Shown one piece after another: positions 1 to 64,000 of a stretch of DNA of 64,000 bases. A program made the translations under genes and the position numbers. Source of the stretch: an uncultured archaeon (GTDB lineage: Archaea > Asgardarchaeota > Lokiarchaeia > Sigyniarchaeales > SOKP01). Every line of letters starts with the position of its first letter. Positions within the stretch are counted from its first letter, which is position 1. The DNA lies in contig CAZALK010000015.1 in assembly GCA_964486045.1 (NCBI GenBank), positions 77,228 through 141,227 on the forward strand, read 5' to 3'. The notes beneath the pieces are model-generated. The model did no database searches. It was not told the origin of the DNA and saw only the letters and a program-made list of their open reading frames with translations.

Positions 1-1215
1 GCAACCTGGCTCGATCAACTCTATTATATGGGAATATATCTCCAATATCACATTTTGGAGCAACCGATCGTCTTATCAGGGCAAAAAGGTTTAGAAGTAG
101 GAATTCCTAGCCCCTCATATATTTCTTTGGATGACTCCAAAAGTCTTTGGGACCCAGTAAACTTGTCTGGGTTTGCTAATGATGTTGGAATTCTAAAATG
201 GTATGATGCTGTAAATGGAAATTTAACTGCTCAAAGTGAAATTAATGCAACCCATAATTTAAGTGATGCTAAATTCGGGAAAATTTATAATTGGTTATTT
301 TCAACCATCAAAGATGTTGTTTTGCCAATAATTTTTATTCTCCAGGCTCCTACAGGAACAAGAATTACAACTACTCAATATGCCGAAATCCTCTTTTTGG
401 AACAATGGGCAAATGCCACTGTTGTACCAGAAGGTCTTGATCTTGGAGCTGGACTCAAGGGATTTGAGGTAGGCATTCCGGTAACATCTAACATTTCCCT
501 TTCAATAACTACTTCTTTCTTTGAAACAGGAAATTCTTCATCATTCATCAATAAGAATGGACTTTTAAAATGGATTGACGCTGAAAGTGGAGATATTGCC
601 TCTCGGACAGATTTAATCACCACATTTAATTTAGATCCAAATCAATTAGATTTAATCCTTAATTGGTTATTTACGACATTTAAAGTAAATGTTGTTCCTA
701 ATATTGTTCTTAATATAACAGGATACACTATGACAGAACTAGCAGGATTTGAATTCTTTCGCCAATGGGCTAATGGTTCACTCTTTACTAACGGAATTGA
801 CCCAGGGCCAGCCTTTGGCCTTGATTCTCTCAGTGGTTGGGAAATTGGTCTTCCAATTGCGAGTAAAATAGATTTAGACACCGCTATGCAATTATGGTCT
901 GAGGAAAATCCTGAGTCATTCGTAACACCAATTGGAAATACTAAATGGTTTATCGCAGTGGAAGCACCTAACACATATAATAATTTGAAATTGCTTTTTC
1001 AATTGAGCGATGATCAAATGCATACAATTTTCGGGTGGTTAGCAAAGATAAGAGATGAATTTGCATTATATTTTTCGCAAGTAGAAGGAGGTTTACTAAT
1101 TAACGCTTATGAGCTTGGAAATATACTACTGATGGGATGTGCAATTAGTGGGTTTGGTCTTGCTGCCATGGGTGTTCTTACTTTAGTAGTGACGAAATTG
1201 TCTAAACGTCGATAA
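1..1215 (+). CDS. 3' part of a membrane-anchored surface protein with ~120-aa internal repeats
   Basis: Frame is open from base 1, so the gene starts before the window. Repeated units (EQWAN...G[FW]E[VI]G[IL]P...LKW...NWL), then a C-terminal TM helix and a KLSKRR tail. Confidence 0.7.
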   Translation, partial: ATWLDQLYYMGIYLQYHILEQPIVLSGQKGLEVGIPSPSYISLDDSKSLWDPVNLSGFANDVGILKWYDAVNGNLTAQSEINATHNLSDAKFGKIYNWLFSTIKDVVLPIIFILQAPTGTRITTTQYAEILFLEQWANATVVPEGLDLGAGLKGFEVGIPVTSNISLSITTSFFETGNSSSFINKNGLLKWIDAESGDIASRTDLITTFNLDPNQLDLILNWLFTTFKVNVVPNIVLNITGYTMTELAGFEFFRQWANGSLFTNGIDPGPAFGLDSLSGWEIGLPIASKIDLDTAMQLWSEENPESFVTPIGNTKWFIAVEAPNTYNNLKLLFQLSDDQMHTIFGWLAKIRDEFALYFSQVEGGLLINAYELGNILLMGCAISGFGLAAMGVLTLVVTKLSKRR

Positions 1216-2045
1216 CTTTAAGTTATTAGATACTTCATTTTTTTTAAATTTTATTTCAAGAATTTATTTTCCCAAATAAATAAAATCTTACAAAAATTCC
1301 TCTTAAAAAATTTTAAAATTGCCATTGACACTGTTTTGGGCAATCTAATCTAAATTTTTTTAAAAATTTTCAATAGAATATTAGGTTAATTTACGTATAG
1401 TTGAATTCTTGTCAAATAAAGAATTACTAATTAAAAAAGAACATTAATAAATTCAAATTGATTAACGTGAGTGACTCATTAAGGCTACGATTCCATGAAT
1501 TGTATAATTTAAAACAAAAATTAAATATTAAATATCCCATTTAGATAAAGTAAGTGATTTATTAACTTTCTGTAAACCCTCAAGAGTTTAAAAATGTCTT
1601 TCTTCATTACTATGAATGAAGAATTTAAAAATCAAGAATTCTATATTCGGAAGCGCGCCTTGAGCAAGGAGTACAATCTTTCTGAGACACGGGAGCCGGA
1701 TGACCATTAATGTAAATAACTTGGATAAAAATTTCTATTGATTCGATCTGTTCCAGAAATTTCTCATTAGAGTATTACGAAGCTTATCTTTACCAAAAAG
1801 CATTTTTCTGGTTGAAAATGCACTTACTACTCAACGTATTAAGAAAATGACGTGCCTTTTGGAACCGCTTATATCTCCAAAAATAGTAATTAATACCCAC
1901 TTAAATCCCCCATTAAAAGATAGTTATTACTTTTCCTAATATTTTCAAATGTTATTTTTAAAAAGATAAAACTTATAAGCTTTTGAAACAAAAAAACTAT
2001 TTAACCACAAATCTAAAAAAAAACAATTAAACCTAAAAAAATAAA

Positions 2046-3767
2046 GTGATTAAATTTATGGAAAGAAAAACTTTAGCGATAGGAATCGTAGTTATCATAG
2101 CAATTGCAGCTGGTACCACTGGTGCCGTAATATTTTTTGTACAACCACCAGCAGGAGCAGGTGGAAAGACACTTGTTGCCGCAACAATGTATGGTCCTGT
2201 TGATCTTGATCCAATAGTAGCTTGGGATAGTGCATCAATTGATGTAATTGATCAAGTGGTTGAGGGTTTATATAGATATGATTTAGGTGACCCTTCCCTT
2301 GCTCAAATTCCGGCCCTCGCTACTGACGACGGCTCATGGAACGGCCCGGCTACCGAATTTACAGTTACCCTTAGACAAAATGTTAAATTCCATGATGGAG
2401 CTGATTTTAATGCGGATGCGGTAATAGCTCACTGGGATAGAATGGCTTGGGCTTTAAACACTACTGGTACTAACACAGTTATTATAACTCAAACAGCAGA
2501 ATTATATGAATTTCCAGATGGTACTCCCATTGTATCTAGTATTACAAAAAACAGTGATTACAGCGTAACCTTTGTTTTAAGTGGTCCATTTATTCCATTC
2601 AAAGCTCTTTTGTCATTCAGCGCTTCTTATATTCAATCACCATTACATTACGCCAGCCTTACGAATCAATACATTGATACGGCTACTGGAGATATAATCG
2701 GCACTGGCCCATTCACCTATGATGGATATGAAGTTGGTGTAGAAGTTATCTTTACTGCTTTTGATGGTTATTGGGACGGACGAGCTGCTCTTGATATAAT
2801 AGTTCTCTCAGAAATTGTCGATGCAAATGCCAGAAACTTAGCTCTATTATCCGGTGACATTGATCTTTTATTGGATCCTATGGATGAGTTACTCGATATG
2901 ATAAACAGTACAGCAGGTCTACATGTAGAACAAGGTCCACAAGGTACGGTTGTTCAATATCTAGGGATGAATAACAATTTGATAAACGTAACCTTTAGAG
3001 AAGCAATTTCTTATGCATTGGATTATGATTACATTCTTAACGAACTTCGACAAGGCAATGCTTTGAGAATGAAATCTCCTGTTCCAGAAGGTATTATGTA
3101 TGCTGACACCACATTTAATGCACCAATCTTAAACATTACTCATGCGAGAATGAAAATGCAAGACATGGGTTTTGGAACAGCTTTAGATGCAACCTCTCCA
3201 GGTCCAGATGACTGGCTATGGCGAAATTCTAATTTTGCTTCATTCAGCTATACTTACAACATCGGTAATAACTTCCGGGAGCAAATGTTAGTCTTATTAC
3301 AAGACAATCTCGGAGACATTGGTGTTACAGTAACAGATGATGGTATGACATGGGGAGATTTCATTTACAGGCTTTACGAAATAGGAAATCTTACTAGGAA
3401 TATGTTAGAACTGTACTTCATCGGATGGGGTCCAGATTATAACGATCCGAGCAACTTCATTAATCCCTTGTTTACCAATAGATCTGTTGCTTCTAATGGA
3501 GCACAATACAATGGATGGCTTTCCTCAGGTAATTCAAGCGTTCTAAATGATAATGTCCAACTCTTAATGGAAGCGGCTCTAGCAGAGACCAATCCTGTTA
3601 CAAGAGAAGCTCATTATAACAGGATTCAAGAACTACTGGTTGAAAGAGATTTTCCATGGGCTTGGTGCTATGTTGGTATGAGTTTCCGCGCGTATGTTGA
3701 CAACATGATTGGATACGATCTTAACCCAATGGGTAGAGAGTGGTGGTATCCTATCGACTTTACCTAA
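2046..3767 (+). CDS. dppA: Peptide/nickel ABC transporter substrate-binding protein (family 5)
   Basis: N-terminal TM anchor; LDP, EGLY, LRQNVKFHDG, GTGPF and WGPDYNDP motifs. True start probably ATG 2058. Confidence 0.93.
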   Translation: MIKFMERKTLAIGIVVIIAIAAGTTGAVIFFVQPPAGAGGKTLVAATMYGPVDLDPIVAWDSASIDVIDQVVEGLYRYDLGDPSLAQIPALATDDGSWNGPATEFTVTLRQNVKFHDGADFNADAVIAHWDRMAWALNTTGTNTVIITQTAELYEFPDGTPIVSSITKNSDYSVTFVLSGPFIPFKALLSFSASYIQSPLHYASLTNQYIDTATGDIIGTGPFTYDGYEVGVEVIFTAFDGYWDGRAALDIIVLSEIVDANARNLALLSGDIDLLLDPMDELLDMINSTAGLHVEQGPQGTVVQYLGMNNNLINVTFREAISYALDYDYILNELRQGNALRMKSPVPEGIMYADTTFNAPILNITHARMKMQDMGFGTALDATSPGPDDWLWRNSNFASFSYTYNIGNNFREQMLVLLQDNLGDIGVTVTDDGMTWGDFIYRLYEIGNLTRNMLELYFIGWGPDYNDPSNFINPLFTNRSVASNGAQYNGWLSSGNSSVLNDNVQLLMEAALAETNPVTREAHYNRIQELLVERDFPWAWCYVGMSFRAYVDNMIGYDLNPMGREWWYPIDFT

Positions 3768-3808
3768 ATGGATTCGTATATAATAAGATAACAAATTAAT
3801 CTACAAAA

Positions 3809-3820
3809 TTTTTTTTTTTT
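3809..3820 (+). terminator. Oligo-T archaeal terminator candidate after dppA
   Basis: T12 run about 40 nt after the stop codon. Confidence 0.45.
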
Positions 3821-3828
3821 AAATTTTT

Positions 3829-4701
3829 TTGGTATTTCAAATGAGCCCAAAATATTCTTTTTTTAATTCCCCCGTTAAATTAAAATCATTCAAAAGAGAC
3901 CTTGCGCCTATAGGTTTTTATTTTGATATATTTGCATCAGAAATATTTAAAATTCCCGTGATGCCAGTTCCAATGAGAATTGATAAATTAACAAACGGGG
4001 ATTTGACATTATTTATATTCCCTGATCTTGAAAATTTGAATAAACTGTTAAAAAAGCTTGATTTGACCGTTAATGTTAAAAAATTTTTCATACTTGGAAT
4101 CACTAATTTTATAAATTTCGCAAAAGGAAAATATAAGGAAATTATACACCGAAATTTAAAACATGAAATGATAATAAAATGGTTTGAAATTTCACGCCTA
4201 ATAAAAACAGAAATCCCTAGCATTATAGAAGCCTTTACTTACCTGCTTCTTGAATTTTTGAAAACTTTTTCTAACATTGAAGAAAAAAGATTAAAACCAC
4301 ACCTTGAGGGATATACTACAGAACTGTTAACATATTGTGATAAAATTATTACTTATATGAAAGAAAAAATAGAAAATAATTTAATCCTAATTAAAGAGGA
4401 AGGGTCAATAAAAACAGTACAGTTATATTTAGAAAAAAAAGAGAAATATTATCCACAAATAATTTCCATTAAAATCGATAAGAAAACAAAAATGAACTTT
4501 ATTCCCTATTTAATCTATGACGATATTCTTGATATTTTTTCTTATAATAAACAAATTTTACATGAGGGTAAACAAACCCCCGTTGATATGACGATTTGGA
4601 AATGCAAGGGAATAATTAATAAGAGATCGAATCTAAATTATAGTAACGATTTTATAAGAGATTTTGACTTGGAAAAGATTGATATAGAGAAAGTTTTATG
4701 A
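3829..4701 (+). CDS. Hypothetical protein
   Basis: 290-aa ORF coupled to the next gene by an ATGA overlap; likely start ATG 3841. Confidence 0.7.
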   Translation: MVFQMSPKYSFFNSPVKLKSFKRDLAPIGFYFDIFASEIFKIPVMPVPMRIDKLTNGDLTLFIFPDLENLNKLLKKLDLTVNVKKFFILGITNFINFAKGKYKEIIHRNLKHEMIIKWFEISRLIKTEIPSIIEAFTYLLLEFLKTFSNIEEKRLKPHLEGYTTELLTYCDKIITYMKEKIENNLILIKEEGSIKTVQLYLEKKEKYYPQIISIKIDKKTKMNFIPYLIYDDILDIFSYNKQILHEGKQTPVDMTIWKCKGIINKRSNLNYSNDFIRDFDLEKIDIEKVL

Positions 4702-5150
4702 AACTCAAAATCGAATTAAGTAGACAAGGAAATTTTATTCTGGCAATTTTATTGATTCATTTCGTGTTTTTCGGTTATATAAGCAATATTTTTCAAAAAA
4801 ATATTGGGGAAAAAATATTATTTTTATATCAAATTTTATTTAATCCAAGTTCTTTTATTTCATTAATAATTCTTTTTGTAATTGTGTTTATAATGGTATA
4901 TCGAGAAAAATTCTTTGAATATGGAATTAGAAATAGCATTTGGCTTACACCAATTACGATATTGCAATCTTGGATATGGAATTGGATCATATTTGGTTTT
5001 GATATCGCTCCTATTGGTGCATTTTTTATTCGTTATGAAGGATATCTTACAATTTTATCCATATTATGTATAAATTTGTTATCTGCTGTTTTAGCAACTG
5101 TAGCTAAAGAGCAATATGAAAAACGTATTAAGAGAATCAGAACCTTTTAA
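4698..5150 (+). CDS. Hypothetical 4-TM membrane protein
   Basis: Four hydrophobic segments; lies inside the ABC cluster. Confidence 0.75.
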   Translation: MKLKIELSRQGNFILAILLIHFVFFGYISNIFQKNIGEKILFLYQILFNPSSFISLIILFVIVFIMVYREKFFEYGIRNSIWLTPITILQSWIWNWIIFGFDIAPIGAFFIRYEGYLTILSILCINLLSAVLATVAKEQYEKRIKRIRTF

Positions 5151-5174
5151 AAAAGATCAGGAGATCAAATATCA

Positions 5175-6191
5175 ATGAGTATGATTAAATATATAATCCG
5201 AAGGCTTTTAGTACTATTACCGGTATTATTTGGAGTAATTACATTGACATTTATATTATCTAGATTAATGCCAGGAGATCCGGTTTTAGCACATCTTCCT
5301 AGAAATTTTTCGGCAGAGGATTATACTAACGCACTCCGTGCACTCGGACTTCATCTCCCCATACTTCAACAATACGTAATTTTCCTTGGAGATTTGTTTA
5401 CTGGTAATTGGGGTACTTCCGTTTCGGTTGCCCAAGGTGCTCCAATATGGGATCTCGTTTTAGAGCGATTTTTTAGAACTTTTGATATTGCGATATTCGC
5501 TATTGTTATTGCTGCATTTTTGGGAATTAAAACTGGAGTGATTTCAGCAACAAACAGAAATAAAGCTAAAGATACAGTATTAAGGGGATTTGCCCTTGTA
5601 GGAGTTGCCATTCCAGTATTCTGGATGGGAATGTTGCTCCAATACTTTTTAGCTTTTAGAATACCCATTTTTCCTGGGGTTGGATATAAAACAGCGGGTA
5701 TTGGTGATCCTCCGAAAATTACTTATTTTAGGATAATTGATAGTATCTTAGCTGGAGATATGCGTTTACTCGTAGATTATATACAGCATCTAATTTTACC
5801 TGTAGCATGTTTATCCTTTATAACTCTTGCATCAATTACTAGACAAACTCGTTCGAGTATGTTGGAAATTTTACAGCAGGATTATGTAAGAACTGCTAGA
5901 GCGAAAGGTTGTAAAGAAAAAGATGTGATAAAAACCCATGCCCGTAAAAATGCGTTAATTCCAACTATGACAATTATAGGATTAAACTTTGGAGGTTTGT
6001 TAACGGGAGCTATTCTTACTGAGACGACTTTTAATTTGCATGGATTAGGTGAATTATTAATTGTGGCGATACGGAATACGGATTATTGGGTACTTAACGG
6101 AGTTGTATTTGTTACTACAATTACCTTTATCACTGTGAATTTAGGTGTTGATATTCTTTATGGATTTGTAGATCCAAGAATAAGATTCTAA
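5175..6191 (+). CDS. dppB: Peptide ABC transporter permease
   Basis: YIIRRL, MPGDP, DYVRTARAKG (EAA loop) and DPRIR end. Confidence 0.95.
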   Translation: MSMIKYIIRRLLVLLPVLFGVITLTFILSRLMPGDPVLAHLPRNFSAEDYTNALRALGLHLPILQQYVIFLGDLFTGNWGTSVSVAQGAPIWDLVLERFFRTFDIAIFAIVIAAFLGIKTGVISATNRNKAKDTVLRGFALVGVAIPVFWMGMLLQYFLAFRIPIFPGVGYKTAGIGDPPKITYFRIIDSILAGDMRLLVDYIQHLILPVACLSFITLASITRQTRSSMLEILQQDYVRTARAKGCKEKDVIKTHARKNALIPTMTIIGLNFGGLLTGAILTETTFNLHGLGELLIVAIRNTDYWVLNGVVFVTTITFITVNLGVDILYGFVDPRIRF

Positions 6192-6223
6192 TTCAAACTT
6201 ACAAAATTATAGGTGAAAAATTT

Positions 6224-7237
6224 ATGGGACAAAGATATGAACAAGAACTTACAGAAGAAGAGGAATTGGGGGAGGAGAAGAAAGAGAGCGTACTAAAAAA
6301 TACAGTCTCTTGGATTTTCACCAATATTAAATTCCTCCTTATTCCAGGTTATCGATTAGAAGAATTATCAAATCGGGAAAAAGACTACGAAAAATCTATA
6401 AGTAAAAGAAAATTCATTCGAAGATTAAAATCAGTCTTAACTATCTTGGGTATTGTAATTATTTTTGTAATTATAACTTTTGCCGTTTTAGGACCCTGGC
6501 TTGCTCCATACACTTTTGAGGAAGCAAATGGAGTTTTCGATAATTGGTGGGCAGCTGCATCACCAGAACATGTATTAGGAACAACTATGTTTGGACGTGA
6601 TATTTTATCAAGATTAATTTATGGGGCCAGATCTTCATTAACCATTGCTTTACCGGCAATATCATTTAGTGTTATTCTTGGTGTTATACTTGGTGTTATT
6701 TCCGGATATTACGGCGGATGGATTGATTCATTAATAATGAGAATTGCGGATGTCTTTTTTGCTTTCCCTGGAATTATTCTGGCTCTAGTCTTTGTTGCAA
6801 TTTGGGGACAAAGGATGGAGTACATAATGCTGGCTTATGGAATACTTGGCGTACCTTATTATTCACGTATAATTCGAGGATCTGTCTTACAAGCTCGAGA
6901 ATTACCCTACATTGAAGCGGCAAAAGCATCGGGGGCAGGAAATTGGAGGATTATGTTTAAACATATACTTCCAAATACTATTCAACCCATTATAATTTCA
7001 TTTACATTCGATATCGGTGGCATCATTTTAAGCTTGGCAGGTCTTAGCTTTTTGGGGTATAGTGATTATAGGCTAATTGAATGGGGAAACGACATTAGTG
7101 CTGCTAGGCTTCATCTATATGATGCTCCATGGACAGCTCTTTGGCCCGGATTTATGATCTTAATAACTGTACTAGGTTTTATGTTAGTCGGTGATGGATT
7201 AAGAGATGCCCTAGATCCGAGATTAAGAAACTTGTAG
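6224..7237 (+). CDS. dppC: Peptide ABC transporter permease
   Basis: HVLGT..GRD, YIEAAKASGA, HILPN, GDGLRDALDPR. Confidence 0.95.
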   Translation: MGQRYEQELTEEEELGEEKKESVLKNTVSWIFTNIKFLLIPGYRLEELSNREKDYEKSISKRKFIRRLKSVLTILGIVIIFVIITFAVLGPWLAPYTFEEANGVFDNWWAAASPEHVLGTTMFGRDILSRLIYGARSSLTIALPAISFSVILGVILGVISGYYGGWIDSLIMRIADVFFAFPGIILALVFVAIWGQRMEYIMLAYGILGVPYYSRIIRGSVLQARELPYIEAAKASGAGNWRIMFKHILPNTIQPIIISFTFDIGGIILSLAGLSFLGYSDYRLIEWGNDISAARLHLYDAPWTALWPGFMILITVLGFMLVGDGLRDALDPRLRNL

Positions 7238-7336
7238 AACGTTATCAATATATTACCGAGTCAATAGTTATTACTGGTTGAAAAAGAAAATAGTGAATCT
7301 GGTTAAAAAAGAAATAGATTTATTGAAAATAAGAAA

Positions 7337-8572
7337 ATGAATCAAACGAAATTAGATGTAGAAAAAGAGTCAAGAGACCTGCTTGAAATTAAAGATCTTA
7401 AAACAAATTTCTATACAGAAGAAGGGATTGTTAAAGCAGTAGACGGTGTTTCATTTGATATATACCAAGATGAGATCCTTGGCCTTGTTGGTGAAACGGG
7501 GTGCGGAAAATCAGTCACAGCACTTTCTATTTTACGCCTTGTGAGAGCACCAGGAAAAATAATCAACGGGACCATAAAGTTTAATGGTGTCAATTTGCTG
7601 GAGTTATCTGAAGGACAAATGAGGGAATATCGTGGCAACAACATAACTATGATATTTCAGGATCCACTAAATTCACTTAATCCAGTAATGTCAGTTGGAA
7701 AACAAATATCGGAAGTATTTTTATTACATCAGGAAGAAGAACTTAAGAAAATCATTGATAAACGAAATTCAGAGCGAAAAATACAGAAACTAGAAATAAA
7801 AGAACTAAAAAGGGAATTTAAAATAAATAAAGACCGTTTAACAGAAGATGAAAGGAGCGATTTTAGAGTAAAAATAAAAGATCTAAAAGCCAAAATACCT
7901 AAAAAACCTTACCTGAAAAATATTGCATGGGAAAGATCGGAAGATATTATTAAAGAAGTAGGAATTGCAGATGCAGCAGGTATCCTAAAAAGATATCCGC
8001 ATGAGTTAAGTGGGGGTATGAGACAACGTGTAATGATTTCAATGGCACTATCTTGTAACCCCCAACTGCTAATCGCAGATGAACCTACTACTGCCTTGGA
8101 TGTAACTATCCAAGCTCAGATTCTTGATTTAATGAAAATTTTGAAAAAGAAATTTAAAACATCAATTCTAATGATAACTCATGATTTAGGTATAATTGCG
8201 GATTTGTGTGATCGGGTAGCTGTCATGTATAGTGGAAACATTGTTGAATATGCAACGGTAAAAGATTTATTTAAAAATCCTCGGCACCCCTACACGAAAG
8301 GACTTATTGGTGCAATTCCAAGCATAGAAAAGAAAGATCAAAAATTACTTACTATTCGAGGAATGGTACCAAACTTGATTTTTCCCCCGTCTGGCTGCAG
8401 ATTCCACCCAAGGTGTGATTATCGATTGGAAATCTGTAATAAAATAAGACCTAAATGGATTGAAATCGCAAAGAAATACTTAGTTGCTTGCCACCTTTTC
8501 GATCCTGATCATAAAAATTCCCCAAAACATGAGTGGGGTAAAGCGGAAGATAAAGAATCTTATAAAATATAA
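7337..8572 (+). CDS. dppD: Peptide ABC transporter ATP-binding protein with coiled-coil insert
   Basis: Walker A GETGCGKS, YPHELSGGMRQR, DEPT, HPY, GCRFHPRC. Confidence 0.95.
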   Translation: MNQTKLDVEKESRDLLEIKDLKTNFYTEEGIVKAVDGVSFDIYQDEILGLVGETGCGKSVTALSILRLVRAPGKIINGTIKFNGVNLLELSEGQMREYRGNNITMIFQDPLNSLNPVMSVGKQISEVFLLHQEEELKKIIDKRNSERKIQKLEIKELKREFKINKDRLTEDERSDFRVKIKDLKAKIPKKPYLKNIAWERSEDIIKEVGIADAAGILKRYPHELSGGMRQRVMISMALSCNPQLLIADEPTTALDVTIQAQILDLMKILKKKFKTSILMITHDLGIIADLCDRVAVMYSGNIVEYATVKDLFKNPRHPYTKGLIGAIPSIEKKDQKLLTIRGMVPNLIFPPSGCRFHPRCDYRLEICNKIRPKWIEIAKKYLVACHLFDPDHKNSPKHEWGKAEDKESYKI

Positions 8573-8613
8573 CAATTAAAATTGGTAGACTAGTTGAAAG
8601 GAAATAAAAAAAA

Positions 8614-9960
8614 ATGATTAACCATAACGACGAAATAAACAATTCAATGGCAGAAAATATAAAAACTTCGAGTAAAAAGAAAGAAGTTATTCTAGCCGTT
8701 AAAGATCTCAAGACATATTTCCCCATATATGGTGGAATTTTTAAGCGGACAATTGGATATGTCAAGGCAGTAAATGGGGTCACTTTTGACCTTTATAAAG
8801 GAGAAACACTTGGTTTAGTTGGAGAGAGTGGTTGCGGAAAAACTACTATCGGGAACAGTATATTAAATCTTGTACCAGCTACCTCAGGAAAAATTTTCTA
8901 TAAAGGACATAATATCGTATTAGGAAAGACTGAAAGAAAAGAAAAAACTCAAAAATTACGAGAAGAAAATGATTTAAAGAATATTATATTAATTCCAGTA
9001 ATTCGTTTTGCTCTAATATTTTTAGGTGCATTCCTCAGACGAACAAAAACAAACTTAAAGCAAATCTATCAAACCACAAAGAATTATTTAGCTAAATTAC
9101 ACCCATCTTTAAGGGATGCATTTACTGCTATGATATCTTTCTCAAAACGAAATTATCTTAATATAAGTAGAATAAAGCGCGGATATAATAAAGAATTACG
9201 AAGGAAAATTCAAATTGTGTTTCAAGATCCTGATTCTTCATTAAATCCACGTTGGAAAACAGTTAATATTATAGGAGAACCGCTTAGAATTCTCTTAGGA
9301 ATGAGAAAAAGGAGAAAAATTCGTAGACGTGTCCTTGAAATTCTAGAAACCGTTTCAATGAAGATGGAGCACTTGGATAGATATCCACATGAATTTTCTG
9401 GTGGTCAAAAACAAAGAATTGTAATAGGTAGAGCTCTAGCACCTAATCCTGAAATTGTGATTTTAGACGAACCAACTTCCGCTCTAGATGTGTCCGTTCA
9501 AGCCCAAATTTTAAATTTATTAAAAGACCTCCAAGAAAAATTTGATTTTTCCTATTTATTTATTACTCATGATTTAAGCGTAATACAACATATAGGAGAT
9601 AGAATTGTAGTAATGTACCTTGGTAAATTCGTAGAGACTGGAAACATTGATGATGTATTTTACGATCCTAAACATCCATATACCAGAGCACTATTGTCAG
9701 CTCGACCTACATTCGATCCTACAACAAGACAAACCAGAATTATATTAGAGGGTGATGTACCTAGCCCAATTAATCCACCTATTGGATGTGCTTTTCACCC
9801 TAGATGCCCAGAAAAAGATAAACATATTGGATGTGATGTAGACGAACCTAGGAAAATTCATATCGGGGGTGACCATTACATTTATTGCCTACCATACAAG
9901 CATGAACAAGGCTCCTATGAAGGAAAGACAGTTATCTCAGATACTTGGAGAAAATCTTAA
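8614..9960 (+). CDS. dppF: Peptide ABC transporter ATP-binding protein with ~90-aa insert
   Basis: GESGCGKT, YPHEFSGGQKQR, DEPTSALDVSVQAQ, GCAFHPRC. Confidence 0.95.
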   Translation: MINHNDEINNSMAENIKTSSKKKEVILAVKDLKTYFPIYGGIFKRTIGYVKAVNGVTFDLYKGETLGLVGESGCGKTTIGNSILNLVPATSGKIFYKGHNIVLGKTERKEKTQKLREENDLKNIILIPVIRFALIFLGAFLRRTKTNLKQIYQTTKNYLAKLHPSLRDAFTAMISFSKRNYLNISRIKRGYNKELRRKIQIVFQDPDSSLNPRWKTVNIIGEPLRILLGMRKRRKIRRRVLEILETVSMKMEHLDRYPHEFSGGQKQRIVIGRALAPNPEIVILDEPTSALDVSVQAQILNLLKDLQEKFDFSYLFITHDLSVIQHIGDRIVVMYLGKFVETGNIDDVFYDPKHPYTRALLSARPTFDPTTRQTRIILEGDVPSPINPPIGCAFHPRCPEKDKHIGCDVDEPRKIHIGGDHYIYCLPYKHEQGSYEGKTVISDTWRKS

Positions 9961-10181
9961 TTCTATCCTAAATGGCATAAATTTTAATGTCTTGTACTAA
10001 ATTTGTATAAAAATTATTTTAAACAACTTGGATTTATTTTGATCCCTCCTCAAATATTGAAGATATCTTTTTATTTCACTCTATTTTTATTTTTTACCTA
10101 AGATTTACGGAACATTTATTGAAATTTATCGATTAATTAATGAAAATAAAAAAGTTAAAGGATTATGATTTTAAATAGATA

Positions 10182-11354
10182 ATGACTTCAAAAAATTCCC
10201 AAATATTTGTATTAAAAACTTCACCTGAAACAATCTTAGAAGATTATAAAGATTTAATGCATTTAGCAAATTATGAACGATTTTATAATAAGGATAGTAA
10301 GACTATTATCAAACTCAATTTAAGCTGGTCAAAATTCTTCCCTGCTTGCTCAAGCCCTCCTTGGCAGGTAGAGGGTATCTTAAAAACGATGACGGATGAT
10401 GGGTACGATCCACAAAGACTTTTCCCCTCAGAAAACCGTACGGTTGTCACTAATATCGAGCGAGGCTTAAAAGGTAATAAGTGGGGTCCAATTATTAAAA
10501 AATATAATACCAGGTTTATCCCCTTAACACGAATACCCTTTGTTCCATATGAGTCTTTAAGACGTAAATTTCTTAGCTTAAAAAATCAAAAATTGCATGT
10601 TTTAGATTCTGAAATATTTCCAGAGGGTTTTAAAATTCCAAAATTTTATGTTGGTAAACAGATTATTCATGCACCCACCATCAAAACACATGGTCATACT
10701 GGAGCTATAGGGGGTAGTTTAAATCACACTAAAGGAGAATTAAAGCATGGTGGTATCACATGCGCTATGAAAAATGCATTTGGTGGACTTTTGACCAAAA
10801 GAAGGCATTTTTCACATCAATTTATGTCAGAAGTACTCGTTGATCTCTTAATTATTCAAAAACAAATTCATCCGAGCGTAATGGCAATCGTAGACGGAAC
10901 AGTTTGCGGAGATGGTGCTGGTCCAAGAACCATGATACCTCGAATAAAAAATTATTTAATAGCAGGTTATGATCAAGTTGCGATTGATACCGTTATCGCT
11001 AAAATGCTAGGTTTTCAGCCATTAAAATTACCTGCAATAAAATTAGCAAACGATGAAGGATTAGGTTGCGGTGATTTTGATCAAATTGAAATAATAGGAA
11101 AAGATATCTCAAGTATCAATTGGAATTTTAAAGTTAAACGTAGTTTAGTTATATGGGGTGATCAAATGGTAAGAAAAGGCTCGCTAAAATTTATTAATCC
11201 ACTTCTTAAGAATAAGATCTTTTTTATGGGACCGATTTTAGGTTCTTTAATTTATCATGATTTGTTTTGGTATCCAATAATAGGAAAGCGTAGAATAAAG
11301 AATTTTATGAAAACTAAATGGGGGGATGTATTTAAAAATTATCCAGAGAGTTAA
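10182..11354 (+). CDS. DUF362 domain (Fe-S binding) protein
   Basis: KLNLSW, PTIKTH, AMKNAFG, DG...GAGP and DQVAID motifs. Confidence 0.85.
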   Translation: MTSKNSQIFVLKTSPETILEDYKDLMHLANYERFYNKDSKTIIKLNLSWSKFFPACSSPPWQVEGILKTMTDDGYDPQRLFPSENRTVVTNIERGLKGNKWGPIIKKYNTRFIPLTRIPFVPYESLRRKFLSLKNQKLHVLDSEIFPEGFKIPKFYVGKQIIHAPTIKTHGHTGAIGGSLNHTKGELKHGGITCAMKNAFGGLLTKRRHFSHQFMSEVLVDLLIIQKQIHPSVMAIVDGTVCGDGAGPRTMIPRIKNYLIAGYDQVAIDTVIAKMLGFQPLKLPAIKLANDEGLGCGDFDQIEIIGKDISSINWNFKVKRSLVIWGDQMVRKGSLKFINPLLKNKIFFMGPILGSLIYHDLFWYPIIGKRRIKNFMKTKWGDVFKNYPES

Positions 11355-11596
11355 GAAAGTCAATTCCAGTTAATAATTATCTTATCATAGAGTACATTAT
11401 CTGGTTTTGGTCAACTAATACGGTATCTAGCATAGTGTCAATTTAAAAGGTTAATCACTTATTTGTGCTATTTATGAGAATAAAAACACTTTACAGACAA
11501 TTTATCTTAATTTTTATAATATTACAATAATCTTGATATATAATTTTAAATTTTGAGCTTTAACGTAGGAAATTTTTTTTAGCAAAAAGCAATACG

Positions 11597-12853
11597 ATGG
11601 ATATTTCGGATTTAAAACTACATCACAATAAAGGGATAATACAACACATAAATCTATTAATGTTTGAGCGTATAGCAGGAACAAAAGGAGAAACTAAAGC
11701 GATAAATTATATTCAAAAAGAATTAAATAATGAAAATGTTGATAACATTCTTGAATCTTTTAAATGGTCTAAAACGATAGATATTTTGGTTAAATCGATA
11801 GCCATTTGTATCTTTTGGTCAACCATCCTTTTTGAGGTAACTATTTTATTAAACCTTGCCTGGTTAATGGTTATTCTTGATTTATTTTTTATTGGGGTTA
11901 TTTATTTTCTTGTAATAAACTTCTACGATATGACTCATTTAATGTTACTAGGTAAAAGGAAAAAATCAAAAAACATTATCGCTAAAGTATCCGCAGTGGA
12001 AAAAAAAGATAAAAGTCCTCTTATTATTTTTACTGCTCACTATGATTCAATTTCAGCAAAATATCCTTATAATTTAAAAAAATTTTTTTATTTATTGGTA
12101 ATAACCATAAGTTTTCCAATTATTTTTTCAACACTTATTATATCTGAATGGACAGTTTTAACATACTTTTTTGATTCTTATAAAACTAATTCATATGCAG
12201 CTTTATTGTCTAAATCCATCGATTTTTCCCATATGTCCCTTATTTTCTTGATTGTCGCCATCCTTATACTTCTATTTAATAGAGAACGAAGTCAGTCGTT
12301 GGGTTCAATTGACAATGCCAGTGGAGTTTCAATTTTAATTGAGCTTGCAAAAATTTTAAACAAAAATCCTCTGAAGCACATCGATATTATATTCTTATGG
12401 AGCGGGGCTGAAGAATGGGGTTTATGGGGTTCAAAGCAATTCTGTATAAAGCATTTTGACGAATTAAATGAGGAATATGATCTTAATAAATCTTATAACA
12501 TCAATATTGATATGGTAGGGACATACGTCGGACTTATAAACAAAACAGGCATAATCAGGAAAAAAGAGACTGAAAAATTAATCAATTTTTTAGATTCCTC
12601 AGCAAAAAAATTAAACGTGCCCTTAGATAAATATAATTTAGCTTTAGAACCAAGAAGCGACCATAATACATTTCGATCATTTGCTAAAAAAACCAGAAAA
12701 AAAATGCAATCATGTTGCTTTTTATCTAATCAAGATTCAAAATACATTCATTCTTCGAGAGATACCCCAAATAAGTGTTCATCTAAAAATCTTAATTGGT
12801 GTGTCGATATTTGTTATGATGCTATTAAAAATTTAGATTTGGAAACAATGTAG
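11597..12853 (+). CDS. Membrane-bound M28 family peptidase
   Basis: AHYDS, DNASG, AEEWG, NIDMVG, SDH and IHS zinc-site motifs plus TM helices. Confidence 0.9.
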   Translation: MDISDLKLHHNKGIIQHINLLMFERIAGTKGETKAINYIQKELNNENVDNILESFKWSKTIDILVKSIAICIFWSTILFEVTILLNLAWLMVILDLFFIGVIYFLVINFYDMTHLMLLGKRKKSKNIIAKVSAVEKKDKSPLIIFTAHYDSISAKYPYNLKKFFYLLVITISFPIIFSTLIISEWTVLTYFFDSYKTNSYAALLSKSIDFSHMSLIFLIVAILILLFNRERSQSLGSIDNASGVSILIELAKILNKNPLKHIDIIFLWSGAEEWGLWGSKQFCIKHFDELNEEYDLNKSYNINIDMVGTYVGLINKTGIIRKKETEKLINFLDSSAKKLNVPLDKYNLALEPRSDHNTFRSFAKKTRKKMQSCCFLSNQDSKYIHSSRDTPNKCSSKNLNWCVDICYDAIKNLDLETM

Positions 12854-13081
12854 ACTAAATGAGGCAAAATATCTTATGAAACCTTGAATTAATATTAATT
12901 GTTAGACTTTAACCATATTCTTTTGTTAAGAATTTCCGCCTACAAGCACTATATTGTATTTTCTCCTATTTTTTGGTAATAATCACTTTTAAAATAATCC
13001 AACTCCAAAGGGGGAAATTTGAAAAACAGCGCTAAGCTAATTTTTTTCTTTTAGCAGCACTAAAAATATAAATAATTCCGA

Positions 13082-13564
13082 TTACCACACTATAGGTAGA
13101 CGGTAATCTGGAAAGAGTGCTGAGTAAATTGCTAAAAAAATAAAGATTATTGCCGTTAATATTATTATAAGAACGATTAATCCCGTAATATCTCGTGGTG
13201 AAAACCGAGTTCTAGTTTTTATTTTGTGTTTAGGGATTGCAACTTTCTCAATTAACCAATTTTTATAAGATTTTGTTAACTTTCCCTTTTCTAATGGATT
13301 TTCTCCTGAAGATCCCTTAAAAAATTCTTGAGTTTCTACAGAATTTATCGCAAGATATGCTTTTTTGATTCTTACTCTCTCAAATGCAAAATCAATACTT
13401 GAAAAGCTGATGATTATAATGGGTACTGATATATACCAATAAAAAAATACGAGCAATACAAAACGAATAACAAATTGGAAATAAAATGTTGCTACCATGA
13501 TGGATATAATAATAACACCAATAAAAGCAAAACATTTTGTGTCTTCCTTAGATGGTAAAGGCAT
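13082..13564 (-). CDS. Hypothetical membrane protein
   Basis: 160 aa with about 3 TM segments. Confidence 0.65.
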   Translation of the reverse strand: MPLPSKEDTKCFAFIGVIIISIMVATFYFQFVIRFVLLVFFYWYISVPIIIISFSSIDFAFERVRIKKAYLAINSVETQEFFKGSSGENPLEKGKLTKSYKNWLIEKVAIPKHKIKTRTRFSPRDITGLIVLIIILTAIIFIFLAIYSALFPDYRLPIVW

Positions 13565-13921
13565 GAAAATAATCTCTTTTTTATATAAAGACTTTTATTG
13601 TTTTGTGTTAATTAAATTTTCATTTAATTATTTATCTTACCATTTTAAAGCATAAAAAAGTTTGATATAAAAATTCTAACTTTAAATTAGAGATGATCAG
13701 ATGGAAGAAAAATTATGGGGAATTTTAGGCTTGTACAAACTCCTACATGATATTTTTACTGAAATCTTTAATAAAATAATCTAAACTTGAAAATCATGGA
13801 TTATTTCAATGATTTTATATCTTAACATGGAAATTTCTCTTCTATTAACAATTATCGATCCTTTCCTTATTTTCTATTACGTTTTCATTAGGTTGCACCT
13901 ATCTTTCTCTATACAGACAAA

Positions 13922-14161
13922 ATTAACTGGAATTTTAAAGTTAAACGAAGTTTGGTAATATGGGGGGACCAAATGGTACGCAAGGGGCCACTCAGTTTTA
14001 TTAATCCACTTCTTAAAAATGAGCTCTTTTTTATGGCCCCAATTTTAGCTTCATTAGTCTATCATGATATGATTTGGTATCCTACTGTAGGAAAACGTAG
14101 AATTAAGAGATTCATGAAAACAGAGTGGGGTAAGGTATTCAAAAATTATCCAAAAAATTAG
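13922..14161 (+). pseudogene. 3' remnant of a second DUF362 allele
   Basis: Encodes INWNFKVKRSLVIWGDQMVRKG...VFKNYP, matching the last ~79 aa of 10182..11354; no 5' part present. Confidence 0.85.
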
Positions 14162-14196
14162 CATCTTACAATCCTAATAATACATTAAGTGGGTAA

Positions 14197-14979
14197 TCAG
14201 TTTAATAATGTTTTTAGAATCTCTGTAAAATTAATAGGTATTTTTTGCTCCTCAATGCGTAAATGCACAAGAAATTCAATTGAGTTTTTAATATCTGAAA
14301 GTAGTGCTTTAATTATTCCAAACGGATTAAATTTATTCTTAATACACCATTCAATTAAATCGACAAGAATATGATAAAGAAATGAAGAATTTTCCGCAAT
14401 TCTAAATTTTTGCTTTTTCCTAAATTGACTCTCAAACAAAGGTTTTACTAATGCTAAAATATCCCCATCTTTCTTTAAAAATTGCTTTACATTAGGGAGG
14501 ATAGATTTCAGTGAAGTAAAGGTAACATCTATAGTACAAACATCAATTTTTTCATTAATATCAATCATTTCACGTGCATCCACGCCTAGAAACGGAATCA
14601 CTTTTTCCTTCATCTTCTCACACCGGAAAGAAGGATGTAACCGATCTAAGGTGATATCTACAGCGTAAATCCTTTTAGCTCCACGTTGCAGTAGGCAATC
14701 TGTAAATCCTCCTGTTGAAGCCCCAATATCAACACAAATTCTATCTTCAACCCGAATCGAAAATTCATCTAATGCTGCTTCTAATTTCAATCCACCACGA
14801 CTCACATAGGGAAATTTTTTTTGAAGTTGTATCTCGTAGGAATTGTCAACTTTTTTACCTGGTTTTGTTATTTTGATTCCATTTACAATTACATGCCCCT
14901 TCCTTATTAGCCATTGTGCTTTTGTCCGGCTCTCTACTAGCGCTCTGTTGACTAATAATATATCAATTCTCTCTTTCAT
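14197..14979 (-). CDS. tlyA: TlyA family rRNA methyltransferase (S4 + FtsJ-like)
   Basis: ERIDILL S4 domain, YVSRGGLKL, DIGASTGGFTD, LVKPLFE. Confidence 0.92.
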   Translation of the reverse strand: MKERIDILLVNRALVESRTKAQWLIRKGHVIVNGIKITKPGKKVDNSYEIQLQKKFPYVSRGGLKLEAALDEFSIRVEDRICVDIGASTGGFTDCLLQRGAKRIYAVDITLDRLHPSFRCEKMKEKVIPFLGVDAREMIDINEKIDVCTIDVTFTSLKSILPNVKQFLKKDGDILALVKPLFESQFRKKQKFRIAENSSFLYHILVDLIEWCIKNKFNPFGIIKALLSDIKNSIEFLVHLRIEEQKIPINFTEILKTLLN

Positions 14980-14982
14980 AAG

Positions 14983-16098
14983 TTATGGCTTAGCATCTCT
15001 TTTATTTATTATTACCTCAATTTTCCGTGTCAGTGCTAGACTTAATCTACCCACTTGTACTTTTAATGAGGCCTTTCTTTCAAATTTCTTATAAATTTCC
15101 CTTAATATAAATCCCATTGAAAAAAATGCTGTGGCTGCAAAGACCCAAATGCTAATCAAATCTAGTTTGTTTAAGAAAAGAAAATACAATAAGTTATGAG
15201 CTAGGTAAATTGTGAGAGAATAGTACGAGTAGTAGAATATTAATTTATAGCTCCTTTTTGTTCTAAGAATATTAAATTTTTCGATCGTTAATAAGATAGA
15301 AAGCAAAAATAAATCAATTCCAATCGAATATACTACCCATGACAAACTTTCCCTTATCAGAAATTGAGGAAACTGGATAAGAACACCAGACATTATCATA
15401 AAAATTCCAATTAAAGTTGTGGGAATTAACAATCTTTTTTTAAAGACTGAATTATTATTCTCTTCCTTATTCATAGAACTAGTCTCATGGATTAAATCTC
15501 CTATAACAGTTCCGATTATGAAAAATGGGAAAAATATTAGAATCGGATCCTGGTGGATAATATTATACAGTATATGGAATATTAAACCAATAATATTCGA
15601 TTCACCTTGAAATGGTAATAACCATGAAACAATAATAAAATGGACAAATAAAATTGCAAATGCAATGAAGATCCTAAAATATTTGTGAATCTTTAGTAGT
15701 GGCCAAGTTAAAAAAATTGAAACCGCCGAGGTTAATAACACAAACCACGTCCAAATCATAGTTGGATCTTTTAGTACAATCGCGGTTGGTATGTTGTAAA
15801 TAATGGCGATTATGAAAATAAAGAATGCTCGAAGAAAATATGAATTTTTCACCATTCTATAATTAAATTCTTTCGATTCTTTTACTTCATTTAATCTACG
15901 TCTATGTGAAATAGTAATACTAACCCCTGAAATGAATAAAAAACCTGAGGCACCAATAGGGTCTATTATCATTATCACTACCGTATGTAGCCAACTGTAC
16001 TCAGTCTTTAACCACCAATCAATTAAATGAGCTAACACCATCCATCCCATACAAGCTCCACGAAATATATCAATACTCCTTAATCTGCTAGGTTTCAT
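14983..16098 (-). CDS. DUF1624 / HGSNAT-like membrane acyltransferase
   Basis: RLRSIDIFRG...H, FLFISG and SLTIYLAH motifs; multi-TM. Confidence 0.8.
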   Translation of the reverse strand: MKPSRLRSIDIFRGACMGWMVLAHLIDWWLKTEYSWLHTVVIMIIDPIGASGFLFISGVSITISHRRRLNEVKESKEFNYRMVKNSYFLRAFFIFIIAIIYNIPTAIVLKDPTMIWTWFVLLTSAVSIFLTWPLLKIHKYFRIFIAFAILFVHFIIVSWLLPFQGESNIIGLIFHILYNIIHQDPILIFFPFFIIGTVIGDLIHETSSMNKEENNNSVFKKRLLIPTTLIGIFMIMSGVLIQFPQFLIRESLSWVVYSIGIDLFLLSILLTIEKFNILRTKRSYKLIFYYSYYSLTIYLAHNLLYFLFLNKLDLISIWVFAATAFFSMGFILREIYKKFERKASLKVQVGRLSLALTRKIEVIINKRDAKP

Positions 16099-16200
16099 GT
16101 TTAAAAAGTTTTAATTATTGACTGTTTTTTGACCTCCAGTAAAATCAGTCTATTAGGAAGATTTAAAGCTGAATATAATTAATATTGTTCCTTTAATACC

Positions 16201-17061
16201 TCAAATTGGCTTAATTCTCAATCCATTAATCAATTCGGAAGATTTACTTAGTGAAATGTCATTATCTAATAGTTTTTTCAAAATTTCTTTCAAAATTAAT
16301 GTTTCATCCTGAGCTTCATTTAAATCATATGCTTCATTTTTTTGGTAGTTTATATTCTTAGATTTATTCTGTTTTATAATTTGGTAATAATTTTGAGAAT
16401 TAACTTCAATACCTTTACGCGTTGCAATTAATAATGCAGAAATTTCATGCTTGGTCTTTACCCGTTTTCCTTTATCTTGGATTTTAATTTTAGAAGTTTT
16501 TGATTCATCAATTAAATAAACTTTAATAGATTTTCGGTTTTTAAAAGTTTCATAAACTCGCTTTAATAAATCAATAGTTACTGGTATGATCCCCCTACCA
16601 AATTTGAAGGTAAAACGCATAGGTTTTGAACCTTCCTTTTGAAAACAAAGAATATAATCATTAATAATTTCAAGAAGTTTTTCTTTTTTATAGATTGTGT
16701 GAGATTGTAAATAAAAATCATCCAAAAAAACGACAATTCCAATTTGGCTTGTACCTGGATCAATAGAAAATGTTAAATTTGAATAACTCTCCTTAAATTC
16801 TATTTTATATGCCGCTAATATTTTTAAAATATAATGGTGAAAATTTTCATTCTTGTCGTACGGAAGAATTTTCAATTTTTTATAGTTATCGTCAAATTTA
16901 TGAATTTCTTCAGATGTTGTAAGAACTATCGAAGGAAGAGTATGGAATTTTCTTTGTACAGTTAGAATTTTGAAATTAACATTCAATCGAATCAATTCTC
17001 TGTTTAACTTATAGAAAAAATTTAAATTTTCAGTGAAGATGTATAATAATTTCTTAATCAT
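16201..17061 (-). CDS. RNase H-fold (YqgF-like) domain protein
   Basis: SIDPGTSQIG, LIDESKTS and HEISALLIA motifs. Confidence 0.65.
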   Translation of the reverse strand: MIKKLLYIFTENLNFFYKLNRELIRLNVNFKILTVQRKFHTLPSIVLTTSEEIHKFDDNYKKLKILPYDKNENFHHYILKILAAYKIEFKESYSNLTFSIDPGTSQIGIVVFLDDFYLQSHTIYKKEKLLEIINDYILCFQKEGSKPMRFTFKFGRGIIPVTIDLLKRVYETFKNRKSIKVYLIDESKTSKIKIQDKGKRVKTKHEISALLIATRKGIEVNSQNYYQIIKQNKSKNINYQKNEAYDLNEAQDETLILKEILKKLLDNDISLSKSSELINGLRIKPI

Positions 17062-17142
17062 GATTAACTGTCGTTAAATATATTATTATACAAAGGGAAA
17101 AAAAGTCTTTTGTAATACAAATGAGATATGTAGCAACCAAAC

Positions 17143-17164
17143 GTAATACAATTGAAAGCAAGAA
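17143..17164 (+). repeat. Direct repeat copy 1 (GTAATACAATTGAAAGCAAGAA)
   Basis: Identical 22-mer at 19926-19947; similarity extends 5' to TAGCAA at 17131 and 19913. Confidence 0.85.
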
Positions 17165-17191
17165 TTTGAATATAATAAATCTCTTTAAAAA

Positions 17192-17554
17192 TTAATCTTG
17201 AAAGTTTTTTAATAGAAACTTAAGGGCTTTAATTCCTTTATCTGATATTTTATACTTTATATATCCATCTTCTTTTCTCTTTCTATCACTTTTATCAATT
17301 AAATCATATCTCAAAAAGCATTTTATATATCTGAAAACCGAACTCCTTTTCATTATAGACATTTTAGAAATTTCTTCAATTAGGTTTTTACATAAAAGTT
17401 GAGGCTGTTCATTTATGAATTTAAGTAAAGTGATTCCTTTCTCGTTTAAAAAATTAATAATCGGAAGTCGATTATCAAACCTGAACGTCAATGATTTTCT
17501 CATAACTAAAATATGGAGGTATTTTATAAAAATATATCTCAAAATTTGACACAT
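17192..17554 (-). CDS. Winged-helix transcription regulator
   Basis: KRSSVFRYIKCFLRYDLI...YKISDKG wHTH pattern; likely start ATG 17503. Confidence 0.7.
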   Translation of the reverse strand: MCQILRYIFIKYLHILVMRKSLTFRFDNRLPIINFLNEKGITLLKFINEQPQLLCKNLIEEISKMSIMKRSSVFRYIKCFLRYDLIDKSDRKRKEDGYIKYKISDKGIKALKFLLKNFQD

Positions 17555-17560
17555 GTCAAA
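17545..17560. promoter_or_regulatory. Inverted repeat, putative operator (TTTGACA-CA-TGTCAAA)
   Basis: Perfect 7-bp arms in the divergent region upstream of the wHTH gene's likely start. Confidence 0.4.
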
Positions 17561-17790
17561 AAAATGTACATCTCTGAAATTTGTCGAGGAATCTAAAACA
17601 TCTAATTTTATATTTTATTTTCAAATTTGATTTATATGGTTCACCCAATATTAACATAAAATTATCTAATAAGGGAAAATCCAAAATTTTGGGTAGAGTT
17701 TATATTTTTTAAAAATAATAATTATTATTAAATAATTTTAAATAAAATAATTGTTTACATATTATTTAGCATCTAAGAGATGGAGAGAGA

Positions 17791-18096
17791 ATGGAAGTAT
17801 ATACACCTGCTTTTATAAAGATTAGGGAATTACTTCAAGTAGAACTACTAAAATATATTGGCGAAAATATTGCCGTTAATTCCAATGATATAAATGAATT
17901 TATAATGGTTCTTAAAGAGAAAAGTAAACATGATAACAAAAATTTTAATTTAATTGAATTTACATATAGTTACCCATATAGTTCTCAAGTTCAAGATTTA
18001 TTAGTTGATTTAGTCAGACGATGTATCGTAAAGCAAACAAGAGATGGATATCAATTAACTAGCCATGGTCTAAGCTTGATTGGAAATGATATATGA
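17791..18096 (+). CDS. Small winged-helix protein (YwgA/SocA-like)
   Basis: F..SYPYSSQVQDLLVDL and YQLTSHG; coupled to the HD gene by an ATGA overlap. Confidence 0.6.
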   Translation: MEVYTPAFIKIRELLQVELLKYIGENIAVNSNDINEFIMVLKEKSKHDNKNFNLIEFTYSYPYSSQVQDLLVDLVRRCIVKQTRDGYQLTSHGLSLIGNDI

Positions 18097-19808
18097 ACCT
18101 CAATAGCAAAATTAATGATATTATTAATTTTATTTTTGATAAATTTGGAATGACAGAAGATTTTCCAGAGAAACCCAAATTACATATTCATGATAATGTT
18201 TTTGGAACCTTAACTTTTACTGATTATGAGCGAAAGGTTGTTAATTCTCCACTTTTACAGAGATTGACTCAAATAACACAAATGGGATTAGCCAATTTTG
18301 TATATCCTGGTGCTGTTCATAATAGATTTTCTCATAGTCTAGGGGTGTCTCATATTTCTGCAAAAATTTATCGTCAATTAATGGAATCAGATACTGGACG
18401 TGACAAAACAAATATAAAAGAAGACATTAATACTTTGAAGTTAGCGGGATTACTTCATGATATTGGGCATTGTCCGTTCTCCCATGTTTCTGATGATGTT
18501 ATCAAAACTTCAACTCATTTTAATGATATCCCTAAAGCTAATATTGATTCTGAGATTTGCTCTCGAACAGGTGAGCAAGGTGATAACAAAAATATCCATG
18601 AGTTTTTAGGGTTTCACCTTTTGAAATCTAATCGAGTAGAAAATTTAATAAATACAATTTATAAATGTGTCCCATTTGATTTTGAATTAATTCCTTTATG
18701 TGTTACAGGCAATTTATTACCTTTTAATAATGAAAATGGTCTATGTCACCAAATTTTCGATGATAAATATAAGACATTACTAATAAAAATAATTAATGGA
18801 TTTTCTGATTCAGATAAAATTGATTATATATTACGAGATTCTCAATTTTCGGGATTACCACTCCCTGCAGATATCGATAGATTAATTTCATTTTTTGAAA
18901 TTATATCTCATCAAGATACTTATGAATTAGGCGTATCTGAGAAAGGTGCAAGAGCTTTTAATTTATTACTTCAATCAAAAACAAAGATGTTTCCAACTGT
19001 TTATCAACATCACACTACATTAGCTTGTGAATCTCTATTAGTATTTGGAATAATTGATGCTATGCGAAATGTAAATGAAGCCACAGTAAATATTGATACT
19101 GAAAAATGGCATCCTATCGAATGTGGCGTCGATCTTCTTTATTATACTGATGGGTCATTATTAGATTATTTAAGAATAATAGATAATCCAATTTCTAATG
19201 ATGTTGTAAATAGACTTTTAAATAGAAGACATTATAGGACAATTAGACGTATATTTACTTGGGAACTCAGAAATGAGTTAATAGTGTCAAGAAAGGTTTT
19301 TAGAGAAGACTTAAAAAACAGTGGATTATTTTCAGACTTCCAAAAACTATTAGATGAGGGAAAGATGGGACAATATACTGTAGAAATGAATTTATCTTAT
19401 ATGAAATATGAAGCTATAAGAGAAAAAAGAATTGATGAATTTTATAAAGAATTTGATTCAAGAGATAAAATGCTTAGTTTTAAGAGAAAGATGATCAATA
19501 AGGAACCTTATATTTTAAAGAAATTGAATAAAAATTTTCCCAATGTTGATGAAGACACATTAATAGATTATACTATATGTGTCCGAATTGCTGGAACTCT
19601 ATCTGACAAACCATATCAACAACCGTATGTAAAGAGATTAAACAGGTTTAAGAATGAAACCGAATTATTATCATTATCGCAGATGGGATTTGTAGAGCCT
19701 CAAGCATTAGATTATCAACACATCACTTTCTATTCACTACCTAAGTTTTCAGACATATTAAGACCACATATAAATGATTATTTACAAGAAAAATTATTTA
19801 CTAATTAG
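18093..19808 (+). CDS. HD-superfamily phosphohydrolase (COG1078; YwfO/SAMHD1-like dNTPase)
   Basis: QRL..I.Q.G, VYPGAVHNRFSHSLG, LHDIGHCPFSH, HE, DSDKIDYILRD, VYQH. Confidence 0.92.
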   Translation: MNLNSKINDIINFIFDKFGMTEDFPEKPKLHIHDNVFGTLTFTDYERKVVNSPLLQRLTQITQMGLANFVYPGAVHNRFSHSLGVSHISAKIYRQLMESDTGRDKTNIKEDINTLKLAGLLHDIGHCPFSHVSDDVIKTSTHFNDIPKANIDSEICSRTGEQGDNKNIHEFLGFHLLKSNRVENLINTIYKCVPFDFELIPLCVTGNLLPFNNENGLCHQIFDDKYKTLLIKIINGFSDSDKIDYILRDSQFSGLPLPADIDRLISFFEIISHQDTYELGVSEKGARAFNLLLQSKTKMFPTVYQHHTTLACESLLVFGIIDAMRNVNEATVNIDTEKWHPIECGVDLLYYTDGSLLDYLRIIDNPISNDVVNRLLNRRHYRTIRRIFTWELRNELIVSRKVFREDLKNSGLFSDFQKLLDEGKMGQYTVEMNLSYMKYEAIREKRIDEFYKEFDSRDKMLSFKRKMINKEPYILKKLNKNFPNVDEDTLIDYTICVRIAGTLSDKPYQQPYVKRLNRFKNETELLSLSQMGFVEPQALDYQHITFYSLPKFSDILRPHINDYLQEKLFTN

Positions 19809-19839
19809 TTAGATTAAAAAGAGTAAAATAATAATCAAC

Positions 19840-19850
19840 TTTTTTTTTTT
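19840..19850 (+). terminator. Oligo-T terminator candidate after the HD gene
   Basis: T11 run about 30 nt after the stop codon. Confidence 0.4.
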
Positions 19851-19925
19851 AATTTTCTGAACTTATAAAGTGTAGTATCATCTCTAAAAATAAAGCACTT
19901 TTTATACGTAAATAGCAATTGAAAT

Positions 19926-19947
19926 GTAATACAATTGAAAGCAAGAA
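19926..19947 (+). repeat. Direct repeat copy 2 (GTAATACAATTGAAAGCAAGAA)
   Basis: Identical to 17143-17164. Confidence 0.85.
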
Positions 19948-20178
19948 GAACAGGTGAATTATTTTTTCTTTATAATTTTCTCAAAGTGCCTATTCTTGAG
20001 CAAAGGAAATGAATCCCAGAAAATATAAAAGATAAAAATAAATGGAAATTATTAAAATTAAGAACCCTATTCATTATTAATCTTTAAATACGAATTGTAA
20101 ATAAATTATAAAATATTAACAGTAGTATTGACGAACTTCTCAAAGATATGTTAGAAAACTTAAGAGGATTATAAAAAG

Positions 20179-20391
20179 ATGCTAGAATGTGACTTTTGTA
20201 ACAAGAATCGGGTTGTTACAATAAAATTAGAATTATTTAACTCAGAAATTGATGAGGATCCAGAAGATTTAGATTCAAAAAGAATTTGCATGATATGTCT
20301 TGAAAAAAGAAATTGGAAAATAGATATAAGGGAAGTTTTACAATTTGAAATAGAAGATTCAGTAGATTTTCCAGAGGATTTTGAAGGGTGA
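20179..20391 (+). CDS. Small CxxC-CxxC zinc-finger protein
   Basis: CDFC...CMIC; upstream GAGG; first gene of the ParB operon. Confidence 0.6.
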   Translation: MLECDFCNKNRVVTIKLELFNSEIDEDPEDLDSKRICMICLEKRNWKIDIREVLQFEIEDSVDFPEDFEG

Positions 20392-20398
20392 ATAAAAA

Positions 20399-21469
20399 AT
20401 GAAAATAAAAATCGCAAATATGGATGTTGGTAAATTTGCCATAAGAGAGAAATTTGAAGATGAACATGTGAAAGAAATTATAGAAAGTTTTAAAGTAGAT
20501 GGACAATGGAATCCAATAATTGTCAGACCAATAGAAGATGGAAGATATGAACTCATTGCAGGGCATTATCGTTTACAAGCGGGTAAAGAATTGGGTTGGG
20601 AAGAAATTGAAGCTACTATTAAAGATTTAGCAGATGATGATGCAGATATATTATCTCTAAAGACTAATTTATTGCATTCTGACATGACAGCCACAGAAAA
20701 AGGAAAAGTTATAAATAAAATTATAACAAAATATGGAATTACCCAAACAGATTTAGCAAAAAAACTGGGCATAAGTGAATCTTCAATTAGTAGATTCTTA
20801 ACTCTGGCACTATCATTACATGAAGATGTTTCAACTGCTTTAAGTAATGGTGAAATTAACTATGCTGTTGCTGTGATCATAGGGAGTTTCAAATTGAAAG
20901 ACCAACCAAAATTCTTGGAAATAATCTTGGAACGGAAAATCTCATCCCCAGAAGATGCAAGTAAATTAAAAGCGAAATTTCTTAACGATACAATCTATAC
21001 AATCGGTTATCAGGGAAAAAAGTCAATTGACTTTATTAAAATACTCCAAAATAATGAAGTAAAAGTTCTTATTGATGTTAGATATTCAGCTAAATCAACC
21101 ATGCTACCAGAGTTCAGTAAAGATGTCTTAAAACGAGATTTAGAACGAAATAAAATAAAATATCGACATTATCCAGAATTGGGAATTCCTTTTGTAATTC
21201 AAGCTCCCTATAAAGATGGGAAACTTTCAGTTGATTGTTTAAAACAATGGTATAAATGGCAAGTAGAAGATAGCGATAAAGTTGATTTCGATAGTGTTAT
21301 GAAATACTTAAAAGATTCAGGACGACCTGCATTAATGTGTATGGAAAAATATGCTAAAAAAATGAGAGATCAGAAATATTCATGCCATAGAGATATTTTA
21401 GCTAATTTAATTCTAAACTATACAACTATAGATTCCTTACTTAAATTTAAGCATAGGATTGATCTCTAA
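20399..21469 (+). CDS. ParB-like + HTH + DUF488 fusion protein
   Basis: PIIVRP..YELIAGHYRLQA (ParB), TQTDLAKKLGISESSISR (HTH), IYTIGY/LIDVR/LMCME/SCHR (DUF488). Confidence 0.85.
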   Translation: MKIKIANMDVGKFAIREKFEDEHVKEIIESFKVDGQWNPIIVRPIEDGRYELIAGHYRLQAGKELGWEEIEATIKDLADDDADILSLKTNLLHSDMTATEKGKVINKIITKYGITQTDLAKKLGISESSISRFLTLALSLHEDVSTALSNGEINYAVAVIIGSFKLKDQPKFLEIILERKISSPEDASKLKAKFLNDTIYTIGYQGKKSIDFIKILQNNEVKVLIDVRYSAKSTMLPEFSKDVLKRDLERNKIKYRHYPELGIPFVIQAPYKDGKLSVDCLKQWYKWQVEDSDKVDFDSVMKYLKDSGRPALMCMEKYAKKMRDQKYSCHRDILANLILNYTTIDSLLKFKHRIDL

Positions 21470-21555
21470 GTGTAATGCTAAGGATGATATATACGTTGAT
21501 GTAAGAATTTTATAAATAATAATTTAGAATATAGATTAGTAAATGGTGATTTTGT

Positions 21556-22365
21556 ATGTTAATAAAAGATTTAATTATTTTAGGGAGGGCAGTTCCAGTT
21601 TTATTAAAAGATCAGCGTAAAACAATCTGTACTGCTGGTTATTCTCACGAATTAGGTTTTGTTAGAATATATCCTACATTTTACTATGAGAATATTCATC
21701 TTTGGGATATAGTTTCTATTGATGTAAAAAAAGACACACGTGATTCTAGAAGCGAATCATGGAAAAAACTTGCGGATTCTGAATTTAAAAAAATTGGTAC
21801 ATTAAAAAATGACAGAGAAGAAAAGGAAACTTTATTGGAATCAATTTATCAAAATAAATGTACACATGATTTGAATGAGGAGAATAGAAGTTTAGCCATT
21901 ATTAAACCTCAAATTGTAGATTGCAATTTTAAAGAAGTTTCTGCTACTGAAGATGGAAAACTTGTCACAATGAGTTTAATGGATTTCTTTACAAATAAAA
22001 AAAAAACAAATAGGAAACCTCTGCTGGTAAAAACAAATTTTGATGTTATTCCCTATATACGTTATAGATGTTGTGTTAACTGTAGAACTAAAGCGCCTCA
22101 TAATCAACAGATATTAGAATGGGGAGGATACCAATGGATTCAGAAACACCCTGATGAAAAAGAGCAATTATGGGAAAATTATCGAATTTTTGATGAGGAA
22201 TGGTATAAATATTTTTTCATTGGCAATTTACGGGATCAAAGAACTACATGGTTGATAATTAACATTTTAAGAGGAAAGAAAAATGAAGGTATTGAGAGAG
22301 AGAATGGAAAAATTTTGTACCAATCTAAAGAGGAAAGCAAAATAACTCAGAAAAAATTATTTTAA
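21556..22365 (+). CDS. Putative OB-fold nucleic-acid-binding protein of the family often found beside DUF488
   Basis: TICTAG..GFVRIYP, DSRSESW, SLAIIKP, C..C...H, EWG and FFIGN motifs. Confidence 0.6.
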   Translation: MLIKDLIILGRAVPVLLKDQRKTICTAGYSHELGFVRIYPTFYYENIHLWDIVSIDVKKDTRDSRSESWKKLADSEFKKIGTLKNDREEKETLLESIYQNKCTHDLNEENRSLAIIKPQIVDCNFKEVSATEDGKLVTMSLMDFFTNKKKTNRKPLLVKTNFDVIPYIRYRCCVNCRTKAPHNQQILEWGGYQWIQKHPDEKEQLWENYRIFDEEWYKYFFIGNLRDQRTTWLIINILRGKKNEGIERENGKILYQSKEESKITQKKLF

Positions 22366-22470
22366 AAAGATTAATTTAAGAGTATTTTTCATTTTCTGTA
22401 AAAATATATAATAATTTATTTCTCAAATTATAATTATTAATATTAGATAAAATTAATAATTTGTAATTAG

Positions 22471-23160
22471 ATGCTATTTCCAGCCTCAAACTTAAATAAA
22501 ATTTTCAAAAGCTTCTCTTTGAATAAAGGGATTATCTCAATTTGGGGTGATTTTGGTGTTGGAAAAACTACATTTGCTCTTCAAACTGCAATTTACACTG
22601 TTAGAAATGCAAATAAAATCATTTATATATATTCTAAGCCAAATTTTCCGGCTGAAAAAATAAGGAACTTGGTAAGAGGATCAAGAGAAAGTCTAAATAA
22701 TATTATCTTCATACAAACAGAGAATTTTGAGGATGTATATAATATCGTGTTTAATTTAGAATTTTTAATCCTAAATTCTCTCAATATAACAAAAGAAAAA
22801 TTTGAATTAATTGTGATAGATTCCTTAACAGGTCTTTATCGATTAGCGTTAAATAAAGCGAAAAAAGAACAAAATTATAACTTAAATTATACTTTAAACC
22901 AAATTCTAGCAAATCTCTTAAATATAAATATTTCATACGACATTGAAATTCTGATAGTAAATGAGAAGGTAAACATGTTGATCAACAATCAGATTATTGA
23001 AATACAAAGTGGTGGGAAAGTTATGGATTATTGGGTTCCAACAAATATCAAAATTGAACGAACGAAAATTTTAAAAGAGAGAAGATTTCTACTAACGAAA
23101 CGTCCTGAGATTCAAAATATGGAATTTAAATCTAGATTAACTGAAAATGGTTTTCAGTGA
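22471..23160 (+). CDS. RadB-like RecA-family ATPase
   Basis: Walker A GDFGVGKT, Walker B IVIDS, SGGKVMDYW. Confidence 0.75.
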   Translation: MLFPASNLNKIFKSFSLNKGIISIWGDFGVGKTTFALQTAIYTVRNANKIIYIYSKPNFPAEKIRNLVRGSRESLNNIIFIQTENFEDVYNIVFNLEFLILNSLNITKEKFELIVIDSLTGLYRLALNKAKKEQNYNLNYTLNQILANLLNINISYDIEILIVNEKVNMLINNQIIEIQSGGKVMDYWVPTNIKIERTKILKERRFLLTKRPEIQNMEFKSRLTENGFQ

Positions 23161-23271
23161 ATATCTCAAAAAATATATTCCATATTTTCATAAAAATTCC
23201 TTTTTTATACTTTTTCACATTAATATTTGTGCAATTACAATATTTAATTTAATTTTTAGTTATATATTATA

Positions 23272-24525
23272 GTGATGGATAAAAAAGAAGAATTTATGAA
23301 ACATGCCTTAAGTACAATTAAAGAAGGAAATACCGAATTCTATATACATAATGTTGACAAGGACTCCATTCCTTCAAAATCAATGACCGTCTTCTATAAT
23401 CAGAAAATGGAGATAAATAGAGATATTTCTAATTTAGCAATTATCGCTTATAGTAAAATTTATAATCAGGATTCTCTCATAATCGTAGATTCTATGGCTG
23501 CTTCAGGAATAAGCTCAATCAGAATGTTAAAAGAATGCGCTAATATTAAAAAAATCTACATCAATGACATAAACCCCGTTGCGGTAGATCTCATTCATAA
23601 AAATCTATTTTTGAATAATCTATTTGATCAACCATCTTATATAAAAGTGTCAAGAAAGGATGCAAATTATTTATTTGCAGAAATTACACAAAATTACTTT
23701 ACCCATCTGTATGATAATCCAGAAAAACCAAATATCATCTCAATTGATCCATTTGGTACTCCAAATTTATATTTAGATGCTGCTTTTAAAGCTATCCAAA
23801 ATAAAGATGGATTATTATGTGTAACAGCAACTGATACTCCAGTTTTGTTTGGAATAAGGTCAAAAAGTTGCATTCGAAAATATATGTCAAAACCTCTCCA
23901 CACCGAGTATTGTAAGGAGATTGGAGCCCGAATTTTAATCCATTTTATATCTAGAATTGCGAATGTGAATAATATGGGGATAATTCCACTTCTAACATTT
24001 TATTCTTCACATTTCTTAAGGATTTTTTGTCTAACTTTTAAAAATAAAGATGAGATCTCAAAATCCTTTAAAAATTATGGTTTTATAGTCCATTGTAATA
24101 AATGTGGATATCGCTCAAGTTTTCAGGATAACATTTTAGAATTACCGGGGAATTGTCCTCTTTGCAAGGAAAGTAGAAAAATGGAGTATGCTGGTCCTCT
24201 CTGGATTAATGATATTCATGATTTGGAATTTTTAAATGAAATTGTCGGTTTAAATAATGAATTACAATATACCAACAAAAAAAGAATTGACAAATTGCTA
24301 AATATCATCAGGGAAGAAGTCAAAAATCCAATTTCCTTTTACAATATTCATAAATTGAGCAGAATTTTAAAAATTTCAAACACCCCAAAATTAAATACAA
24401 TAATCGAAACCATTAGGAAAAAAAAGTATAGTGCTTCTAAAACTCATTTTGATTTTTTATCAATTAAAACAAATATGAATATAGTGGGGATTAAAGAGAC
24501 TCTATTAGAATTGAATGATAAATAG
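23272..24525 (+). CDS. trm1: tRNA (guanine-N2)-dimethyltransferase
   Basis: VFYN..M..NRD, DSMAASG, NDIN, IDPFG, TATD, CxxC/CxxC, AGPLW, THF. Confidence 0.95.
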   Translation: MMDKKEEFMKHALSTIKEGNTEFYIHNVDKDSIPSKSMTVFYNQKMEINRDISNLAIIAYSKIYNQDSLIIVDSMAASGISSIRMLKECANIKKIYINDINPVAVDLIHKNLFLNNLFDQPSYIKVSRKDANYLFAEITQNYFTHLYDNPEKPNIISIDPFGTPNLYLDAAFKAIQNKDGLLCVTATDTPVLFGIRSKSCIRKYMSKPLHTEYCKEIGARILIHFISRIANVNNMGIIPLLTFYSSHFLRIFCLTFKNKDEISKSFKNYGFIVHCNKCGYRSSFQDNILELPGNCPLCKESRKMEYAGPLWINDIHDLEFLNEIVGLNNELQYTNKKRIDKLLNIIREEVKNPISFYNIHKLSRILKISNTPKLNTIIETIRKKKYSASKTHFDFLSIKTNMNIVGIKETLLELNDK

Positions 24526-25174
24526 ACTAATACTTACGTTGACAGACAATCATAAAACTCATAAAAAAGATCCTTATTATCAGCAGGCGAAAATTGAGAA
24601 ATATCGAGCCAGATCTGCTTACAAATTATTAGATATTCAAAAAAAGTTTAGGGTTTTTAAAAGGGCATTCTACATTCTAGATTTGGGATGTGCTCCGGGT
24701 TCCTGGTTGCAAGTTGCTAAAAAACTCACTGTGGATAATTTAAATAAGTATAATGACCAGTATTATCATCGCAATCATTATAAAATCTTAGGAGTAGATG
24801 TTAAAAGAGTATCACCGATTGAGGATGTTCAAATTCTTAAAATGGATCTTACAAAACCGGAGATAAATAATAATCTGGAAGCCTTCTTTCAAACCAAAAT
24901 CGATCTAATTTTATCTGATGCTTCAATAATCAAGTCTGGTAACATGTTTTCTGACCAATTAAAACAAGTTAAATTATGTTTAAAGATCCTTGAATTAACA
25001 AAAACACATTTAAAATTTAAGGGTTCATTAGTTATGAAGATCTTTCAAGGATCTGATTATCATGAGCTATTTAAAAAAGCTAAGAGTAATTTCAGGATAT
25101 TGAAAGCATTTAAACCACAATCCTCAAAAAAAAAAAGTAATGAAATTTATTTAATAGGATTGCAGAAAAAATAA
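24515..25174 (+). CDS. rlmE: 23S rRNA 2'-O-methyltransferase (RlmE/FtsJ)
   Basis: YRARSAYKL, DLGCAPGSW, SD, KIFQG, KP.SS...S.E.Y. Confidence 0.95.
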   Translation: MINRLILTLTDNHKTHKKDPYYQQAKIEKYRARSAYKLLDIQKKFRVFKRAFYILDLGCAPGSWLQVAKKLTVDNLNKYNDQYYHRNHYKILGVDVKRVSPIEDVQILKMDLTKPEINNNLEAFFQTKIDLILSDASIIKSGNMFSDQLKQVKLCLKILELTKTHLKFKGSLVMKIFQGSDYHELFKKAKSNFRILKAFKPQSSKKKSNEIYLIGLQKK

Positions 25175-25786
25175 TTAGATGTCTTTTAAACCAGCTCCTA
25201 TTTCATCAAAATTAATATCATATTCATTTCCATCTATTAAAATTTCAATCCACTCGGTTAACCAAGGACAGCGAAAAGGATTAAATTGGTCCATATTAGT
25301 ATCATTACACTTACTCCAAAAAGGACAGATAAAACATGGTTGTCTAGAAAACATATTCCATATGTAATCTCTTCGATCTTTATTTATTTTAACTTCTTTT
25401 ATCTTTACATCGATTTCCTCAATCGAGGATATATGTTTTGTCCAAGAAGCCTCAATTAATTCTCTTTTGATATATATTTTTGATTGTAATGATAATACAT
25501 CCAAAATTTCATCTAAATCATTTGGCTTTTTATCACAGAATTTTAAAAGATCATTAAAATAAATCTCTTTTTCTCGATTTATTATATTTAAAATTTGTAT
25601 CTCATCTTTATTTAAATTGCGATTAAAAATTCTCTTTTTTTCTTCTATTCTTTCGATCCTTCTCTCAACTTCAGATTTTTCGTCTGAAGGGCCTTCTATT
25701 CTTTCTTTTATCTTACATTTATGACGGGATAAATAAGCAAAACTTTTACCACAATAAGGGCAAGTCTCTTTTTTCTTCTTAGCGAT
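25175..25786 (-). CDS. TFE-beta / RPC34-like protein (N-terminal Zn finger, wHTH, 4Fe-4S), probably starting at ATC
   Basis: Frame is open to ATC at 25786, with GAGGTG 8 nt upstream. C-terminal PCFICP...C...NP..CPWLTEW resembles the RPC34 Fe-S motif; N-terminal CPYC...HKC. Confidence 0.8.
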   Translation of the reverse strand: MAKKKKETCPYCGKSFAYLSRHKCKIKERIEGPSDEKSEVERRIERIEEKKRIFNRNLNKDEIQILNIINREKEIYFNDLLKFCDKKPNDLDEILDVLSLQSKIYIKRELIEASWTKHISSIEEIDVKIKEVKINKDRRDYIWNMFSRQPCFICPFWSKCNDTNMDQFNPFRCPWLTEWIEILIDGNEYDINFDEIGAGLKDI

Positions 25787-26005
25787 AAATTATGCACCTC
25801 ATACTTATTGAAAATATCTCTGGTTCGAAATGTAAAGGTTTTTAAACTGAAATTTCAATGCCTGAATCTAAAAAGTTCAGTAATATGATATTATTTTATG
25901 TTTATTTTTAAATTAATTTTTCGGTTTTGATGTTGGATGTTTTAAGTTATCTTTTTAATAGTATTAACTCACTATATTTAAATTAACATTTCTTACTACA
26001 AATTA

Positions 26006-26821
26006 ATGGATATCCATAAAATTTTAGAAATTAAACAACAACAAATTAAAGATTTTAATGAAATTTATAAATCAAGAAATCAGAAAAAACACAAAATAAT
26101 ATTACCATTAGATCAGAGAAATTTTGATGATGTTCTAGATGGTGGGTTTCATTCAGGAATAGAATATGTTATTTTTGGTCCCAACAAGGCAGGTAAAACT
26201 CAATTATGTCATCAATTATGTGTTCAAGCTTATAAACATCTAAATAAAATTTTCAAATTGAAAAAAACGAAATTTATTTACTATTTTGATACAGAAAACA
26301 CATTTCGTCCTGAGAGGATTGAAGAACTAGTAGCTCCTACTGAATTTGAAATTGATCGTGTACTTAAAAGTATATTAATCTCAAAAATTATGAGTAATTC
26401 AGCCCTTCTACTTGCATTAAAGGACTTTGAAAAATTTATCATAAAAGATATGGGAGGGATTTTAATTATTGATACAATTAACAATCATTTTAGGTCTGAT
26501 TTAAGTAATAATAACATTATTTTTCAAAAAGCAAAAAATAGATTTTTAAATATTTTAAAAATTATTGATGAGTTTACTAATAAATATAATCTAATTACCA
26601 TACTAATGGCTCAAATCGCTTCTAATTTCTCAAGAGACACTATTATTAGAGAATTACCCGTTGGTAATCAATTTTTAAACCAATTTTTTTCAGAATATAT
26701 ATATTTAAGTAAAGGAAATAAAGAAAAGAATTACATTCACTTAGTTAATTCGTTAAATCATCCAGAAAAAAAGGTTCTATATAATATTACTAAAAATGGG
26801 ATTCAAGATTATAAGATTTGA
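26006..26821 (+). CDS. RadA/Rad51-like paralog
   Basis: LDGG, GPNKAGKTQLCHQL, DTENTFRPERI; no N-terminal HhH domain. Confidence 0.85.
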   Translation: MDIHKILEIKQQQIKDFNEIYKSRNQKKHKIILPLDQRNFDDVLDGGFHSGIEYVIFGPNKAGKTQLCHQLCVQAYKHLNKIFKLKKTKFIYYFDTENTFRPERIEELVAPTEFEIDRVLKSILISKIMSNSALLLALKDFEKFIIKDMGGILIIDTINNHFRSDLSNNNIIFQKAKNRFLNILKIIDEFTNKYNLITILMAQIASNFSRDTIIRELPVGNQFLNQFFSEYIYLSKGNKEKNYIHLVNSLNHPEKKVLYNITKNGIQDYKI

Positions 26822-27662
26822 AAGATCTAGACCTTACAATTTTTAAAAAATCTTCTATCGAAATACATTTTAATTGATTATTAACAAATTTAGAGTTAAC
26901 AAAAATTAAATCATTAGGAATTTTATTTCTTAACCATTCTATTAATTCAACAGCATAGAGTAGCTTTTTCTTCTTAATCTGACTCCCTTCTCGATTGTGT
27001 TTGATATACAATTTAGAATATTTCCCTACGATATTTTTGAAATCCATTCCTATAAGAAATAATTTCTGAGATGGGGTTATTAAACTGCGTAAAAAAAAAA
27101 GAATTCTATCCCCATCAGTGAAACCTCCTGGGTTTACAATATTATTTATTGGGTCTACTTGAGTTGTTCCTATAACATTATGAAAATTTATTATTTCATT
27201 TTCAAACTGCATTAATTTGTCGAGATTATCTCCATGTGCATGAACGATATTAAAATTTGAATAATTGAATTCTTTTTTAGTAATCCCATCTAAGTCTGTA
27301 AAGATGGCATCAATTGGAATATTTTTTTCTCTTAGTAATATTGAAGCGCCATCTGCTGTTATATTAATGAATTCATCGAAGAAATTTTTCCCCTTATTGC
27401 TCAAAATAACATTCATTGTCTCTTCTAATGATGGTCCACAACCATAAATTAAAATTACCGGCTTTAATAGGATCCTATTTCTAAAGGATTCTAAAATATT
27501 ATCCAATTTCCATTTATAAGTCTTTTTCTTTAAAATGACTGATAGCAGATCACGTGATTTCAAATCTCTTTCATAATCAAACTTGAAATCCTCCCTAATA
27601 TGAAAATACCAATCTTTAAACTCGTTAAAAAAATTTAACTCATCCTTAAGTGTAGAACCCAT
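26790..27662 (-). CDS. mptE: 6-hydroxymethyl-7,8-dihydropterin pyrophosphokinase (DUF115)
   Basis: GCGPSL, ADGA, TDLDG, HAHGDN, GGFTDGDR. Confidence 0.9.
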   Translation of the reverse strand: MGSTLKDELNFFNEFKDWYFHIREDFKFDYERDLKSRDLLSVILKKKTYKWKLDNILESFRNRILLKPVILIYGCGPSLEETMNVILSNKGKNFFDEFINITADGASILLREKNIPIDAIFTDLDGITKKEFNYSNFNIVHAHGDNLDKLMQFENEIINFHNVIGTTQVDPINNIVNPGGFTDGDRILFFLRSLITPSQKLFLIGMDFKNIVGKYSKLYIKHNREGSQIKKKKLLYAVELIEWLRNKIPNDLIFVNSKFVNNQLKCISIEDFLKIVRSRSFKSYNLESHF

Positions 27663-27792
27663 ATTTATTAAATTATCTAAATTGATAATTGAATAATAAA
27701 ATTTTAAATTATTATCTTAATTAAATAAAAACATACTATTTAATTCAATATTATTATAATTCTTAAATTAATTAACAGGGAGTTAGATAAAA

Positions 27793-28185
27793 ATGGCTAA
27801 GTGGTTAACTAAAACACATCAATGGTTTGATGACGCAACAAAAATGGTTGGAATTACTCCTTATGCTGCAGAGCAACTGGGAGAAATTAGTTTTGTTGAT
27901 GTAGAAGGCCTAGAAGGGGCTGAACTCGCCCAAGTAACAATGGATGGGGATGAACCAACAAGTGATCCTATAGATTGCACCGTCGAATCAAGTAAGGCAG
28001 TAGGCGACATTTATTCACCCGTCAGTGGATCAGTGATAGAAATTAATTCGGATTTGATGGATGAGCCAGAAAAAATTAACGAAGACGCTTTTGCAGCGTG
28101 GCTTTTTAAAATTGAACCATCAAATTGGGACACTGAAAAAGGTAATTTGATCGATGAGGCAGCTTATAACGCATTTGTAGAGTAG
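27793..28185 (+). CDS. gcvH: Glycine cleavage system H protein
   Basis: GITPYAAEQLG, lipoyl-Lys VESSKAV, SPVSG. Confidence 0.93.
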   Translation: MAKWLTKTHQWFDDATKMVGITPYAAEQLGEISFVDVEGLEGAELAQVTMDGDEPTSDPIDCTVESSKAVGDIYSPVSGSVIEINSDLMDEPEKINEDAFAAWLFKIEPSNWDTEKGNLIDEAAYNAFVE

Positions 28186-28248
28186 TATAAATAATTCATA
28201 TTCTTATTTTCAAAATTACTTTTCTTTTTTTCTTTTAGGGAGACTTTA

Positions 28249-29391
28249 ATGGGAATCTTTAAATTTACATTAGGTTTAATTATAAATCCTATATCTGGTA
28301 TGGGGGGTTCTGTAGGCTTAAAAGGAACAGATGGTCGAGATATACTACTAAAAGCTGTTAGCCTTGGAGCTAAACCAAGTGCATTTAAACGAGCGAAAAA
28401 TTTATTAAAGGAATTGGAACCTTTTGAATCAAAAATAAAATTTTTGACATGTCCTGGAATCATGGGTGAAGATACTATGAATGAATATAATTTTGAATTT
28501 GCATGTATTAACCACTCAAATTTCACTAATATAACTAGTATATTAGATCTCAATCCAGAACATACAAAGATTGCTGCTGGAATAATGAAGGATGTTGAAG
28601 ACTTGAAAATAATATTATTCGTTGGAGGCGATGGTACTGCTCGAGATATAGTTAAAGTAATTGGAAAAAAAAAGCCATGTTTGGGCATCCCCGCGGGAGT
28701 AAAAATTTACTCTAGTGTTTTTTCAATAAACCCAAGGATGGCAGGTTCCATTATTCTGCAGTTCTTATTAGGTGAAATTCCACTGAAGGAATCAGAAGTT
28801 TTAGATATTGATGAAAAAAAATATAGGAATGGAGAATTGGTTACAAGGCTATATGGATCCTTGCTTATACCTTTTAGTCCAGATTATACACAACCATCTA
28901 AAATTGGCTCTCCAAAGTCTGATTTAAGCAACCAAGAGCGAATAGCAAAACGAATAATTGAATTGTTTCAAGATAACACTTATTATCTTATAGGACCAGG
29001 AACGACAACAAAAACAATAGCTGATAAGTTGAAACAGCCCAAGACAGTTTTAGGTGTTGATTTATGCTTAAATCATAGAATAATTGCTCAAGATTTAAAT
29101 GAACACCAAATTTTAAACCATATAGAAGGAAGAAAAGTTAAAATTATTATATCACCTATTGGAAACCAAGGTTTTTTATTTGGAAGAGGAAATTTACAAT
29201 TTACACCCCAGTTGCTCAGAAAAATTGGTCCTAAAAACATTATTATAATCTCAACTCAGTTTAAACTACAAAATATCCAACATCAGATCCTAAGATTAGA
29301 TACTCGAGATCCTGAATTAGATAAAAAATTAAGAGGATATTATAAAGTACATATAGATTATAATGAGCTACAAATTTGTTGGGTAAATTAA
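28249..29391 (+). CDS. ATP-NAD kinase family protein
   Basis: NPISGMGG..GLKGTDG, GGDGTARD, GIPAGVK, GRGNLQ. Confidence 0.9.
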   Translation: MGIFKFTLGLIINPISGMGGSVGLKGTDGRDILLKAVSLGAKPSAFKRAKNLLKELEPFESKIKFLTCPGIMGEDTMNEYNFEFACINHSNFTNITSILDLNPEHTKIAAGIMKDVEDLKIILFVGGDGTARDIVKVIGKKKPCLGIPAGVKIYSSVFSINPRMAGSIILQFLLGEIPLKESEVLDIDEKKYRNGELVTRLYGSLLIPFSPDYTQPSKIGSPKSDLSNQERIAKRIIELFQDNTYYLIGPGTTTKTIADKLKQPKTVLGVDLCLNHRIIAQDLNEHQILNHIEGRKVKIIISPIGNQGFLFGRGNLQFTPQLLRKIGPKNIIIISTQFKLQNIQHQILRLDTRDPELDKKLRGYYKVHIDYNELQICWVN

Positions 29392-29410
29392 CTTAAAAAT
29401 TACTTATTAT

Positions 29411-29938
29411 TTATTGAGTTAGAACTCCTGTTTTTACTGCAATAATGTATTGGAGAGCAATAAATGTTATAATTATCATTAATATACCAATAGTCATAAT
29501 CGATGCAGCTGTTTTTCGGTTATAAACATACTTTGATGCTTGATACAGAAATATAAACCCAACGGAGCTTAATAAAATTAATATTGAAGCAACAATACTC
29601 TCAATTATAAATGCTTCATTAATACTAGTAAATATAAAAATTGGGTCTCCCTGTTGAGTTGCTCCTAATGCTGGAGGTTCTCTAACAAGTAAATATGCAA
29701 TCCCAGTTTGAAGAACAAATAAAATCGCGAATATCGTTATTACACTCAATGTTCTTGATGGCATAGGTAGTGATAATCTCGGTAATCTTAATGTTGGAAA
29801 ACTAATTTTAGGTTTTCTTAAAGTGTTTCCAAGGATCCATGGTGTTTTATCTTTGAATTTCTCTAAAATAGTCTCAGAACCGATGACTTCTACTTTTTTG
29901 TATTCCTCTTTATTCGGTGGTTGTTTTTGCATATTCAA
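29411..29938 (-). CDS. Oligosaccharyltransferase subunit OSTC/DC2 (OST3/6)-like
   Basis: MPS..TM..GIAY...EPPALG...FIIE...S.L..L...GFI; 3-TM layout like eukaryotic DC2. Confidence 0.7.
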   Translation of the reverse strand: MNMQKQPPNKEEYKKVEVIGSETILEKFKDKTPWILGNTLRKPKISFPTLRLPRLSLPMPSRTLSVITIFAILFVLQTGIAYLLVREPPALGATQQGDPIFIFTSINEAFIIESIVASILILLSSVGFIFLYQASKYVYNRKTAASIMTIGILMIIITFIALQYIIAVKTGVLTQ

Positions 29939-30004
29939 CGATAATGAATTATTAAGGACAATATAATAATTTTTTCAAATAATTTTATGCTATAACTTAT
30001 TATT

Positions 30005-31512
30005 TTAACATAATTTGCCTAATAGAGTTATCAATAAATCCCAAATTTTTTCAACGGATTGTACCGATATTCGTTCATCGGGTGAGTGAGCACCAATATT
30101 TTTCGGACCTATCGAAATCATCTCCATATTAGGGTATTTTTGCTTTAAAATTCCACATTCCAGGCCAGCATGTATTACTTTAACTTGAATTGCCTTTTTA
30201 AAAAGTTCTTCATAGATATCTTTAGTTAAAGCTAAAATTTTAGAGTTAAAGTCAGGAGTCCATCCTGGGTAATCGGTGTCAATTATGATCTCATTTACCA
30301 GACCAGTTAATTCGAATAAAGATTTAAGTTTTTCCCAGTTTGCGATTTTCTGATATTTGCTCAGACTTCTCTGACTAACTTTTATAATAATTTTCTCTAT
30401 TTCAGTTTTTATTACAGCTAAATTGGATGATGTAAAGACTAATCCTTTAATTTGTGGATGCATTGAAATTGGGCCATTTGGTATAGTATACAAAATGTTT
30501 AGGATGCCATCTTGAATTTTTTTGGTGAATACCTTTGAATTGTCAAAGTTTTTTAATTTTTCAACCGAGATTTTAAAACCAGGTTCATTACTATCAAAAA
30601 TTACATTGATATTTAGAAAAAGTGCTTTAATTAATTCTTCCACCTGTCTAAATTCAGCATCCTTAATAAAGAATATGGCACTGGCTTCTCTTGGTATCGC
30701 ATTTGTTCTATTACCACCGTTGATAGAGTTAATTTTTATTTTGTATTGTTTATTTAACTTCCAGAGCATTTGTCCAATGAGTTTTAGCGCATTTCCTCGC
30801 CCTAGATGAATATCTACTCCTGAGTGTCCTCCTAACAAGCCAGAAACAAAATTTTGACTGGAATTAGATCTGCTTCCTTGTTTATTTCATAATTTTCATT
30901 TTTAATGCTAATTAAACTCACTCTTCCCCCAGCACAACCAATGGTAACAGCATCCTCATCTTCAGCATCAAGGTTGATAAGAAAGTTTCCGTTGATTAGA
31001 TCCCTATCAATTTTGAATGCTCCTCTTAGCCCCAGTTCTTCATCAACAGTAAATAATAAATCAAATCCGAGTGATCCAAAGTTTAATTCCCTATTCTGAA
31101 TCTTTTGCATAATTGTTAATAGATAGCAAATCCCAACTCCATTATCTGCCCCTAATGTAGTTCCTTCAGCTGAAATCCATTTTTCATTATTCATCTCTAG
31201 AATTTTAAGTTTTAAAGGATCTTTAGAAAAGTCATGAGAAACTCCCTCATTTTTCTCACATACCATATCAATATGGCATTGTAATACTGCTTTTTGTTCT
31301 TGTTTTTGATTTGACGGAATTCTAACTACAAGATTTCCCGTAATATCAACCTTAGTTTTAAAACCCAATCTTTCAGCTTCTTCCTTTATGTAAATTCTTA
31401 CCTTTTCCTCATGTTCTGAGCACCGAGGGATTTTAGTAATTTGCTCGAAATATTCCCAAAATTCAGATAGTTGTCCTAAATCAATCAATTTTGACAAAAA
31501 TATCCCTACCAA
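30005..31512 (-). pseudogene. pepD: Aminoacyl-histidine dipeptidase (M20C), split by a 1-nt frameshift near 30850
   Basis: N-half has PRCS, QCHIDMV, GADNG, DEE; C-half has GGHSG, IHAGLECG, HSPDE. One extra T in the T4 run restores a single frame. Confidence 0.85.
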
Positions 31513-31593
31513 TCAAAATATATATATTAATTATTTTATAATAATTATAAATTAACACTAAATTCCTTTTAATATTATTTATAGGCTGAACAA

Positions 31594-32703
31594 ATGAGTT
31601 TAAAAGACATATATTCAGAAGTAAAGAAACGTAAAATGGAGGCGTTAAATAAAAAAGACGTTGTGCAAGCGGTTGAAAAACATGGGAAAATTCTTGCTGT
31701 AAATGGAAGATATGAAAAACCTAAAAAAATAATTGAACACATGTATGCATCAATGAAGAAAGTTTTAAAAGAAAAAGAATTTATGAAGGAGAATCTGGCA
31801 CAATATGACGTAATCTTGATAGGGTGCCCTGGCAGTGACATTCCGAATGCCTCCCATCCAAAAGTAAAAGATTTTGTAATGAATGGGGGATGGTTAATAA
31901 CTACAGATTGGGCACTAAAAAGTATTATTGAAACAATTTTCCCCGGATACATTAGGTGGAACGGAGCAAAAACTGCCGATGCAGTAGTTCCCTGCCAAGT
32001 TCTACAACCAGATCACCCCTTTTTAGACGGTGTTTTAAGTGAAATTCAGCAAAGTAAATGGCAGAAGCAAACAGCTAAAAGTACAAAAAAAAAGGAATTT
32101 CGTTGGTGGCTTGAGATAAGGTCTTTCCCTATCCAAGTTATTAATCAAGAAGCTGTTAGGGTATTGATTAATTCTTGGGAACTCCAAAATAAATGGGGAG
32201 AATCCCCTGTGCTCGTTGAATTTGATTATGGAAAAATGGGAGGACGAATAATTCACATGATTAGTCATACACATCTACAAAAAGGTGGAGCTAAAGGCAA
32301 ATATGCTTCTGCTTTAATTCTTACAAATATTTTAGATGAAAAGATATCTCAAAAGATGGGGATTTCAAAAACTCAACCTCAAGGATACGTGTCTGATTGG
32401 GAAACAGCTCAACCTCACAATCAAAAACAATATTCTCAACCAACTCCGCAAACAAATTATATAACTCCAACAGTTGATGGGGGCGGATTAACAGGCACAT
32501 CGCAAATTATTGAATTAGATGAAAATAATACTAGTTCTTTTTCTTATACAAACAAATGTGTCTATTGTAGCTACGATTTTGTTGAACAACTGGGGAAAAT
32601 TTATATTTGCAAGGAATGTAATGCCCTGTATCACGAAAGTTGCATAAATATGCAAATAAATGAGGGAATCTGTAAAAAATGTAGTAGAATACTACTATGG
32701 TAA
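31594..32703 (+). CDS. GATase/ThuA-like domain, Q/T/P linker and C4HC3 RING/PHD-like finger
   Basis: VKDFVMNGGWLITTDWAL, G.GRIIH..SH; C-terminal CxxC..CxxC..HxxC..CxxC. Confidence 0.65.
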   Translation: MSLKDIYSEVKKRKMEALNKKDVVQAVEKHGKILAVNGRYEKPKKIIEHMYASMKKVLKEKEFMKENLAQYDVILIGCPGSDIPNASHPKVKDFVMNGGWLITTDWALKSIIETIFPGYIRWNGAKTADAVVPCQVLQPDHPFLDGVLSEIQQSKWQKQTAKSTKKKEFRWWLEIRSFPIQVINQEAVRVLINSWELQNKWGESPVLVEFDYGKMGGRIIHMISHTHLQKGGAKGKYASALILTNILDEKISQKMGISKTQPQGYVSDWETAQPHNQKQYSQPTPQTNYITPTVDGGGLTGTSQIIELDENNTSSFSYTNKCVYCSYDFVEQLGKIYICKECNALYHESCINMQINEGICKKCSRILLW

Positions 32704-32759
32704 ATTTAAAATAAATAAGAAAAAATAAAAAAACAAAAAAGATTAACTTGTTCTGAAGT

Positions 32760-32957
32760 TTAATTCTCAACTATTTCTATGGCTTCATCAGCACATTGGG
32801 TTTCACAAGCCCTACAACCCACACAGTCTTCACGATTTTCATCGATAACATTTACCTTCCCACCTTCAGGTTCTCCAAAACATTCACTAGGGCAAACTTC
32901 ATAACAAGTACCACACCCTGTACATGCATCCTGGTCGATCTTTATTTCAAAATCCAT
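32760..32957 (-). CDS. 2[4Fe-4S] ferredoxin
   Basis: CTGCGTCYEVCP and CVGCRACETQC. Confidence 0.93.
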   Translation of the reverse strand: MDFEIKIDQDACTGCGTCYEVCPSECFGEPEGGKVNVIDENREDCVGCRACETQCADEAIEIVEN

Positions 32958-33154
32958 CTTTCAACAAAACTCTTATTAATTCTTGATTTATATCCATTAA
33001 TTCTATTTGTTGAAATTAAGTAAAAGATATAAAGTTCTTTTTTATTTATGATACAAGGCTTTACTGAAGAACTTATAAAAAAAAAGAAAAAATAAATTGT
33101 AATTTTGGATGAATACGAGGTAAAATAGATTAAAAAAAATCCCAATGATATTAT

Positions 33155-33352
33155 TTATTTCTCAATAATTTCGATTGCCTCATTTGGGCATTGAGATTCA
33201 CAGGCTCTACATCCAGAGCAATCTTCAGCATTATCCTCATCTACATGACATTTTCCTCCATCCGGTTCAGTGAAACATTCACTTGGGCAAACTTCATAGC
33301 AAGTTCCATTTCCATCACATAGATCAGCATTGATTTTTATTTCAAAACTCAT
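33155..33352 (-). CDS. Dicluster ferredoxin, probable [3Fe-4S][4Fe-4S]
   Basis: CDGNGTCYEVCP and CSGCRACESQCP. Confidence 0.92.
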   Translation of the reverse strand: MSFEIKINADLCDGNGTCYEVCPSECFTEPDGGKCHVDEDNAEDCSGCRACESQCPNEAIEIIEK

Positions 33353-33600
33353 GATTAATAGTCACTTTTTTCTTTTCTTAACCGACAAAATTTCGATAAT
33401 AGATAATTTTTCAAATATTCCAAATTATATAAAAATTACAGCTTCGTTTTTATTAAATAATAGTATCCATATAAACCTTTAAACTAAATATTGAAAAAAT
33501 AAGTATGACATGCTCTAATTGAAAATAAAGATCGATCCACCTGAAAAAAGAAACTGAATTAACAATTCCCCACTTAAATTTAAATATTTAAATAAAAAAG

Positions 33601-34065
33601 TTGAATAAATTAAACTGTATTATGCTTGACCGAAAATTTATTAGTTATGAATTTGCCCCTAGTGAAATGGTATTAAGCAGATGGAAACTAACTCAATTTG
33701 CGAATGCAATACGAGATTTTAACCCAATATATTATGATTTAAATGAAGCTAAAAACCAGGGATTTAAAGACATCCCTGTTCCTCCAACATTTTATACTAA
33801 AATGACATATTCTGGAGAGAAAAATTTTTATGCGACCTTAGGTATCGATTTTAAAAAGCTGTTAGACGGTGGAAGAGAATTTAGATATTATTCTCAATCT
33901 TTTGCTGGAGATACATTAGTATATCAAACTAAAGTAGAAAATATTGTTGAAAAGGAAGGTAATCGAGGGAAAATGGATATATTAACAGCCGTATATAGTG
34001 GTAAAAATAAGGATACAGATGAAAAGGTTTTTGATGCTATTATCACTCTAATCGTTTTCCATTAA
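33601..34065 (+). CDS. MaoC-like dehydratase N-terminal (hotdog) subunit
   Basis: FANAIRDFNPIY, PVPPTF, LLDG. Confidence 0.85.
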   Translation: MNKLNCIMLDRKFISYEFAPSEMVLSRWKLTQFANAIRDFNPIYYDLNEAKNQGFKDIPVPPTFYTKMTYSGEKNFYATLGIDFKKLLDGGREFRYYSQSFAGDTLVYQTKVENIVEKEGNRGKMDILTAVYSGKNKDTDEKVFDAIITLIVFH

Positions 34066-34100
34066 AGTTTATTTATTAAAAAAAGAATCGAGAAAATAAT

Positions 34101-34541
34101 TTGTCTGTCAAAAAATTAGATTTTAAAGAGTTAACAGAAGGGTTGGAGCTCCCTGAAGGGAAAACTAACCCAATTACACGAGTACAATTAGTTGACTATG
34201 CTTCAGCTTCAGGTGACTATAATTTGTTACATTATGATAAATCTTTTGCTAAAGAAACTGGTTTAAACGGATGTATTGCACATGGAATGCTTCAGGCAGG
34301 TATGATTTCTTCTTATATTCTAAATTGGGCTAAGGGTGGGATTATGAGAAATTTTAAAATCCGGTTTTCAGATGTCGTTAATGAAAATGATATTCTCACT
34401 TTCAAGGGTAAAATCGTGAAAAAATATCAAGAAAATGGTGAGAATTTAATTGAAATAAGCGTGGTGAGTGAAACCCAAGAAAAACGGGTTACATCTCAAG
34501 GATCTGCTGTAATAACTTTTATTTTGCCTAGAGAAAATTGA
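34101..34541 (+). CDS. MaoC family (R)-specific dehydratase
   Basis: ASGDYNLLHYD...IAHGM hydratase motif. Confidence 0.9.
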   Translation: MSVKKLDFKELTEGLELPEGKTNPITRVQLVDYASASGDYNLLHYDKSFAKETGLNGCIAHGMLQAGMISSYILNWAKGGIMRNFKIRFSDVVNENDILTFKGKIVKKYQENGENLIEISVVSETQEKRVTSQGSAVITFILPREN

Positions 34542-34594
34542 ATTGTTTAGTGGATTAAATTTCAAATAAAAAAAATAAGAATTAAAATTTTTAT

Positions 34595-34909
34595 TTATTC
34601 AGCCTCTTCCTCGGCAGCTAACTCTTCTTCAAGCTCCTCTAAGGGAACTGGAGCTGGGGTAGTTAACATGCTGTAACCAATCCAAATGGCGATAATGGAT
34701 ATAAGAACCACCAAAAGCCAGATCGGGAGGACGGTGAAAAGCTTCCAATCGAGCCAATCAATACCAAATATCCTTGACCAGGAATCCCAACTAGGATTAG
34801 CCCATATGGTATCGAAGAGTAGATCGAGAATTGAACCCATTGTGTAAATCACTGCTATTGCAATCCCAATTATAATAACAAGGGCGCCAATAACTTTATC
34901 TTTAGCCAT
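34595..34909 (-). CDS. Small 2-TM protein, DPM2/PIG-P-like
   Basis: DKVIG..TM..YT; LP..TM..IGYSMLTTP; acidic tail. Confidence 0.55.
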   Translation of the reverse strand: MAKDKVIGALVIIIGIAIAVIYTMGSILDLLFDTIWANPSWDSWSRIFGIDWLDWKLFTVLPIWLLVVLISIIAIWIGYSMLTTPAPVPLEELEEELAAEEEAE

Positions 34910-35117
34910 ATTTAAAACCTTTGAAAACTGCTTTCTTATTATATTTGATGATTTTAGTTAAAATTGTTATTTGCTTATATTATTTTTAAAAAGTGATTTA
35001 ATTAAAACCATTCGATCAAATATTATATGATCGTAAATAAAATATGTAGATCATCCACATATAAACCATATAGAATTATAATATTTCACAATTGAATCCT
35101 AATTATGTGTTTAAGTT

Positions 35118-36080
35118 ATGAATAAAAAACCTTCTTATGTAATAATAATTGGTTCTAGTAATATGGATCTAAATATCTATTCTGAGCGGTTTCCAGATAT
35201 CGGTGAAACTATTACTGGAGGGATATATAAACAATTTTTAGGGGGTAAGGGTGCAAATCAGTCAGTTGCAGCTGTGAGATCAGGAGTAAAAACTGTGTTT
35301 ATCGGAAAAATCGGAGAGGATTCTTTTGGAGATCAGATGGTTTCTAGCTTAACTAAAGAAGGGATAAATACTAGTTATGTAATTAGAGATGCTAATGAAA
35401 AAAGTGGTGTTGCTTTCATATTGATTAATAAAAAAGGGGAAAATAAGATAACTGTAGCTCCTGGGGCAAATTTTAAATTATCTGTAGAAGAAATAAAGTC
35501 TAATGCTGAAATTATAAAAAATTCCTACTGTTTAATTGTCCAAATGGAGATTCCTATGAAAACAATTAAAGAAATATTTAACATAGCGGCAACAGGTAAT
35601 GTTATTAAAATTCTTAATCCTACTCCGTTAAAGCCAATACCTCTTGAAATTCTAAAAAAAGTAGATATTTTAATCCCTAATGAAGGAGAAATCTATCAGT
35701 TATACTCCTATTTAACAAAAAATGAGTTAAAAGAAGGAAGAAAGCAAAATATTGTGAAGGCATCAAAAATTCTAACTAAGTTGGGAATTAAATGTGTAAT
35801 AACTACCTTAGGTAGTCGGGGAAGTATTATATATTTAGGTCCAGAAGATAAAGTTGTTGAAGTGCCCACACCAATGATTAATGCTATTGATACTGTTGGA
35901 GCAGGAGATTGCTTTATTGGAGTATTTGCAAGTTTCTTGAGTAGAGGTGAGAAAATTGTAAACGCCGTGAAATATGCTACGATAGCTGCTTCCATTGCTG
36001 TTACAAGGAAGGGAGCTCAAAATTCAATGCCTTATTTAAATGAAATTAAAGAGAAAATAAAAGAATTAAATATATTATAG
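35118..36080 (+). CDS. rbsK: Ribokinase
   Basis: GSSNMD, GGKGANQ, NEGE, DTVGAGD. Confidence 0.93.
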   Translation: MNKKPSYVIIIGSSNMDLNIYSERFPDIGETITGGIYKQFLGGKGANQSVAAVRSGVKTVFIGKIGEDSFGDQMVSSLTKEGINTSYVIRDANEKSGVAFILINKKGENKITVAPGANFKLSVEEIKSNAEIIKNSYCLIVQMEIPMKTIKEIFNIAATGNVIKILNPTPLKPIPLEILKKVDILIPNEGEIYQLYSYLTKNELKEGRKQNIVKASKILTKLGIKCVITTLGSRGSIIYLGPEDKVVEVPTPMINAIDTVGAGDCFIGVFASFLSRGEKIVNAVKYATIAASIAVTRKGAQNSMPYLNEIKEKIKELNIL

Positions 36081-36100
36081 AATTTAAGGGAGATCTTGAT

Positions 36101-36775
36101 TTGATTAAAGAGATGGTTTCTTCTAAAAGAAGCACATTACTAAGGAAGAACAATTCGAGTGTACTATCAATGACAATTAAATTTAACAAATTTCAAAATG
36201 TTTTCATTTTAAACGGCACTTCTTTTTTAATTGAAGAAATTCCTAACCAAGTTTCAACAATAAGACCAGAAAACTACTATATGGTAATAAATAATGGTGA
36301 TAGCTCAATTGAAATACAATACAATCAAGATATTTCTCGACATAAGTTAATCTATGATCCATATAAATTTGAAAATTCAAAAAAAATCAATCTTACACCA
36401 GAATTATTTGTAGATAAACACCAGATCCCTAAAAATTATATTGATACACTTCCAAAGTGGTATAGCTTCAAATTTACTTATTCTGATTATAATTTGATTT
36501 TTATTCGTCCAGAATTTGGAATATCTATCCAAACTCACAAATATAGAAGCGAGTTTTGGGAAATTTTAGAAGGAAATCCTATAATAATTAGTGGAAATAA
36601 AGTGCATTATTTTGTAAAAAATGGGACTGAATTTAATCACCCAATGAATTCTTTCCATTCTGTTATCAACCCTAATAAAGAAATTGGTAAATTTGTAGTG
36701 ATAAAAGAAAAATGGGAAGGGAAATTTGATGAAAGTGACATAACACGCATTTTTAACCCAAATCAATATCACTAA
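36101..36775 (+). CDS. Protein with C-terminal cupin domain (type II PMI-like)
   Basis: SIQTHKYRSEFW, H...NP, DESDITR. Confidence 0.7.
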   Translation: MIKEMVSSKRSTLLRKNNSSVLSMTIKFNKFQNVFILNGTSFLIEEIPNQVSTIRPENYYMVINNGDSSIEIQYNQDISRHKLIYDPYKFENSKKINLTPELFVDKHQIPKNYIDTLPKWYSFKFTYSDYNLIFIRPEFGISIQTHKYRSEFWEILEGNPIIISGNKVHYFVKNGTEFNHPMNSFHSVINPNKEIGKFVVIKEKWEGKFDESDITRIFNPNQYH

Positions 36776-36994
36776 TTTTTTTTACGGTTTGAACAAACTA
36801 ATCAAGATGCTTGCCCTAATTTGCGAATTTAAGATTCTGTGTGGAACAACATTTAAGACTTATAAGTTTTATGATTTTCACCTACTTAAACTAAAAGTTA
36901 AAATTTAGGGCAACACTAAAATGCTTACCGTATGAATTTATATCAGAAAAAATTAACTGAATAATACTAAAGAACTAAGCAGATTGGTTAAAAA

Positions 36995-37570
36995 ATGGCT
37001 CCGGATGAACAATTAAAGGAAGAAAAACCAGAAAAAGTAGAAGAAACATCTACTGGTGATTCAAAAAAAGAATTAACTTCAGAGAAAACGGAAAAAACAG
37101 ATATTAAATTAGATTCAGAAGAGGATTCCTCCAAAGAAGAGGAGTTAGATACAAAAAAAGAGCTAGATAGATTAAAATTTCATTACAGAGGATATACTCT
37201 TGAGGATCTCAAGAAAATGAATATGGATCAATTTATTCAATTGCTACCCGCAAGAGCAAGAAGGTCCTTAAAGAGAGGACTACCACCAAGACAGAAGAAA
37301 TTGCTTGAACGTCTAAGGAGGGCTTACCGTGCTAAAAAGCGTGGAAAGGATCTGCTAACACGAACACATGTGCGTGATATGATTTGTTTCCCCGAGATGG
37401 TAGGACTTAAAATTGGAGTTTACAATGGAAAAACTTTTGTTGTCGTTGATATAAAACCTGAGATGATTGGTCATTATCTCGGGGAGTTTTCATTAACGCG
37501 AAAACGCATTTCTCACGGTTCACCAGGAATAGGAGCCACTAGAAGTTCAAAATATGTTCCATTAAAGTAA
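36995..37570 (+). CDS. rps19: Ribosomal protein uS19 with acidic N-terminal extension
   Basis: [34 protein letters not shown]. Confidence 0.97.
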
Positions 37571-37598
37571 AATAAATGAAAAAATGAGATGAAAATTT

Positions 37599-38078
37599 GT
37601 GCCGAACTGGGGTTATTCATTCATAGAACAAAAATTTAATACAGAAAGACTTGCAAAAGCATCTGGGAGGGATCTAAGGATTAAACCCAAGCATGCGAGA
37701 GAGATTTGTGCTGTTATAAAGGGAATGCGAGTTGAACAAGCCAAAGAATTTCTTGAAAAAGTTATTCAACTAAAACAATCCGTACCTTTTAGACGTCATA
37801 AGAAAAAACTTGCTCACCGGAAAGATTTGAAGCAGTTTAAATGGTATGCTGGAAGATATCCTCAAAAATCAGCTGCCAGAATATATGAAGTTCTTTCAGC
37901 GGTAGAATCAAACGGAGAATATAAAGGATTGGATATTGAAATGTGTCGCATTATTCATGCTGCCGCGCATAGGGGGAGAATTGTCAAAAGATATATTGAA
38001 CGCGCACGTGGTAGGTCAACCGCAAAATATAGAACTCTCACCCATGTAGAAATTGTTATCTATGAATTCCCAAGTTAA
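37599..38078 (+). CDS. rpl22: Ribosomal protein uL22
   Basis: KHAREIC, VPFRR, GRYPQK, RARGR. Confidence 0.97.
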   Translation: MPNWGYSFIEQKFNTERLAKASGRDLRIKPKHAREICAVIKGMRVEQAKEFLEKVIQLKQSVPFRRHKKKLAHRKDLKQFKWYAGRYPQKSAARIYEVLSAVESNGEYKGLDIEMCRIIHAAAHRGRIVKRYIERARGRSTAKYRTLTHVEIVIYEFPS

Positions 38079-38192
38079 TAAACCTAATCATCAACTATTT
38101 CAAGATAACATTTCCATCGTTTCCTAAAAGATTATTTTTAATGTCGTTATTAAGGTCATTTCTAATATTATAACCCTATCGTTGGTGACTTA

Positions 38193-38846
38193 ATGGAAGA
38201 TACTTCTGAAAAAATCCCTAAATACGATTTAACAAAAGAAATATTAAAAGGTTTAGAAGTTCGAGAATTAATGGAGAAATATCATATAAATACATATGAA
38301 ACCCTTGAGAACTTGTTTGAAAAATATTATGATACCAGAAAATTGATAGAAGTTCGGACAATACTAATTAAACCTGTTTTGGAAAGATCTCTTAAAATGG
38401 GTTTAGATCGTGATCAAGCTTTTCAAGCAATTATTGATAGTGGAATTTTCTTTGTTGACAAATTTGATTGGCAGGATTCATTAATTAATAAATATTGCAA
38501 AGATTTATGGGGAAAAACTTATGACCAACTTCGCTTAGATTTTTTTGTCAATCCGTATATCGCATATTTACAAGATTTAGGTTTTGAAATTGGTGATAGA
38601 GCTGACAAGAACACCATTGGTCTTATAGAACTTCTAGTTTTAGAAGGTTTAGGTGAAGTTAGAATTGCAAGAAAGATCGGTTTGACAACAGAAGACTCGA
38701 CTAATCAAGAACTAGACAATGCTCGGAAGAGAGTAAGGGCGTTCATTAGAATAAAATGGGGAAAGACAAGAAAGGAATTATATGAGTTTCTAAAGACAAA
38801 TTATTTAGGGATCAACATACGTGACACATATATTAATAACTTATAA
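38193..38846 (+). CDS. Hypothetical protein with repeated HTH-like units
   Basis: Repeated W/Y-G-K-T...L-R helical units; inserted in the ribosomal protein cluster. Confidence 0.6.
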   Translation: MEDTSEKIPKYDLTKEILKGLEVRELMEKYHINTYETLENLFEKYYDTRKLIEVRTILIKPVLERSLKMGLDRDQAFQAIIDSGIFFVDKFDWQDSLINKYCKDLWGKTYDQLRLDFFVNPYIAYLQDLGFEIGDRADKNTIGLIELLVLEGLGEVRIARKIGLTTEDSTNQELDNARKRVRAFIRIKWGKTRKELYEFLKTNYLGINIRDTYINNL

Positions 38847-38908
38847 AAGTCAATACTCTGTTAGAGTCGTTTTATTTTTAAAGTGTAGTAAGTTCTAAGT
38901 GATTAACC

Positions 38909-39277
38909 ATGGTGCCTTTTATAATAGACATTGAGCAATCTTATTTTGGAGGGGTGTTCAAACGAGATGTATTAATCCCTGTTTTAAAAGATTTAAAAGA
39001 GCATAATTTACCTCAGGCAATATTTAAGTTCATCCATCTTTTAATTCGAGAATGTAGCCATTCTATTATAAGCTCTTTTGAGGAGTTATACAAAAAACTA
39101 GGTTTTAATGACGTTAATCAATATAGAGAATTTCTGAATTTAATGCTCTCTCATGGGAGAGTGATTCGAGAACATAATCAAGCTAAATCCAATTCAAAAG
39201 TCAAAGTAAATCGTTTTGATCTCCAATATCTAGCGGAGAGTTATTTAGATTACCTTGATGAATTCAAAGTTTCTTAA
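38909..39277 (+). CDS. Hypothetical protein, possibly wHTH
   Basis: 122-aa ORF with an upstream GTGA site. Confidence 0.55.
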   Translation: MVPFIIDIEQSYFGGVFKRDVLIPVLKDLKEHNLPQAIFKFIHLLIRECSHSIISSFEELYKKLGFNDVNQYREFLNLMLSHGRVIREHNQAKSNSKVKVNRFDLQYLAESYLDYLDEFKVS

Positions 39278-39523
39278 ATTTTCCTTTCCCATTTTTATTT
39301 AAATGTTGAACTAAGGTAAACTATAGAGCTAGATTTAAATCGAGTCATTTTATTCTTATCATTTTTTTTCTCTCATATAAATCTTTGGTTTTCCTTCAAA
39401 TTCAAAAGGAATTATAACTCTTTTTAATAAACTTAAAATTTTATAAGTCCTTTTAAAATTTATCACGCTAAAAAATATGATTGTAAAAATTATGATGTAT
39501 AAAAAAACAAATGCTCCGCAGCG

Positions 39524-40324
39524 GTGTTACCAATCCCTCTAGTCAAAAATTTCATTGAGCAGGGAATCAAATTGATGCAGATCAATGAATATTTGCGATC
39601 TGAATTAGTAAGGGCAGGATTTGCAGGAGTGGATGTTCAAAAAACGCCTTTGGGGGTCCGCATTACATTAAGAACTAGTAGACCAGGTCTTGTAATTGGA
39701 AAGGGTGGAAAGCGCATCCAAGAGATTACGGACGTGCTCCAAGAAAAATTTGATCTAGAAATGCCACAGATTGAAGTGGAGGAGGTTTCTAACCCAGACC
39801 TTAACGCACAAATAATGGCTGAACGATTAGCTTACTCACTTGACAGAGGGCGCCATTATCGTCGAGCAGGTTATTACATCCTTAGAAAAATTATGGAATC
39901 TGGAGGCGCAACCGGTGCTGAAATTAGGGTTAGTGGTAAGGTAACTTCACAACGTGCAAGGGTTCAAATCTTTCGAGCCGGTACAATGACAAAGAGTGGC
40001 TATCTTTCGCAAGAAGGTATAGATAAAGGTGTGGCGCAATGTATTCAAAAATCAGGGGTACTAGGGATTGTAGTAAAAATCCAACATACTGGTGTCAAGA
40101 TAGGAGATGAAGTAAAAATAATGGGAGATCTTCTTTCTAAGGCTCAAGCAGAAGCAGAAGCAAAAATAGCAAAAACCAAAGCAGAGTATGCTATTGAGGA
40201 AGAAGAGGTACTACTATCCGATGAAAGTAAACAAATTATTGATGAAGTTGACGAAGAAGCTATATCTGAGATTTCTTTAGCTCCCCAAAAAGAAACCGAA
40301 GAAGGCGACTCAGAAAAAACATAA
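39524..40324 (+). CDS. rps3: Ribosomal protein uS3
   Basis: KH motif RPGLVIGKGG, PDLNA, GAEIRVSGK, GVLGIVVKI. Start is GTG 39524 or ATC 39533. Confidence 0.97.
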   Translation: MLPIPLVKNFIEQGIKLMQINEYLRSELVRAGFAGVDVQKTPLGVRITLRTSRPGLVIGKGGKRIQEITDVLQEKFDLEMPQIEVEEVSNPDLNAQIMAERLAYSLDRGRHYRRAGYYILRKIMESGGATGAEIRVSGKVTSQRARVQIFRAGTMTKSGYLSQEGIDKGVAQCIQKSGVLGIVVKIQHTGVKIGDEVKIMGDLLSKAQAEAEAKIAKTKAEYAIEEEEVLLSDESKQIIDEVDEEAISEISLAPQKETEEGDSEKT

Positions 40325-40349
40325 ATTTAGTTAAAAGATGTGATAGTTT

Positions 40350-40553
40350 ATGGGAAATACACTAACTGCTAAGAAAATACGAGAAATGGATGAGAGAGAA
40401 AGAGAGAGAGCTTTATTGAATTTACGCGAGGAAAAAATGATGCTTTATTCTAATCAAACTGGTGGGGGGCTTTCTGATAACCCAGGTAAAGCTAAAATAT
40501 TGAGAAAGCAAATCGCAAGAATATTAACTGTAATGAATGAGGAAAGACGATGA
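40350..40553 (+). CDS. rpl29: Ribosomal protein uL29
   Basis: IREM, NPGK..LRKQIARILT; operon position. Confidence 0.93.
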   Translation: MGNTLTAKKIREMDERERERALLNLREEKMMLYSNQTGGGLSDNPGKAKILRKQIARILTVMNEERR

Positions 40554-40864
40554 TTAATTCTAAATTTCTAATATATCATGATTTAGTTGGAGTTCAAGCT
40601 TATATCAAACTTAAATCTAAAAAGAATAATAGTAAATTCTCTTATATTGGTGTAGTTATTGATGAAACACGAAATATGCTAATTTCGGAGAAAGACAATA
40701 AAGTTAAAAAATATATTAAAAAAGATTACATATTTCGATTTAAAATTATAGATTTCAAGAATAGGGAAGAAGATCTTTGTGTCGAAGTCCAGGGTAACAA
40801 GATTGTGGGACTTCCTGTGAATAGGTTGAGAAGTTTAAAAAAAAGGAGATGGTTTAAGAGATGA
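40550..40864 (+). CDS. rnp1: RNase P protein subunit Rpp29/Pop4
   Basis: HDLVG, GVVIDETRNM, G..I.G.P..RL; canonical position. Confidence 0.9.
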   Translation: MINSKFLIYHDLVGVQAYIKLKSKKNNSKFSYIGVVIDETRNMLISEKDNKVKKYIKKDYIFRFKIIDFKNREEDLCVEVQGNKIVGLPVNRLRSLKKRRWFKR

Positions 40865-41214
40865 GTAGAAATATCGGGATCCCTGGTGTGATTCCACCTA
40901 AACTAAAAGCTGAAGATTGTAATGATCAATCTTGTCCTTTTCATGGGAATACAAGAATAAGAGGAAAAGTTACACAAGGTGTCGTTGTAAGTAAGAAATC
41001 TAAAAATTCAGTCATAATTAGGAGAGATTATGTTAGATTTATTAAAAAATATCAAAGATATGAACGTCGCAATACAAGACTTGCATGTCACTTACCAGAA
41101 TGTTTGGTCCATGAGGTTGCTATCGGAGATCTTATAAAAGTTGGAGAATCTCGAAAAATTTCGAAGACAAAGGCTTTTATTGTGTTAGGTAAAATATCAA
41201 CAGGAGGAGTTTAA
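40861..41214 (+). CDS. rps17: Ribosomal protein uS17
   Basis: CPFHG, KYQRYERR, ESRKISKTK. Confidence 0.96.
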   Translation: MSRNIGIPGVIPPKLKAEDCNDQSCPFHGNTRIRGKVTQGVVVSKKSKNSVIIRRDYVRFIKKYQRYERRNTRLACHLPECLVHEVAIGDLIKVGESRKISKTKAFIVLGKISTGGV

Positions 41215-41640
41215 ATGGGAACAAGGCGTAAAATGGGTCAGAAAGGAGTTATAAGACGTAGAACTAGTTATGGATTATGTAACGGCTCAAAAATTAAGAT
41301 AGCAGATAACTCCGGAGCAAAAATAGCCCAAATAATTAATGTAGATCATTTCAATACCAGGCTTCGGAGGTTGCCTAAAGCCACGGTTGGGAGTATTTGC
41401 ACGGTCACGATCAAAAAAGGAAAGCCGGAAATGCGTGGAAATATTATGAAAGCAGTAATAGTTAGACAGAAGATGATTATTCGACGAATAGATGGCACAC
41501 GATTAAGTTTTGAGGATAATGCAGGGGTTTTGATAACTAAAGAAGGAGATCCTAAAGGAACTGAAGTGAGAGGGCCCATTGCTCGAGAAGCAGCAGAATT
41601 ATTTCCTAGGTTGGCATCAATATCATCAGTAATAATTTAA
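41215..41640 (+). CDS. rpl14: Ribosomal protein uL14
   Basis: ADNSGAK, FEDNA, GPIARE. Confidence 0.97.
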   Translation: MGTRRKMGQKGVIRRRTSYGLCNGSKIKIADNSGAKIAQIINVDHFNTRLRRLPKATVGSICTVTIKKGKPEMRGNIMKAVIVRQKMIIRRIDGTRLSFEDNAGVLITKEGDPKGTEVRGPIAREAAELFPRLASISSVII

Positions 41641-41663
41641 TGTTCAAAAAAGAGGAGTAGAAA

Positions 41664-42092
41664 ATGAAAATAAAGAGCAGACAGCCTCGTAAGCAAAGAA
41701 AAGCGCTATTTAATTATGGGAATCACCAAAGATCAAAATTGTTCACTACAAGGGTAGCTGATTTCGTTCGTGATGAGTATGGAATAAAAAAGCTTCCCAT
41801 TAGAGTAGGTGACAATGTTCGAATAACAAAAGGGGAGTATAAGGACTTTGAAGGGGAAGTATTAGAGGTTACGAAGAATTTAAGATGTAAGATAAAGGAG
41901 GCCCAATTCGAGAAAACTGATGGGACCCAATTCCATCCTGCTATACATATCTCGAACTTAATTATTACAAAGTTTACTAAAGAAAAAAAAATGGATCCCT
42001 GGCGAGCCAAAATTATTGAAAGAAAAGCTTTGTATGGTTTTTATGATGAAGAATTAAAAGGCCCAAAGAAGGAAATGGAGGAGGAAAAATAA
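41664..42092 (+). CDS. rpl24: Ribosomal protein uL24
   Basis: SRQPRKQRK, KOW motif GDNVRITKGEYK, IHISN. Confidence 0.95.
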   Translation: MKIKSRQPRKQRKALFNYGNHQRSKLFTTRVADFVRDEYGIKKLPIRVGDNVRITKGEYKDFEGEVLEVTKNLRCKIKEAQFEKTDGTQFHPAIHISNLIITKFTKEKKMDPWRAKIIERKALYGFYDEELKGPKKEMEEEK

Positions 42093-42095
42093 ATC

Positions 42096-42851
42096 ATGAC
42101 AAGACATGGCGGCCAAAAATCACTTAAAAGACTTAATACTCCGGCTTTTTTACAGATTAAAAGGAAGCATGGAAAGTTTTTCGTTAAACCATCAGCTGGT
42201 CCTCATCCAAATAAATTATGTTTACCCTTACTCCATATTGTTAGAGATCTTCTCAAAATTGTGGGTGACCATAGAGAAGCAAAAAAACTAATTGGATTAG
42301 GATATATGAAGGTCGATGGAAAGGTAGTGAGAGACACAGGTTATCCAATCGGATTGATGGATGTACTCTCAATTGAAAAAATGAATAAATATTATCGAAT
42401 ATTACCCGATTCTCATCATGGGTTAATCTTGCATGAAATTTCAAAGGAAGAGAGTTCTTTTAAATTATGCAGGATAAATAACAAAACTAGTATAAAAGGT
42501 GGTAATATTCAACTAAATCTTCATGATGGAAGAAATATTTTAGTTTTAGTGAATGACCCAAGAAGCCCAAAGGAAGATATTTACAAACATATGGATGTCT
42601 TGAAAATTTCAATCCCAGAACAGGAAATATTAAAAGTATTGAAATTTAACGAGAATAAGTTAGCAATTATCATTTCTGGGAAAAATATTGGGCAAGTAGG
42701 GAAAATTATAACAATTCTAAAAAGATTTGGTCCTAAAGCAAGTACGGTCTCTATTCAGCATAATGGGGATCATACAGAGACTTTATACGACTATACTTTT
42801 ATTATTGGAGAAGAACAATCAGAAATTAAATTACCAAAGATTGAAAATTAA
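42096..42851 (+). CDS. rps4e: Ribosomal protein eS4
   Basis: LKRL..P, GPH, VDGKV, GLMDV, HDGRN. Confidence 0.97.
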   Translation: MTRHGGQKSLKRLNTPAFLQIKRKHGKFFVKPSAGPHPNKLCLPLLHIVRDLLKIVGDHREAKKLIGLGYMKVDGKVVRDTGYPIGLMDVLSIEKMNKYYRILPDSHHGLILHEISKEESSFKLCRINNKTSIKGGNIQLNLHDGRNILVLVNDPRSPKEDIYKHMDVLKISIPEQEILKVLKFNENKLAIIISGKNIGQVGKIITILKRFGPKASTVSIQHNGDHTETLYDYTFIIGEEQSEIKLPKIEN

Positions 42852-42871
42852 TAACCTAATTAAGGAATAAA

Positions 42872-43465
42872 ATGTCAGCCAAAACCAAAAAGAAAACATC
42901 AAGCGCTCAATCGAAAGATTTTGATGAAAAGTGGAAAAATCCAATGAAAAAACCCTTTTTAGAGAAGATTGTATTAAATATAGGGGTCGGAGGCGGTGGA
43001 GAAGAATTAGAAAAAGCAGTAGGGGTTTTACAACAAATTACAGGGCAAGGTCCTATTAAAACACTGTCGAAGGTAAATGTAAAAGAGTTCAATCTAAGAA
43101 AAGGGCGCCCAATCGGCTGTAAAATCACAATTCGAGGTAATAAAGCAGAAAGGTTGTTAAAACGATTATTGATTGTTAACAATAACAAAATTTTGAGAAA
43201 AAGTTTTGATAATTTTGGGAATTTTGCTTTTGGTATCGATGAACATATTAAAATCCCACAAACTGAATATGAAGCAAGCATCGGATTATGGGGCTTGGAT
43301 GTGTGTGGAAGAATAACTAGACCTGGGATGAAGGTGAAATTTAGAAGAAAAGCAAGGTCAAGGATTTCAAAACATCATTATGTATCACGTATGGAAGCCC
43401 AATATTTTTTACAGCAAAATTTTGGAGTTGATATTGTCAAAAATTTGGATTTAGAATATATTTAA
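42872..43465 (+). CDS. rpl5: Ribosomal protein uL5
   Basis: NPM, KIVLNIGVG, GNFAFGIDEHI. Confidence 0.97.
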   Translation: MSAKTKKKTSSAQSKDFDEKWKNPMKKPFLEKIVLNIGVGGGGEELEKAVGVLQQITGQGPIKTLSKVNVKEFNLRKGRPIGCKITIRGNKAERLLKRLLIVNNNKILRKSFDNFGNFAFGIDEHIKIPQTEYEASIGLWGLDVCGRITRPGMKVKFRRKARSRISKHHYVSRMEAQYFLQQNFGVDIVKNLDLEYI

Positions 43466-43474
43466 TGATTTTAG

Positions 43475-43633
43475 GTGAAAAAAATACCACAAGGAAAGCG
43501 TTACGGTAAAGGACAGAGAAAATGTAGGCGTTGTCAAACACATAGGGGAATAATTCGACGTTATGGGTTATATATTTGCCGTAGATGCTTCTACGAGATT
43601 GGAAAAGACATAGGATTCAAGAGATTTGAATAA
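43475..43633 (+). CDS. rps14: Ribosomal protein uS14 (Zn-binding), absent from the ORF track
   Basis: Hand translation: [48 protein letters not shown]. Start is GTG 43475 or ATA 43484. Confidence 0.96.
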
Positions 43634-43664
43634 AACTTGTGTTTATAGTTAAAAGTGATAGAAA

Positions 43665-44048
43665 ATGGTAAATACCTTAGCAGATGCATGTTGTGCACTT
43701 AAAAATGCAGAAGGAGCTCGTAAGAAAGAAGTTGTGATAACCCCAGCTTCTAAAGTTATTCAGCAAATTCTTCGAATCTTTCAAAAACATGCCTACATTG
43801 GAGAGTTTGAAAGATACGATGATGGACGTCAAGGAAAATTCAAAATTGCCTTACTAGGTAGAATTAATGAATGTGCCGGTTTATTAAGGTTGAATTATAG
43901 AACTAATCAATTTGACACTCTAGAAAGAAGATTATTGCCCGCTCCTGGTTTAGGTCTAATAGTATTAACTACAAATGAAGGTATAATGACTATGAAAGAG
44001 TCAGAAGAAAAACACATTGGAGGACATGCATTGTGTTATATCTACTAA
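43665..44048 (+). CDS. rps8: Ribosomal protein uS8
   Basis: LADA...KNAE, YIGEFE..DDGR, LGRINEC, GG..LCY. Confidence 0.97.
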   Translation: MVNTLADACCALKNAEGARKKEVVITPASKVIQQILRIFQKHAYIGEFERYDDGRQGKFKIALLGRINECAGLLRLNYRTNQFDTLERRLLPAPGLGLIVLTTNEGIMTMKESEEKHIGGHALCYIY

Positions 44049-44071
44049 TCCCTACATGAGGTAACTAAAAG

Positions 44072-44650
44072 ATGGTAAAGATAGCATTCTTTAAAGAAGA
44101 ACTGGAGATTCCTGATGGTGTTAAAGTTTCTTTAGAAGGTGGGCATCATATAAGGGTTAAAGGACAAAACGGCGATATCACAAAAGATTTTTCTCATATA
44201 AGGGGAATAAAAGTTGCAATTAAAGATAAAAGAGTTAATTTCTCAACTAATTTCCCGAAAAGTGGCACTTTAGCATTAATAAAAACTATTGTAAGTATTG
44301 TAAACAATCTGATCATTGGAGTTCAGACAAATTATCAATATGTTTCAAAGATTGCTTATTCTCATTTCCCATGTAGCGTAAGAGTTGATGAAAAAAAACA
44401 ATATATTTACGTTGAAAATTTTTTAGGAGAAAGAGCTCCTCGAGTCGCAAAATATCCAGATAATGTAAAAGTGGAAATAAAAGGAGAGGATGTCTATTTT
44501 ATCGGACCAGATAAAGAAGCTCTTGGCCAAACTGCCGCAAATGTTAAAACAGCTTGTCGAATAAGAAAAAAAGACCCAAGGGTTTTCCAAGATGGTGTCT
44601 ATTTATTTAAAAAACAAGTAGGACAAGAAGTTATCTGGGAAATTGAATAA
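44072..44650 (+). CDS. rpl6: Ribosomal protein uL6
   Basis: YSHFP, NFLGE, KDPRVFQDGVY. Confidence 0.97.
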   Translation: MVKIAFFKEELEIPDGVKVSLEGGHHIRVKGQNGDITKDFSHIRGIKVAIKDKRVNFSTNFPKSGTLALIKTIVSIVNNLIIGVQTNYQYVSKIAYSHFPCSVRVDEKKQYIYVENFLGERAPRVAKYPDNVKVEIKGEDVYFIGPDKEALGQTAANVKTACRIRKKDPRVFQDGVYLFKKQVGQEVIWEIE

Positions 44651-44665
44651 AATAGGGAAAATATC

Positions 44666-45148
44666 ATGGTGCAAGATAAAAGATTGATGGAACTAAGAAA
44701 AAAGATTAATAAGAACAGACCTTCTTTCAGAAGAGTTGAATCTTGGAGGTATAAGAGAGTAAAAGATTCCTGGAGAAAAGCCAGAGGTATTGACTCAAAA
44801 ACAAGGAAGAAAAAAAAACTAGGTGTTAAGTCTCCAACAATTGGGTATAGAGGACCAAAAAAAGTGAGAGGATTACATCCCTCTGGGTATATAGAAGTAA
44901 GAATTACTACACCAAAGGATTTACAAAATTTAAGCAAGAAAAGGCACGTTGTTAAAATTTCAGGAAAATTGGGTGCAAGAAAACGTATAGTTTTAACAGA
45001 TTATTGTCAAAAGAGAGGATTTAAAATATTAAATCTTGGAATTTCCCGAAGAGAAATTGAAATGTTAGAAGAAATGGCAGAAGCTCCTATCGCTGATTTT
45101 GAAGATGATGAATTAGAAGATTCTCTAGAAATGGAGAAAGAAGAATAG
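44666..45148 (+). CDS. rpl32e: Ribosomal protein eL32
   Basis: P.FRR, WRKARGIDSK, GY....RGLHPSG. Confidence 0.97.
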   Translation: MVQDKRLMELRKKINKNRPSFRRVESWRYKRVKDSWRKARGIDSKTRKKKKLGVKSPTIGYRGPKKVRGLHPSGYIEVRITTPKDLQNLSKKRHVVKISGKLGARKRIVLTDYCQKRGFKILNLGISRREIEMLEEMAEAPIADFEDDELEDSLEMEKEE

Positions 45149-45165
45149 ATTAGAGGTATATAAAG

Positions 45166-45621
45166 ATGAATTTAACACCACAGAAAAGGATGGCTGCTGA
45201 GATTCTCAAGTGTGGAGAGAATAGAGTTTATTTTGATCCTTTTTTAATTGAAGATATTTCACTTGCGATAACACGTGAAGATATTCGGAATTTGATAAAA
45301 CAAGGAGTAATTCAAAAAAAATATAAAAAAGGAAATTCAAAGCGTAGAAAAAATATTCGCCATGAGAGAAAGAAAAAAGGAAGAGCGAGAGGTTTTGGAA
45401 AAAGAAAAGGAACAAAACACGCTAGAACTCCAAAAAAAAGAGCATGGATAAGGCGAATTCGTCCACAAAGAAGAGAATTGAAAAAATTAAGAGATAGAAA
45501 ATTGATCACAACCGCTAATTATCGAAAATTGTATAAAAATGCAAAAGGCGGAATGTTCGCTAGTGTTGCTCAATTAAATCGTCATATTAAAGAAAAAGAT
45601 TTAATAAAAAGAGGCAGGTAA
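45166..45621 (+). CDS. rpl19e: Ribosomal protein eL19
   Basis: QKRMAA.ILKCG, GKRKGT..AR, LY..AKGG.F. Confidence 0.97.
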   Translation: MNLTPQKRMAAEILKCGENRVYFDPFLIEDISLAITREDIRNLIKQGVIQKKYKKGNSKRRKNIRHERKKKGRARGFGKRKGTKHARTPKKRAWIRRIRPQRRELKKLRDRKLITTANYRKLYKNAKGGMFASVAQLNRHIKEKDLIKRGR

Positions 45622-45624
45622 AAT

Positions 45625-46218
45625 ATGGCAAGAGGTCCAAGATACAGAAGACCATTTCGAAGAAGATTTGAAGGGAAAACTGATTATCATAAAAGATTAA
45701 AACTATTGAAATCGAGAAAATTGAGAGTTGTGATAAGAAGCTCCAATAATCATATGAGAGTTCAAATTGTTCAATCTAAGTTAGGTGGTGATAAAGTTCT
45801 GATCTCTGCATTTTCAAAAGAACTTGCTTTAAAATATGGATGGATTGCTAATACTGGAAATATTCCTGCATCTTATTTGACAGGTTACCTGGCAGGATTA
45901 CGAGCAAAGAAAAACAATATTCAAGAAGCTATATTTGATCTGGGTATGATCTATAATAAAAATCGCGTGCTGGCTACGTGTAAAGGTGTTGTAGATGCTG
46001 GTATTCAAATTCCTTATAATGAGGAATTCTTTCCAAAGGGCTTGGAAGAGAGAATAAAAGGTAATCATATCGAAAGTTATGCTACAAATTTAAAATCAGA
46101 AGATCCAGAAAAATATGAACAAGTATTTTCGGGATATTTGAAAGTTAAAAATGTAGATCCGATGAAAATTAGTAAAATTTTTTCAGATTCATTAAAAAAA
46201 ATAGAAAATGAGGCTTAA
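45625..46218 (+). CDS. rpl18: Ribosomal protein uL18
   Basis: FRRR.EGKTDY, GNIPASYLTG. Confidence 0.97.
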   Translation: MARGPRYRRPFRRRFEGKTDYHKRLKLLKSRKLRVVIRSSNNHMRVQIVQSKLGGDKVLISAFSKELALKYGWIANTGNIPASYLTGYLAGLRAKKNNIQEAIFDLGMIYNKNRVLATCKGVVDAGIQIPYNEEFFPKGLEERIKGNHIESYATNLKSEDPEKYEQVFSGYLKVKNVDPMKISKIFSDSLKKIENEA

Positions 46219-46232
46219 AATAAGGGATAAGA

Positions 46233-46847
46233 ATGAGTCGTTTACGAGATATGGATGAGCAATGGGTCCCAAAAACCAAGCTTGGAGAATTAGTTCAGCA
46301 AGGACTAATTACTTTGGATAAGATTTTCCAAAATAATTTAATAGTGAAGGAAAAAGAAATAATGAATGTTCTTTTACCACAGCTAAAAGAAACAGTAGTT
46401 ACGATCAAAATGGTACAGTTGATGACTGCTAGCGGGCAGCGTAGTAAATTCAAAGCGGTTGTGCTTGTTGGAACCGATGGATTTATAGGAACCGGCTCAG
46501 CTAAGTCGAGAGAGGTTGGTCCCGCTATAAGAAAAGCAATAGATAAGGCGAAACTCTCTGTAGTTCCCGTTTTCAGGGGTTGTGGAAGCAAAGAATGCGG
46601 ATGTGGTGGCACCCATAGTATCCCCTTTAAAGTTAAAGGTAAATGTGGTTCAGTACGTATCAGACTTATACCCGCTCCTGCTGGTGTAGGCCTAGCTTGT
46701 GCTGATAAAGTTAAAGACGTGTTAAGATTATGCGGAATTGAAGATATTTGGAGTAAGACCTTTGGTGATACAAGAACTAGTGAAAACCTTGTAAAGGCGA
46801 CTTTTGATGCCTTAAAAAATGCGCATAAATATAATTTTAATCTATAA
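46233..46847 (+). CDS. rps5: Ribosomal protein uS5
   Basis: WVPKTKLG, GCGS.EC, LIPAP.GVG. Confidence 0.97.
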   Translation: MSRLRDMDEQWVPKTKLGELVQQGLITLDKIFQNNLIVKEKEIMNVLLPQLKETVVTIKMVQLMTASGQRSKFKAVVLVGTDGFIGTGSAKSREVGPAIRKAIDKAKLSVVPVFRGCGSKECGCGGTHSIPFKVKGKCGSVRIRLIPAPAGVGLACADKVKDVLRLCGIEDIWSKTFGDTRTSENLVKATFDALKNAHKYNFNL

Positions 46848-46866
46848 GAAACAAAGTGGTGTATAC

Positions 46867-47391
46867 ATGACGATGGTAAAAAAGAATATCAAGTCAAAAG
46901 AAACTGAATATGTTCCCAAGCTTTATTTCGCAATTCGCCTAAGAGGAGCACCAGGTATGAGAGGGACAATTCTTGATACTCTTAAAATGCTTAGAATGCA
47001 TAAGGTAAATCATGGAGTCCTTATTTGGGGTACAAAAAGCTTTAAAGGAATGCTTGTGAAATGTAAAGACTATATCTCTTATGGAGAGATTGATGACAAG
47101 ACTTTAGTAAGACTTTTAAGAGTTAGAGGAAAAATAGAAGGAAATAAAGCACTTACAAAGGAATCTTTAAGGCTTTTAACCGAATATAAAACTTTTAAAG
47201 AACTTTCAAAGGCATTACTTAATGGAGAAATACAATTACGAGAAAAAGATTTAAATAAAATTAAACCTGTATTCCGCTTGCATCCTCCTAGAAAAGGACA
47301 TAGAGGAACGATAAAAAGACATTATGGTGAAGGAGGAATTTTAGGTTATGTCGGTGCTTATATCAATCAGATAATCCCTAAAATGGTATAG
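46867..47391 (+). CDS. rpl30: Ribosomal protein uL30
   Basis: AIRLRG, TLKMLR, PVFRLHPPRKG; ATG 46867 follows a GGTG site. Confidence 0.95.
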   Translation: MTMVKKNIKSKETEYVPKLYFAIRLRGAPGMRGTILDTLKMLRMHKVNHGVLIWGTKSFKGMLVKCKDYISYGEIDDKTLVRLLRVRGKIEGNKALTKESLRLLTEYKTFKELSKALLNGEIQLREKDLNKIKPVFRLHPPRKGHRGTIKRHYGEGGILGYVGAYINQIIPKMV

Positions 47392-47409
47392 TAAGAAGGT
47401 GAATCATAA

Positions 47410-47889
47410 ATGAGAAAATTTCCAAGAAAAGTACTCAAAATGAGAGGTAGTAGAACCCATGGGTATGGTGTAGTAGGTCAGCATAGGAAAACAGGGCAGC
47501 GTGCGGGGAGAGGAAAAACTACTCAATGGAAAAAGAGTAAGAAAAGTTATTATCTTAAACAAAAAGAATTAGGTTTTCCGGATCCTGATTGGGATATGGG
47601 AAAAAAAGGTTTTAAAAGACCTCAAGATATCAACCGAATCTATCAAGTAAATACCATGAATGTAAAAGATCTTGATCTAAAAATTGATAATTTCGTTCTG
47701 GATAAAAAAGCAACAAAATCAGGTAACTCTTACAGCATTAATTTGAATGAGTTTAATATTCAAAAACTTTTGGGGAACGGAGAAATCAATAGAACGATTA
47801 ATATATCCGTGAACAAAGCCTCAAAAAGAGCCATTGAGAAAATTGAGGCTGCTGGGGGAAAGATAACTTTAATCTCAAACACTAAATAA
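47410..47889 (+). CDS. rpl15: Ribosomal protein uL15
   Basis: RGSRTHGYG, GKKGF, KLLG.G, KIEAAGG. Confidence 0.97.
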   Translation: MRKFPRKVLKMRGSRTHGYGVVGQHRKTGQRAGRGKTTQWKKSKKSYYLKQKELGFPDPDWDMGKKGFKRPQDINRIYQVNTMNVKDLDLKIDNFVLDKKATKSGNSYSINLNEFNIQKLLGNGEINRTINISVNKASKRAIEKIEAAGGKITLISNTK

Positions 47890-47955
47890 GGTATCAAACC
47901 TACTGTTTCTTTTAAATATTATTTATCGGTTTAAATTTCTAAAGAAGATAAAAAA

Positions 47956-48099
47956 ATGGAAGCTAATCCTAACAAAAATCAAAGTGAAGATGATTTAGGT
48001 GATGATAGTCAAGATCGGAGAAAAAGGAATAAATGGATAATAATTTGTTTAATAATTATTATTGTTATGATGCTTCCTTCTACTTTAATTTTTTTTTAA
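47956..48099 (+). CDS. 47-aa putative tail-anchored membrane microprotein, absent from the ORF track
   Basis: MEANPNKNQSEDDLGDDSQDRRKRNKWIIICLIIIIVMMLPSTLIFF: acidic region, basic patch, terminal TM. Confidence 0.5.
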   Translation: MEANPNKNQSEDDLGDDSQDRRKRNKWIIICLIIIIVMMLPSTLIFF

Positions 48100-48902
48100 A
48101 ATCTTGTTTTTTTATTAAAATCGCTGTCTTCCCAAATAAAGAGATGTTTTAATAATTCCGGTAAGAATTTAATGGTACCAAGGTTATAGAAAAACAAATC
48201 GGTAAGATGTTTAAATTTACACATCACCTCTGGTATTATGTCTAAATCAGGAATACCTAAGCGTAGGCTTACGACACGCTTATTTTCCACATGAAAAAAA
48301 TTACTGCTTCTTGTGTAATTGGGAGGTTTTTCATCGTTAATTATAATATAGACAGGCTTTCTTAGTATGAATTCTAATTCGCGTAGAATTTCCGCCTCTC
48401 TTGGCTCTAATAATGCATCTATAAGTTCACCGTGAGATAGTAGCGATGTAAGGCGGGATTCATAGAGGTAATTAACCACACTTTCGTAACCACTTCCCAA
48501 TCTTTTAGCAATTTCTTCTTTTAAAATAATTTTTGCATATAGGTCATGTTTTGCTAATTCCTGAAGTAAGCTAAATGATAGACTATAGTGCAAAATTCGT
48601 GAATCGTAGCCACTTTCATACCATGCTTGAATATTCGAGCAATGCCCAAAGAATTCATCTTCTGGGGATATACCATTTTCGACATCATCCCAACCAGTTT
48701 TTTCTGTTAATTTTAATTTTTCTATTACTTCCTCAATTGATTCAATACCATTAAAGCTTTCAGCTTCTTCAAGGGGTATATTTAATGTCAAGCTTTTACA
48801 CTGCCTGAAAAGCTTATTATTGATATAAATATTAGTGTCTCCGTCCTCTAATCTGAGAGAGATTAACTTATTAACGACAAATTCTTTATCTGCCATCCTC
48901 AT
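48096..48902 (-). CDS. Lokiarchaeal LRR-protein family N-terminal domain with a short LRR tail
   Basis: EFVVNKLISLRLE..TNIY..FRQC, EFFGHCSNIQAW, YDSRILH; one or two degenerate LRRs. Confidence 0.7.
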   Translation of the reverse strand: MRMADKEFVVNKLISLRLEDGDTNIYINNKLFRQCKSLTLNIPLEEAESFNGIESIEEVIEKLKLTEKTGWDDVENGISPEDEFFGHCSNIQAWYESGYDSRILHYSLSFSLLQELAKHDLYAKIILKEEIAKRLGSGYESVVNYLYESRLTSLLSHGELIDALLEPREAEILRELEFILRKPVYIIINDEKPPNYTRSSNFFHVENKRVVSLRLGIPDLDIIPEVMCKFKHLTDLFFYNLGTIKFLPELLKHLFIWEDSDFNKKTRF

Positions 48903-49043
48903 TAAAATACATATTTTATTAAAATATAAATTAAAAGTTTTTCAAGCTCTTTCGAGAGATTCTTATTATCTATTCTTTTAAATTTTCAATATAAAATCTA
49001 TGGAGATGTATAAGTAAAGAAAATTCCGATTTTTTAGATATAA

Positions 49044-49694
49044 TTAATAAAGCATCTTATATATTAGTTGGATCAATCCTGGCAATATAAAGATAAACCC
49101 GAGTGTATTCCCTATAAGATGTGTTATAGTAAAAGGAATACCAGTTATAAATATTGGTAAAAAGCGATCAACTGTGCCATAAAACGATATAGCATCAACC
49201 ATCGTGGAAAAAATTTGAAAAAACGTTGTGATCATTCCCCCAGTAATTCCAAAAATAACCATTAAAGAAATTTTATATAGATCTTCATCTGGTGTAAAGA
49301 AAGTCTTATTTCTAAGTAATTGATGGACTACTGCTCCTAATAATCCTACTGATGTATAATACATTAATTGGAAAGCTAAAAGGGGTAAAGGAGAAGCACC
49401 AAGAGGATTAAAGAATGTAAAGATAATTGAACTTAGGAATCCTACAATCATCCCATCTCTTTTCCCTAAGATAAAACCTGATAAAAATATTGTAAGAGTA
49501 AATAATTCAACATTAGGTATAAATACTAATGCATATCCTAGAACCACACTTAATGCCGTAAAAGTACTGACTAATGCAATTCGGAATGATCTTCTTTCTA
49601 ACCAAACTGAAGTATTTCTAATCTCCTGTTCTGATCTTGCTGTCTTAAGTGGTTGTTTATCTGGATTTATAGAGTCTGGTTCTAAATTTTCCAC
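49044..49694 (-). CDS. ECF transporter S component (CbrT/cobalamin-like)
   Basis: IAL...TALSV, IPNVE, GIPF..H.IGN; about 6 TM helices. Confidence 0.75.
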   Translation of the reverse strand: MENLEPDSINPDKQPLKTARSEQEIRNTSVWLERRSFRIALVSTFTALSVVLGYALVFIPNVELFTLTIFLSGFILGKRDGMIVGFLSSIIFTFFNPLGASPLPLLAFQLMYYTSVGLLGAVVHQLLRNKTFFTPDEDLYKISLMVIFGITGGMITTFFQIFSTMVDAISFYGTVDRFLPIFITGIPFTITHLIGNTLGFIFILPGLIQLIYKMLY

Positions 49695-49884
49695 AGAATT
49701 TCTCTCGGCAAGTTATTACTTTATAGCTTAAAGAGAATAATTTTACACTATTTAAAAATTTATAGGAAACATCACCTATTCTTTGTGACAGAAATATAAA
49801 GAATCATCAGAAACATTTAAACATAATATTTTATTATTGCCTAAAATGTTTTATATATTAATAATTAGAGATTTATGAATTGCT

Positions 49885-50349
49885 ATGGAAAATATAATTC
49901 AATTACAAGTAGAGATAAATTGTGATATAAACACTGCCTTTGACATGTTTACGCAAAACAGATTATTAGAGAGTTGGTTAACAGAAAAGGCTGAAGTAGA
50001 ACCAAAAGTTGGGGGGAAATTTGAATTATTCTGGGTTCCTGAAAATCGAGAGCACGATAGTACGATTGGTTGTAAAATTACAGGAATAGAGAAAAATAAA
50101 TTTCTCTGTTTTTCATGGAAAGGACCCACACAGTATGAGGCTTTCATGAATTTTGCTGATCCTCTCACACACGTAATTGCTTGTTTCTCTCAAGAAAATA
50201 ATAATTCAAATAAAACTACTATTCATTTATTCCATACAGGTTGGAGAAAGGCTCCTGAATGGCAAGAAGCGCGAAATTGGTTTCAAGAAGCTTGGGTAAA
50301 TGCATTTGAAGTATTAAAAGAAAAAATCAAAAATAAGACATTGCCTTAA
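49885..50349 (+). CDS. SRPBCC/AHSA1 domain protein
   Basis: LESW, VGGKF, FSW, LFHTGW. Confidence 0.88.
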   Translation: MENIIQLQVEINCDINTAFDMFTQNRLLESWLTEKAEVEPKVGGKFELFWVPENREHDSTIGCKITGIEKNKFLCFSWKGPTQYEAFMNFADPLTHVIACFSQENNNSNKTTIHLFHTGWRKAPEWQEARNWFQEAWVNAFEVLKEKIKNKTLP

Positions 50350-50381
50350 ATTATAAGATTTGGTTAAAAAAAGAAAAAAAT

Positions 50382-50660
50382 TCATATGTCAATGTTTATT
50401 TTGCCTGATTTAACTGCTTCATATAATTCTTCCCAAACTTTTCGTTCTTCTTTCGTCAAAAAGTAGACTCCTATGGTTATAACTAAATAAATTATAGAGG
50501 TTATTATTCCAATAACCATTGAGATAATTTGAGATTCTTGACCGAAATAAATTGGGGATTGATCATCAAATGTTAAGAGTAACCAGTATTCATCAACAAA
50601 AAATCCTAAACCTGCACCAAATAAAATGTGCTCAATAGGTGCGAAAACTAAGTTAACTAT
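50382..50660 (-). pseudogene. Probable 5'-truncated membrane protein remnant
   Basis: 92 open codons (..ILFGAGLGFFVDEYW..TM..EERKVWEELY..) with no ATG/GTG/TTG in the first half and an in-frame stop just upstream. Confidence 0.5.
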
Positions 50661-50752
50661 TTTAGGTTAATGCTAAGATTACTGTACTATTTACTACTAT
50701 CTACTAAATGATTAAAATTAAATTTAGAGTAGCATTTTATTAAATTCATTAG

Positions 50753-51709
50753 ATGTTAACCTATGAGAAACTCGAGAAGGGAATATTTCTATTAAGATCG
50801 GATTCTTTTATCAGTAATGGTATCCTGATTAAAAACAGTGAAAATTCAGAGAACATTTTAATTGATTGTAATTTCAATTATGGTGAAATTCAAACCTTAA
50901 ATGACAGTTTGAGCAATGGTTTCTGTGCTTATTATTCTTCACACACACATTTAGATCATGTAAGCAATCTCCATTATTTTGAAGATCTTGGCATACCAAT
51001 TTATTGCCCTATTCCAGAAGATAGATATTTAAAAGATATGAATATTTTCTTGAAAGAAAATGGGATGGTTGATTGTGGAGTTGATAATATCTTCAGAAAT
51101 CTCATTTACTTTAAATTGAATTTCAAAAATTTAAAACATAGTAATGCGTTTAAACCTGGTGAAACTTTTAACTACGGAAAAATCAGTTTAGAAACGTTTC
51201 ATATGCCAGGTCATTCCCCAGGCCATACAGCATATTTAATACGAGATAAAACTAAAAGTAGAAACCCAGTTTTATTTGTTTCTGATCTAGGAATAGAAAA
51301 ATCAGGCCCATGGTATGGATTAAAGCATTGTAGTTTGAAAGAATATAGGGATTCTATTAAGAAAATCGAAGACATATATTTAAGCGATGATATGGTTCTT
51401 GCAAGCGGGCATGGTAAAAGTTATTTAACGAAACAACTTCAGATTTTCAAAAATGCTCTAAAGAGAATTGAAATTAATGAAGGTAGAGTTCTAAAAATGT
51501 TTGATTCAAAAAAACCAAAAAGCCTAAAAGAAATCACCCTCAAAGGGATTTATTACCCAGAAAATCATCTGAAGCGCCTACCTCCAGATGCTAGGAAGAT
51601 TCATTTCTGTTGGGAGTGGTATATTATATTACATCATATAAATGAGCTTAGAGAAAAGGGAAAACTTAAAGAAATTGACCATGAACTCAAAAGTTATGTT
51701 TTAAAATAA
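50753..51709 (+). CDS. MBL-fold metallo-hydrolase
   Basis: SHTHLDH, PGHSPGH, SD, GHG. Confidence 0.9.
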   Translation: MLTYEKLEKGIFLLRSDSFISNGILIKNSENSENILIDCNFNYGEIQTLNDSLSNGFCAYYSSHTHLDHVSNLHYFEDLGIPIYCPIPEDRYLKDMNIFLKENGMVDCGVDNIFRNLIYFKLNFKNLKHSNAFKPGETFNYGKISLETFHMPGHSPGHTAYLIRDKTKSRNPVLFVSDLGIEKSGPWYGLKHCSLKEYRDSIKKIEDIYLSDDMVLASGHGKSYLTKQLQIFKNALKRIEINEGRVLKMFDSKKPKSLKEITLKGIYYPENHLKRLPPDARKIHFCWEWYIILHHINELREKGKLKEIDHELKSYVLK

Positions 51710-51736
51710 TAGTTCAACTTCTTGTGGCTTAAAATT

Positions 51737-52597
51737 TTAAATTTTTACTAAATTCTGTTCACGATTTTCATATGTACATATAGAAGATAAGCCCCATTTC
51801 TTTGCTTTCTCTATAAATTCTTCAAACATATATCCAATCTTTTCTGGTCTATGAGCATCAGAACTTAGCACCATCGGAACATCTCGTTGAATAATTTCTT
51901 TAACAATTTCATCGCTAGGAAATTGACTCCCAATTCCTTTAAGAGATCCCGAAGTATTAATTTCAATTGCCATTCCCTTATTTTTTATTTTATCTAATAG
52001 ATCCAAGAGCTTTGACCATGTGTTCTCGGAATAATTGGGTGTATTTGGGCGAAATAAAATACGATAATTATCAAAGTGGGCAACTACATCAAAATAATCA
52101 GTATCTATCAGCTTACCTAATTTGTTTAAATATTCTAAGGTTATTTTCTCATAACCATATTTTTTAAGAGCTTCAGAACCTTCCCGTGGATCCAATATAA
52201 TAACTGGGGAGTCATGCCATTTTATCTCGTGAATGGCGGCAAGTAAATAATCAAAATCATTCATAAATGGTTCCAGTATTTTTTTTTGACTAATTAGCGC
52301 TCTTCCTGGGGTAGCAAAATTAATTTCAGTAGATATTCGGATCCTTATTTTATTCTTATATTTTTCCTTCAGGTTTTTTATTTCTTTAATATAATTTGGG
52401 AACTCATTCACTTCCATCGAGACTCTATTGATTAATTCTTTAAATTGTGGGTCTTCTAATATCGCTCCTAGTGGAAAATGATCTGATATTCCAATTTCGG
52501 TAAGATTTTTTTCGATAGCTACTTTTACGTAATCTTCAATTTCACCAAAGGCATGCCCGCAACGTCTGTTATGAGAATGATAATCCATTAATTTCAT
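51737..52597 (-). CDS. Histidinol-phosphatase, PHP/HisJ family
   Basis: DYHSH..CGHA, SDH, AHFD, EINTS, SSDAH. Confidence 0.9.
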   Translation of the reverse strand: MKLMDYHSHNRRCGHAFGEIEDYVKVAIEKNLTEIGISDHFPLGAILEDPQFKELINRVSMEVNEFPNYIKEIKNLKEKYKNKIRIRISTEINFATPGRALISQKKILEPFMNDFDYLLAAIHEIKWHDSPVIILDPREGSEALKKYGYEKITLEYLNKLGKLIDTDYFDVVAHFDNYRILFRPNTPNYSENTWSKLLDLLDKIKNKGMAIEINTSGSLKGIGSQFPSDEIVKEIIQRDVPMVLSSDAHRPEKIGYMFEEFIEKAKKWGLSSICTYENREQNLVKI

Positions 52598-52798
52598 TTT
52601 TTGAACCGTTTATGAAATATAGAGTTATACATTTGAATATACATTTGAATATTATATTTAGTAGAAAAAATTTTTGGATTTACTATTTAGAATCAACCGA
52701 AATCTTAATATATGAGGGGTGATTTTGTTTTTTATGGGAAACTTATCCTATTCTTTCCGACATTTATGTCAAATAAATAATAATTTATAAGAAAAATT

Positions 52799-54586
52799 AT
52801 GAAAAACACTAAAAAAATTATCTATATTATTGCATCAGTTATGTTTGTGCAAATTTTTTTCCAAAACGCCGTTCAGAATGTTAATGCTGACATCAGCATC
52901 CCTGTTTCATATTATCAAGACCTTGACATCAATGGTACGTATGTATATAATGTTACTCAATTTGGGAGCACAGCAGGATGGTATAATTTTACTGGTGGTA
53001 ATGAAGGTAATTGGGAATCAAACCCTGGAGGACAAATAAGAATCAATTTTACTGGTTTTCATGATAAAGATCCTAATGATTGGGGTAGCATTTTTGGAGA
53101 TCCAATTCCTTGGTTAGATATCGAGATACTTGAATATAATATAGGGTTCTTAACAACAAATTTTACGTTAGACAATAGGTCTAATAGTGAAGTTGCATAT
53201 GCTCTCGCCCTTGGATTTAACTCCTTCCAATCGGGATTTTTAATTCCGAAGGAAAATTTAACTCAATTAAAGAATATAGCAAATAATCAATCAGATCCTG
53301 GAGGTTTATTTGATATTTTAGGAGAAGTTAAAGTAGAAGAAACCTATAATTTCTTCTATATTGGATTTGAACAAGTTGGGGGTGGGCAACAAACTTACAT
53401 GATATATGATAGAGAAACAGGAATACTTGTATGGGCAAAAACCAAGATTTTTGGATATCTACTTGAGATCCAATCTTTAAATTTCACTCTAGATTATAAT
53501 AAGAGTTTAAAATATGATATTGTGCAATTCGGGGGGGTAGCTGGTTGGTATAATCTTACTCCATGGCCTGAAAACTCATTTGAAGGCCAATGGAAAACTA
53601 ATACTAGAGGGCAAATAACGTTTAACTTTACAGGGTTATATGATAAAGATCCTAACGATTTATATAATGCCTTTGATAATCCAATTGCTTGGTTTGATAT
53701 TGAAATATTTGAGAACAATTCTGGCATTTTAATCTCAAATTTTACATTGAGCAATAGATCTAATAGTGAAATAGCCTATGTACTCGCACTTGGTTACAAT
53801 AACTTCCAACCTGGACTTCAGATTAATAATATCGATAATTTAACAGGAGTAAAAAATCTTGCATTACAAGAAGCTAGCGGCATTGTCCCTGGAATCGTTA
53901 AAACTGAAGAAACTGAATTAACTTTAAAATTTACATTTGAACAAGTAGGTGGTGGGCAAATAACTTCACTATTGTATGAAAAAAGGACAGGAATCTTATT
54001 ATGGACTGAAACTTCTTTCAGTAGTTATTTACTTGAAATGGTTATTGAGGGTTACACCCCATGGCAAAGTGAAGAGGAAGGAACAATTCAACCATCTGAT
54101 TTTCTCCAAGATTCTTTACCATATATACTAATCTCTTCCATAGGTCTTGTTTCAATAGTTTCATTACTCGCGGCATCAAAAGTAAATGTTAAAATCAAAG
54201 AATTAAATAAATACTTCTTGATCGGAATAATAGCCGCTGCAAGTTTTGCGTCTTTTTTTGTATTTTCCTCTAGTTTAGAGGTAGGGGAAGTTAACAGAGC
54301 ACAAAAAATAGCTACAGATCTAACCCTAATTGTAGACTATGGTAATGGAACAATAAAAACACAAGAAAATTTTGAATTGACTAATTATAATACTACCGCC
54401 TTTGACGCTTTAGCAAAATGGTGCGAAGTAGACTACAAAGAATATGGTGAATTAGGCATTCTTGTTGATAACATAGATGGGATTCAAGGAAATTGGCGTT
54501 ACTCGATTAATGGGGATTTTGCGGGAGTATCTTCAAACAAATATAACTTAAAAAATGGAGATACTATCAGATGGATATTTGGTTAA
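52799..54586 (+). CDS. Surface protein with duplicated extracellular domain, 2 TM and C-terminal DUF4430 (transcobalamin-like) domain
   Basis: Signal peptide; ~190-aa tandem repeat; TAFDAL..YG..V..IDG..WRYSING..GD.I.W. Confidence 0.75.
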   Translation: MKNTKKIIYIIASVMFVQIFFQNAVQNVNADISIPVSYYQDLDINGTYVYNVTQFGSTAGWYNFTGGNEGNWESNPGGQIRINFTGFHDKDPNDWGSIFGDPIPWLDIEILEYNIGFLTTNFTLDNRSNSEVAYALALGFNSFQSGFLIPKENLTQLKNIANNQSDPGGLFDILGEVKVEETYNFFYIGFEQVGGGQQTYMIYDRETGILVWAKTKIFGYLLEIQSLNFTLDYNKSLKYDIVQFGGVAGWYNLTPWPENSFEGQWKTNTRGQITFNFTGLYDKDPNDLYNAFDNPIAWFDIEIFENNSGILISNFTLSNRSNSEIAYVLALGYNNFQPGLQINNIDNLTGVKNLALQEASGIVPGIVKTEETELTLKFTFEQVGGGQITSLLYEKRTGILLWTETSFSSYLLEMVIEGYTPWQSEEEGTIQPSDFLQDSLPYILISSIGLVSIVSLLAASKVNVKIKELNKYFLIGIIAAASFASFFVFSSSLEVGEVNRAQKIATDLTLIVDYGNGTIKTQENFELTNYNTTAFDALAKWCEVDYKEYGELGILVDNIDGIQGNWRYSINGDFAGVSSNKYNLKNGDTIRWIFG

Positions 54587-54664
54587 AAATTACATATTTT
54601 CTTCTTTTTTTTTATTTTTAACCTGTTTGGTTTAAATTGGTTCTAATCTTAATATAAGGAGTTT

Positions 54665-55099
54665 TTAATAATTGCTTTCTTTAGTTTCGACTTTTTTTAA
54701 CACGGGTTCCATTTCTCTAAAAGCTTTTCTTATTTTATGGAAATAATACCCAAGTTTATAACCTTTTTTACAATTTGTAAAAAGCATAAAATCATTTGCA
54801 GCATCACCAACTAAAATAATAGTGTATCCTTTAGTTCCCTTTATAACCACATCTTTCAGTTCACCTTGATTTAAACCTTGGCTTATTTTCTCCCCAAGAG
54901 ATATCAACGTTGCGGGGCTTGCACTATATATATCCGAATCAACAATAGTTGTTTCTGAACTGGCAATTCTTAATCCTGTTTTTGAAACAATGGCAGTACC
55001 TTCTAAATCAGTGGAACTTTCTAATTGTTCTAATGTTCTCATTAATTCATCTAAGATTTGTTGACTAATCTCAAACTCTGAATCTTTAGCTTTTTCCAT
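54665..55099 (-). CDS. Roadblock/LC7 domain protein
   Basis: EGTAIVSKTGLRIAS, LGEKI, GEL..V.IKG..GY, KLG. Start taken as MEKAK. Confidence 0.88.
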   Translation of the reverse strand: MEKAKDSEFEISQQILDELMRTLEQLESSTDLEGTAIVSKTGLRIASSETTIVDSDIYSASPATLISLGEKISQGLNQGELKDVVIKGTKGYTIILVGDAANDFMLFTNCKKGYKLGYYFHKIRKAFREMEPVLKKVETKESNY

Positions 55100-55139
55100 T
55101 TTTAAAACCTTTAATATAATTATAATGGTTTTCAAAAAT

Positions 55140-56558
55140 TTAAATATTTTTTAGATGAAAACTTCTTAACTCTTTGAGATACACTGGATCCCCCTTCTTT
55201 ACTATTTCATCATTTTCCTCAATTCCTACAATTATAGAACCCTTAGTACCAAAGGTATTTAAAACTTTTGTGAAAGGTGGTTCTAGTTTTTTGCCTACAA
55301 TCTTTCTTGCACCAACAGCACTCTGAGCCAAACCAGTACAAATAATTCCTTGAGTATGGTTTGGATTTTTAATAATTCCCTTTTTAATTTTATATTTGAA
55401 GAACATTGGAGGATCATTATGAATTTTTATTATTTCTGCTGACCCCATAATTCTTAATGTTGCAGGAGGCATATCCAACCGACTTATAAGAATGCCATTT
55501 TTCTTTTTTCTTATTAAAACTTTTTCATTTAACATAATTACTGCTTTAAATCCGCGATCCTTATTTGAAATGGTTGTTTGCACTTTTTTTTCACCCATTT
55601 CATAATATGGGTACAAATATCCTGCAATAGTTAACATTCCAATAGTGATGTGAACTTGCGTTCCAAAACCAGTTTTTGGTTTAAATAATTTGTGGTTGTT
55701 TACATTGACTTCAACAATATCACAATAATCGAAAGCATCAGGGTTATTTGTAGCATAGCAACCTCGAAATAATTTTCCCAAGTCTATTCCTTTTATATTA
55801 ATACCAATTCTATCACCAGCTTTAGCAGATTCTACGTTTTGACGAAAAATCTGAATGCTTTTAACTCTTCCTGAAGATTTTATAGGTATTATTTCTAATG
55901 TCTGCTTTAATTTTAATTGACCACTTAATAAAGTACCAGTTAAAATTGCTCCTATTCCTTTTATTGGAAAATAATGATCAATAGGAAATATTACATCTCC
56001 ATCAATTTCTCTTTCTAAATTTAGTTTATTAATTATTATTAACATTCCTTCTTTTAATTCCTCAAATCCTTCTTTAGTTATCGCAGAAACAGTAAATATG
56101 GGTACATTCGAGCCAAATGAAGTAGTACCAAAAAAATTTCTAGTTTTTCTTACTTCTTCTATTTTATCACCTTTAAAAATATCCATTTTATTAAGAATAA
56201 CAATTATATTCTCAATATTAAGAGATTCTACCATAATAAGATGCTCACCAGTTTGGATCTGAGGACCTTTGTTTATATCAATGACTATTAGAGCGCAATC
56301 GATAATTTCTACTGAAGATGCACTTATTTTAATTAGATCAGCATGACCTGGACTGTCTACTAATGTCACAAGGTACTCATTAAGTATAAGGCTAGTGAAA
56401 CCAAGATCGATAGTAATTCCTCTTTCTTTACTTTGGGGATGGGCATCATTCCCTGCAGTAGATATAATATCACTCAAACCCGCTGCTACCGCAGTCTTTC
56501 CAGAATCAATATGACCGAATAAACCGATATGAATAGGAATTTTTTTGCTTATATCCAT
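55140..56558 (-). CDS. selB: Selenocysteine-specific elongation factor
   Basis: GHIDSGKT, ERGITIDLGF, DSPGHA, NKMD, IDHYF..KG.G; archaeal domain IV with FGTKG. Confidence 0.92.
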   Translation of the reverse strand: MDISKKIPIHIGLFGHIDSGKTAVAAGLSDIISTAGNDAHPQSKERGITIDLGFTSLILNEYLVTLVDSPGHADLIKISASSVEIIDCALIVIDINKGPQIQTGEHLIMVESLNIENIIVILNKMDIFKGDKIEEVRKTRNFFGTTSFGSNVPIFTVSAITKEGFEELKEGMLIIINKLNLEREIDGDVIFPIDHYFPIKGIGAILTGTLLSGQLKLKQTLEIIPIKSSGRVKSIQIFRQNVESAKAGDRIGINIKGIDLGKLFRGCYATNNPDAFDYCDIVEVNVNNHKLFKPKTGFGTQVHITIGMLTIAGYLYPYYEMGEKKVQTTISNKDRGFKAVIMLNEKVLIRKKKNGILISRLDMPPATLRIMGSAEIIKIHNDPPMFFKYKIKKGIIKNPNHTQGIICTGLAQSAVGARKIVGKKLEPPFTKVLNTFGTKGSIIVGIEENDEIVKKGDPVYLKELRSFHLKNI

Positions 56559-56721
56559 CTTAAACTAAGTAAAATTATGATGAAAGATATAAATTCCTTC
56601 TTTTTTGATGAAAAAACTAAATTATTTCAAAAATCGGACTCAATTAATTTTATTTACCATTTTGATTATAAATATAATATAATTTGTTTTACGAAATTTT
56701 GTACAATTGAGTGATGAATAA

Positions 56722-57585
56722 ATGGCTAAGTTTTGCGTCTATTGTGGAAGCTCTATAAAAGAGACGGATAAATTCTGCATCGTTTGTGGTAAACCTCTTC
56801 TTACAGATATTCCAAAACATGAAACTCAATCTCAAATCAAAGATATTCCAATAGAAAAGGAATCTGACGATATTTTGACTGAAAGAAAGGATGAAGAACC
56901 GGAGAGAAAGGGTTTGAGCCTACTAAATAACGAAAAAGATAAAAAGAAATCAAAAAAACATATTGAAACAAAGGCTATTAAACCTCTTCCCGAAGAAGTA
57001 AAGGAGCAGATGGTCTTTTATATTGAATTTAATGATATCCAATTAAATAAGAAAGTTTTAATAGAAAGATTAGATGAAATATCAAAATTAACGAAAGATC
57101 CGAAGTATGATTATGATGCCGATTTCAAAAAAGAAGTCAATATTAAACTCCTAGCTATAAAGACATTAATAGAAGAAATGAAACAAAAGGAAAATGTCAT
57201 AAAGCAGAGTCTAGAAGACCCCTTTATAGTTCAGAGGATCCAAAATGATATCGATACAAAGATATTTCAGCTTGAGAATTTGAGTCGAGAACATAAATTA
57301 CATAAAGTAGATAATGAAACTTTTGAAAAATTAAAAGAAAAATATAAGCAAGAGAAAGTAGAATTAGAATTAGAACGAAAAAACTTAGTAGACGGAATGA
57401 AATTATGGATTCAAGACTTAAAATTAGAGAAAGCGGAGTTATCAGGTGAACGTAAGCTAAATAAAGGCAGATTTCATGCGAAAGAGATAATTGAAGAGGA
57501 GTTCAAAGGAAAGGATAAAGAGTTCGAATTACGATTAAAAAAAATTGATACAAAAATTAAGACACTGCAACAATTAACAAAGTGA
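56722..57585 (+). CDS. Zinc-ribbon plus long coiled-coil protein
   Basis: FCVYCG..FCIVCG, then a K/E-rich heptad region. Confidence 0.75.
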   Translation: MAKFCVYCGSSIKETDKFCIVCGKPLLTDIPKHETQSQIKDIPIEKESDDILTERKDEEPERKGLSLLNNEKDKKKSKKHIETKAIKPLPEEVKEQMVFYIEFNDIQLNKKVLIERLDEISKLTKDPKYDYDADFKKEVNIKLLAIKTLIEEMKQKENVIKQSLEDPFIVQRIQNDIDTKIFQLENLSREHKLHKVDNETFEKLKEKYKQEKVELELERKNLVDGMKLWIQDLKLEKAELSGERKLNKGRFHAKEIIEEEFKGKDKEFELRLKKIDTKIKTLQQLTK

Positions 57586-57635
57586 AATTACTATAAAACT
57601 ATTTTTATGATACAATATTTATAAATTCGATAAAT

Positions 57636-57761
57636 ATGAGAAACAAGATTATCGCTGTTATAATTCTGCTTATTGCATTATCACTATTGGCATTAGGGAT
57701 AGCTCAAGGACAACAGAGCTTAATAAGTTCCTTTTACGATAAAATGGTGCTTGTTCCTTAA
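57636..57761 (+). CDS. 41-aa putative single-TM peptide, absent from the ORF track
   Basis: MRNKIIAVIILLIALSLLALGIAQGQQSLISSFYDKMVLVP. Confidence 0.45.
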   Translation: MRNKIIAVIILLIALSLLALGIAQGQQSLISSFYDKMVLVP

Positions 57762-58057
57762 ATTTCCCACTTTCCTTTTTTACTTGAATTTGAATCCTCA
57801 AGAAAGCCTTTCTTTTGAAAAATCTTTTCTTGAGATTTTCTCACTTTATTGGACTGATTATAATGTGGTTTACATAAATATACTCTGCGAGAAGGATTTT
57901 CTTTCAGTTTCAGATCTGATTTTTCAATATATTTCTTCCACGCATTCTCCGAAAGAGAGCGAATTGCATTCTCATCACATTCAACTACAGAACACTTTCT
58001 GGTTTTCACCGTTCCTCCAATATCTCTTTTATCTCTAATCTCTTTAGGAAGCTTCAT
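57758..58057 (-). CDS. Small archaeal Zn-binding protein
   Basis: CSVVEC..A.RSLS..RRVYLCKPHY. Confidence 0.7.
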   Translation of the reverse strand: MKLPKEIRDKRDIGGTVKTRKCSVVECDENAIRSLSENAWKKYIEKSDLKLKENPSRRVYLCKPHYNQSNKVRKSQEKIFQKKGFLEDSNSSKKGKWEI

Positions 58058-58123
58058 GATTTTACAGTTGCTAAAAACTTTTTTAGGAATAAATATTATG
58101 ATTTTTAAATATTTTTAAAATTT

Positions 58124-58822
58124 TTGTTACATCAAATGGAAACGAAAGACTTGATTTTCAACGAAAATCTGATTAAAAAAAAAACTTATACCTGCAACTC
58201 TCCTTTAAGGGCTTCTCTTAAGGATAGTCATTTTACAAAAGCAGCAGTTCTTTTTTCAATAATCCCCCACGTAAATAAACCTTATGAGCTTATTTTAATT
58301 CACCGTTCAAATATGGGTACAAGGCATAGAGGTGAAATGTCCTTTCCCGGAGGCAAGTTTGAATCTAACGTAGATAACTCTTTAAAAGATACAGCTTTGA
58401 GAGAAACCGAGGAGGAAATAGGTGTTCCTAAGAATAATATTAGAATCATAGGATGCTTAGATGATTTTCCAACGATTTCGAAATTTATTGTGACCCCCTT
58501 TCTCGGGCTTATAAGGAACAACCAAAAACTTAAGAGAGATGAGAGAGAAGTTCAAAAAATCGTGAAAGTCCCAATTGATTTTTTTATTAATAAAAGTAAT
58601 TTCATGGAACAAGAGTTTGAAATAGGTAATGAAAAATATCCTGTTTTTTATTTTAACTTTTTAAACCAAGAAAATGGGAAAACTTATACAATCTGGGGGG
58701 CAACTGCCTTTCTAATAACATTCTTCCTTGAATTAGTCTACAATATTCAAATCGGGTCAAGTAAAGCAAGGAGACCAACATTGGATGATATCATAAAAAG
58801 ACACCAATATTTTAATTTATAA
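58124..58822 (+). CDS. Nudix CoA pyrophosphatase
   Basis: AAVL, H.GE.SFPGG, ALRETEEEIG, IWGATA. Confidence 0.92.
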   Translation: MLHQMETKDLIFNENLIKKKTYTCNSPLRASLKDSHFTKAAVLFSIIPHVNKPYELILIHRSNMGTRHRGEMSFPGGKFESNVDNSLKDTALRETEEEIGVPKNNIRIIGCLDDFPTISKFIVTPFLGLIRNNQKLKRDEREVQKIVKVPIDFFINKSNFMEQEFEIGNEKYPVFYFNFLNQENGKTYTIWGATAFLITFFLELVYNIQIGSSKARRPTLDDIIKRHQYFNL

Positions 58823-59364
58823 AATTTTGCACATTATTTTATAGGAGGTTATAATCTAGCAATCATAACTCTCCTGGAGCGAGAAGAGCTAATATTGATC
58901 ATCCAAATGAAAAAATCGTTAGATAGTTTCTAAAATTTTATCCGTCTAGATCCTATTTTATCTTTTCAAGTTTGATGGTATAATCTGGACAATTTCTACA
59001 CTCTGGGATTTTACACAGAAACTGAATTTTTGGTAAATTACATGATGGAAAGAAGGGACACTCAAGTAAATTTAGATCAGTATATAGGTTTGTACCACTG
59101 CTCATATATCTTCACTCATATTAAAGTTTTATTTTAAAATACATAGCTGCTATTTCTAAATAAAGAGAAAAACAGTCTTAATTTAGTAAATCATAAATTA
59201 AATTAGTTTTATTTTGAAGAGGATACCTTATTAAACCTTATAATATCTACATAATACAGTTAATGATTATGAATTGATGAGGAGATATATTTTTGTTAAC
59301 ATTAAAGAATAAACTTCAATTACCATCGAAAATTTTTTAGCGATAATATTTAATATTTAGGTGA

Positions 59365-60594
59365 ATGGTGTATAATATGAAGTACAGAAAAATGGGTTCG
59401 CTTGAGTGGGAGGTTTCGGCTCTTGGATTTGGAGCAATGAGGTTACCAATGAACCAACAAATGAGGGTTGACGAAGAAGAAGCAATCAAAATGATTCGCT
59501 ACGCTATTGATAATGGAGTAAATTATGTTGATACAGCTTATCCGTATCATATGGGTGAAAGCGAAGTGATTGTAGGGAAAGCCTTAAAAGATGGATATCG
59601 TGAGAAAATTCATCTCACTACAAAATCTCCACTCTGGATGATTAAAAAGGCTGAAGATTTTGAAATTTATCTGAAAGAACAAATTAAAAGGTTACAAACA
59701 AAACCAGATATTTACCTCTTCCATGGATTAAATCGGGGTAGACTTGAAAAGATTAAAAATTTAAACTTAATTGAAAAAATCGAAGATGCCAAAAGAAATG
59801 GTTTACTTAAATATATTGGTTTTTCCTTTCATGATGATTTTAAAGTATTTAAAGAGATTATTGATTATTATAAATGGGATTGTTGTCAGATGCAATACAA
59901 CTATCTAGATATTGAATTTCAAGCTGGAACGAAAGGTGTACAATACGCTGGTAGTAAAGGTATAGCCTTAATAATAATGGAGCCTATCCGAGGTGGAAAG
60001 TTGGCAATCCCAGAGCGTGTTTTGAGTAGAAAACCTGAAATTAAGGAAGTATTAGATAAATCGCAAATTAAGAGAAGTATGCCTGATTGGGCTTTACAAT
60101 TCGTATGGAATCATCCAGAAGTTTCAGTGGTATTAAGTGGAATGAGTACTATGCAGCATGTTATAGAAAATATAGAATCTGCAAATAACTCAGGAGTCAA
60201 TTCCCTCACAAAAGAGGAATTACAAACTATATCTGATTTACGTGAAGCCTATAATAAATATACTATTGTACCTTGTACAAGTTGTAGGTATTGCTTACCG
60301 TGTCCGAATGGGGTTTCAATTCCAAATGTACTAAGATTGATAAATGATCTCTACTATTGGGGTGATCGTAGTAGACCTAGACTTAATTTTGTCGTTAATA
60401 GGATGGCAAAAACTCAAGAGGATCTCGAAAAACGAAAAGCTGACAGTGAGGAAGTTGAAGGAGCTGCCACCTTATGTATACAATGTGAGGAGTGCCTTGA
60501 AAAATGTCCTCAGCAAATTGATATCCCTACTTGCATGGAAAATGCTAATTCCTTATTCGAGGAAGGAAAAAGCATATCAGAAGTATTTGGATAA
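59365..60594 (+). CDS. Aldo/keto reductase with C-terminal Fe-S domain
   Basis: GFGAMRLP, DTAYPY, GFSFH, MEPIRGG, CTSCRYCLPCP, CIQCEECLEKCPQ. Confidence 0.93.
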   Translation: MVYNMKYRKMGSLEWEVSALGFGAMRLPMNQQMRVDEEEAIKMIRYAIDNGVNYVDTAYPYHMGESEVIVGKALKDGYREKIHLTTKSPLWMIKKAEDFEIYLKEQIKRLQTKPDIYLFHGLNRGRLEKIKNLNLIEKIEDAKRNGLLKYIGFSFHDDFKVFKEIIDYYKWDCCQMQYNYLDIEFQAGTKGVQYAGSKGIALIIMEPIRGGKLAIPERVLSRKPEIKEVLDKSQIKRSMPDWALQFVWNHPEVSVVLSGMSTMQHVIENIESANNSGVNSLTKEELQTISDLREAYNKYTIVPCTSCRYCLPCPNGVSIPNVLRLINDLYYWGDRSRPRLNFVVNRMAKTQEDLEKRKADSEEVEGAATLCIQCEECLEKCPQQIDIPTCMENANSLFEEGKSISEVFG

Positions 60595-60601
60595 TATTAT
60601 T

Positions 60602-60694
60602 GGCCCTTGACGGTTAGAGTGGTCTCTGACGCTGGGCTTCAAACCCAGCTATCCTGCGAAGGGATAGGGGTTCGATTCCCCTCGAGGGCCGCCA
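60602..60694 (+). tRNA. selC: tRNA-Sec (anticodon UCA)
   Basis: 9-bp acceptor GGCCCTTGA/TCGAGGGCC; 7-bp D stem with TGGT loop; 6-bp anticodon stem with loop CTTCAAA; long variable arm; 4-bp T stem; G73 and encoded CCA. Confidence 0.96.
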
Positions 60695-60697
60695 TTT

Positions 60698-61582
60698 TTA
60701 TTTTTTCTTCCACAGAATCCGTCCATTTCTCTCAATTTTTTTAATTTTCCCAGCTTGTTTTAAATAATAAAGATAATTTAGAGTATCATATTGCCGGAAT
60801 ATTTTCATCAAGGGGTTTTGATCCCAGATTGCTAAATCTCTATTACCATTACGTCTGCCAAGGATTTCTACAACTGTTAGTTCACCATCAATTAAGTCTA
60901 AGATTCTCTTCCCTGTACCAATTAATTTCTTTTGATATATTTTTAATTCAGACTGAATTTTAATAATATTTAAAATCGGTCTGCCATGACCGGGCAAAAA
61001 TACCTCGATATTGAGTTTTAATAATTTATTAATTGATTTATAAAAATCGTTAACATTACTAGTTGCATTGCTAACCCATGGTCTACCAACTAAGTCTACA
61101 TCACCTGCGATAAGGGTATCTGATTTATAGAAACAACAGTGTCCTGGTGTATGACCCGGTGTGTGAATAACCCTAAAATTTCCAGGTAAAAGATCTCCCT
61201 CCTTAAATATAATATCTGGAATTACATGTCTATACCCTAAATTCTCGAAGATTGATTTATAATGAATCTTCGCATCACCTCTTAAACCGTATTGTCGTAG
61301 ATATTCCTCCATATTTGCCATAGCTTTAGCGTCGTTTCTATGAATTAGAATTTGAGCATCATCATTCTTACTCTTTATAAACGCATTACTTGATGTATGA
61401 TCTACATGGAAATGAGTATTGACAATATATTTAATGCTCTCCCACGATTTACCCATCTTATTTAATTCTCTTTCAAGGAGGTCTCTTCCACATTGAGGAT
61501 CAAATAATGTAATTTCTTCTCCTTCAATCAATAAGTAAGTATGACAATGCGGGAATCTCCCTCCATTATCACCAAATATCAT
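60698..61582 (-). CDS. MBL-fold metallo-hydrolase
   Basis: THFHVDH, TPGHTPGH, GD, PGHG. Frame extends upstream to ATC 61621 / ATA 61624. Confidence 0.9.
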   Translation of the reverse strand: MIFGDNGGRFPHCHTYLLIEGEEITLFDPQCGRDLLERELNKMGKSWESIKYIVNTHFHVDHTSSNAFIKSKNDDAQILIHRNDAKAMANMEEYLRQYGLRGDAKIHYKSIFENLGYRHVIPDIIFKEGDLLPGNFRVIHTPGHTPGHCCFYKSDTLIAGDVDLVGRPWVSNATSNVNDFYKSINKLLKLNIEVFLPGHGRPILNIIKIQSELKIYQKKLIGTGKRILDLIDGELTVVEILGRRNGNRDLAIWDQNPLMKIFRQYDTLNYLYYLKQAGKIKKIERNGRILWKKK

Positions 61583-61783
61583 GAAAAGATTCTCAATGCT
61601 ATGGATTTTCTGAATTGTGATTATGTTTCTCCCTTTTCTTGGTTAAATTTACAACAAATTTTCGAGAAAAAATTCAATCAAGATTTTAATGAAATACCAA
61701 AAAAGTTATTTGAAAGAATAATTTATTTATTGTACTTATTTAGTTTGAATATTAATTCTAATATGAAGTTATAGTGATATAGA

Positions 61784-63151
61784 GTGGTTGATTTTAATAA
61801 AATTAGCGATTTTTTTAAAAATTCTACTATCCCTCAAAATATGCTTGATAGAGGACAAATAGTTATTAACAATTTTTTAAAGCCGATTAAGACATTATTT
61901 GAGCAAAAATGTGTACCCAAAGAACCGTGGAGTGATGAACAAATTGAATTTTTACTAATGACTCTTTCGAATATGGACACTGATAAAGATAGTAATGCGG
62001 CAAGAGTAGGAGAAAGAGAGGCTAGAATTGCGTCTAAACTCCACTTAAAAACATCAGCAGGATTTTGCCATGGGGTAGGGCGAAGTGGTTTTCTCACAGC
62101 TCCACAACCTAAAGCACCTGGAGGATCAATTATGTACGAAATCTCAAATTATCTAGCTCGAGACATATTAAGAAATTTTGGTTTACCTAACATAGAGGAA
62201 GCAATCGTAGTTCCCCTATGTACGGGGATGTCATTATCTTTAGCATTAGGTGCTCTAAAACCTCAAATAGGTGAGACTAATTCAAGTATTAAAAGAACAG
62301 TATTACTTCCTCAAATAGACCATAAATCACTATTAAAAGCAATATCTTTAATGGGACTTAAAACTAAAATCATTGAAGGTAAAATTTTTGAAGACGCAGT
62401 CCGAATTCCAATTGAAGATATAGAAACTAGTATAGATGATGACTGTTTTGCGATAATATCATTAACAAGTTTTTTTCCCCCGCGCGAACCTGATAATATT
62501 AAAGATATAAGCAAATTTGCACAGCGAAATGGCCTTGTTCACATAATTATTAATGCTTATGGTGTTCAAAGCCCTGAATGGATGAAATTAATACGTTCTG
62601 CAATAGACGCCGGGAGAGTTGATGCGGTAATACAATCAACAGACAAAAATTTCCTCACCCCTGTTGGAGGCGCTTTAATAGCTTCTCCTAATAAAAAAAT
62701 TATTGAAAAAATTAGCCAAACATATGCAGGAAGAGCATCAGCTTCTCCAGTTGTGGACTTTTTGATTTCCATGCTCTCATTAGGCATTCATGGGTATCAA
62801 AAATTAATTGAAGAACAACAGCATAATCGAAAAATCCTTGAGGAAAAATTAGCTTCAGTAGCTGAAAATATAGATGAAAAAATACTGAAAGTAAATAATC
62901 CCGTAGCAGTAGCTCTTTCTTTGGAAAATCTAAAAGAAGAACAGTTGTTTGCTTTAGGTGGGGCATTATATAATTTGCGAGTAACGGGTCCTCGAGTCTA
63001 TAATCCTAAGGAAAAATCTTTCGGTACTTGTTGTGAAAATTATCCAACTCCATATATTGTTATGAATGCTGCAATAGGCTCAAAAACTAAAGATATAACC
63101 TCTGCTGTTGAGAGATTTGAAAAAGCTTATGCACAAATAACTCAAAAATAA
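61784..63151 (+). CDS. spcS: O-phosphoseryl-tRNA(Sec) selenium transferase (SepSecS)
   Basis: MDTD, VGEREAR, HGVGRSG, QPKAPG, TGMS, NAYG, QSTDKNF (PLP Lys), Y.GRAS. Confidence 0.96.
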   Translation: MVDFNKISDFFKNSTIPQNMLDRGQIVINNFLKPIKTLFEQKCVPKEPWSDEQIEFLLMTLSNMDTDKDSNAARVGEREARIASKLHLKTSAGFCHGVGRSGFLTAPQPKAPGGSIMYEISNYLARDILRNFGLPNIEEAIVVPLCTGMSLSLALGALKPQIGETNSSIKRTVLLPQIDHKSLLKAISLMGLKTKIIEGKIFEDAVRIPIEDIETSIDDDCFAIISLTSFFPPREPDNIKDISKFAQRNGLVHIIINAYGVQSPEWMKLIRSAIDAGRVDAVIQSTDKNFLTPVGGALIASPNKKIIEKISQTYAGRASASPVVDFLISMLSLGIHGYQKLIEEQQHNRKILEEKLASVAENIDEKILKVNNPVAVALSLENLKEEQLFALGGALYNLRVTGPRVYNPKEKSFGTCCENYPTPYIVMNAAIGSKTKDITSAVERFEKAYAQITQK

Positions 63152-63271
63152 AAATATTCTACATTTTCAAAATTTCTATTCTAACAGAAATAATAATAAT
63201 TAAAAACTAGAAGAACTATATTTAAATAAAATTTAATCTACTTAAATTTACTAAATATTTATCAAAAAGCT

Positions 63272-63952
63272 ATGGAAAACCGACTTTTAAACCAATACAA
63301 TAGTGTTATTACTTCTCAATGGCTTTCTAAACAAATAGAAGAAGCATATGAATCATTAATACCAAGAGAACTATTCGAAATAGCCTATCATACATGTAAT
63401 TCCGTAAGTATGAGAAGCATCCATATAAAATTATCTTCGAGCGAAGATAAACCGGGTTCGAAAGCAATTTTTTATTCAAACACTAAAAAATTCACTTCTA
63501 TCGAAGCATTAGACAATGTCTTAAAAATTACGAAATATTTTGGGGAAGGATCTACCGGAGAAAAATTAGTTACAGAAATACAACCAACTCTCTTAAGAAG
63601 GAAAGAGATTTATAGTTCAAAAGATCAAGATGAGAAAACTCAGATATTAAAAAGTATATTGGTTGAACGAAAACTTGATGAATGTGCAAATTTAGTTATG
63701 TTAAAAGGCAATAACCGTAAGATATATTTTGCTATTGGCGATGCTCGAGAATCTGCTGCTGTTATTCCGATTTTCATGGGAGCTGAAGGTGCTAGTTTAG
63801 TACAATTAGCATTAAATAAATGGATGGAAACGGCCCAGAGATTAGATCACGATCAAACATTTCCTGAGAAACTCATCCCAGGGTTTATTAAAAACCTTAC
63901 ACAGATAAAAAAATGGCTTCTTGATTTAATTAATAAGAATTTAGATAATTGA
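63272..63952 (+). CDS. Hypothetical protein
   Basis: 226-aa ORF with a plausible composition; no recognised motif. Confidence 0.65.
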   Translation: MENRLLNQYNSVITSQWLSKQIEEAYESLIPRELFEIAYHTCNSVSMRSIHIKLSSSEDKPGSKAIFYSNTKKFTSIEALDNVLKITKYFGEGSTGEKLVTEIQPTLLRRKEIYSSKDQDEKTQILKSILVERKLDECANLVMLKGNNRKIYFAIGDARESAAVIPIFMGAEGASLVQLALNKWMETAQRLDHDQTFPEKLIPGFIKNLTQIKKWLLDLINKNLDN

Positions 63953-64000
63953 CTAAATTTTAACTTTTAATCTATTTATTTTTTTCTATTTGTTTCCAAA

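Follow-up and report, generated by a model that had tools for sequence, protein, structure and literature searches.

What is a block of six genes doing between two genes that adjoin each other in the relatives of this Asgard archaeon, and does it serve the defence of its host? We addressed this in a contig stretch of 64,000 nucleotides (the window), where an initial annotation had put six accessory genes between two divergent genes; all six open reading frames were found in place.

The six genes are a strain-specific insertion

The block is flanked by two conserved genes:

16201..17061, minus strand: left flank, a conserved 286-aa Asgard-specific gene with a DPG motif, whose 5' end is the insertion target
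22471..23160, plus strand: right flank, a conserved radB-like gene for a RecA-family ATPase

In 21 genomes of the same genus, synteny showed these two genes to be divergent neighbours spaced by ~50 bp, and they are likewise divergent and ~50 bp apart in other families of the same order; here, the gap between them is 5409 bp. The 5.4-kb six-gene block is present in this Asgard archaeon and absent at the site in 21 sister species. Orthologues of the 286-aa gene were found in 37 of 41 relatives, with the radB-like gene adjoining every time, and those of the radB-like gene in 39 of 41. Among the island genes described below, the HD, OB, and fusion genes had no close orthologue in 40 relatives, except for one fusion (55% identity) and one fragment. 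Because the flanks are contiguous in relatives, in which the six genes are not conserved at this site, we confirm that these genes are accessory, as the initial annotation had it, and find them to be a strain-specific insertion between otherwise neighbouring genes. Regarding the flanks themselves, the radB-like protein matched the Rad51 Pfam family, as well as TIGR02237 at 94 bits, which is under the cutoff. The 286-aa protein had no Pfam or NCBIfam match, and an RNase-H/YqgF-like reading of it is putative; Atlas gave the sole lead, a weak similarity to DUF460, and placed the protein in clusters from Promethearchaeota/Thorarchaeota.

The insertion is bounded by a direct repeat of 40 nt:

17021..17060, strandless: left copy, codons 1 to 13 of the 286-aa gene, still functional
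22386..22425, strandless: right copy, a degraded remnant of that gene's 5' end

The two copies form an imperfect repeat, identical at 31 of 40 positions, a value that was reached by 0 of 1000 shuffles. Read on the minus strand, the right copy encodes TTG-R-N-K-L-L-Y-I-F-T-E-N and thereafter diverges up to a stop; it retains the TTG AGA AAT AAA start known in relatives and continues into ancestral intergenic sequence, at the ancestral distance to the radB-like gene. Since synteny shows the insertion and a significant direct repeat bounds it, the block is far beyond what chance would produce. Of two hallmarks of integrative elements, (i) target direct repeats at both ends are present, whereas (ii) a gene for an integrase or recombinase, within or next to the element, is absent: Pfam and NCBIfam searches found no recombinase domain among the six genes, and the contig carries no integrase, in agreement with the initial annotation. 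All five tyrosine-recombinase genes of this genome lie on other contigs. The block probably recombined into the conserved Asgard gene at its 5' end, an event that would have duplicated ~40 nt of target sequence without leaving an integrase.

Module A centres on a SAMHD1-type HD hydrolase

The initial annotation had read the six genes as one composite island with an antiviral or DNA-damage-response role, which is putative. We found two modules that are independent and occur apart from each other elsewhere. The first, module A, comprises three genes:

17192..17554, minus strand: divergent 120-aa wHTH-like putative regulator, from weak profile matches
17791..18096, plus strand: 101-aa small partner, translationally coupled to the HD gene through a 4-nt ATGA overlap
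18093..19808, plus strand: 571-aa SAMHD1/EF1143-type HD phosphohydrolase (HD + HD_assoc_2), a predicted dNTP triphosphohydrolase

The HD protein matched PF01966 (HD, 38.9 bits) and PF19276 (HD_assoc_2, 25.5 bits) in Pfam; it aligned with PDB 2q14 at 1.6e-28 and, through residues 32-324, with the SAMHD1 core at 6e-20. The catalytic and metal-binding motifs, H..HD..D and DxDK.DY..RD, are intact in the sequence alignment, and the stretches HNRFSHSLGV, LLHDIGHCPFSH, SDSDKIDYILRDS, and VYQHH are kept when the protein is aligned with SAMHD1, 2q14, and 2hek. While it thereby shares both the HD + HD_assoc_2 architecture and the catalytic core motifs of SAMHD1/EF1143/TT1383-type dNTPases (COG1078), it differs from them in belonging to a separate, Asgard-only clade (22 clusters of ~560-aa proteins) with a C-terminal extension of ~250 aa. 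Plant SAMHD1-like proteins fell outside this group in a quick tree.

Of the SAMHD1/dGTPase-type enzyme initially proposed, the SAMHD1-type part stands; membership in the validated anti-phage (Dgt-type) dGTPase family does not, since the protein fails the curated models, scoring 35.8 bits on NF041026, whose cutoff is 400, and 45 bits on the PADLOC dGTPase profile, of which it covers positions 46-123 of 395 alone. HD dNTPases also act in ordinary dNTP homeostasis. An anti-phage dGTPase that defends by depleting dNTPs was reportedly described by Tal et al. in 2022. More broadly, both animals and bacteria have dNTPases with a proven role as antiviral effectors (PMC12265719 and references therein), and Clover (CloA/CloB) is another dNTP-depleting defence (PMC12265719). 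Like these defences, module A has a predicted dNTPase gene with a dedicated accessory gene in a variable region; unlike them, its accessory protein is 101 aa long, has no family match, and is not a nucleotidyltransferase.

The 101-aa protein belongs to no Pfam family, and Atlas gave a weak hint that it may be a wHTH protein (TubR, score 0.88). In L039 and L040, its homologue (52% and 42% identity, respectively) is encoded immediately before the HD gene, and L037/38 have a truncated ORF in that place. The 120-aa protein gave a weak wHTH match (HTH_IclR, E 0.015), and its homologues weakly matched the F-93 wHTH (E 0.003); in L039 and L037/38, homologues of its gene (32-37% identity) again point away from the HD pair. 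The three-gene module thus recurs as a unit on other Asgard contigs (L037-L040), where its neighbours include PemK, DUF4145, a PLD nuclease, HerA (PADLOC, 2.5e-50), and an ISL3 transposase.

Short repeats bracket module A:

17139..17164, plus strand: left copy of a 26-nt repeat, its 22-nt core beginning at 17143
19922..20004, plus strand: right copy of the 26-nt repeat, together with a 79-nt element (19926-20004) found in three further places in the genome

The initial annotation had noted repeats and palindromes in the spacers. The repeat is real, with 17139-17164 and 19922-19947 identical at 25 of 26 positions and with six copies of the 22-nt core in this genome, as against none for the reversed control and none in 53 congeners; the palindromes, in contrast, are AT-rich for the most part and not clearly above chance. 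The 79-nt element is 94% identical to its counterparts in C22 (two copies) and C14, and the upstream part resembles the C13 copy.

Module B is related to a catalogued defence candidate

The remaining three genes lie on one strand:

20179..20391, plus strand: 70-aa zinc-ribbon-like protein (CxxC...CxxC, acidic tail), its gene ending 7 nt before that for ParB-DUF488
20399..21469, plus strand: module B, 356-aa fusion of a ParB-CTPase N-domain, a ParB HTH, and DUF488 (Pfam, TIGR00180)
21556..22365, plus strand: module B, 269-aa double-OB-fold partner with conserved Cys/His, a possible zinc site (AlphaFold2, PADLOC)

A Pfam search found the initial domain calls to be essentially right. The fusion matched PF02195 (ParB_N, 61.6 bits), PF17762 (HTH_ParB, 40.7 bits), and DUF488 (57.7 bits), as well as TIGR00180 at 115.4 bits (cutoff 58.45), and its residues 2-186 align to PDB entries of Noc and Spo0J with E values of 1e-21 to 1e-20 (ParB/Noc structures compared: 7ng0, 1vz0, and 6sdk). 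The same ParB-HTH-DUF488 fusion is found in more than 258 clusters. While it resembles the CTP-dependent DNA clamps ParB and Noc in having the N-terminal CTPase fold and the ParB HTH domain, it departs from them in (i) carrying DUF488 in place of the C-terminal dimerisation domain, (ii) reading GHYRLQA instead of GERRxRA at Box II of the translation, and (iii) having no ParA-type ATPase among the six island genes or the flanks; moreover, a role in segregation is considered unlikely for the ParB-HTH proteins of archaea. An archaeal DUF488-HTH-ParB fusion bound CTP in vitro (bioRxiv 10.1101/2025.10.10.680097).

The DUF488 domain was modelled with a pLDDT of 95 and a putative PTP-like fold, for which Foldseek returned SsoPTP (probability 0.99, TM 0.44). 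The PTP-like match is middling: VIA gave a Z score of 8.0 (114 aligned residues), whereas the top score, 8.8, went to the N-domain of an unrelated methylase, and many dual-specificity-type (DSP) and RNA 5'-phosphatase matches followed at Z 5.5-7.2. The domain has invariant Cys, His, Arg, and Asp residues, the conserved positions being C125, E127, C140, H141, R142, D37, and R39 (domain numbering), and contains no CX5R motif. Short stand-alone DUF488 proteins occur in 43 of 151 genomes of the phylum, with no OB partner detected; because they are common without such a partner, the DUF488 domain is not specific to defence.

The AlphaFold2 model of the OB protein (pLDDT 87) is a tandem OB fold. Its N-terminal domain (residues 1-81) matched TEBP (Z 9.5, rmsd 2.0, 74 aligned) and archaeal RPA (Z 8.9), with PriB also among the structural matches, and the whole protein matched RPA70-AB (Z 8.0, 167 aligned), Teb1-AB (Foldseek, 5e-4), and HIN. 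The model thus shows OB folds of the nucleic-acid-binding type; at the sequence level, no membership in the RPA/SSB families was found. Within the phylum, the OB family turned up in 8 of 151 genomes.

The two genes are linked. Here they are separated by 86 nt on the same strand; DUF488 and OB genes were adjacent in every related locus examined, and 8 of 10 OB matches in the phylum have a long DUF488 ORF within 1 kb. Gene order and orientation vary, and the pair in L020 is 2.4 kb apart on opposite strands. The 70-aa gene, which the initial annotation had counted as part of the island, has no homologue in any related locus, and in other loci an unrelated small wHTH-like gene takes its position; judged by sequence comparison, it is a non-conserved companion of module B.

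The initial annotation had recognised no named system in this combination. The ParB-DUF488 and OB pair nevertheless corresponds to PDC-M19, a PADLOC candidate that consists of a DUF488 protein (M19A) and a ~270-aa protein (M19B) and is one of 145 phage-defence candidates predicted through "guilt-by-embedding", in this case in BREX, DISARM, and type I RM loci (Payne et al., bioRxiv 10.1101/2024.01.29.577857). Module B likewise consists of adjacent genes for a DUF488 protein and a ~270-aa partner. Its OB protein matched the M19B profile PDLC04508 almost throughout (1.3e-16, 58.8 bits; residues 6-241 on profile positions 6-261 of 269), whereas the fusion matched the M19A profile PDLC04505 (3.5e-24, 83.8 bits) at positions 140-287 of 294 alone, the DUF488 half, its N-terminal ~190 residues being ParB-CTPase and ParB-HTH rather than the N-terminal region of bacterial M19A. 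Both module B proteins have homologues in L029, a bona fide PDC-M19 pair (403 and 384 bits); the L029 M19A matches the full profile (positions 1-294), and our OB family HMM recovered its M19B at 2e-52. Module B also differs from the bacterial pair in its identity to it (~28-31%), its archaeal carriers (Asgard, Bathyarchaeia), and the extra, non-conserved zinc-finger gene upstream. On these profile matches, we regard module B as a distant archaeal variant of candidate PDC-M19.

Elsewhere, the neighbours of module B include Mokosh MkoA (1e-61, 3e-94), AbiLi/AbiLii (1e-70, 1e-14), and PDC-S60, as well as IS transposases and MazE; Mokosh or AbiL stands beside the DUF488-OB pair in two of the loci examined. 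In support of the initial reading, parts of the island therefore recur beside known defence genes and transposases, although this neighbourhood evidence, from ~10 loci, is anecdotal. Other pairs have different surroundings: the fusion and OB pair of L042 (Bathyarchaeia) sits among the housekeeping genes ArgRS, ERCC4, and ABCE1, and thaumarchaeal DUF488-OB pairs lie near RadA and PolB.

Competing explanations

The block could have been left by an integrated plasmid or virus, whose genes would serve the maintenance and replication of the element and not host immunity, with ParB in partition or silencing, an SSB-like OB protein, a dNTPase tuning nucleotide pools, and wHTH regulators. A flanking direct repeat in the 5' end of a gene is typical for integrative elements, ParB homologues and SSBs are common among plasmid and virus genes, orphan ParBs are frequently carried by mobile elements, and DUF488 is enriched on Methanoperedens plasmids (PMC9674854). 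We nevertheless consider this origin unlikely: the island is 5.4 kb long and has no integrase, replication, capsid, or ParA genes, its two units are found separately in many chromosomal contexts, and an enzyme domain replaces the canonical C-terminal dimerisation domain of ParB. In IMG/VR, the OB family matched just one viral contig, as a gene fragment in a tailed virus, and the HD protein matched none.

One or both modules might instead be selfish toxin-antitoxin or addiction cassettes, acting in post-segregational killing with no dedicated antiviral role; module A would pair a toxic HD dNTPase with the 101-aa protein as its antitoxin, and in module B, the OB protein would neutralise DUF488. 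Kurata et al. are said to have described, in 2022, PanAT toxin-antitoxin pairs in which a Panacea (DUF4065) antitoxin accompanies toxins that include HD-domain proteins. Module A is similar in that its SAMHD1-like HD gene is translationally coupled to a small gene preceding it, and the two are conserved and move as a unit; the patchy distribution of the modules and the PemK and MazE genes that adjoin them point the same way. However, no match to the Panacea profile (PF13274, DUF4065) was obtained even at E<=10 for the 101-aa protein or for its homologues in L039 and L040, and the conserved unit includes a third, divergent wHTH gene. Further, the module B pair is unlike a tight toxin-antitoxin pair, because its order and orientation vary and its genes can be as far apart as in L020. 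Toxin-antitoxin behaviour would also be compatible with abortive-infection defence, and we hold a purely selfish role to be improbable.

Least likely are accessory DNA-repair or damage-response genes recruited beside the radB-like gene to act on host DNA (for example, damaged-end processing by DUF488 with an ssDNA-binding OB protein, or dNTP pool balance). In favour of this reading, the island has a RecA-family gene on one side and a putative nuclease-fold gene on the other, RadA, PolB, or ERCC4 is close to other pairs, and OB/RPA-like and phosphatase-like folds are common in repair. The radB adjacency, however, is an accident of insertion, because the flanks are adjacent in relatives and related modules occur in unrelated contexts; in addition, carriers are very scattered (8 of 151 genomes), with known defence systems alongside elsewhere.

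A plausible immunity island

The explanation that we favour, with modest confidence, is an insertion of two self-contained modules that most likely act against viruses or other invading DNA; we infer the biochemical activities and the antiviral role of both. In module A, the co-translated small partner probably binds the HD enzyme and restrains or regulates it, and the divergent wHTH repressor probably governs transcription; once released, the HD enzyme would deplete dNTPs, and viral DNA replication would stall. In module B, a ParB-type part with predicted CTP-gated DNA binding is fused to DUF488, a putative enzyme domain of phosphatase-like fold, and the double-OB protein probably binds single-stranded DNA. 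The OB protein may sense or hold the exposed ssDNA of an invader, with the ParB part delivering the DUF488 effector to the invading DNA.

In summary, because it combines a SAMHD1-like predicted dNTPase with an archaeal version of a catalogued candidate antiviral pair, the insertion makes a plausible, if unproven, small immunity island in this Asgard archaeon.

The island divides a gene pair conserved across the order

The initial annotation had placed six accessory-looking genes between positions 17100 and 22380. All six open reading frames are present as it described them, and its observation was confirmed overall.

Table. Genes of the island and its two flanks.
16201-17061, minus strand: 286-aa gene, left flank; Asgard-only Atlas clusters
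17192-17554, minus strand: 120 aa; wHTH-like, on weak evidence
17791-18096, plus strand: 101 aa; small protein of a family without assignment; weak wHTH leads (Atlas)
18093-19808, plus strand: 571 aa; HD hydrolase, start overlapping the stop of the 101-aa gene by 4 nt
20179-20391, plus strand: 70 aa; two CxxC pairs
20399-21469, plus strand: 356 aa; ParB_N + HTH_ParB + DUF488
21556-22365, plus strand: 269 aa; double OB fold
22471-23160, plus strand: radB-like RecA-family gene, right flank; NCBIfam 94 bits, below cutoff

Pfam assigned HD and HD_assoc_2 to the 571-aa protein, and ParB_N (61.6 bits), HTH_ParB (40.7 bits), and DUF488 (57.7 bits) to the 356-aa protein, which NCBIfam also places in the ParB/RepB/Spo0J type (TIGR00180, 115 bits, above cutoff); the remaining four island proteins (120, 101, 70, and 269 aa) had no Pfam match. 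The locus is a real accessory island and comprises two modules, each of which is mobile on its own elsewhere: module A (the 120-aa, 101-aa, and HD genes) and module B (the ParB-HTH-DUF488 fusion and the double-OB gene). The composite-defense interpretation first offered for the locus is partly supported: the island is accessory, but it is not a single composite system, since the two modules occur apart in other genomes, and the module B genes, which were not recognized as part of a named system, have a match in PADLOC. The 70-aa zinc-finger gene was considered as a third member of module B and rejected, as none of the related loci contains a homologue of it; its position is taken by an unrelated small gene in other module B loci.

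The initial annotation had asked whether the flanking genes are contiguous in relatives, and protein searches of 40 relatives showed that they are. In 21 same-genus genomes, the 286-aa and radB-like genes are divergent and lie 44-60 bp apart (for example, at 3535/3589 on contig C168 of G022 and at 44939/44990 on contig C25 of G012), against 5409 bp in the source genome, G000. The adjacency also occurs in other families of the order, and the divergent neighbors, about 50 bp apart, can be followed across the whole order. Because they are neighbors order-wide, the two genes suggest a conserved functional pair with one common promoter region. The 286-aa protein matches no Pfam model or family; its Atlas clusters are confined to Promethearchaeota and Thorarchaeota, with a weak lead to DUF460. 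None of these results bears out the YqgF-like label given to it in the initial annotation.

The junctions of eight relatives align base for base to the window's right-hand spacer, up to a relic of the 5' end of the 286-aa gene. This relic (22386-22427, minus strand) reads TTG AGA AAT AAA TTA TTA TAT ATT TTT ACA GAA AAT, then diverges and runs into a stop; it retains the TTG AGA AAT AAA start of the relatives' 286-aa gene, and its distance to the radB-like ATG, 44 nt, is the ancestral spacing. The other copy is the start of the functional 286-aa gene (17021-17061: ATG ATT AAG AAA TTA TTA TAC ATC TTC ACT GAA AAT). The 40-nt copies are identical at 31 of 40 positions, a score reached by 0 of 1000 composition-matched shuffles (mean, 24.6; maximum, 30). 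From the relatives' junction alignment, the relic, and the 40-nt repeat, the island is an insertion that entered the 286-aa gene behind roughly its 13th codon and, in the manner of integrative elements, either (i) duplicated the 5' end of that gene or (ii) brought in a mimic of it. In agreement with the initial annotation, which saw no integrase, none of the six island genes encodes a recombinase, and the five tyrosine-recombinase genes of G000 are on other contigs. A gene for tRNA-SeC (60602-60694, plus strand) was the sole tRNA gene detected in the 64-kb window.

Module A recurs as a unit around a SAMHD1-family HD enzyme

Module A was found at related loci elsewhere, as follows.

Table. Identity of module A genes at related loci to those of the island.
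L039: 120-aa gene 32%, 101-aa gene 52%, HD gene 51%
L037/38: 120-aa gene 37%, 101-aa gene 51% (truncated ORF, 35 aa aligned), HD gene 50%
L040: 120-aa gene not found, 101-aa gene 42%, HD gene 46%

Its neighbors at L037-L040 include genes for a PemK toxin, DUF4145, HTH_34, a PLD-type nuclease, HerA (PADLOC, 2.5e-50), and an ISL3 transposase, as well as two ParB_N genes. Neither the 101-aa protein nor its homologues match Pfam at E<=10, and the protein therefore has no detectable Panacea domain.

Residues 32-324 of the HD protein align to the catalytic core of SAMHD1 (E 6e-20). Two homologues from bacteria, 2q14 (1.6e-28) and 2hek, give better alignments, and the HD protein retains the HNRFSHSLGV, LLHDIGHCPFSH, SDSDKIDYILRDS, and VYQHH motifs. 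The SAMHD1 enzyme family includes proven antiviral effectors (PMC12265719 and references therein). Against the curated anti-phage dGTPase models, the HD protein scores 36 bits and fails the cutoff of 400, and its match to the PADLOC dGTPase profile covers only about 80 residues of that profile. Its full-length relatives (44-68% identity, ∼560 aa, about 21 clusters) form one clade in a quick FastTree of 87 sequences, and those with a named source are from Lokiarchaeota or Helarchaeota. Two plant SAMHD1-like proteins rank next after this Asgard clade, yet they sit on long branches elsewhere in the tree, and a special Asgard-eukaryote link for the enzyme was not supported.

The HD homologues of the 40 relatives are all distant, being 35-42% identical across the N-terminal third, and just 3 of 24 congeners have any HD homologue at all. 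The island gene is the sole SAMHD1-like gene detected in G000, and a 420-490-aa HD homologue is present in every genome searched from other families of the order; the ordinary dNTPase seems to have been lost in the genus. A pattern-limited scan of IMG/VR found no contig matching the HD protein.

Module B is related to the candidate system PDC-M19

The 356-aa fusion matches PDC-M19A of PADLOC at 3.5e-24 through its DUF488 half alone, and the 269-aa protein matches PDC-M19B at 1.3e-16 over the whole profile. Both proteins are homologous to the bona fide PDC-M19 pair at locus L029 (403 and 384 bits). PDC-M19 is one of 145 predicted phage-defense candidates (bioRxiv 10.1101/2024.01.29.577857). The ParB-HTH-DUF488 fusion belongs to a large archaeal family (>258 clusters, in Asgard archaea and Bathyarchaeia), one member of which binds CTP in vitro (bioRxiv 10.1101/2025.10.10.680097).

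The model of the DUF488 domain (pLDDT 95.1) resembles Cys-based protein tyrosine phosphatases (PTP) and dual-specificity phosphatases (DSP), both by Foldseek (SsoPTP, probability 0.99) and by VIA, which gives numerous DSP and RNA 5'-phosphatase matches besides one to a Cys-based PTP at Z 8.0. A methylase domain, however, heads the VIA matches (Z 8.8), and the CX5R loop is absent. The invariant residues of the domain (domain numbering) are Asp37, Arg39, Cys140, His141, and Arg142, and those nearly invariant are Cys125 and Glu127; Cys125, Cys140, His141, and Arg142 correspond to Cys314, Cys329, His330, and Arg331 of the 356-aa protein. Literature on PDC-M19, PF04343, and the rhodanese-phosphatase superfamily yielded nothing on DUF488 chemistry.

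The 269-aa protein has 62 homologues, which belong to no Pfam family, and its AlphaFold2 model (pLDDT 86.9) shows two OB folds in tandem. For residues 1-81, the matches are TEBP, RPA, and PriB (Z 9.5-8.8, rmsd ∼2 Å), and for the whole model they are Teb1-AB, RPA70, and HIN-200. The family alignment contains a D-x-R-x-E-S-W-K motif and four invariant or near-invariant residues, namely Cys25, Cys172, Cys176, and His182, which may form a Zn site.

A single-sequence search had indicated that M19B was absent from all 40 relatives. That search was insensitive, and the conclusion was discarded when a family HMM recovered distant OB partners beside the DUF488 genes of L003 and L005-L009. An OB-family gene adjoins the DUF488 gene in every readable locus (L003, L005-L009, L020, L021, L022, L024-L030, L041, and L042), with three OB paralogues at L020 and two at L041. 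Of 151 sampled genomes of the phylum, 43 carry DUF488 and 8 carry the OB family; in the same sample, 8 of 10 OB hits lay within 1 kb of a DUF488 domain in a long (302-518 aa) ORF, and no OB partner was detected for the common short stand-alone DUF488 proteins.

The initial annotation had connected the island's genes with conflict loci, and known defense or toxin genes and insertion sequences do lie near related loci, but not at L042, where module B has housekeeping-gene surroundings. At L020 (Logan ERR6430833 contig, 6258-10517), the fusion is 89% and the OB protein 72% identical to those of the island, and a split Mokosh MkoA (1e-61 and 3e-94) and a PLD nuclease lie alongside; the fusion and OB genes there are 2.4 kb apart on opposite strands, with the two more diverged OB paralogues between them. 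Neighbors include AbiLi/AbiLii and PDC-S60 at L029 and AAA_5/DUF2357 at L021, and thaumarchaeal loci have IS transposases and MazE nearby. A pattern-limited scan of IMG/VR gave one contig matching the OB family: L051 (IMGVR_UViG_3300031651_000355, 1-285), a tailed-virus contig (tail tube, HK97 gp10-like) that ends in an M19B-like fragment, which is either virus-borne or part of a provirus-host junction.

A genome-specific repeat brackets module A

The spacer repeats reported initially were borne out by a 26-nt repeat (17139-17164 and 19922-19947, 25 of 26 positions identical) that brackets the three genes of module A and ends in ATTGAAAG. The spacer palindromes, by contrast, were rejected as operators, most being low-complexity AT palindromes. 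Of these, TTTGACA-N2-TGTCAAA (17545-17560) alone looks specific; lying in the divergent promoter region and overlapping the 120-aa gene's start codon, it is a candidate autoregulatory operator.

The 22-nt core of the repeat, GTAAWACAATTGAAAGCAAGAR, has six copies in G000 (window 17143-17164 and 19926-19947; C13:132806; C14:135923, minus strand; C22:35261 and 35914), and its reversed control has none. None of 53 further species in the genus has a copy, and a genus-wide regulatory motif was rejected on this count. Rfam has no family matching 16000-23500. A CRISPR-repeat reading was also rejected: in G000 a single CRISPR array was detected (C32, ∼450-1990, at least 20 repeats of CGGTACACCCCCACGTGTGTGGGGACAAC, with an assembly gap within), and its repeat is unrelated, being GC-rich in a genome of ∼30% GC.

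The copy at 19926-19947 continues to the right into a 79-nt element with 94% identity to the two C22 copies and the C14 copy, and the upstream side of this copy resembles the C13 copy, with a left arm of ∼50 nt common to both. Core copies thus differ in their flanks, a pattern of recombination sites or small mobile elements, and such mosaic flanks around a common core suggest, at the sequence level, recombination at the core. On C22, the two copies represent a tandem duplication of 653 bp, and their flanks are identical.

Possible roles of the island

The distribution of the modules is patchy and the modules are mobile. Together with the frequent defense and toxin neighbors, the homology to PDC-M19, and the SAMHD1-family membership, this makes a role against invaders the best single explanation of the island, and one that we consider somewhat more probable than not. 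Three other explanations overlap in part with defense: that the island is what remains of an integrated plasmid or virus, which is unlikely; that its modules are selfish toxin-antitoxin cassettes, which is equally unlikely; and that they are accessory repair genes, which we regard as quite unlikely. Most doubtful is a more elaborate proposal in which the two modules would both function in antiviral defense in Asgard archaea and would have been acquired as cassettes through site-specific recombination at the lineage-specific 22-nt core. In this proposal, module B would be a CTP-gated ParB clamp that moves a phosphatase-like DUF488 effector along DNA, with a double-OB ssDNA sensor in control. 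Its integron-like element is weak because the C22 pair is a tandem duplication without a cassette array. If it were true, the platform would stack defense cassettes without a resident integrase, and the mechanism of module B would be new.

Asgard archaea are the closest prokaryotic relatives of eukaryotes, and to our knowledge very little is known experimentally about their immunity. The value of the island is as a well-delimited experimental target rather than as a new category: it is a cleanly bounded example whose empty-site sequence is known from relatives, with two compact modules side by side, each testable on its own. Module A combines a predicted SAMHD1-family dNTPase, a small partner dedicated to it, and a putative regulator of its own, and it is relevant to the control of nucleotide-depletion immunity. 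In module B, a putative DUF488 enzyme is joined to a predicted CTP-switch DNA clamp and coupled with a double-OB protein; the function of this pair, once worked out, would cover both a very widespread domain, DUF488, and the candidate PDC-M19. Finally, the way in which cargo enters Asgard genomes without a local integrase could be approached through the insertion scar and the 22-nt repeat specific to this genome.
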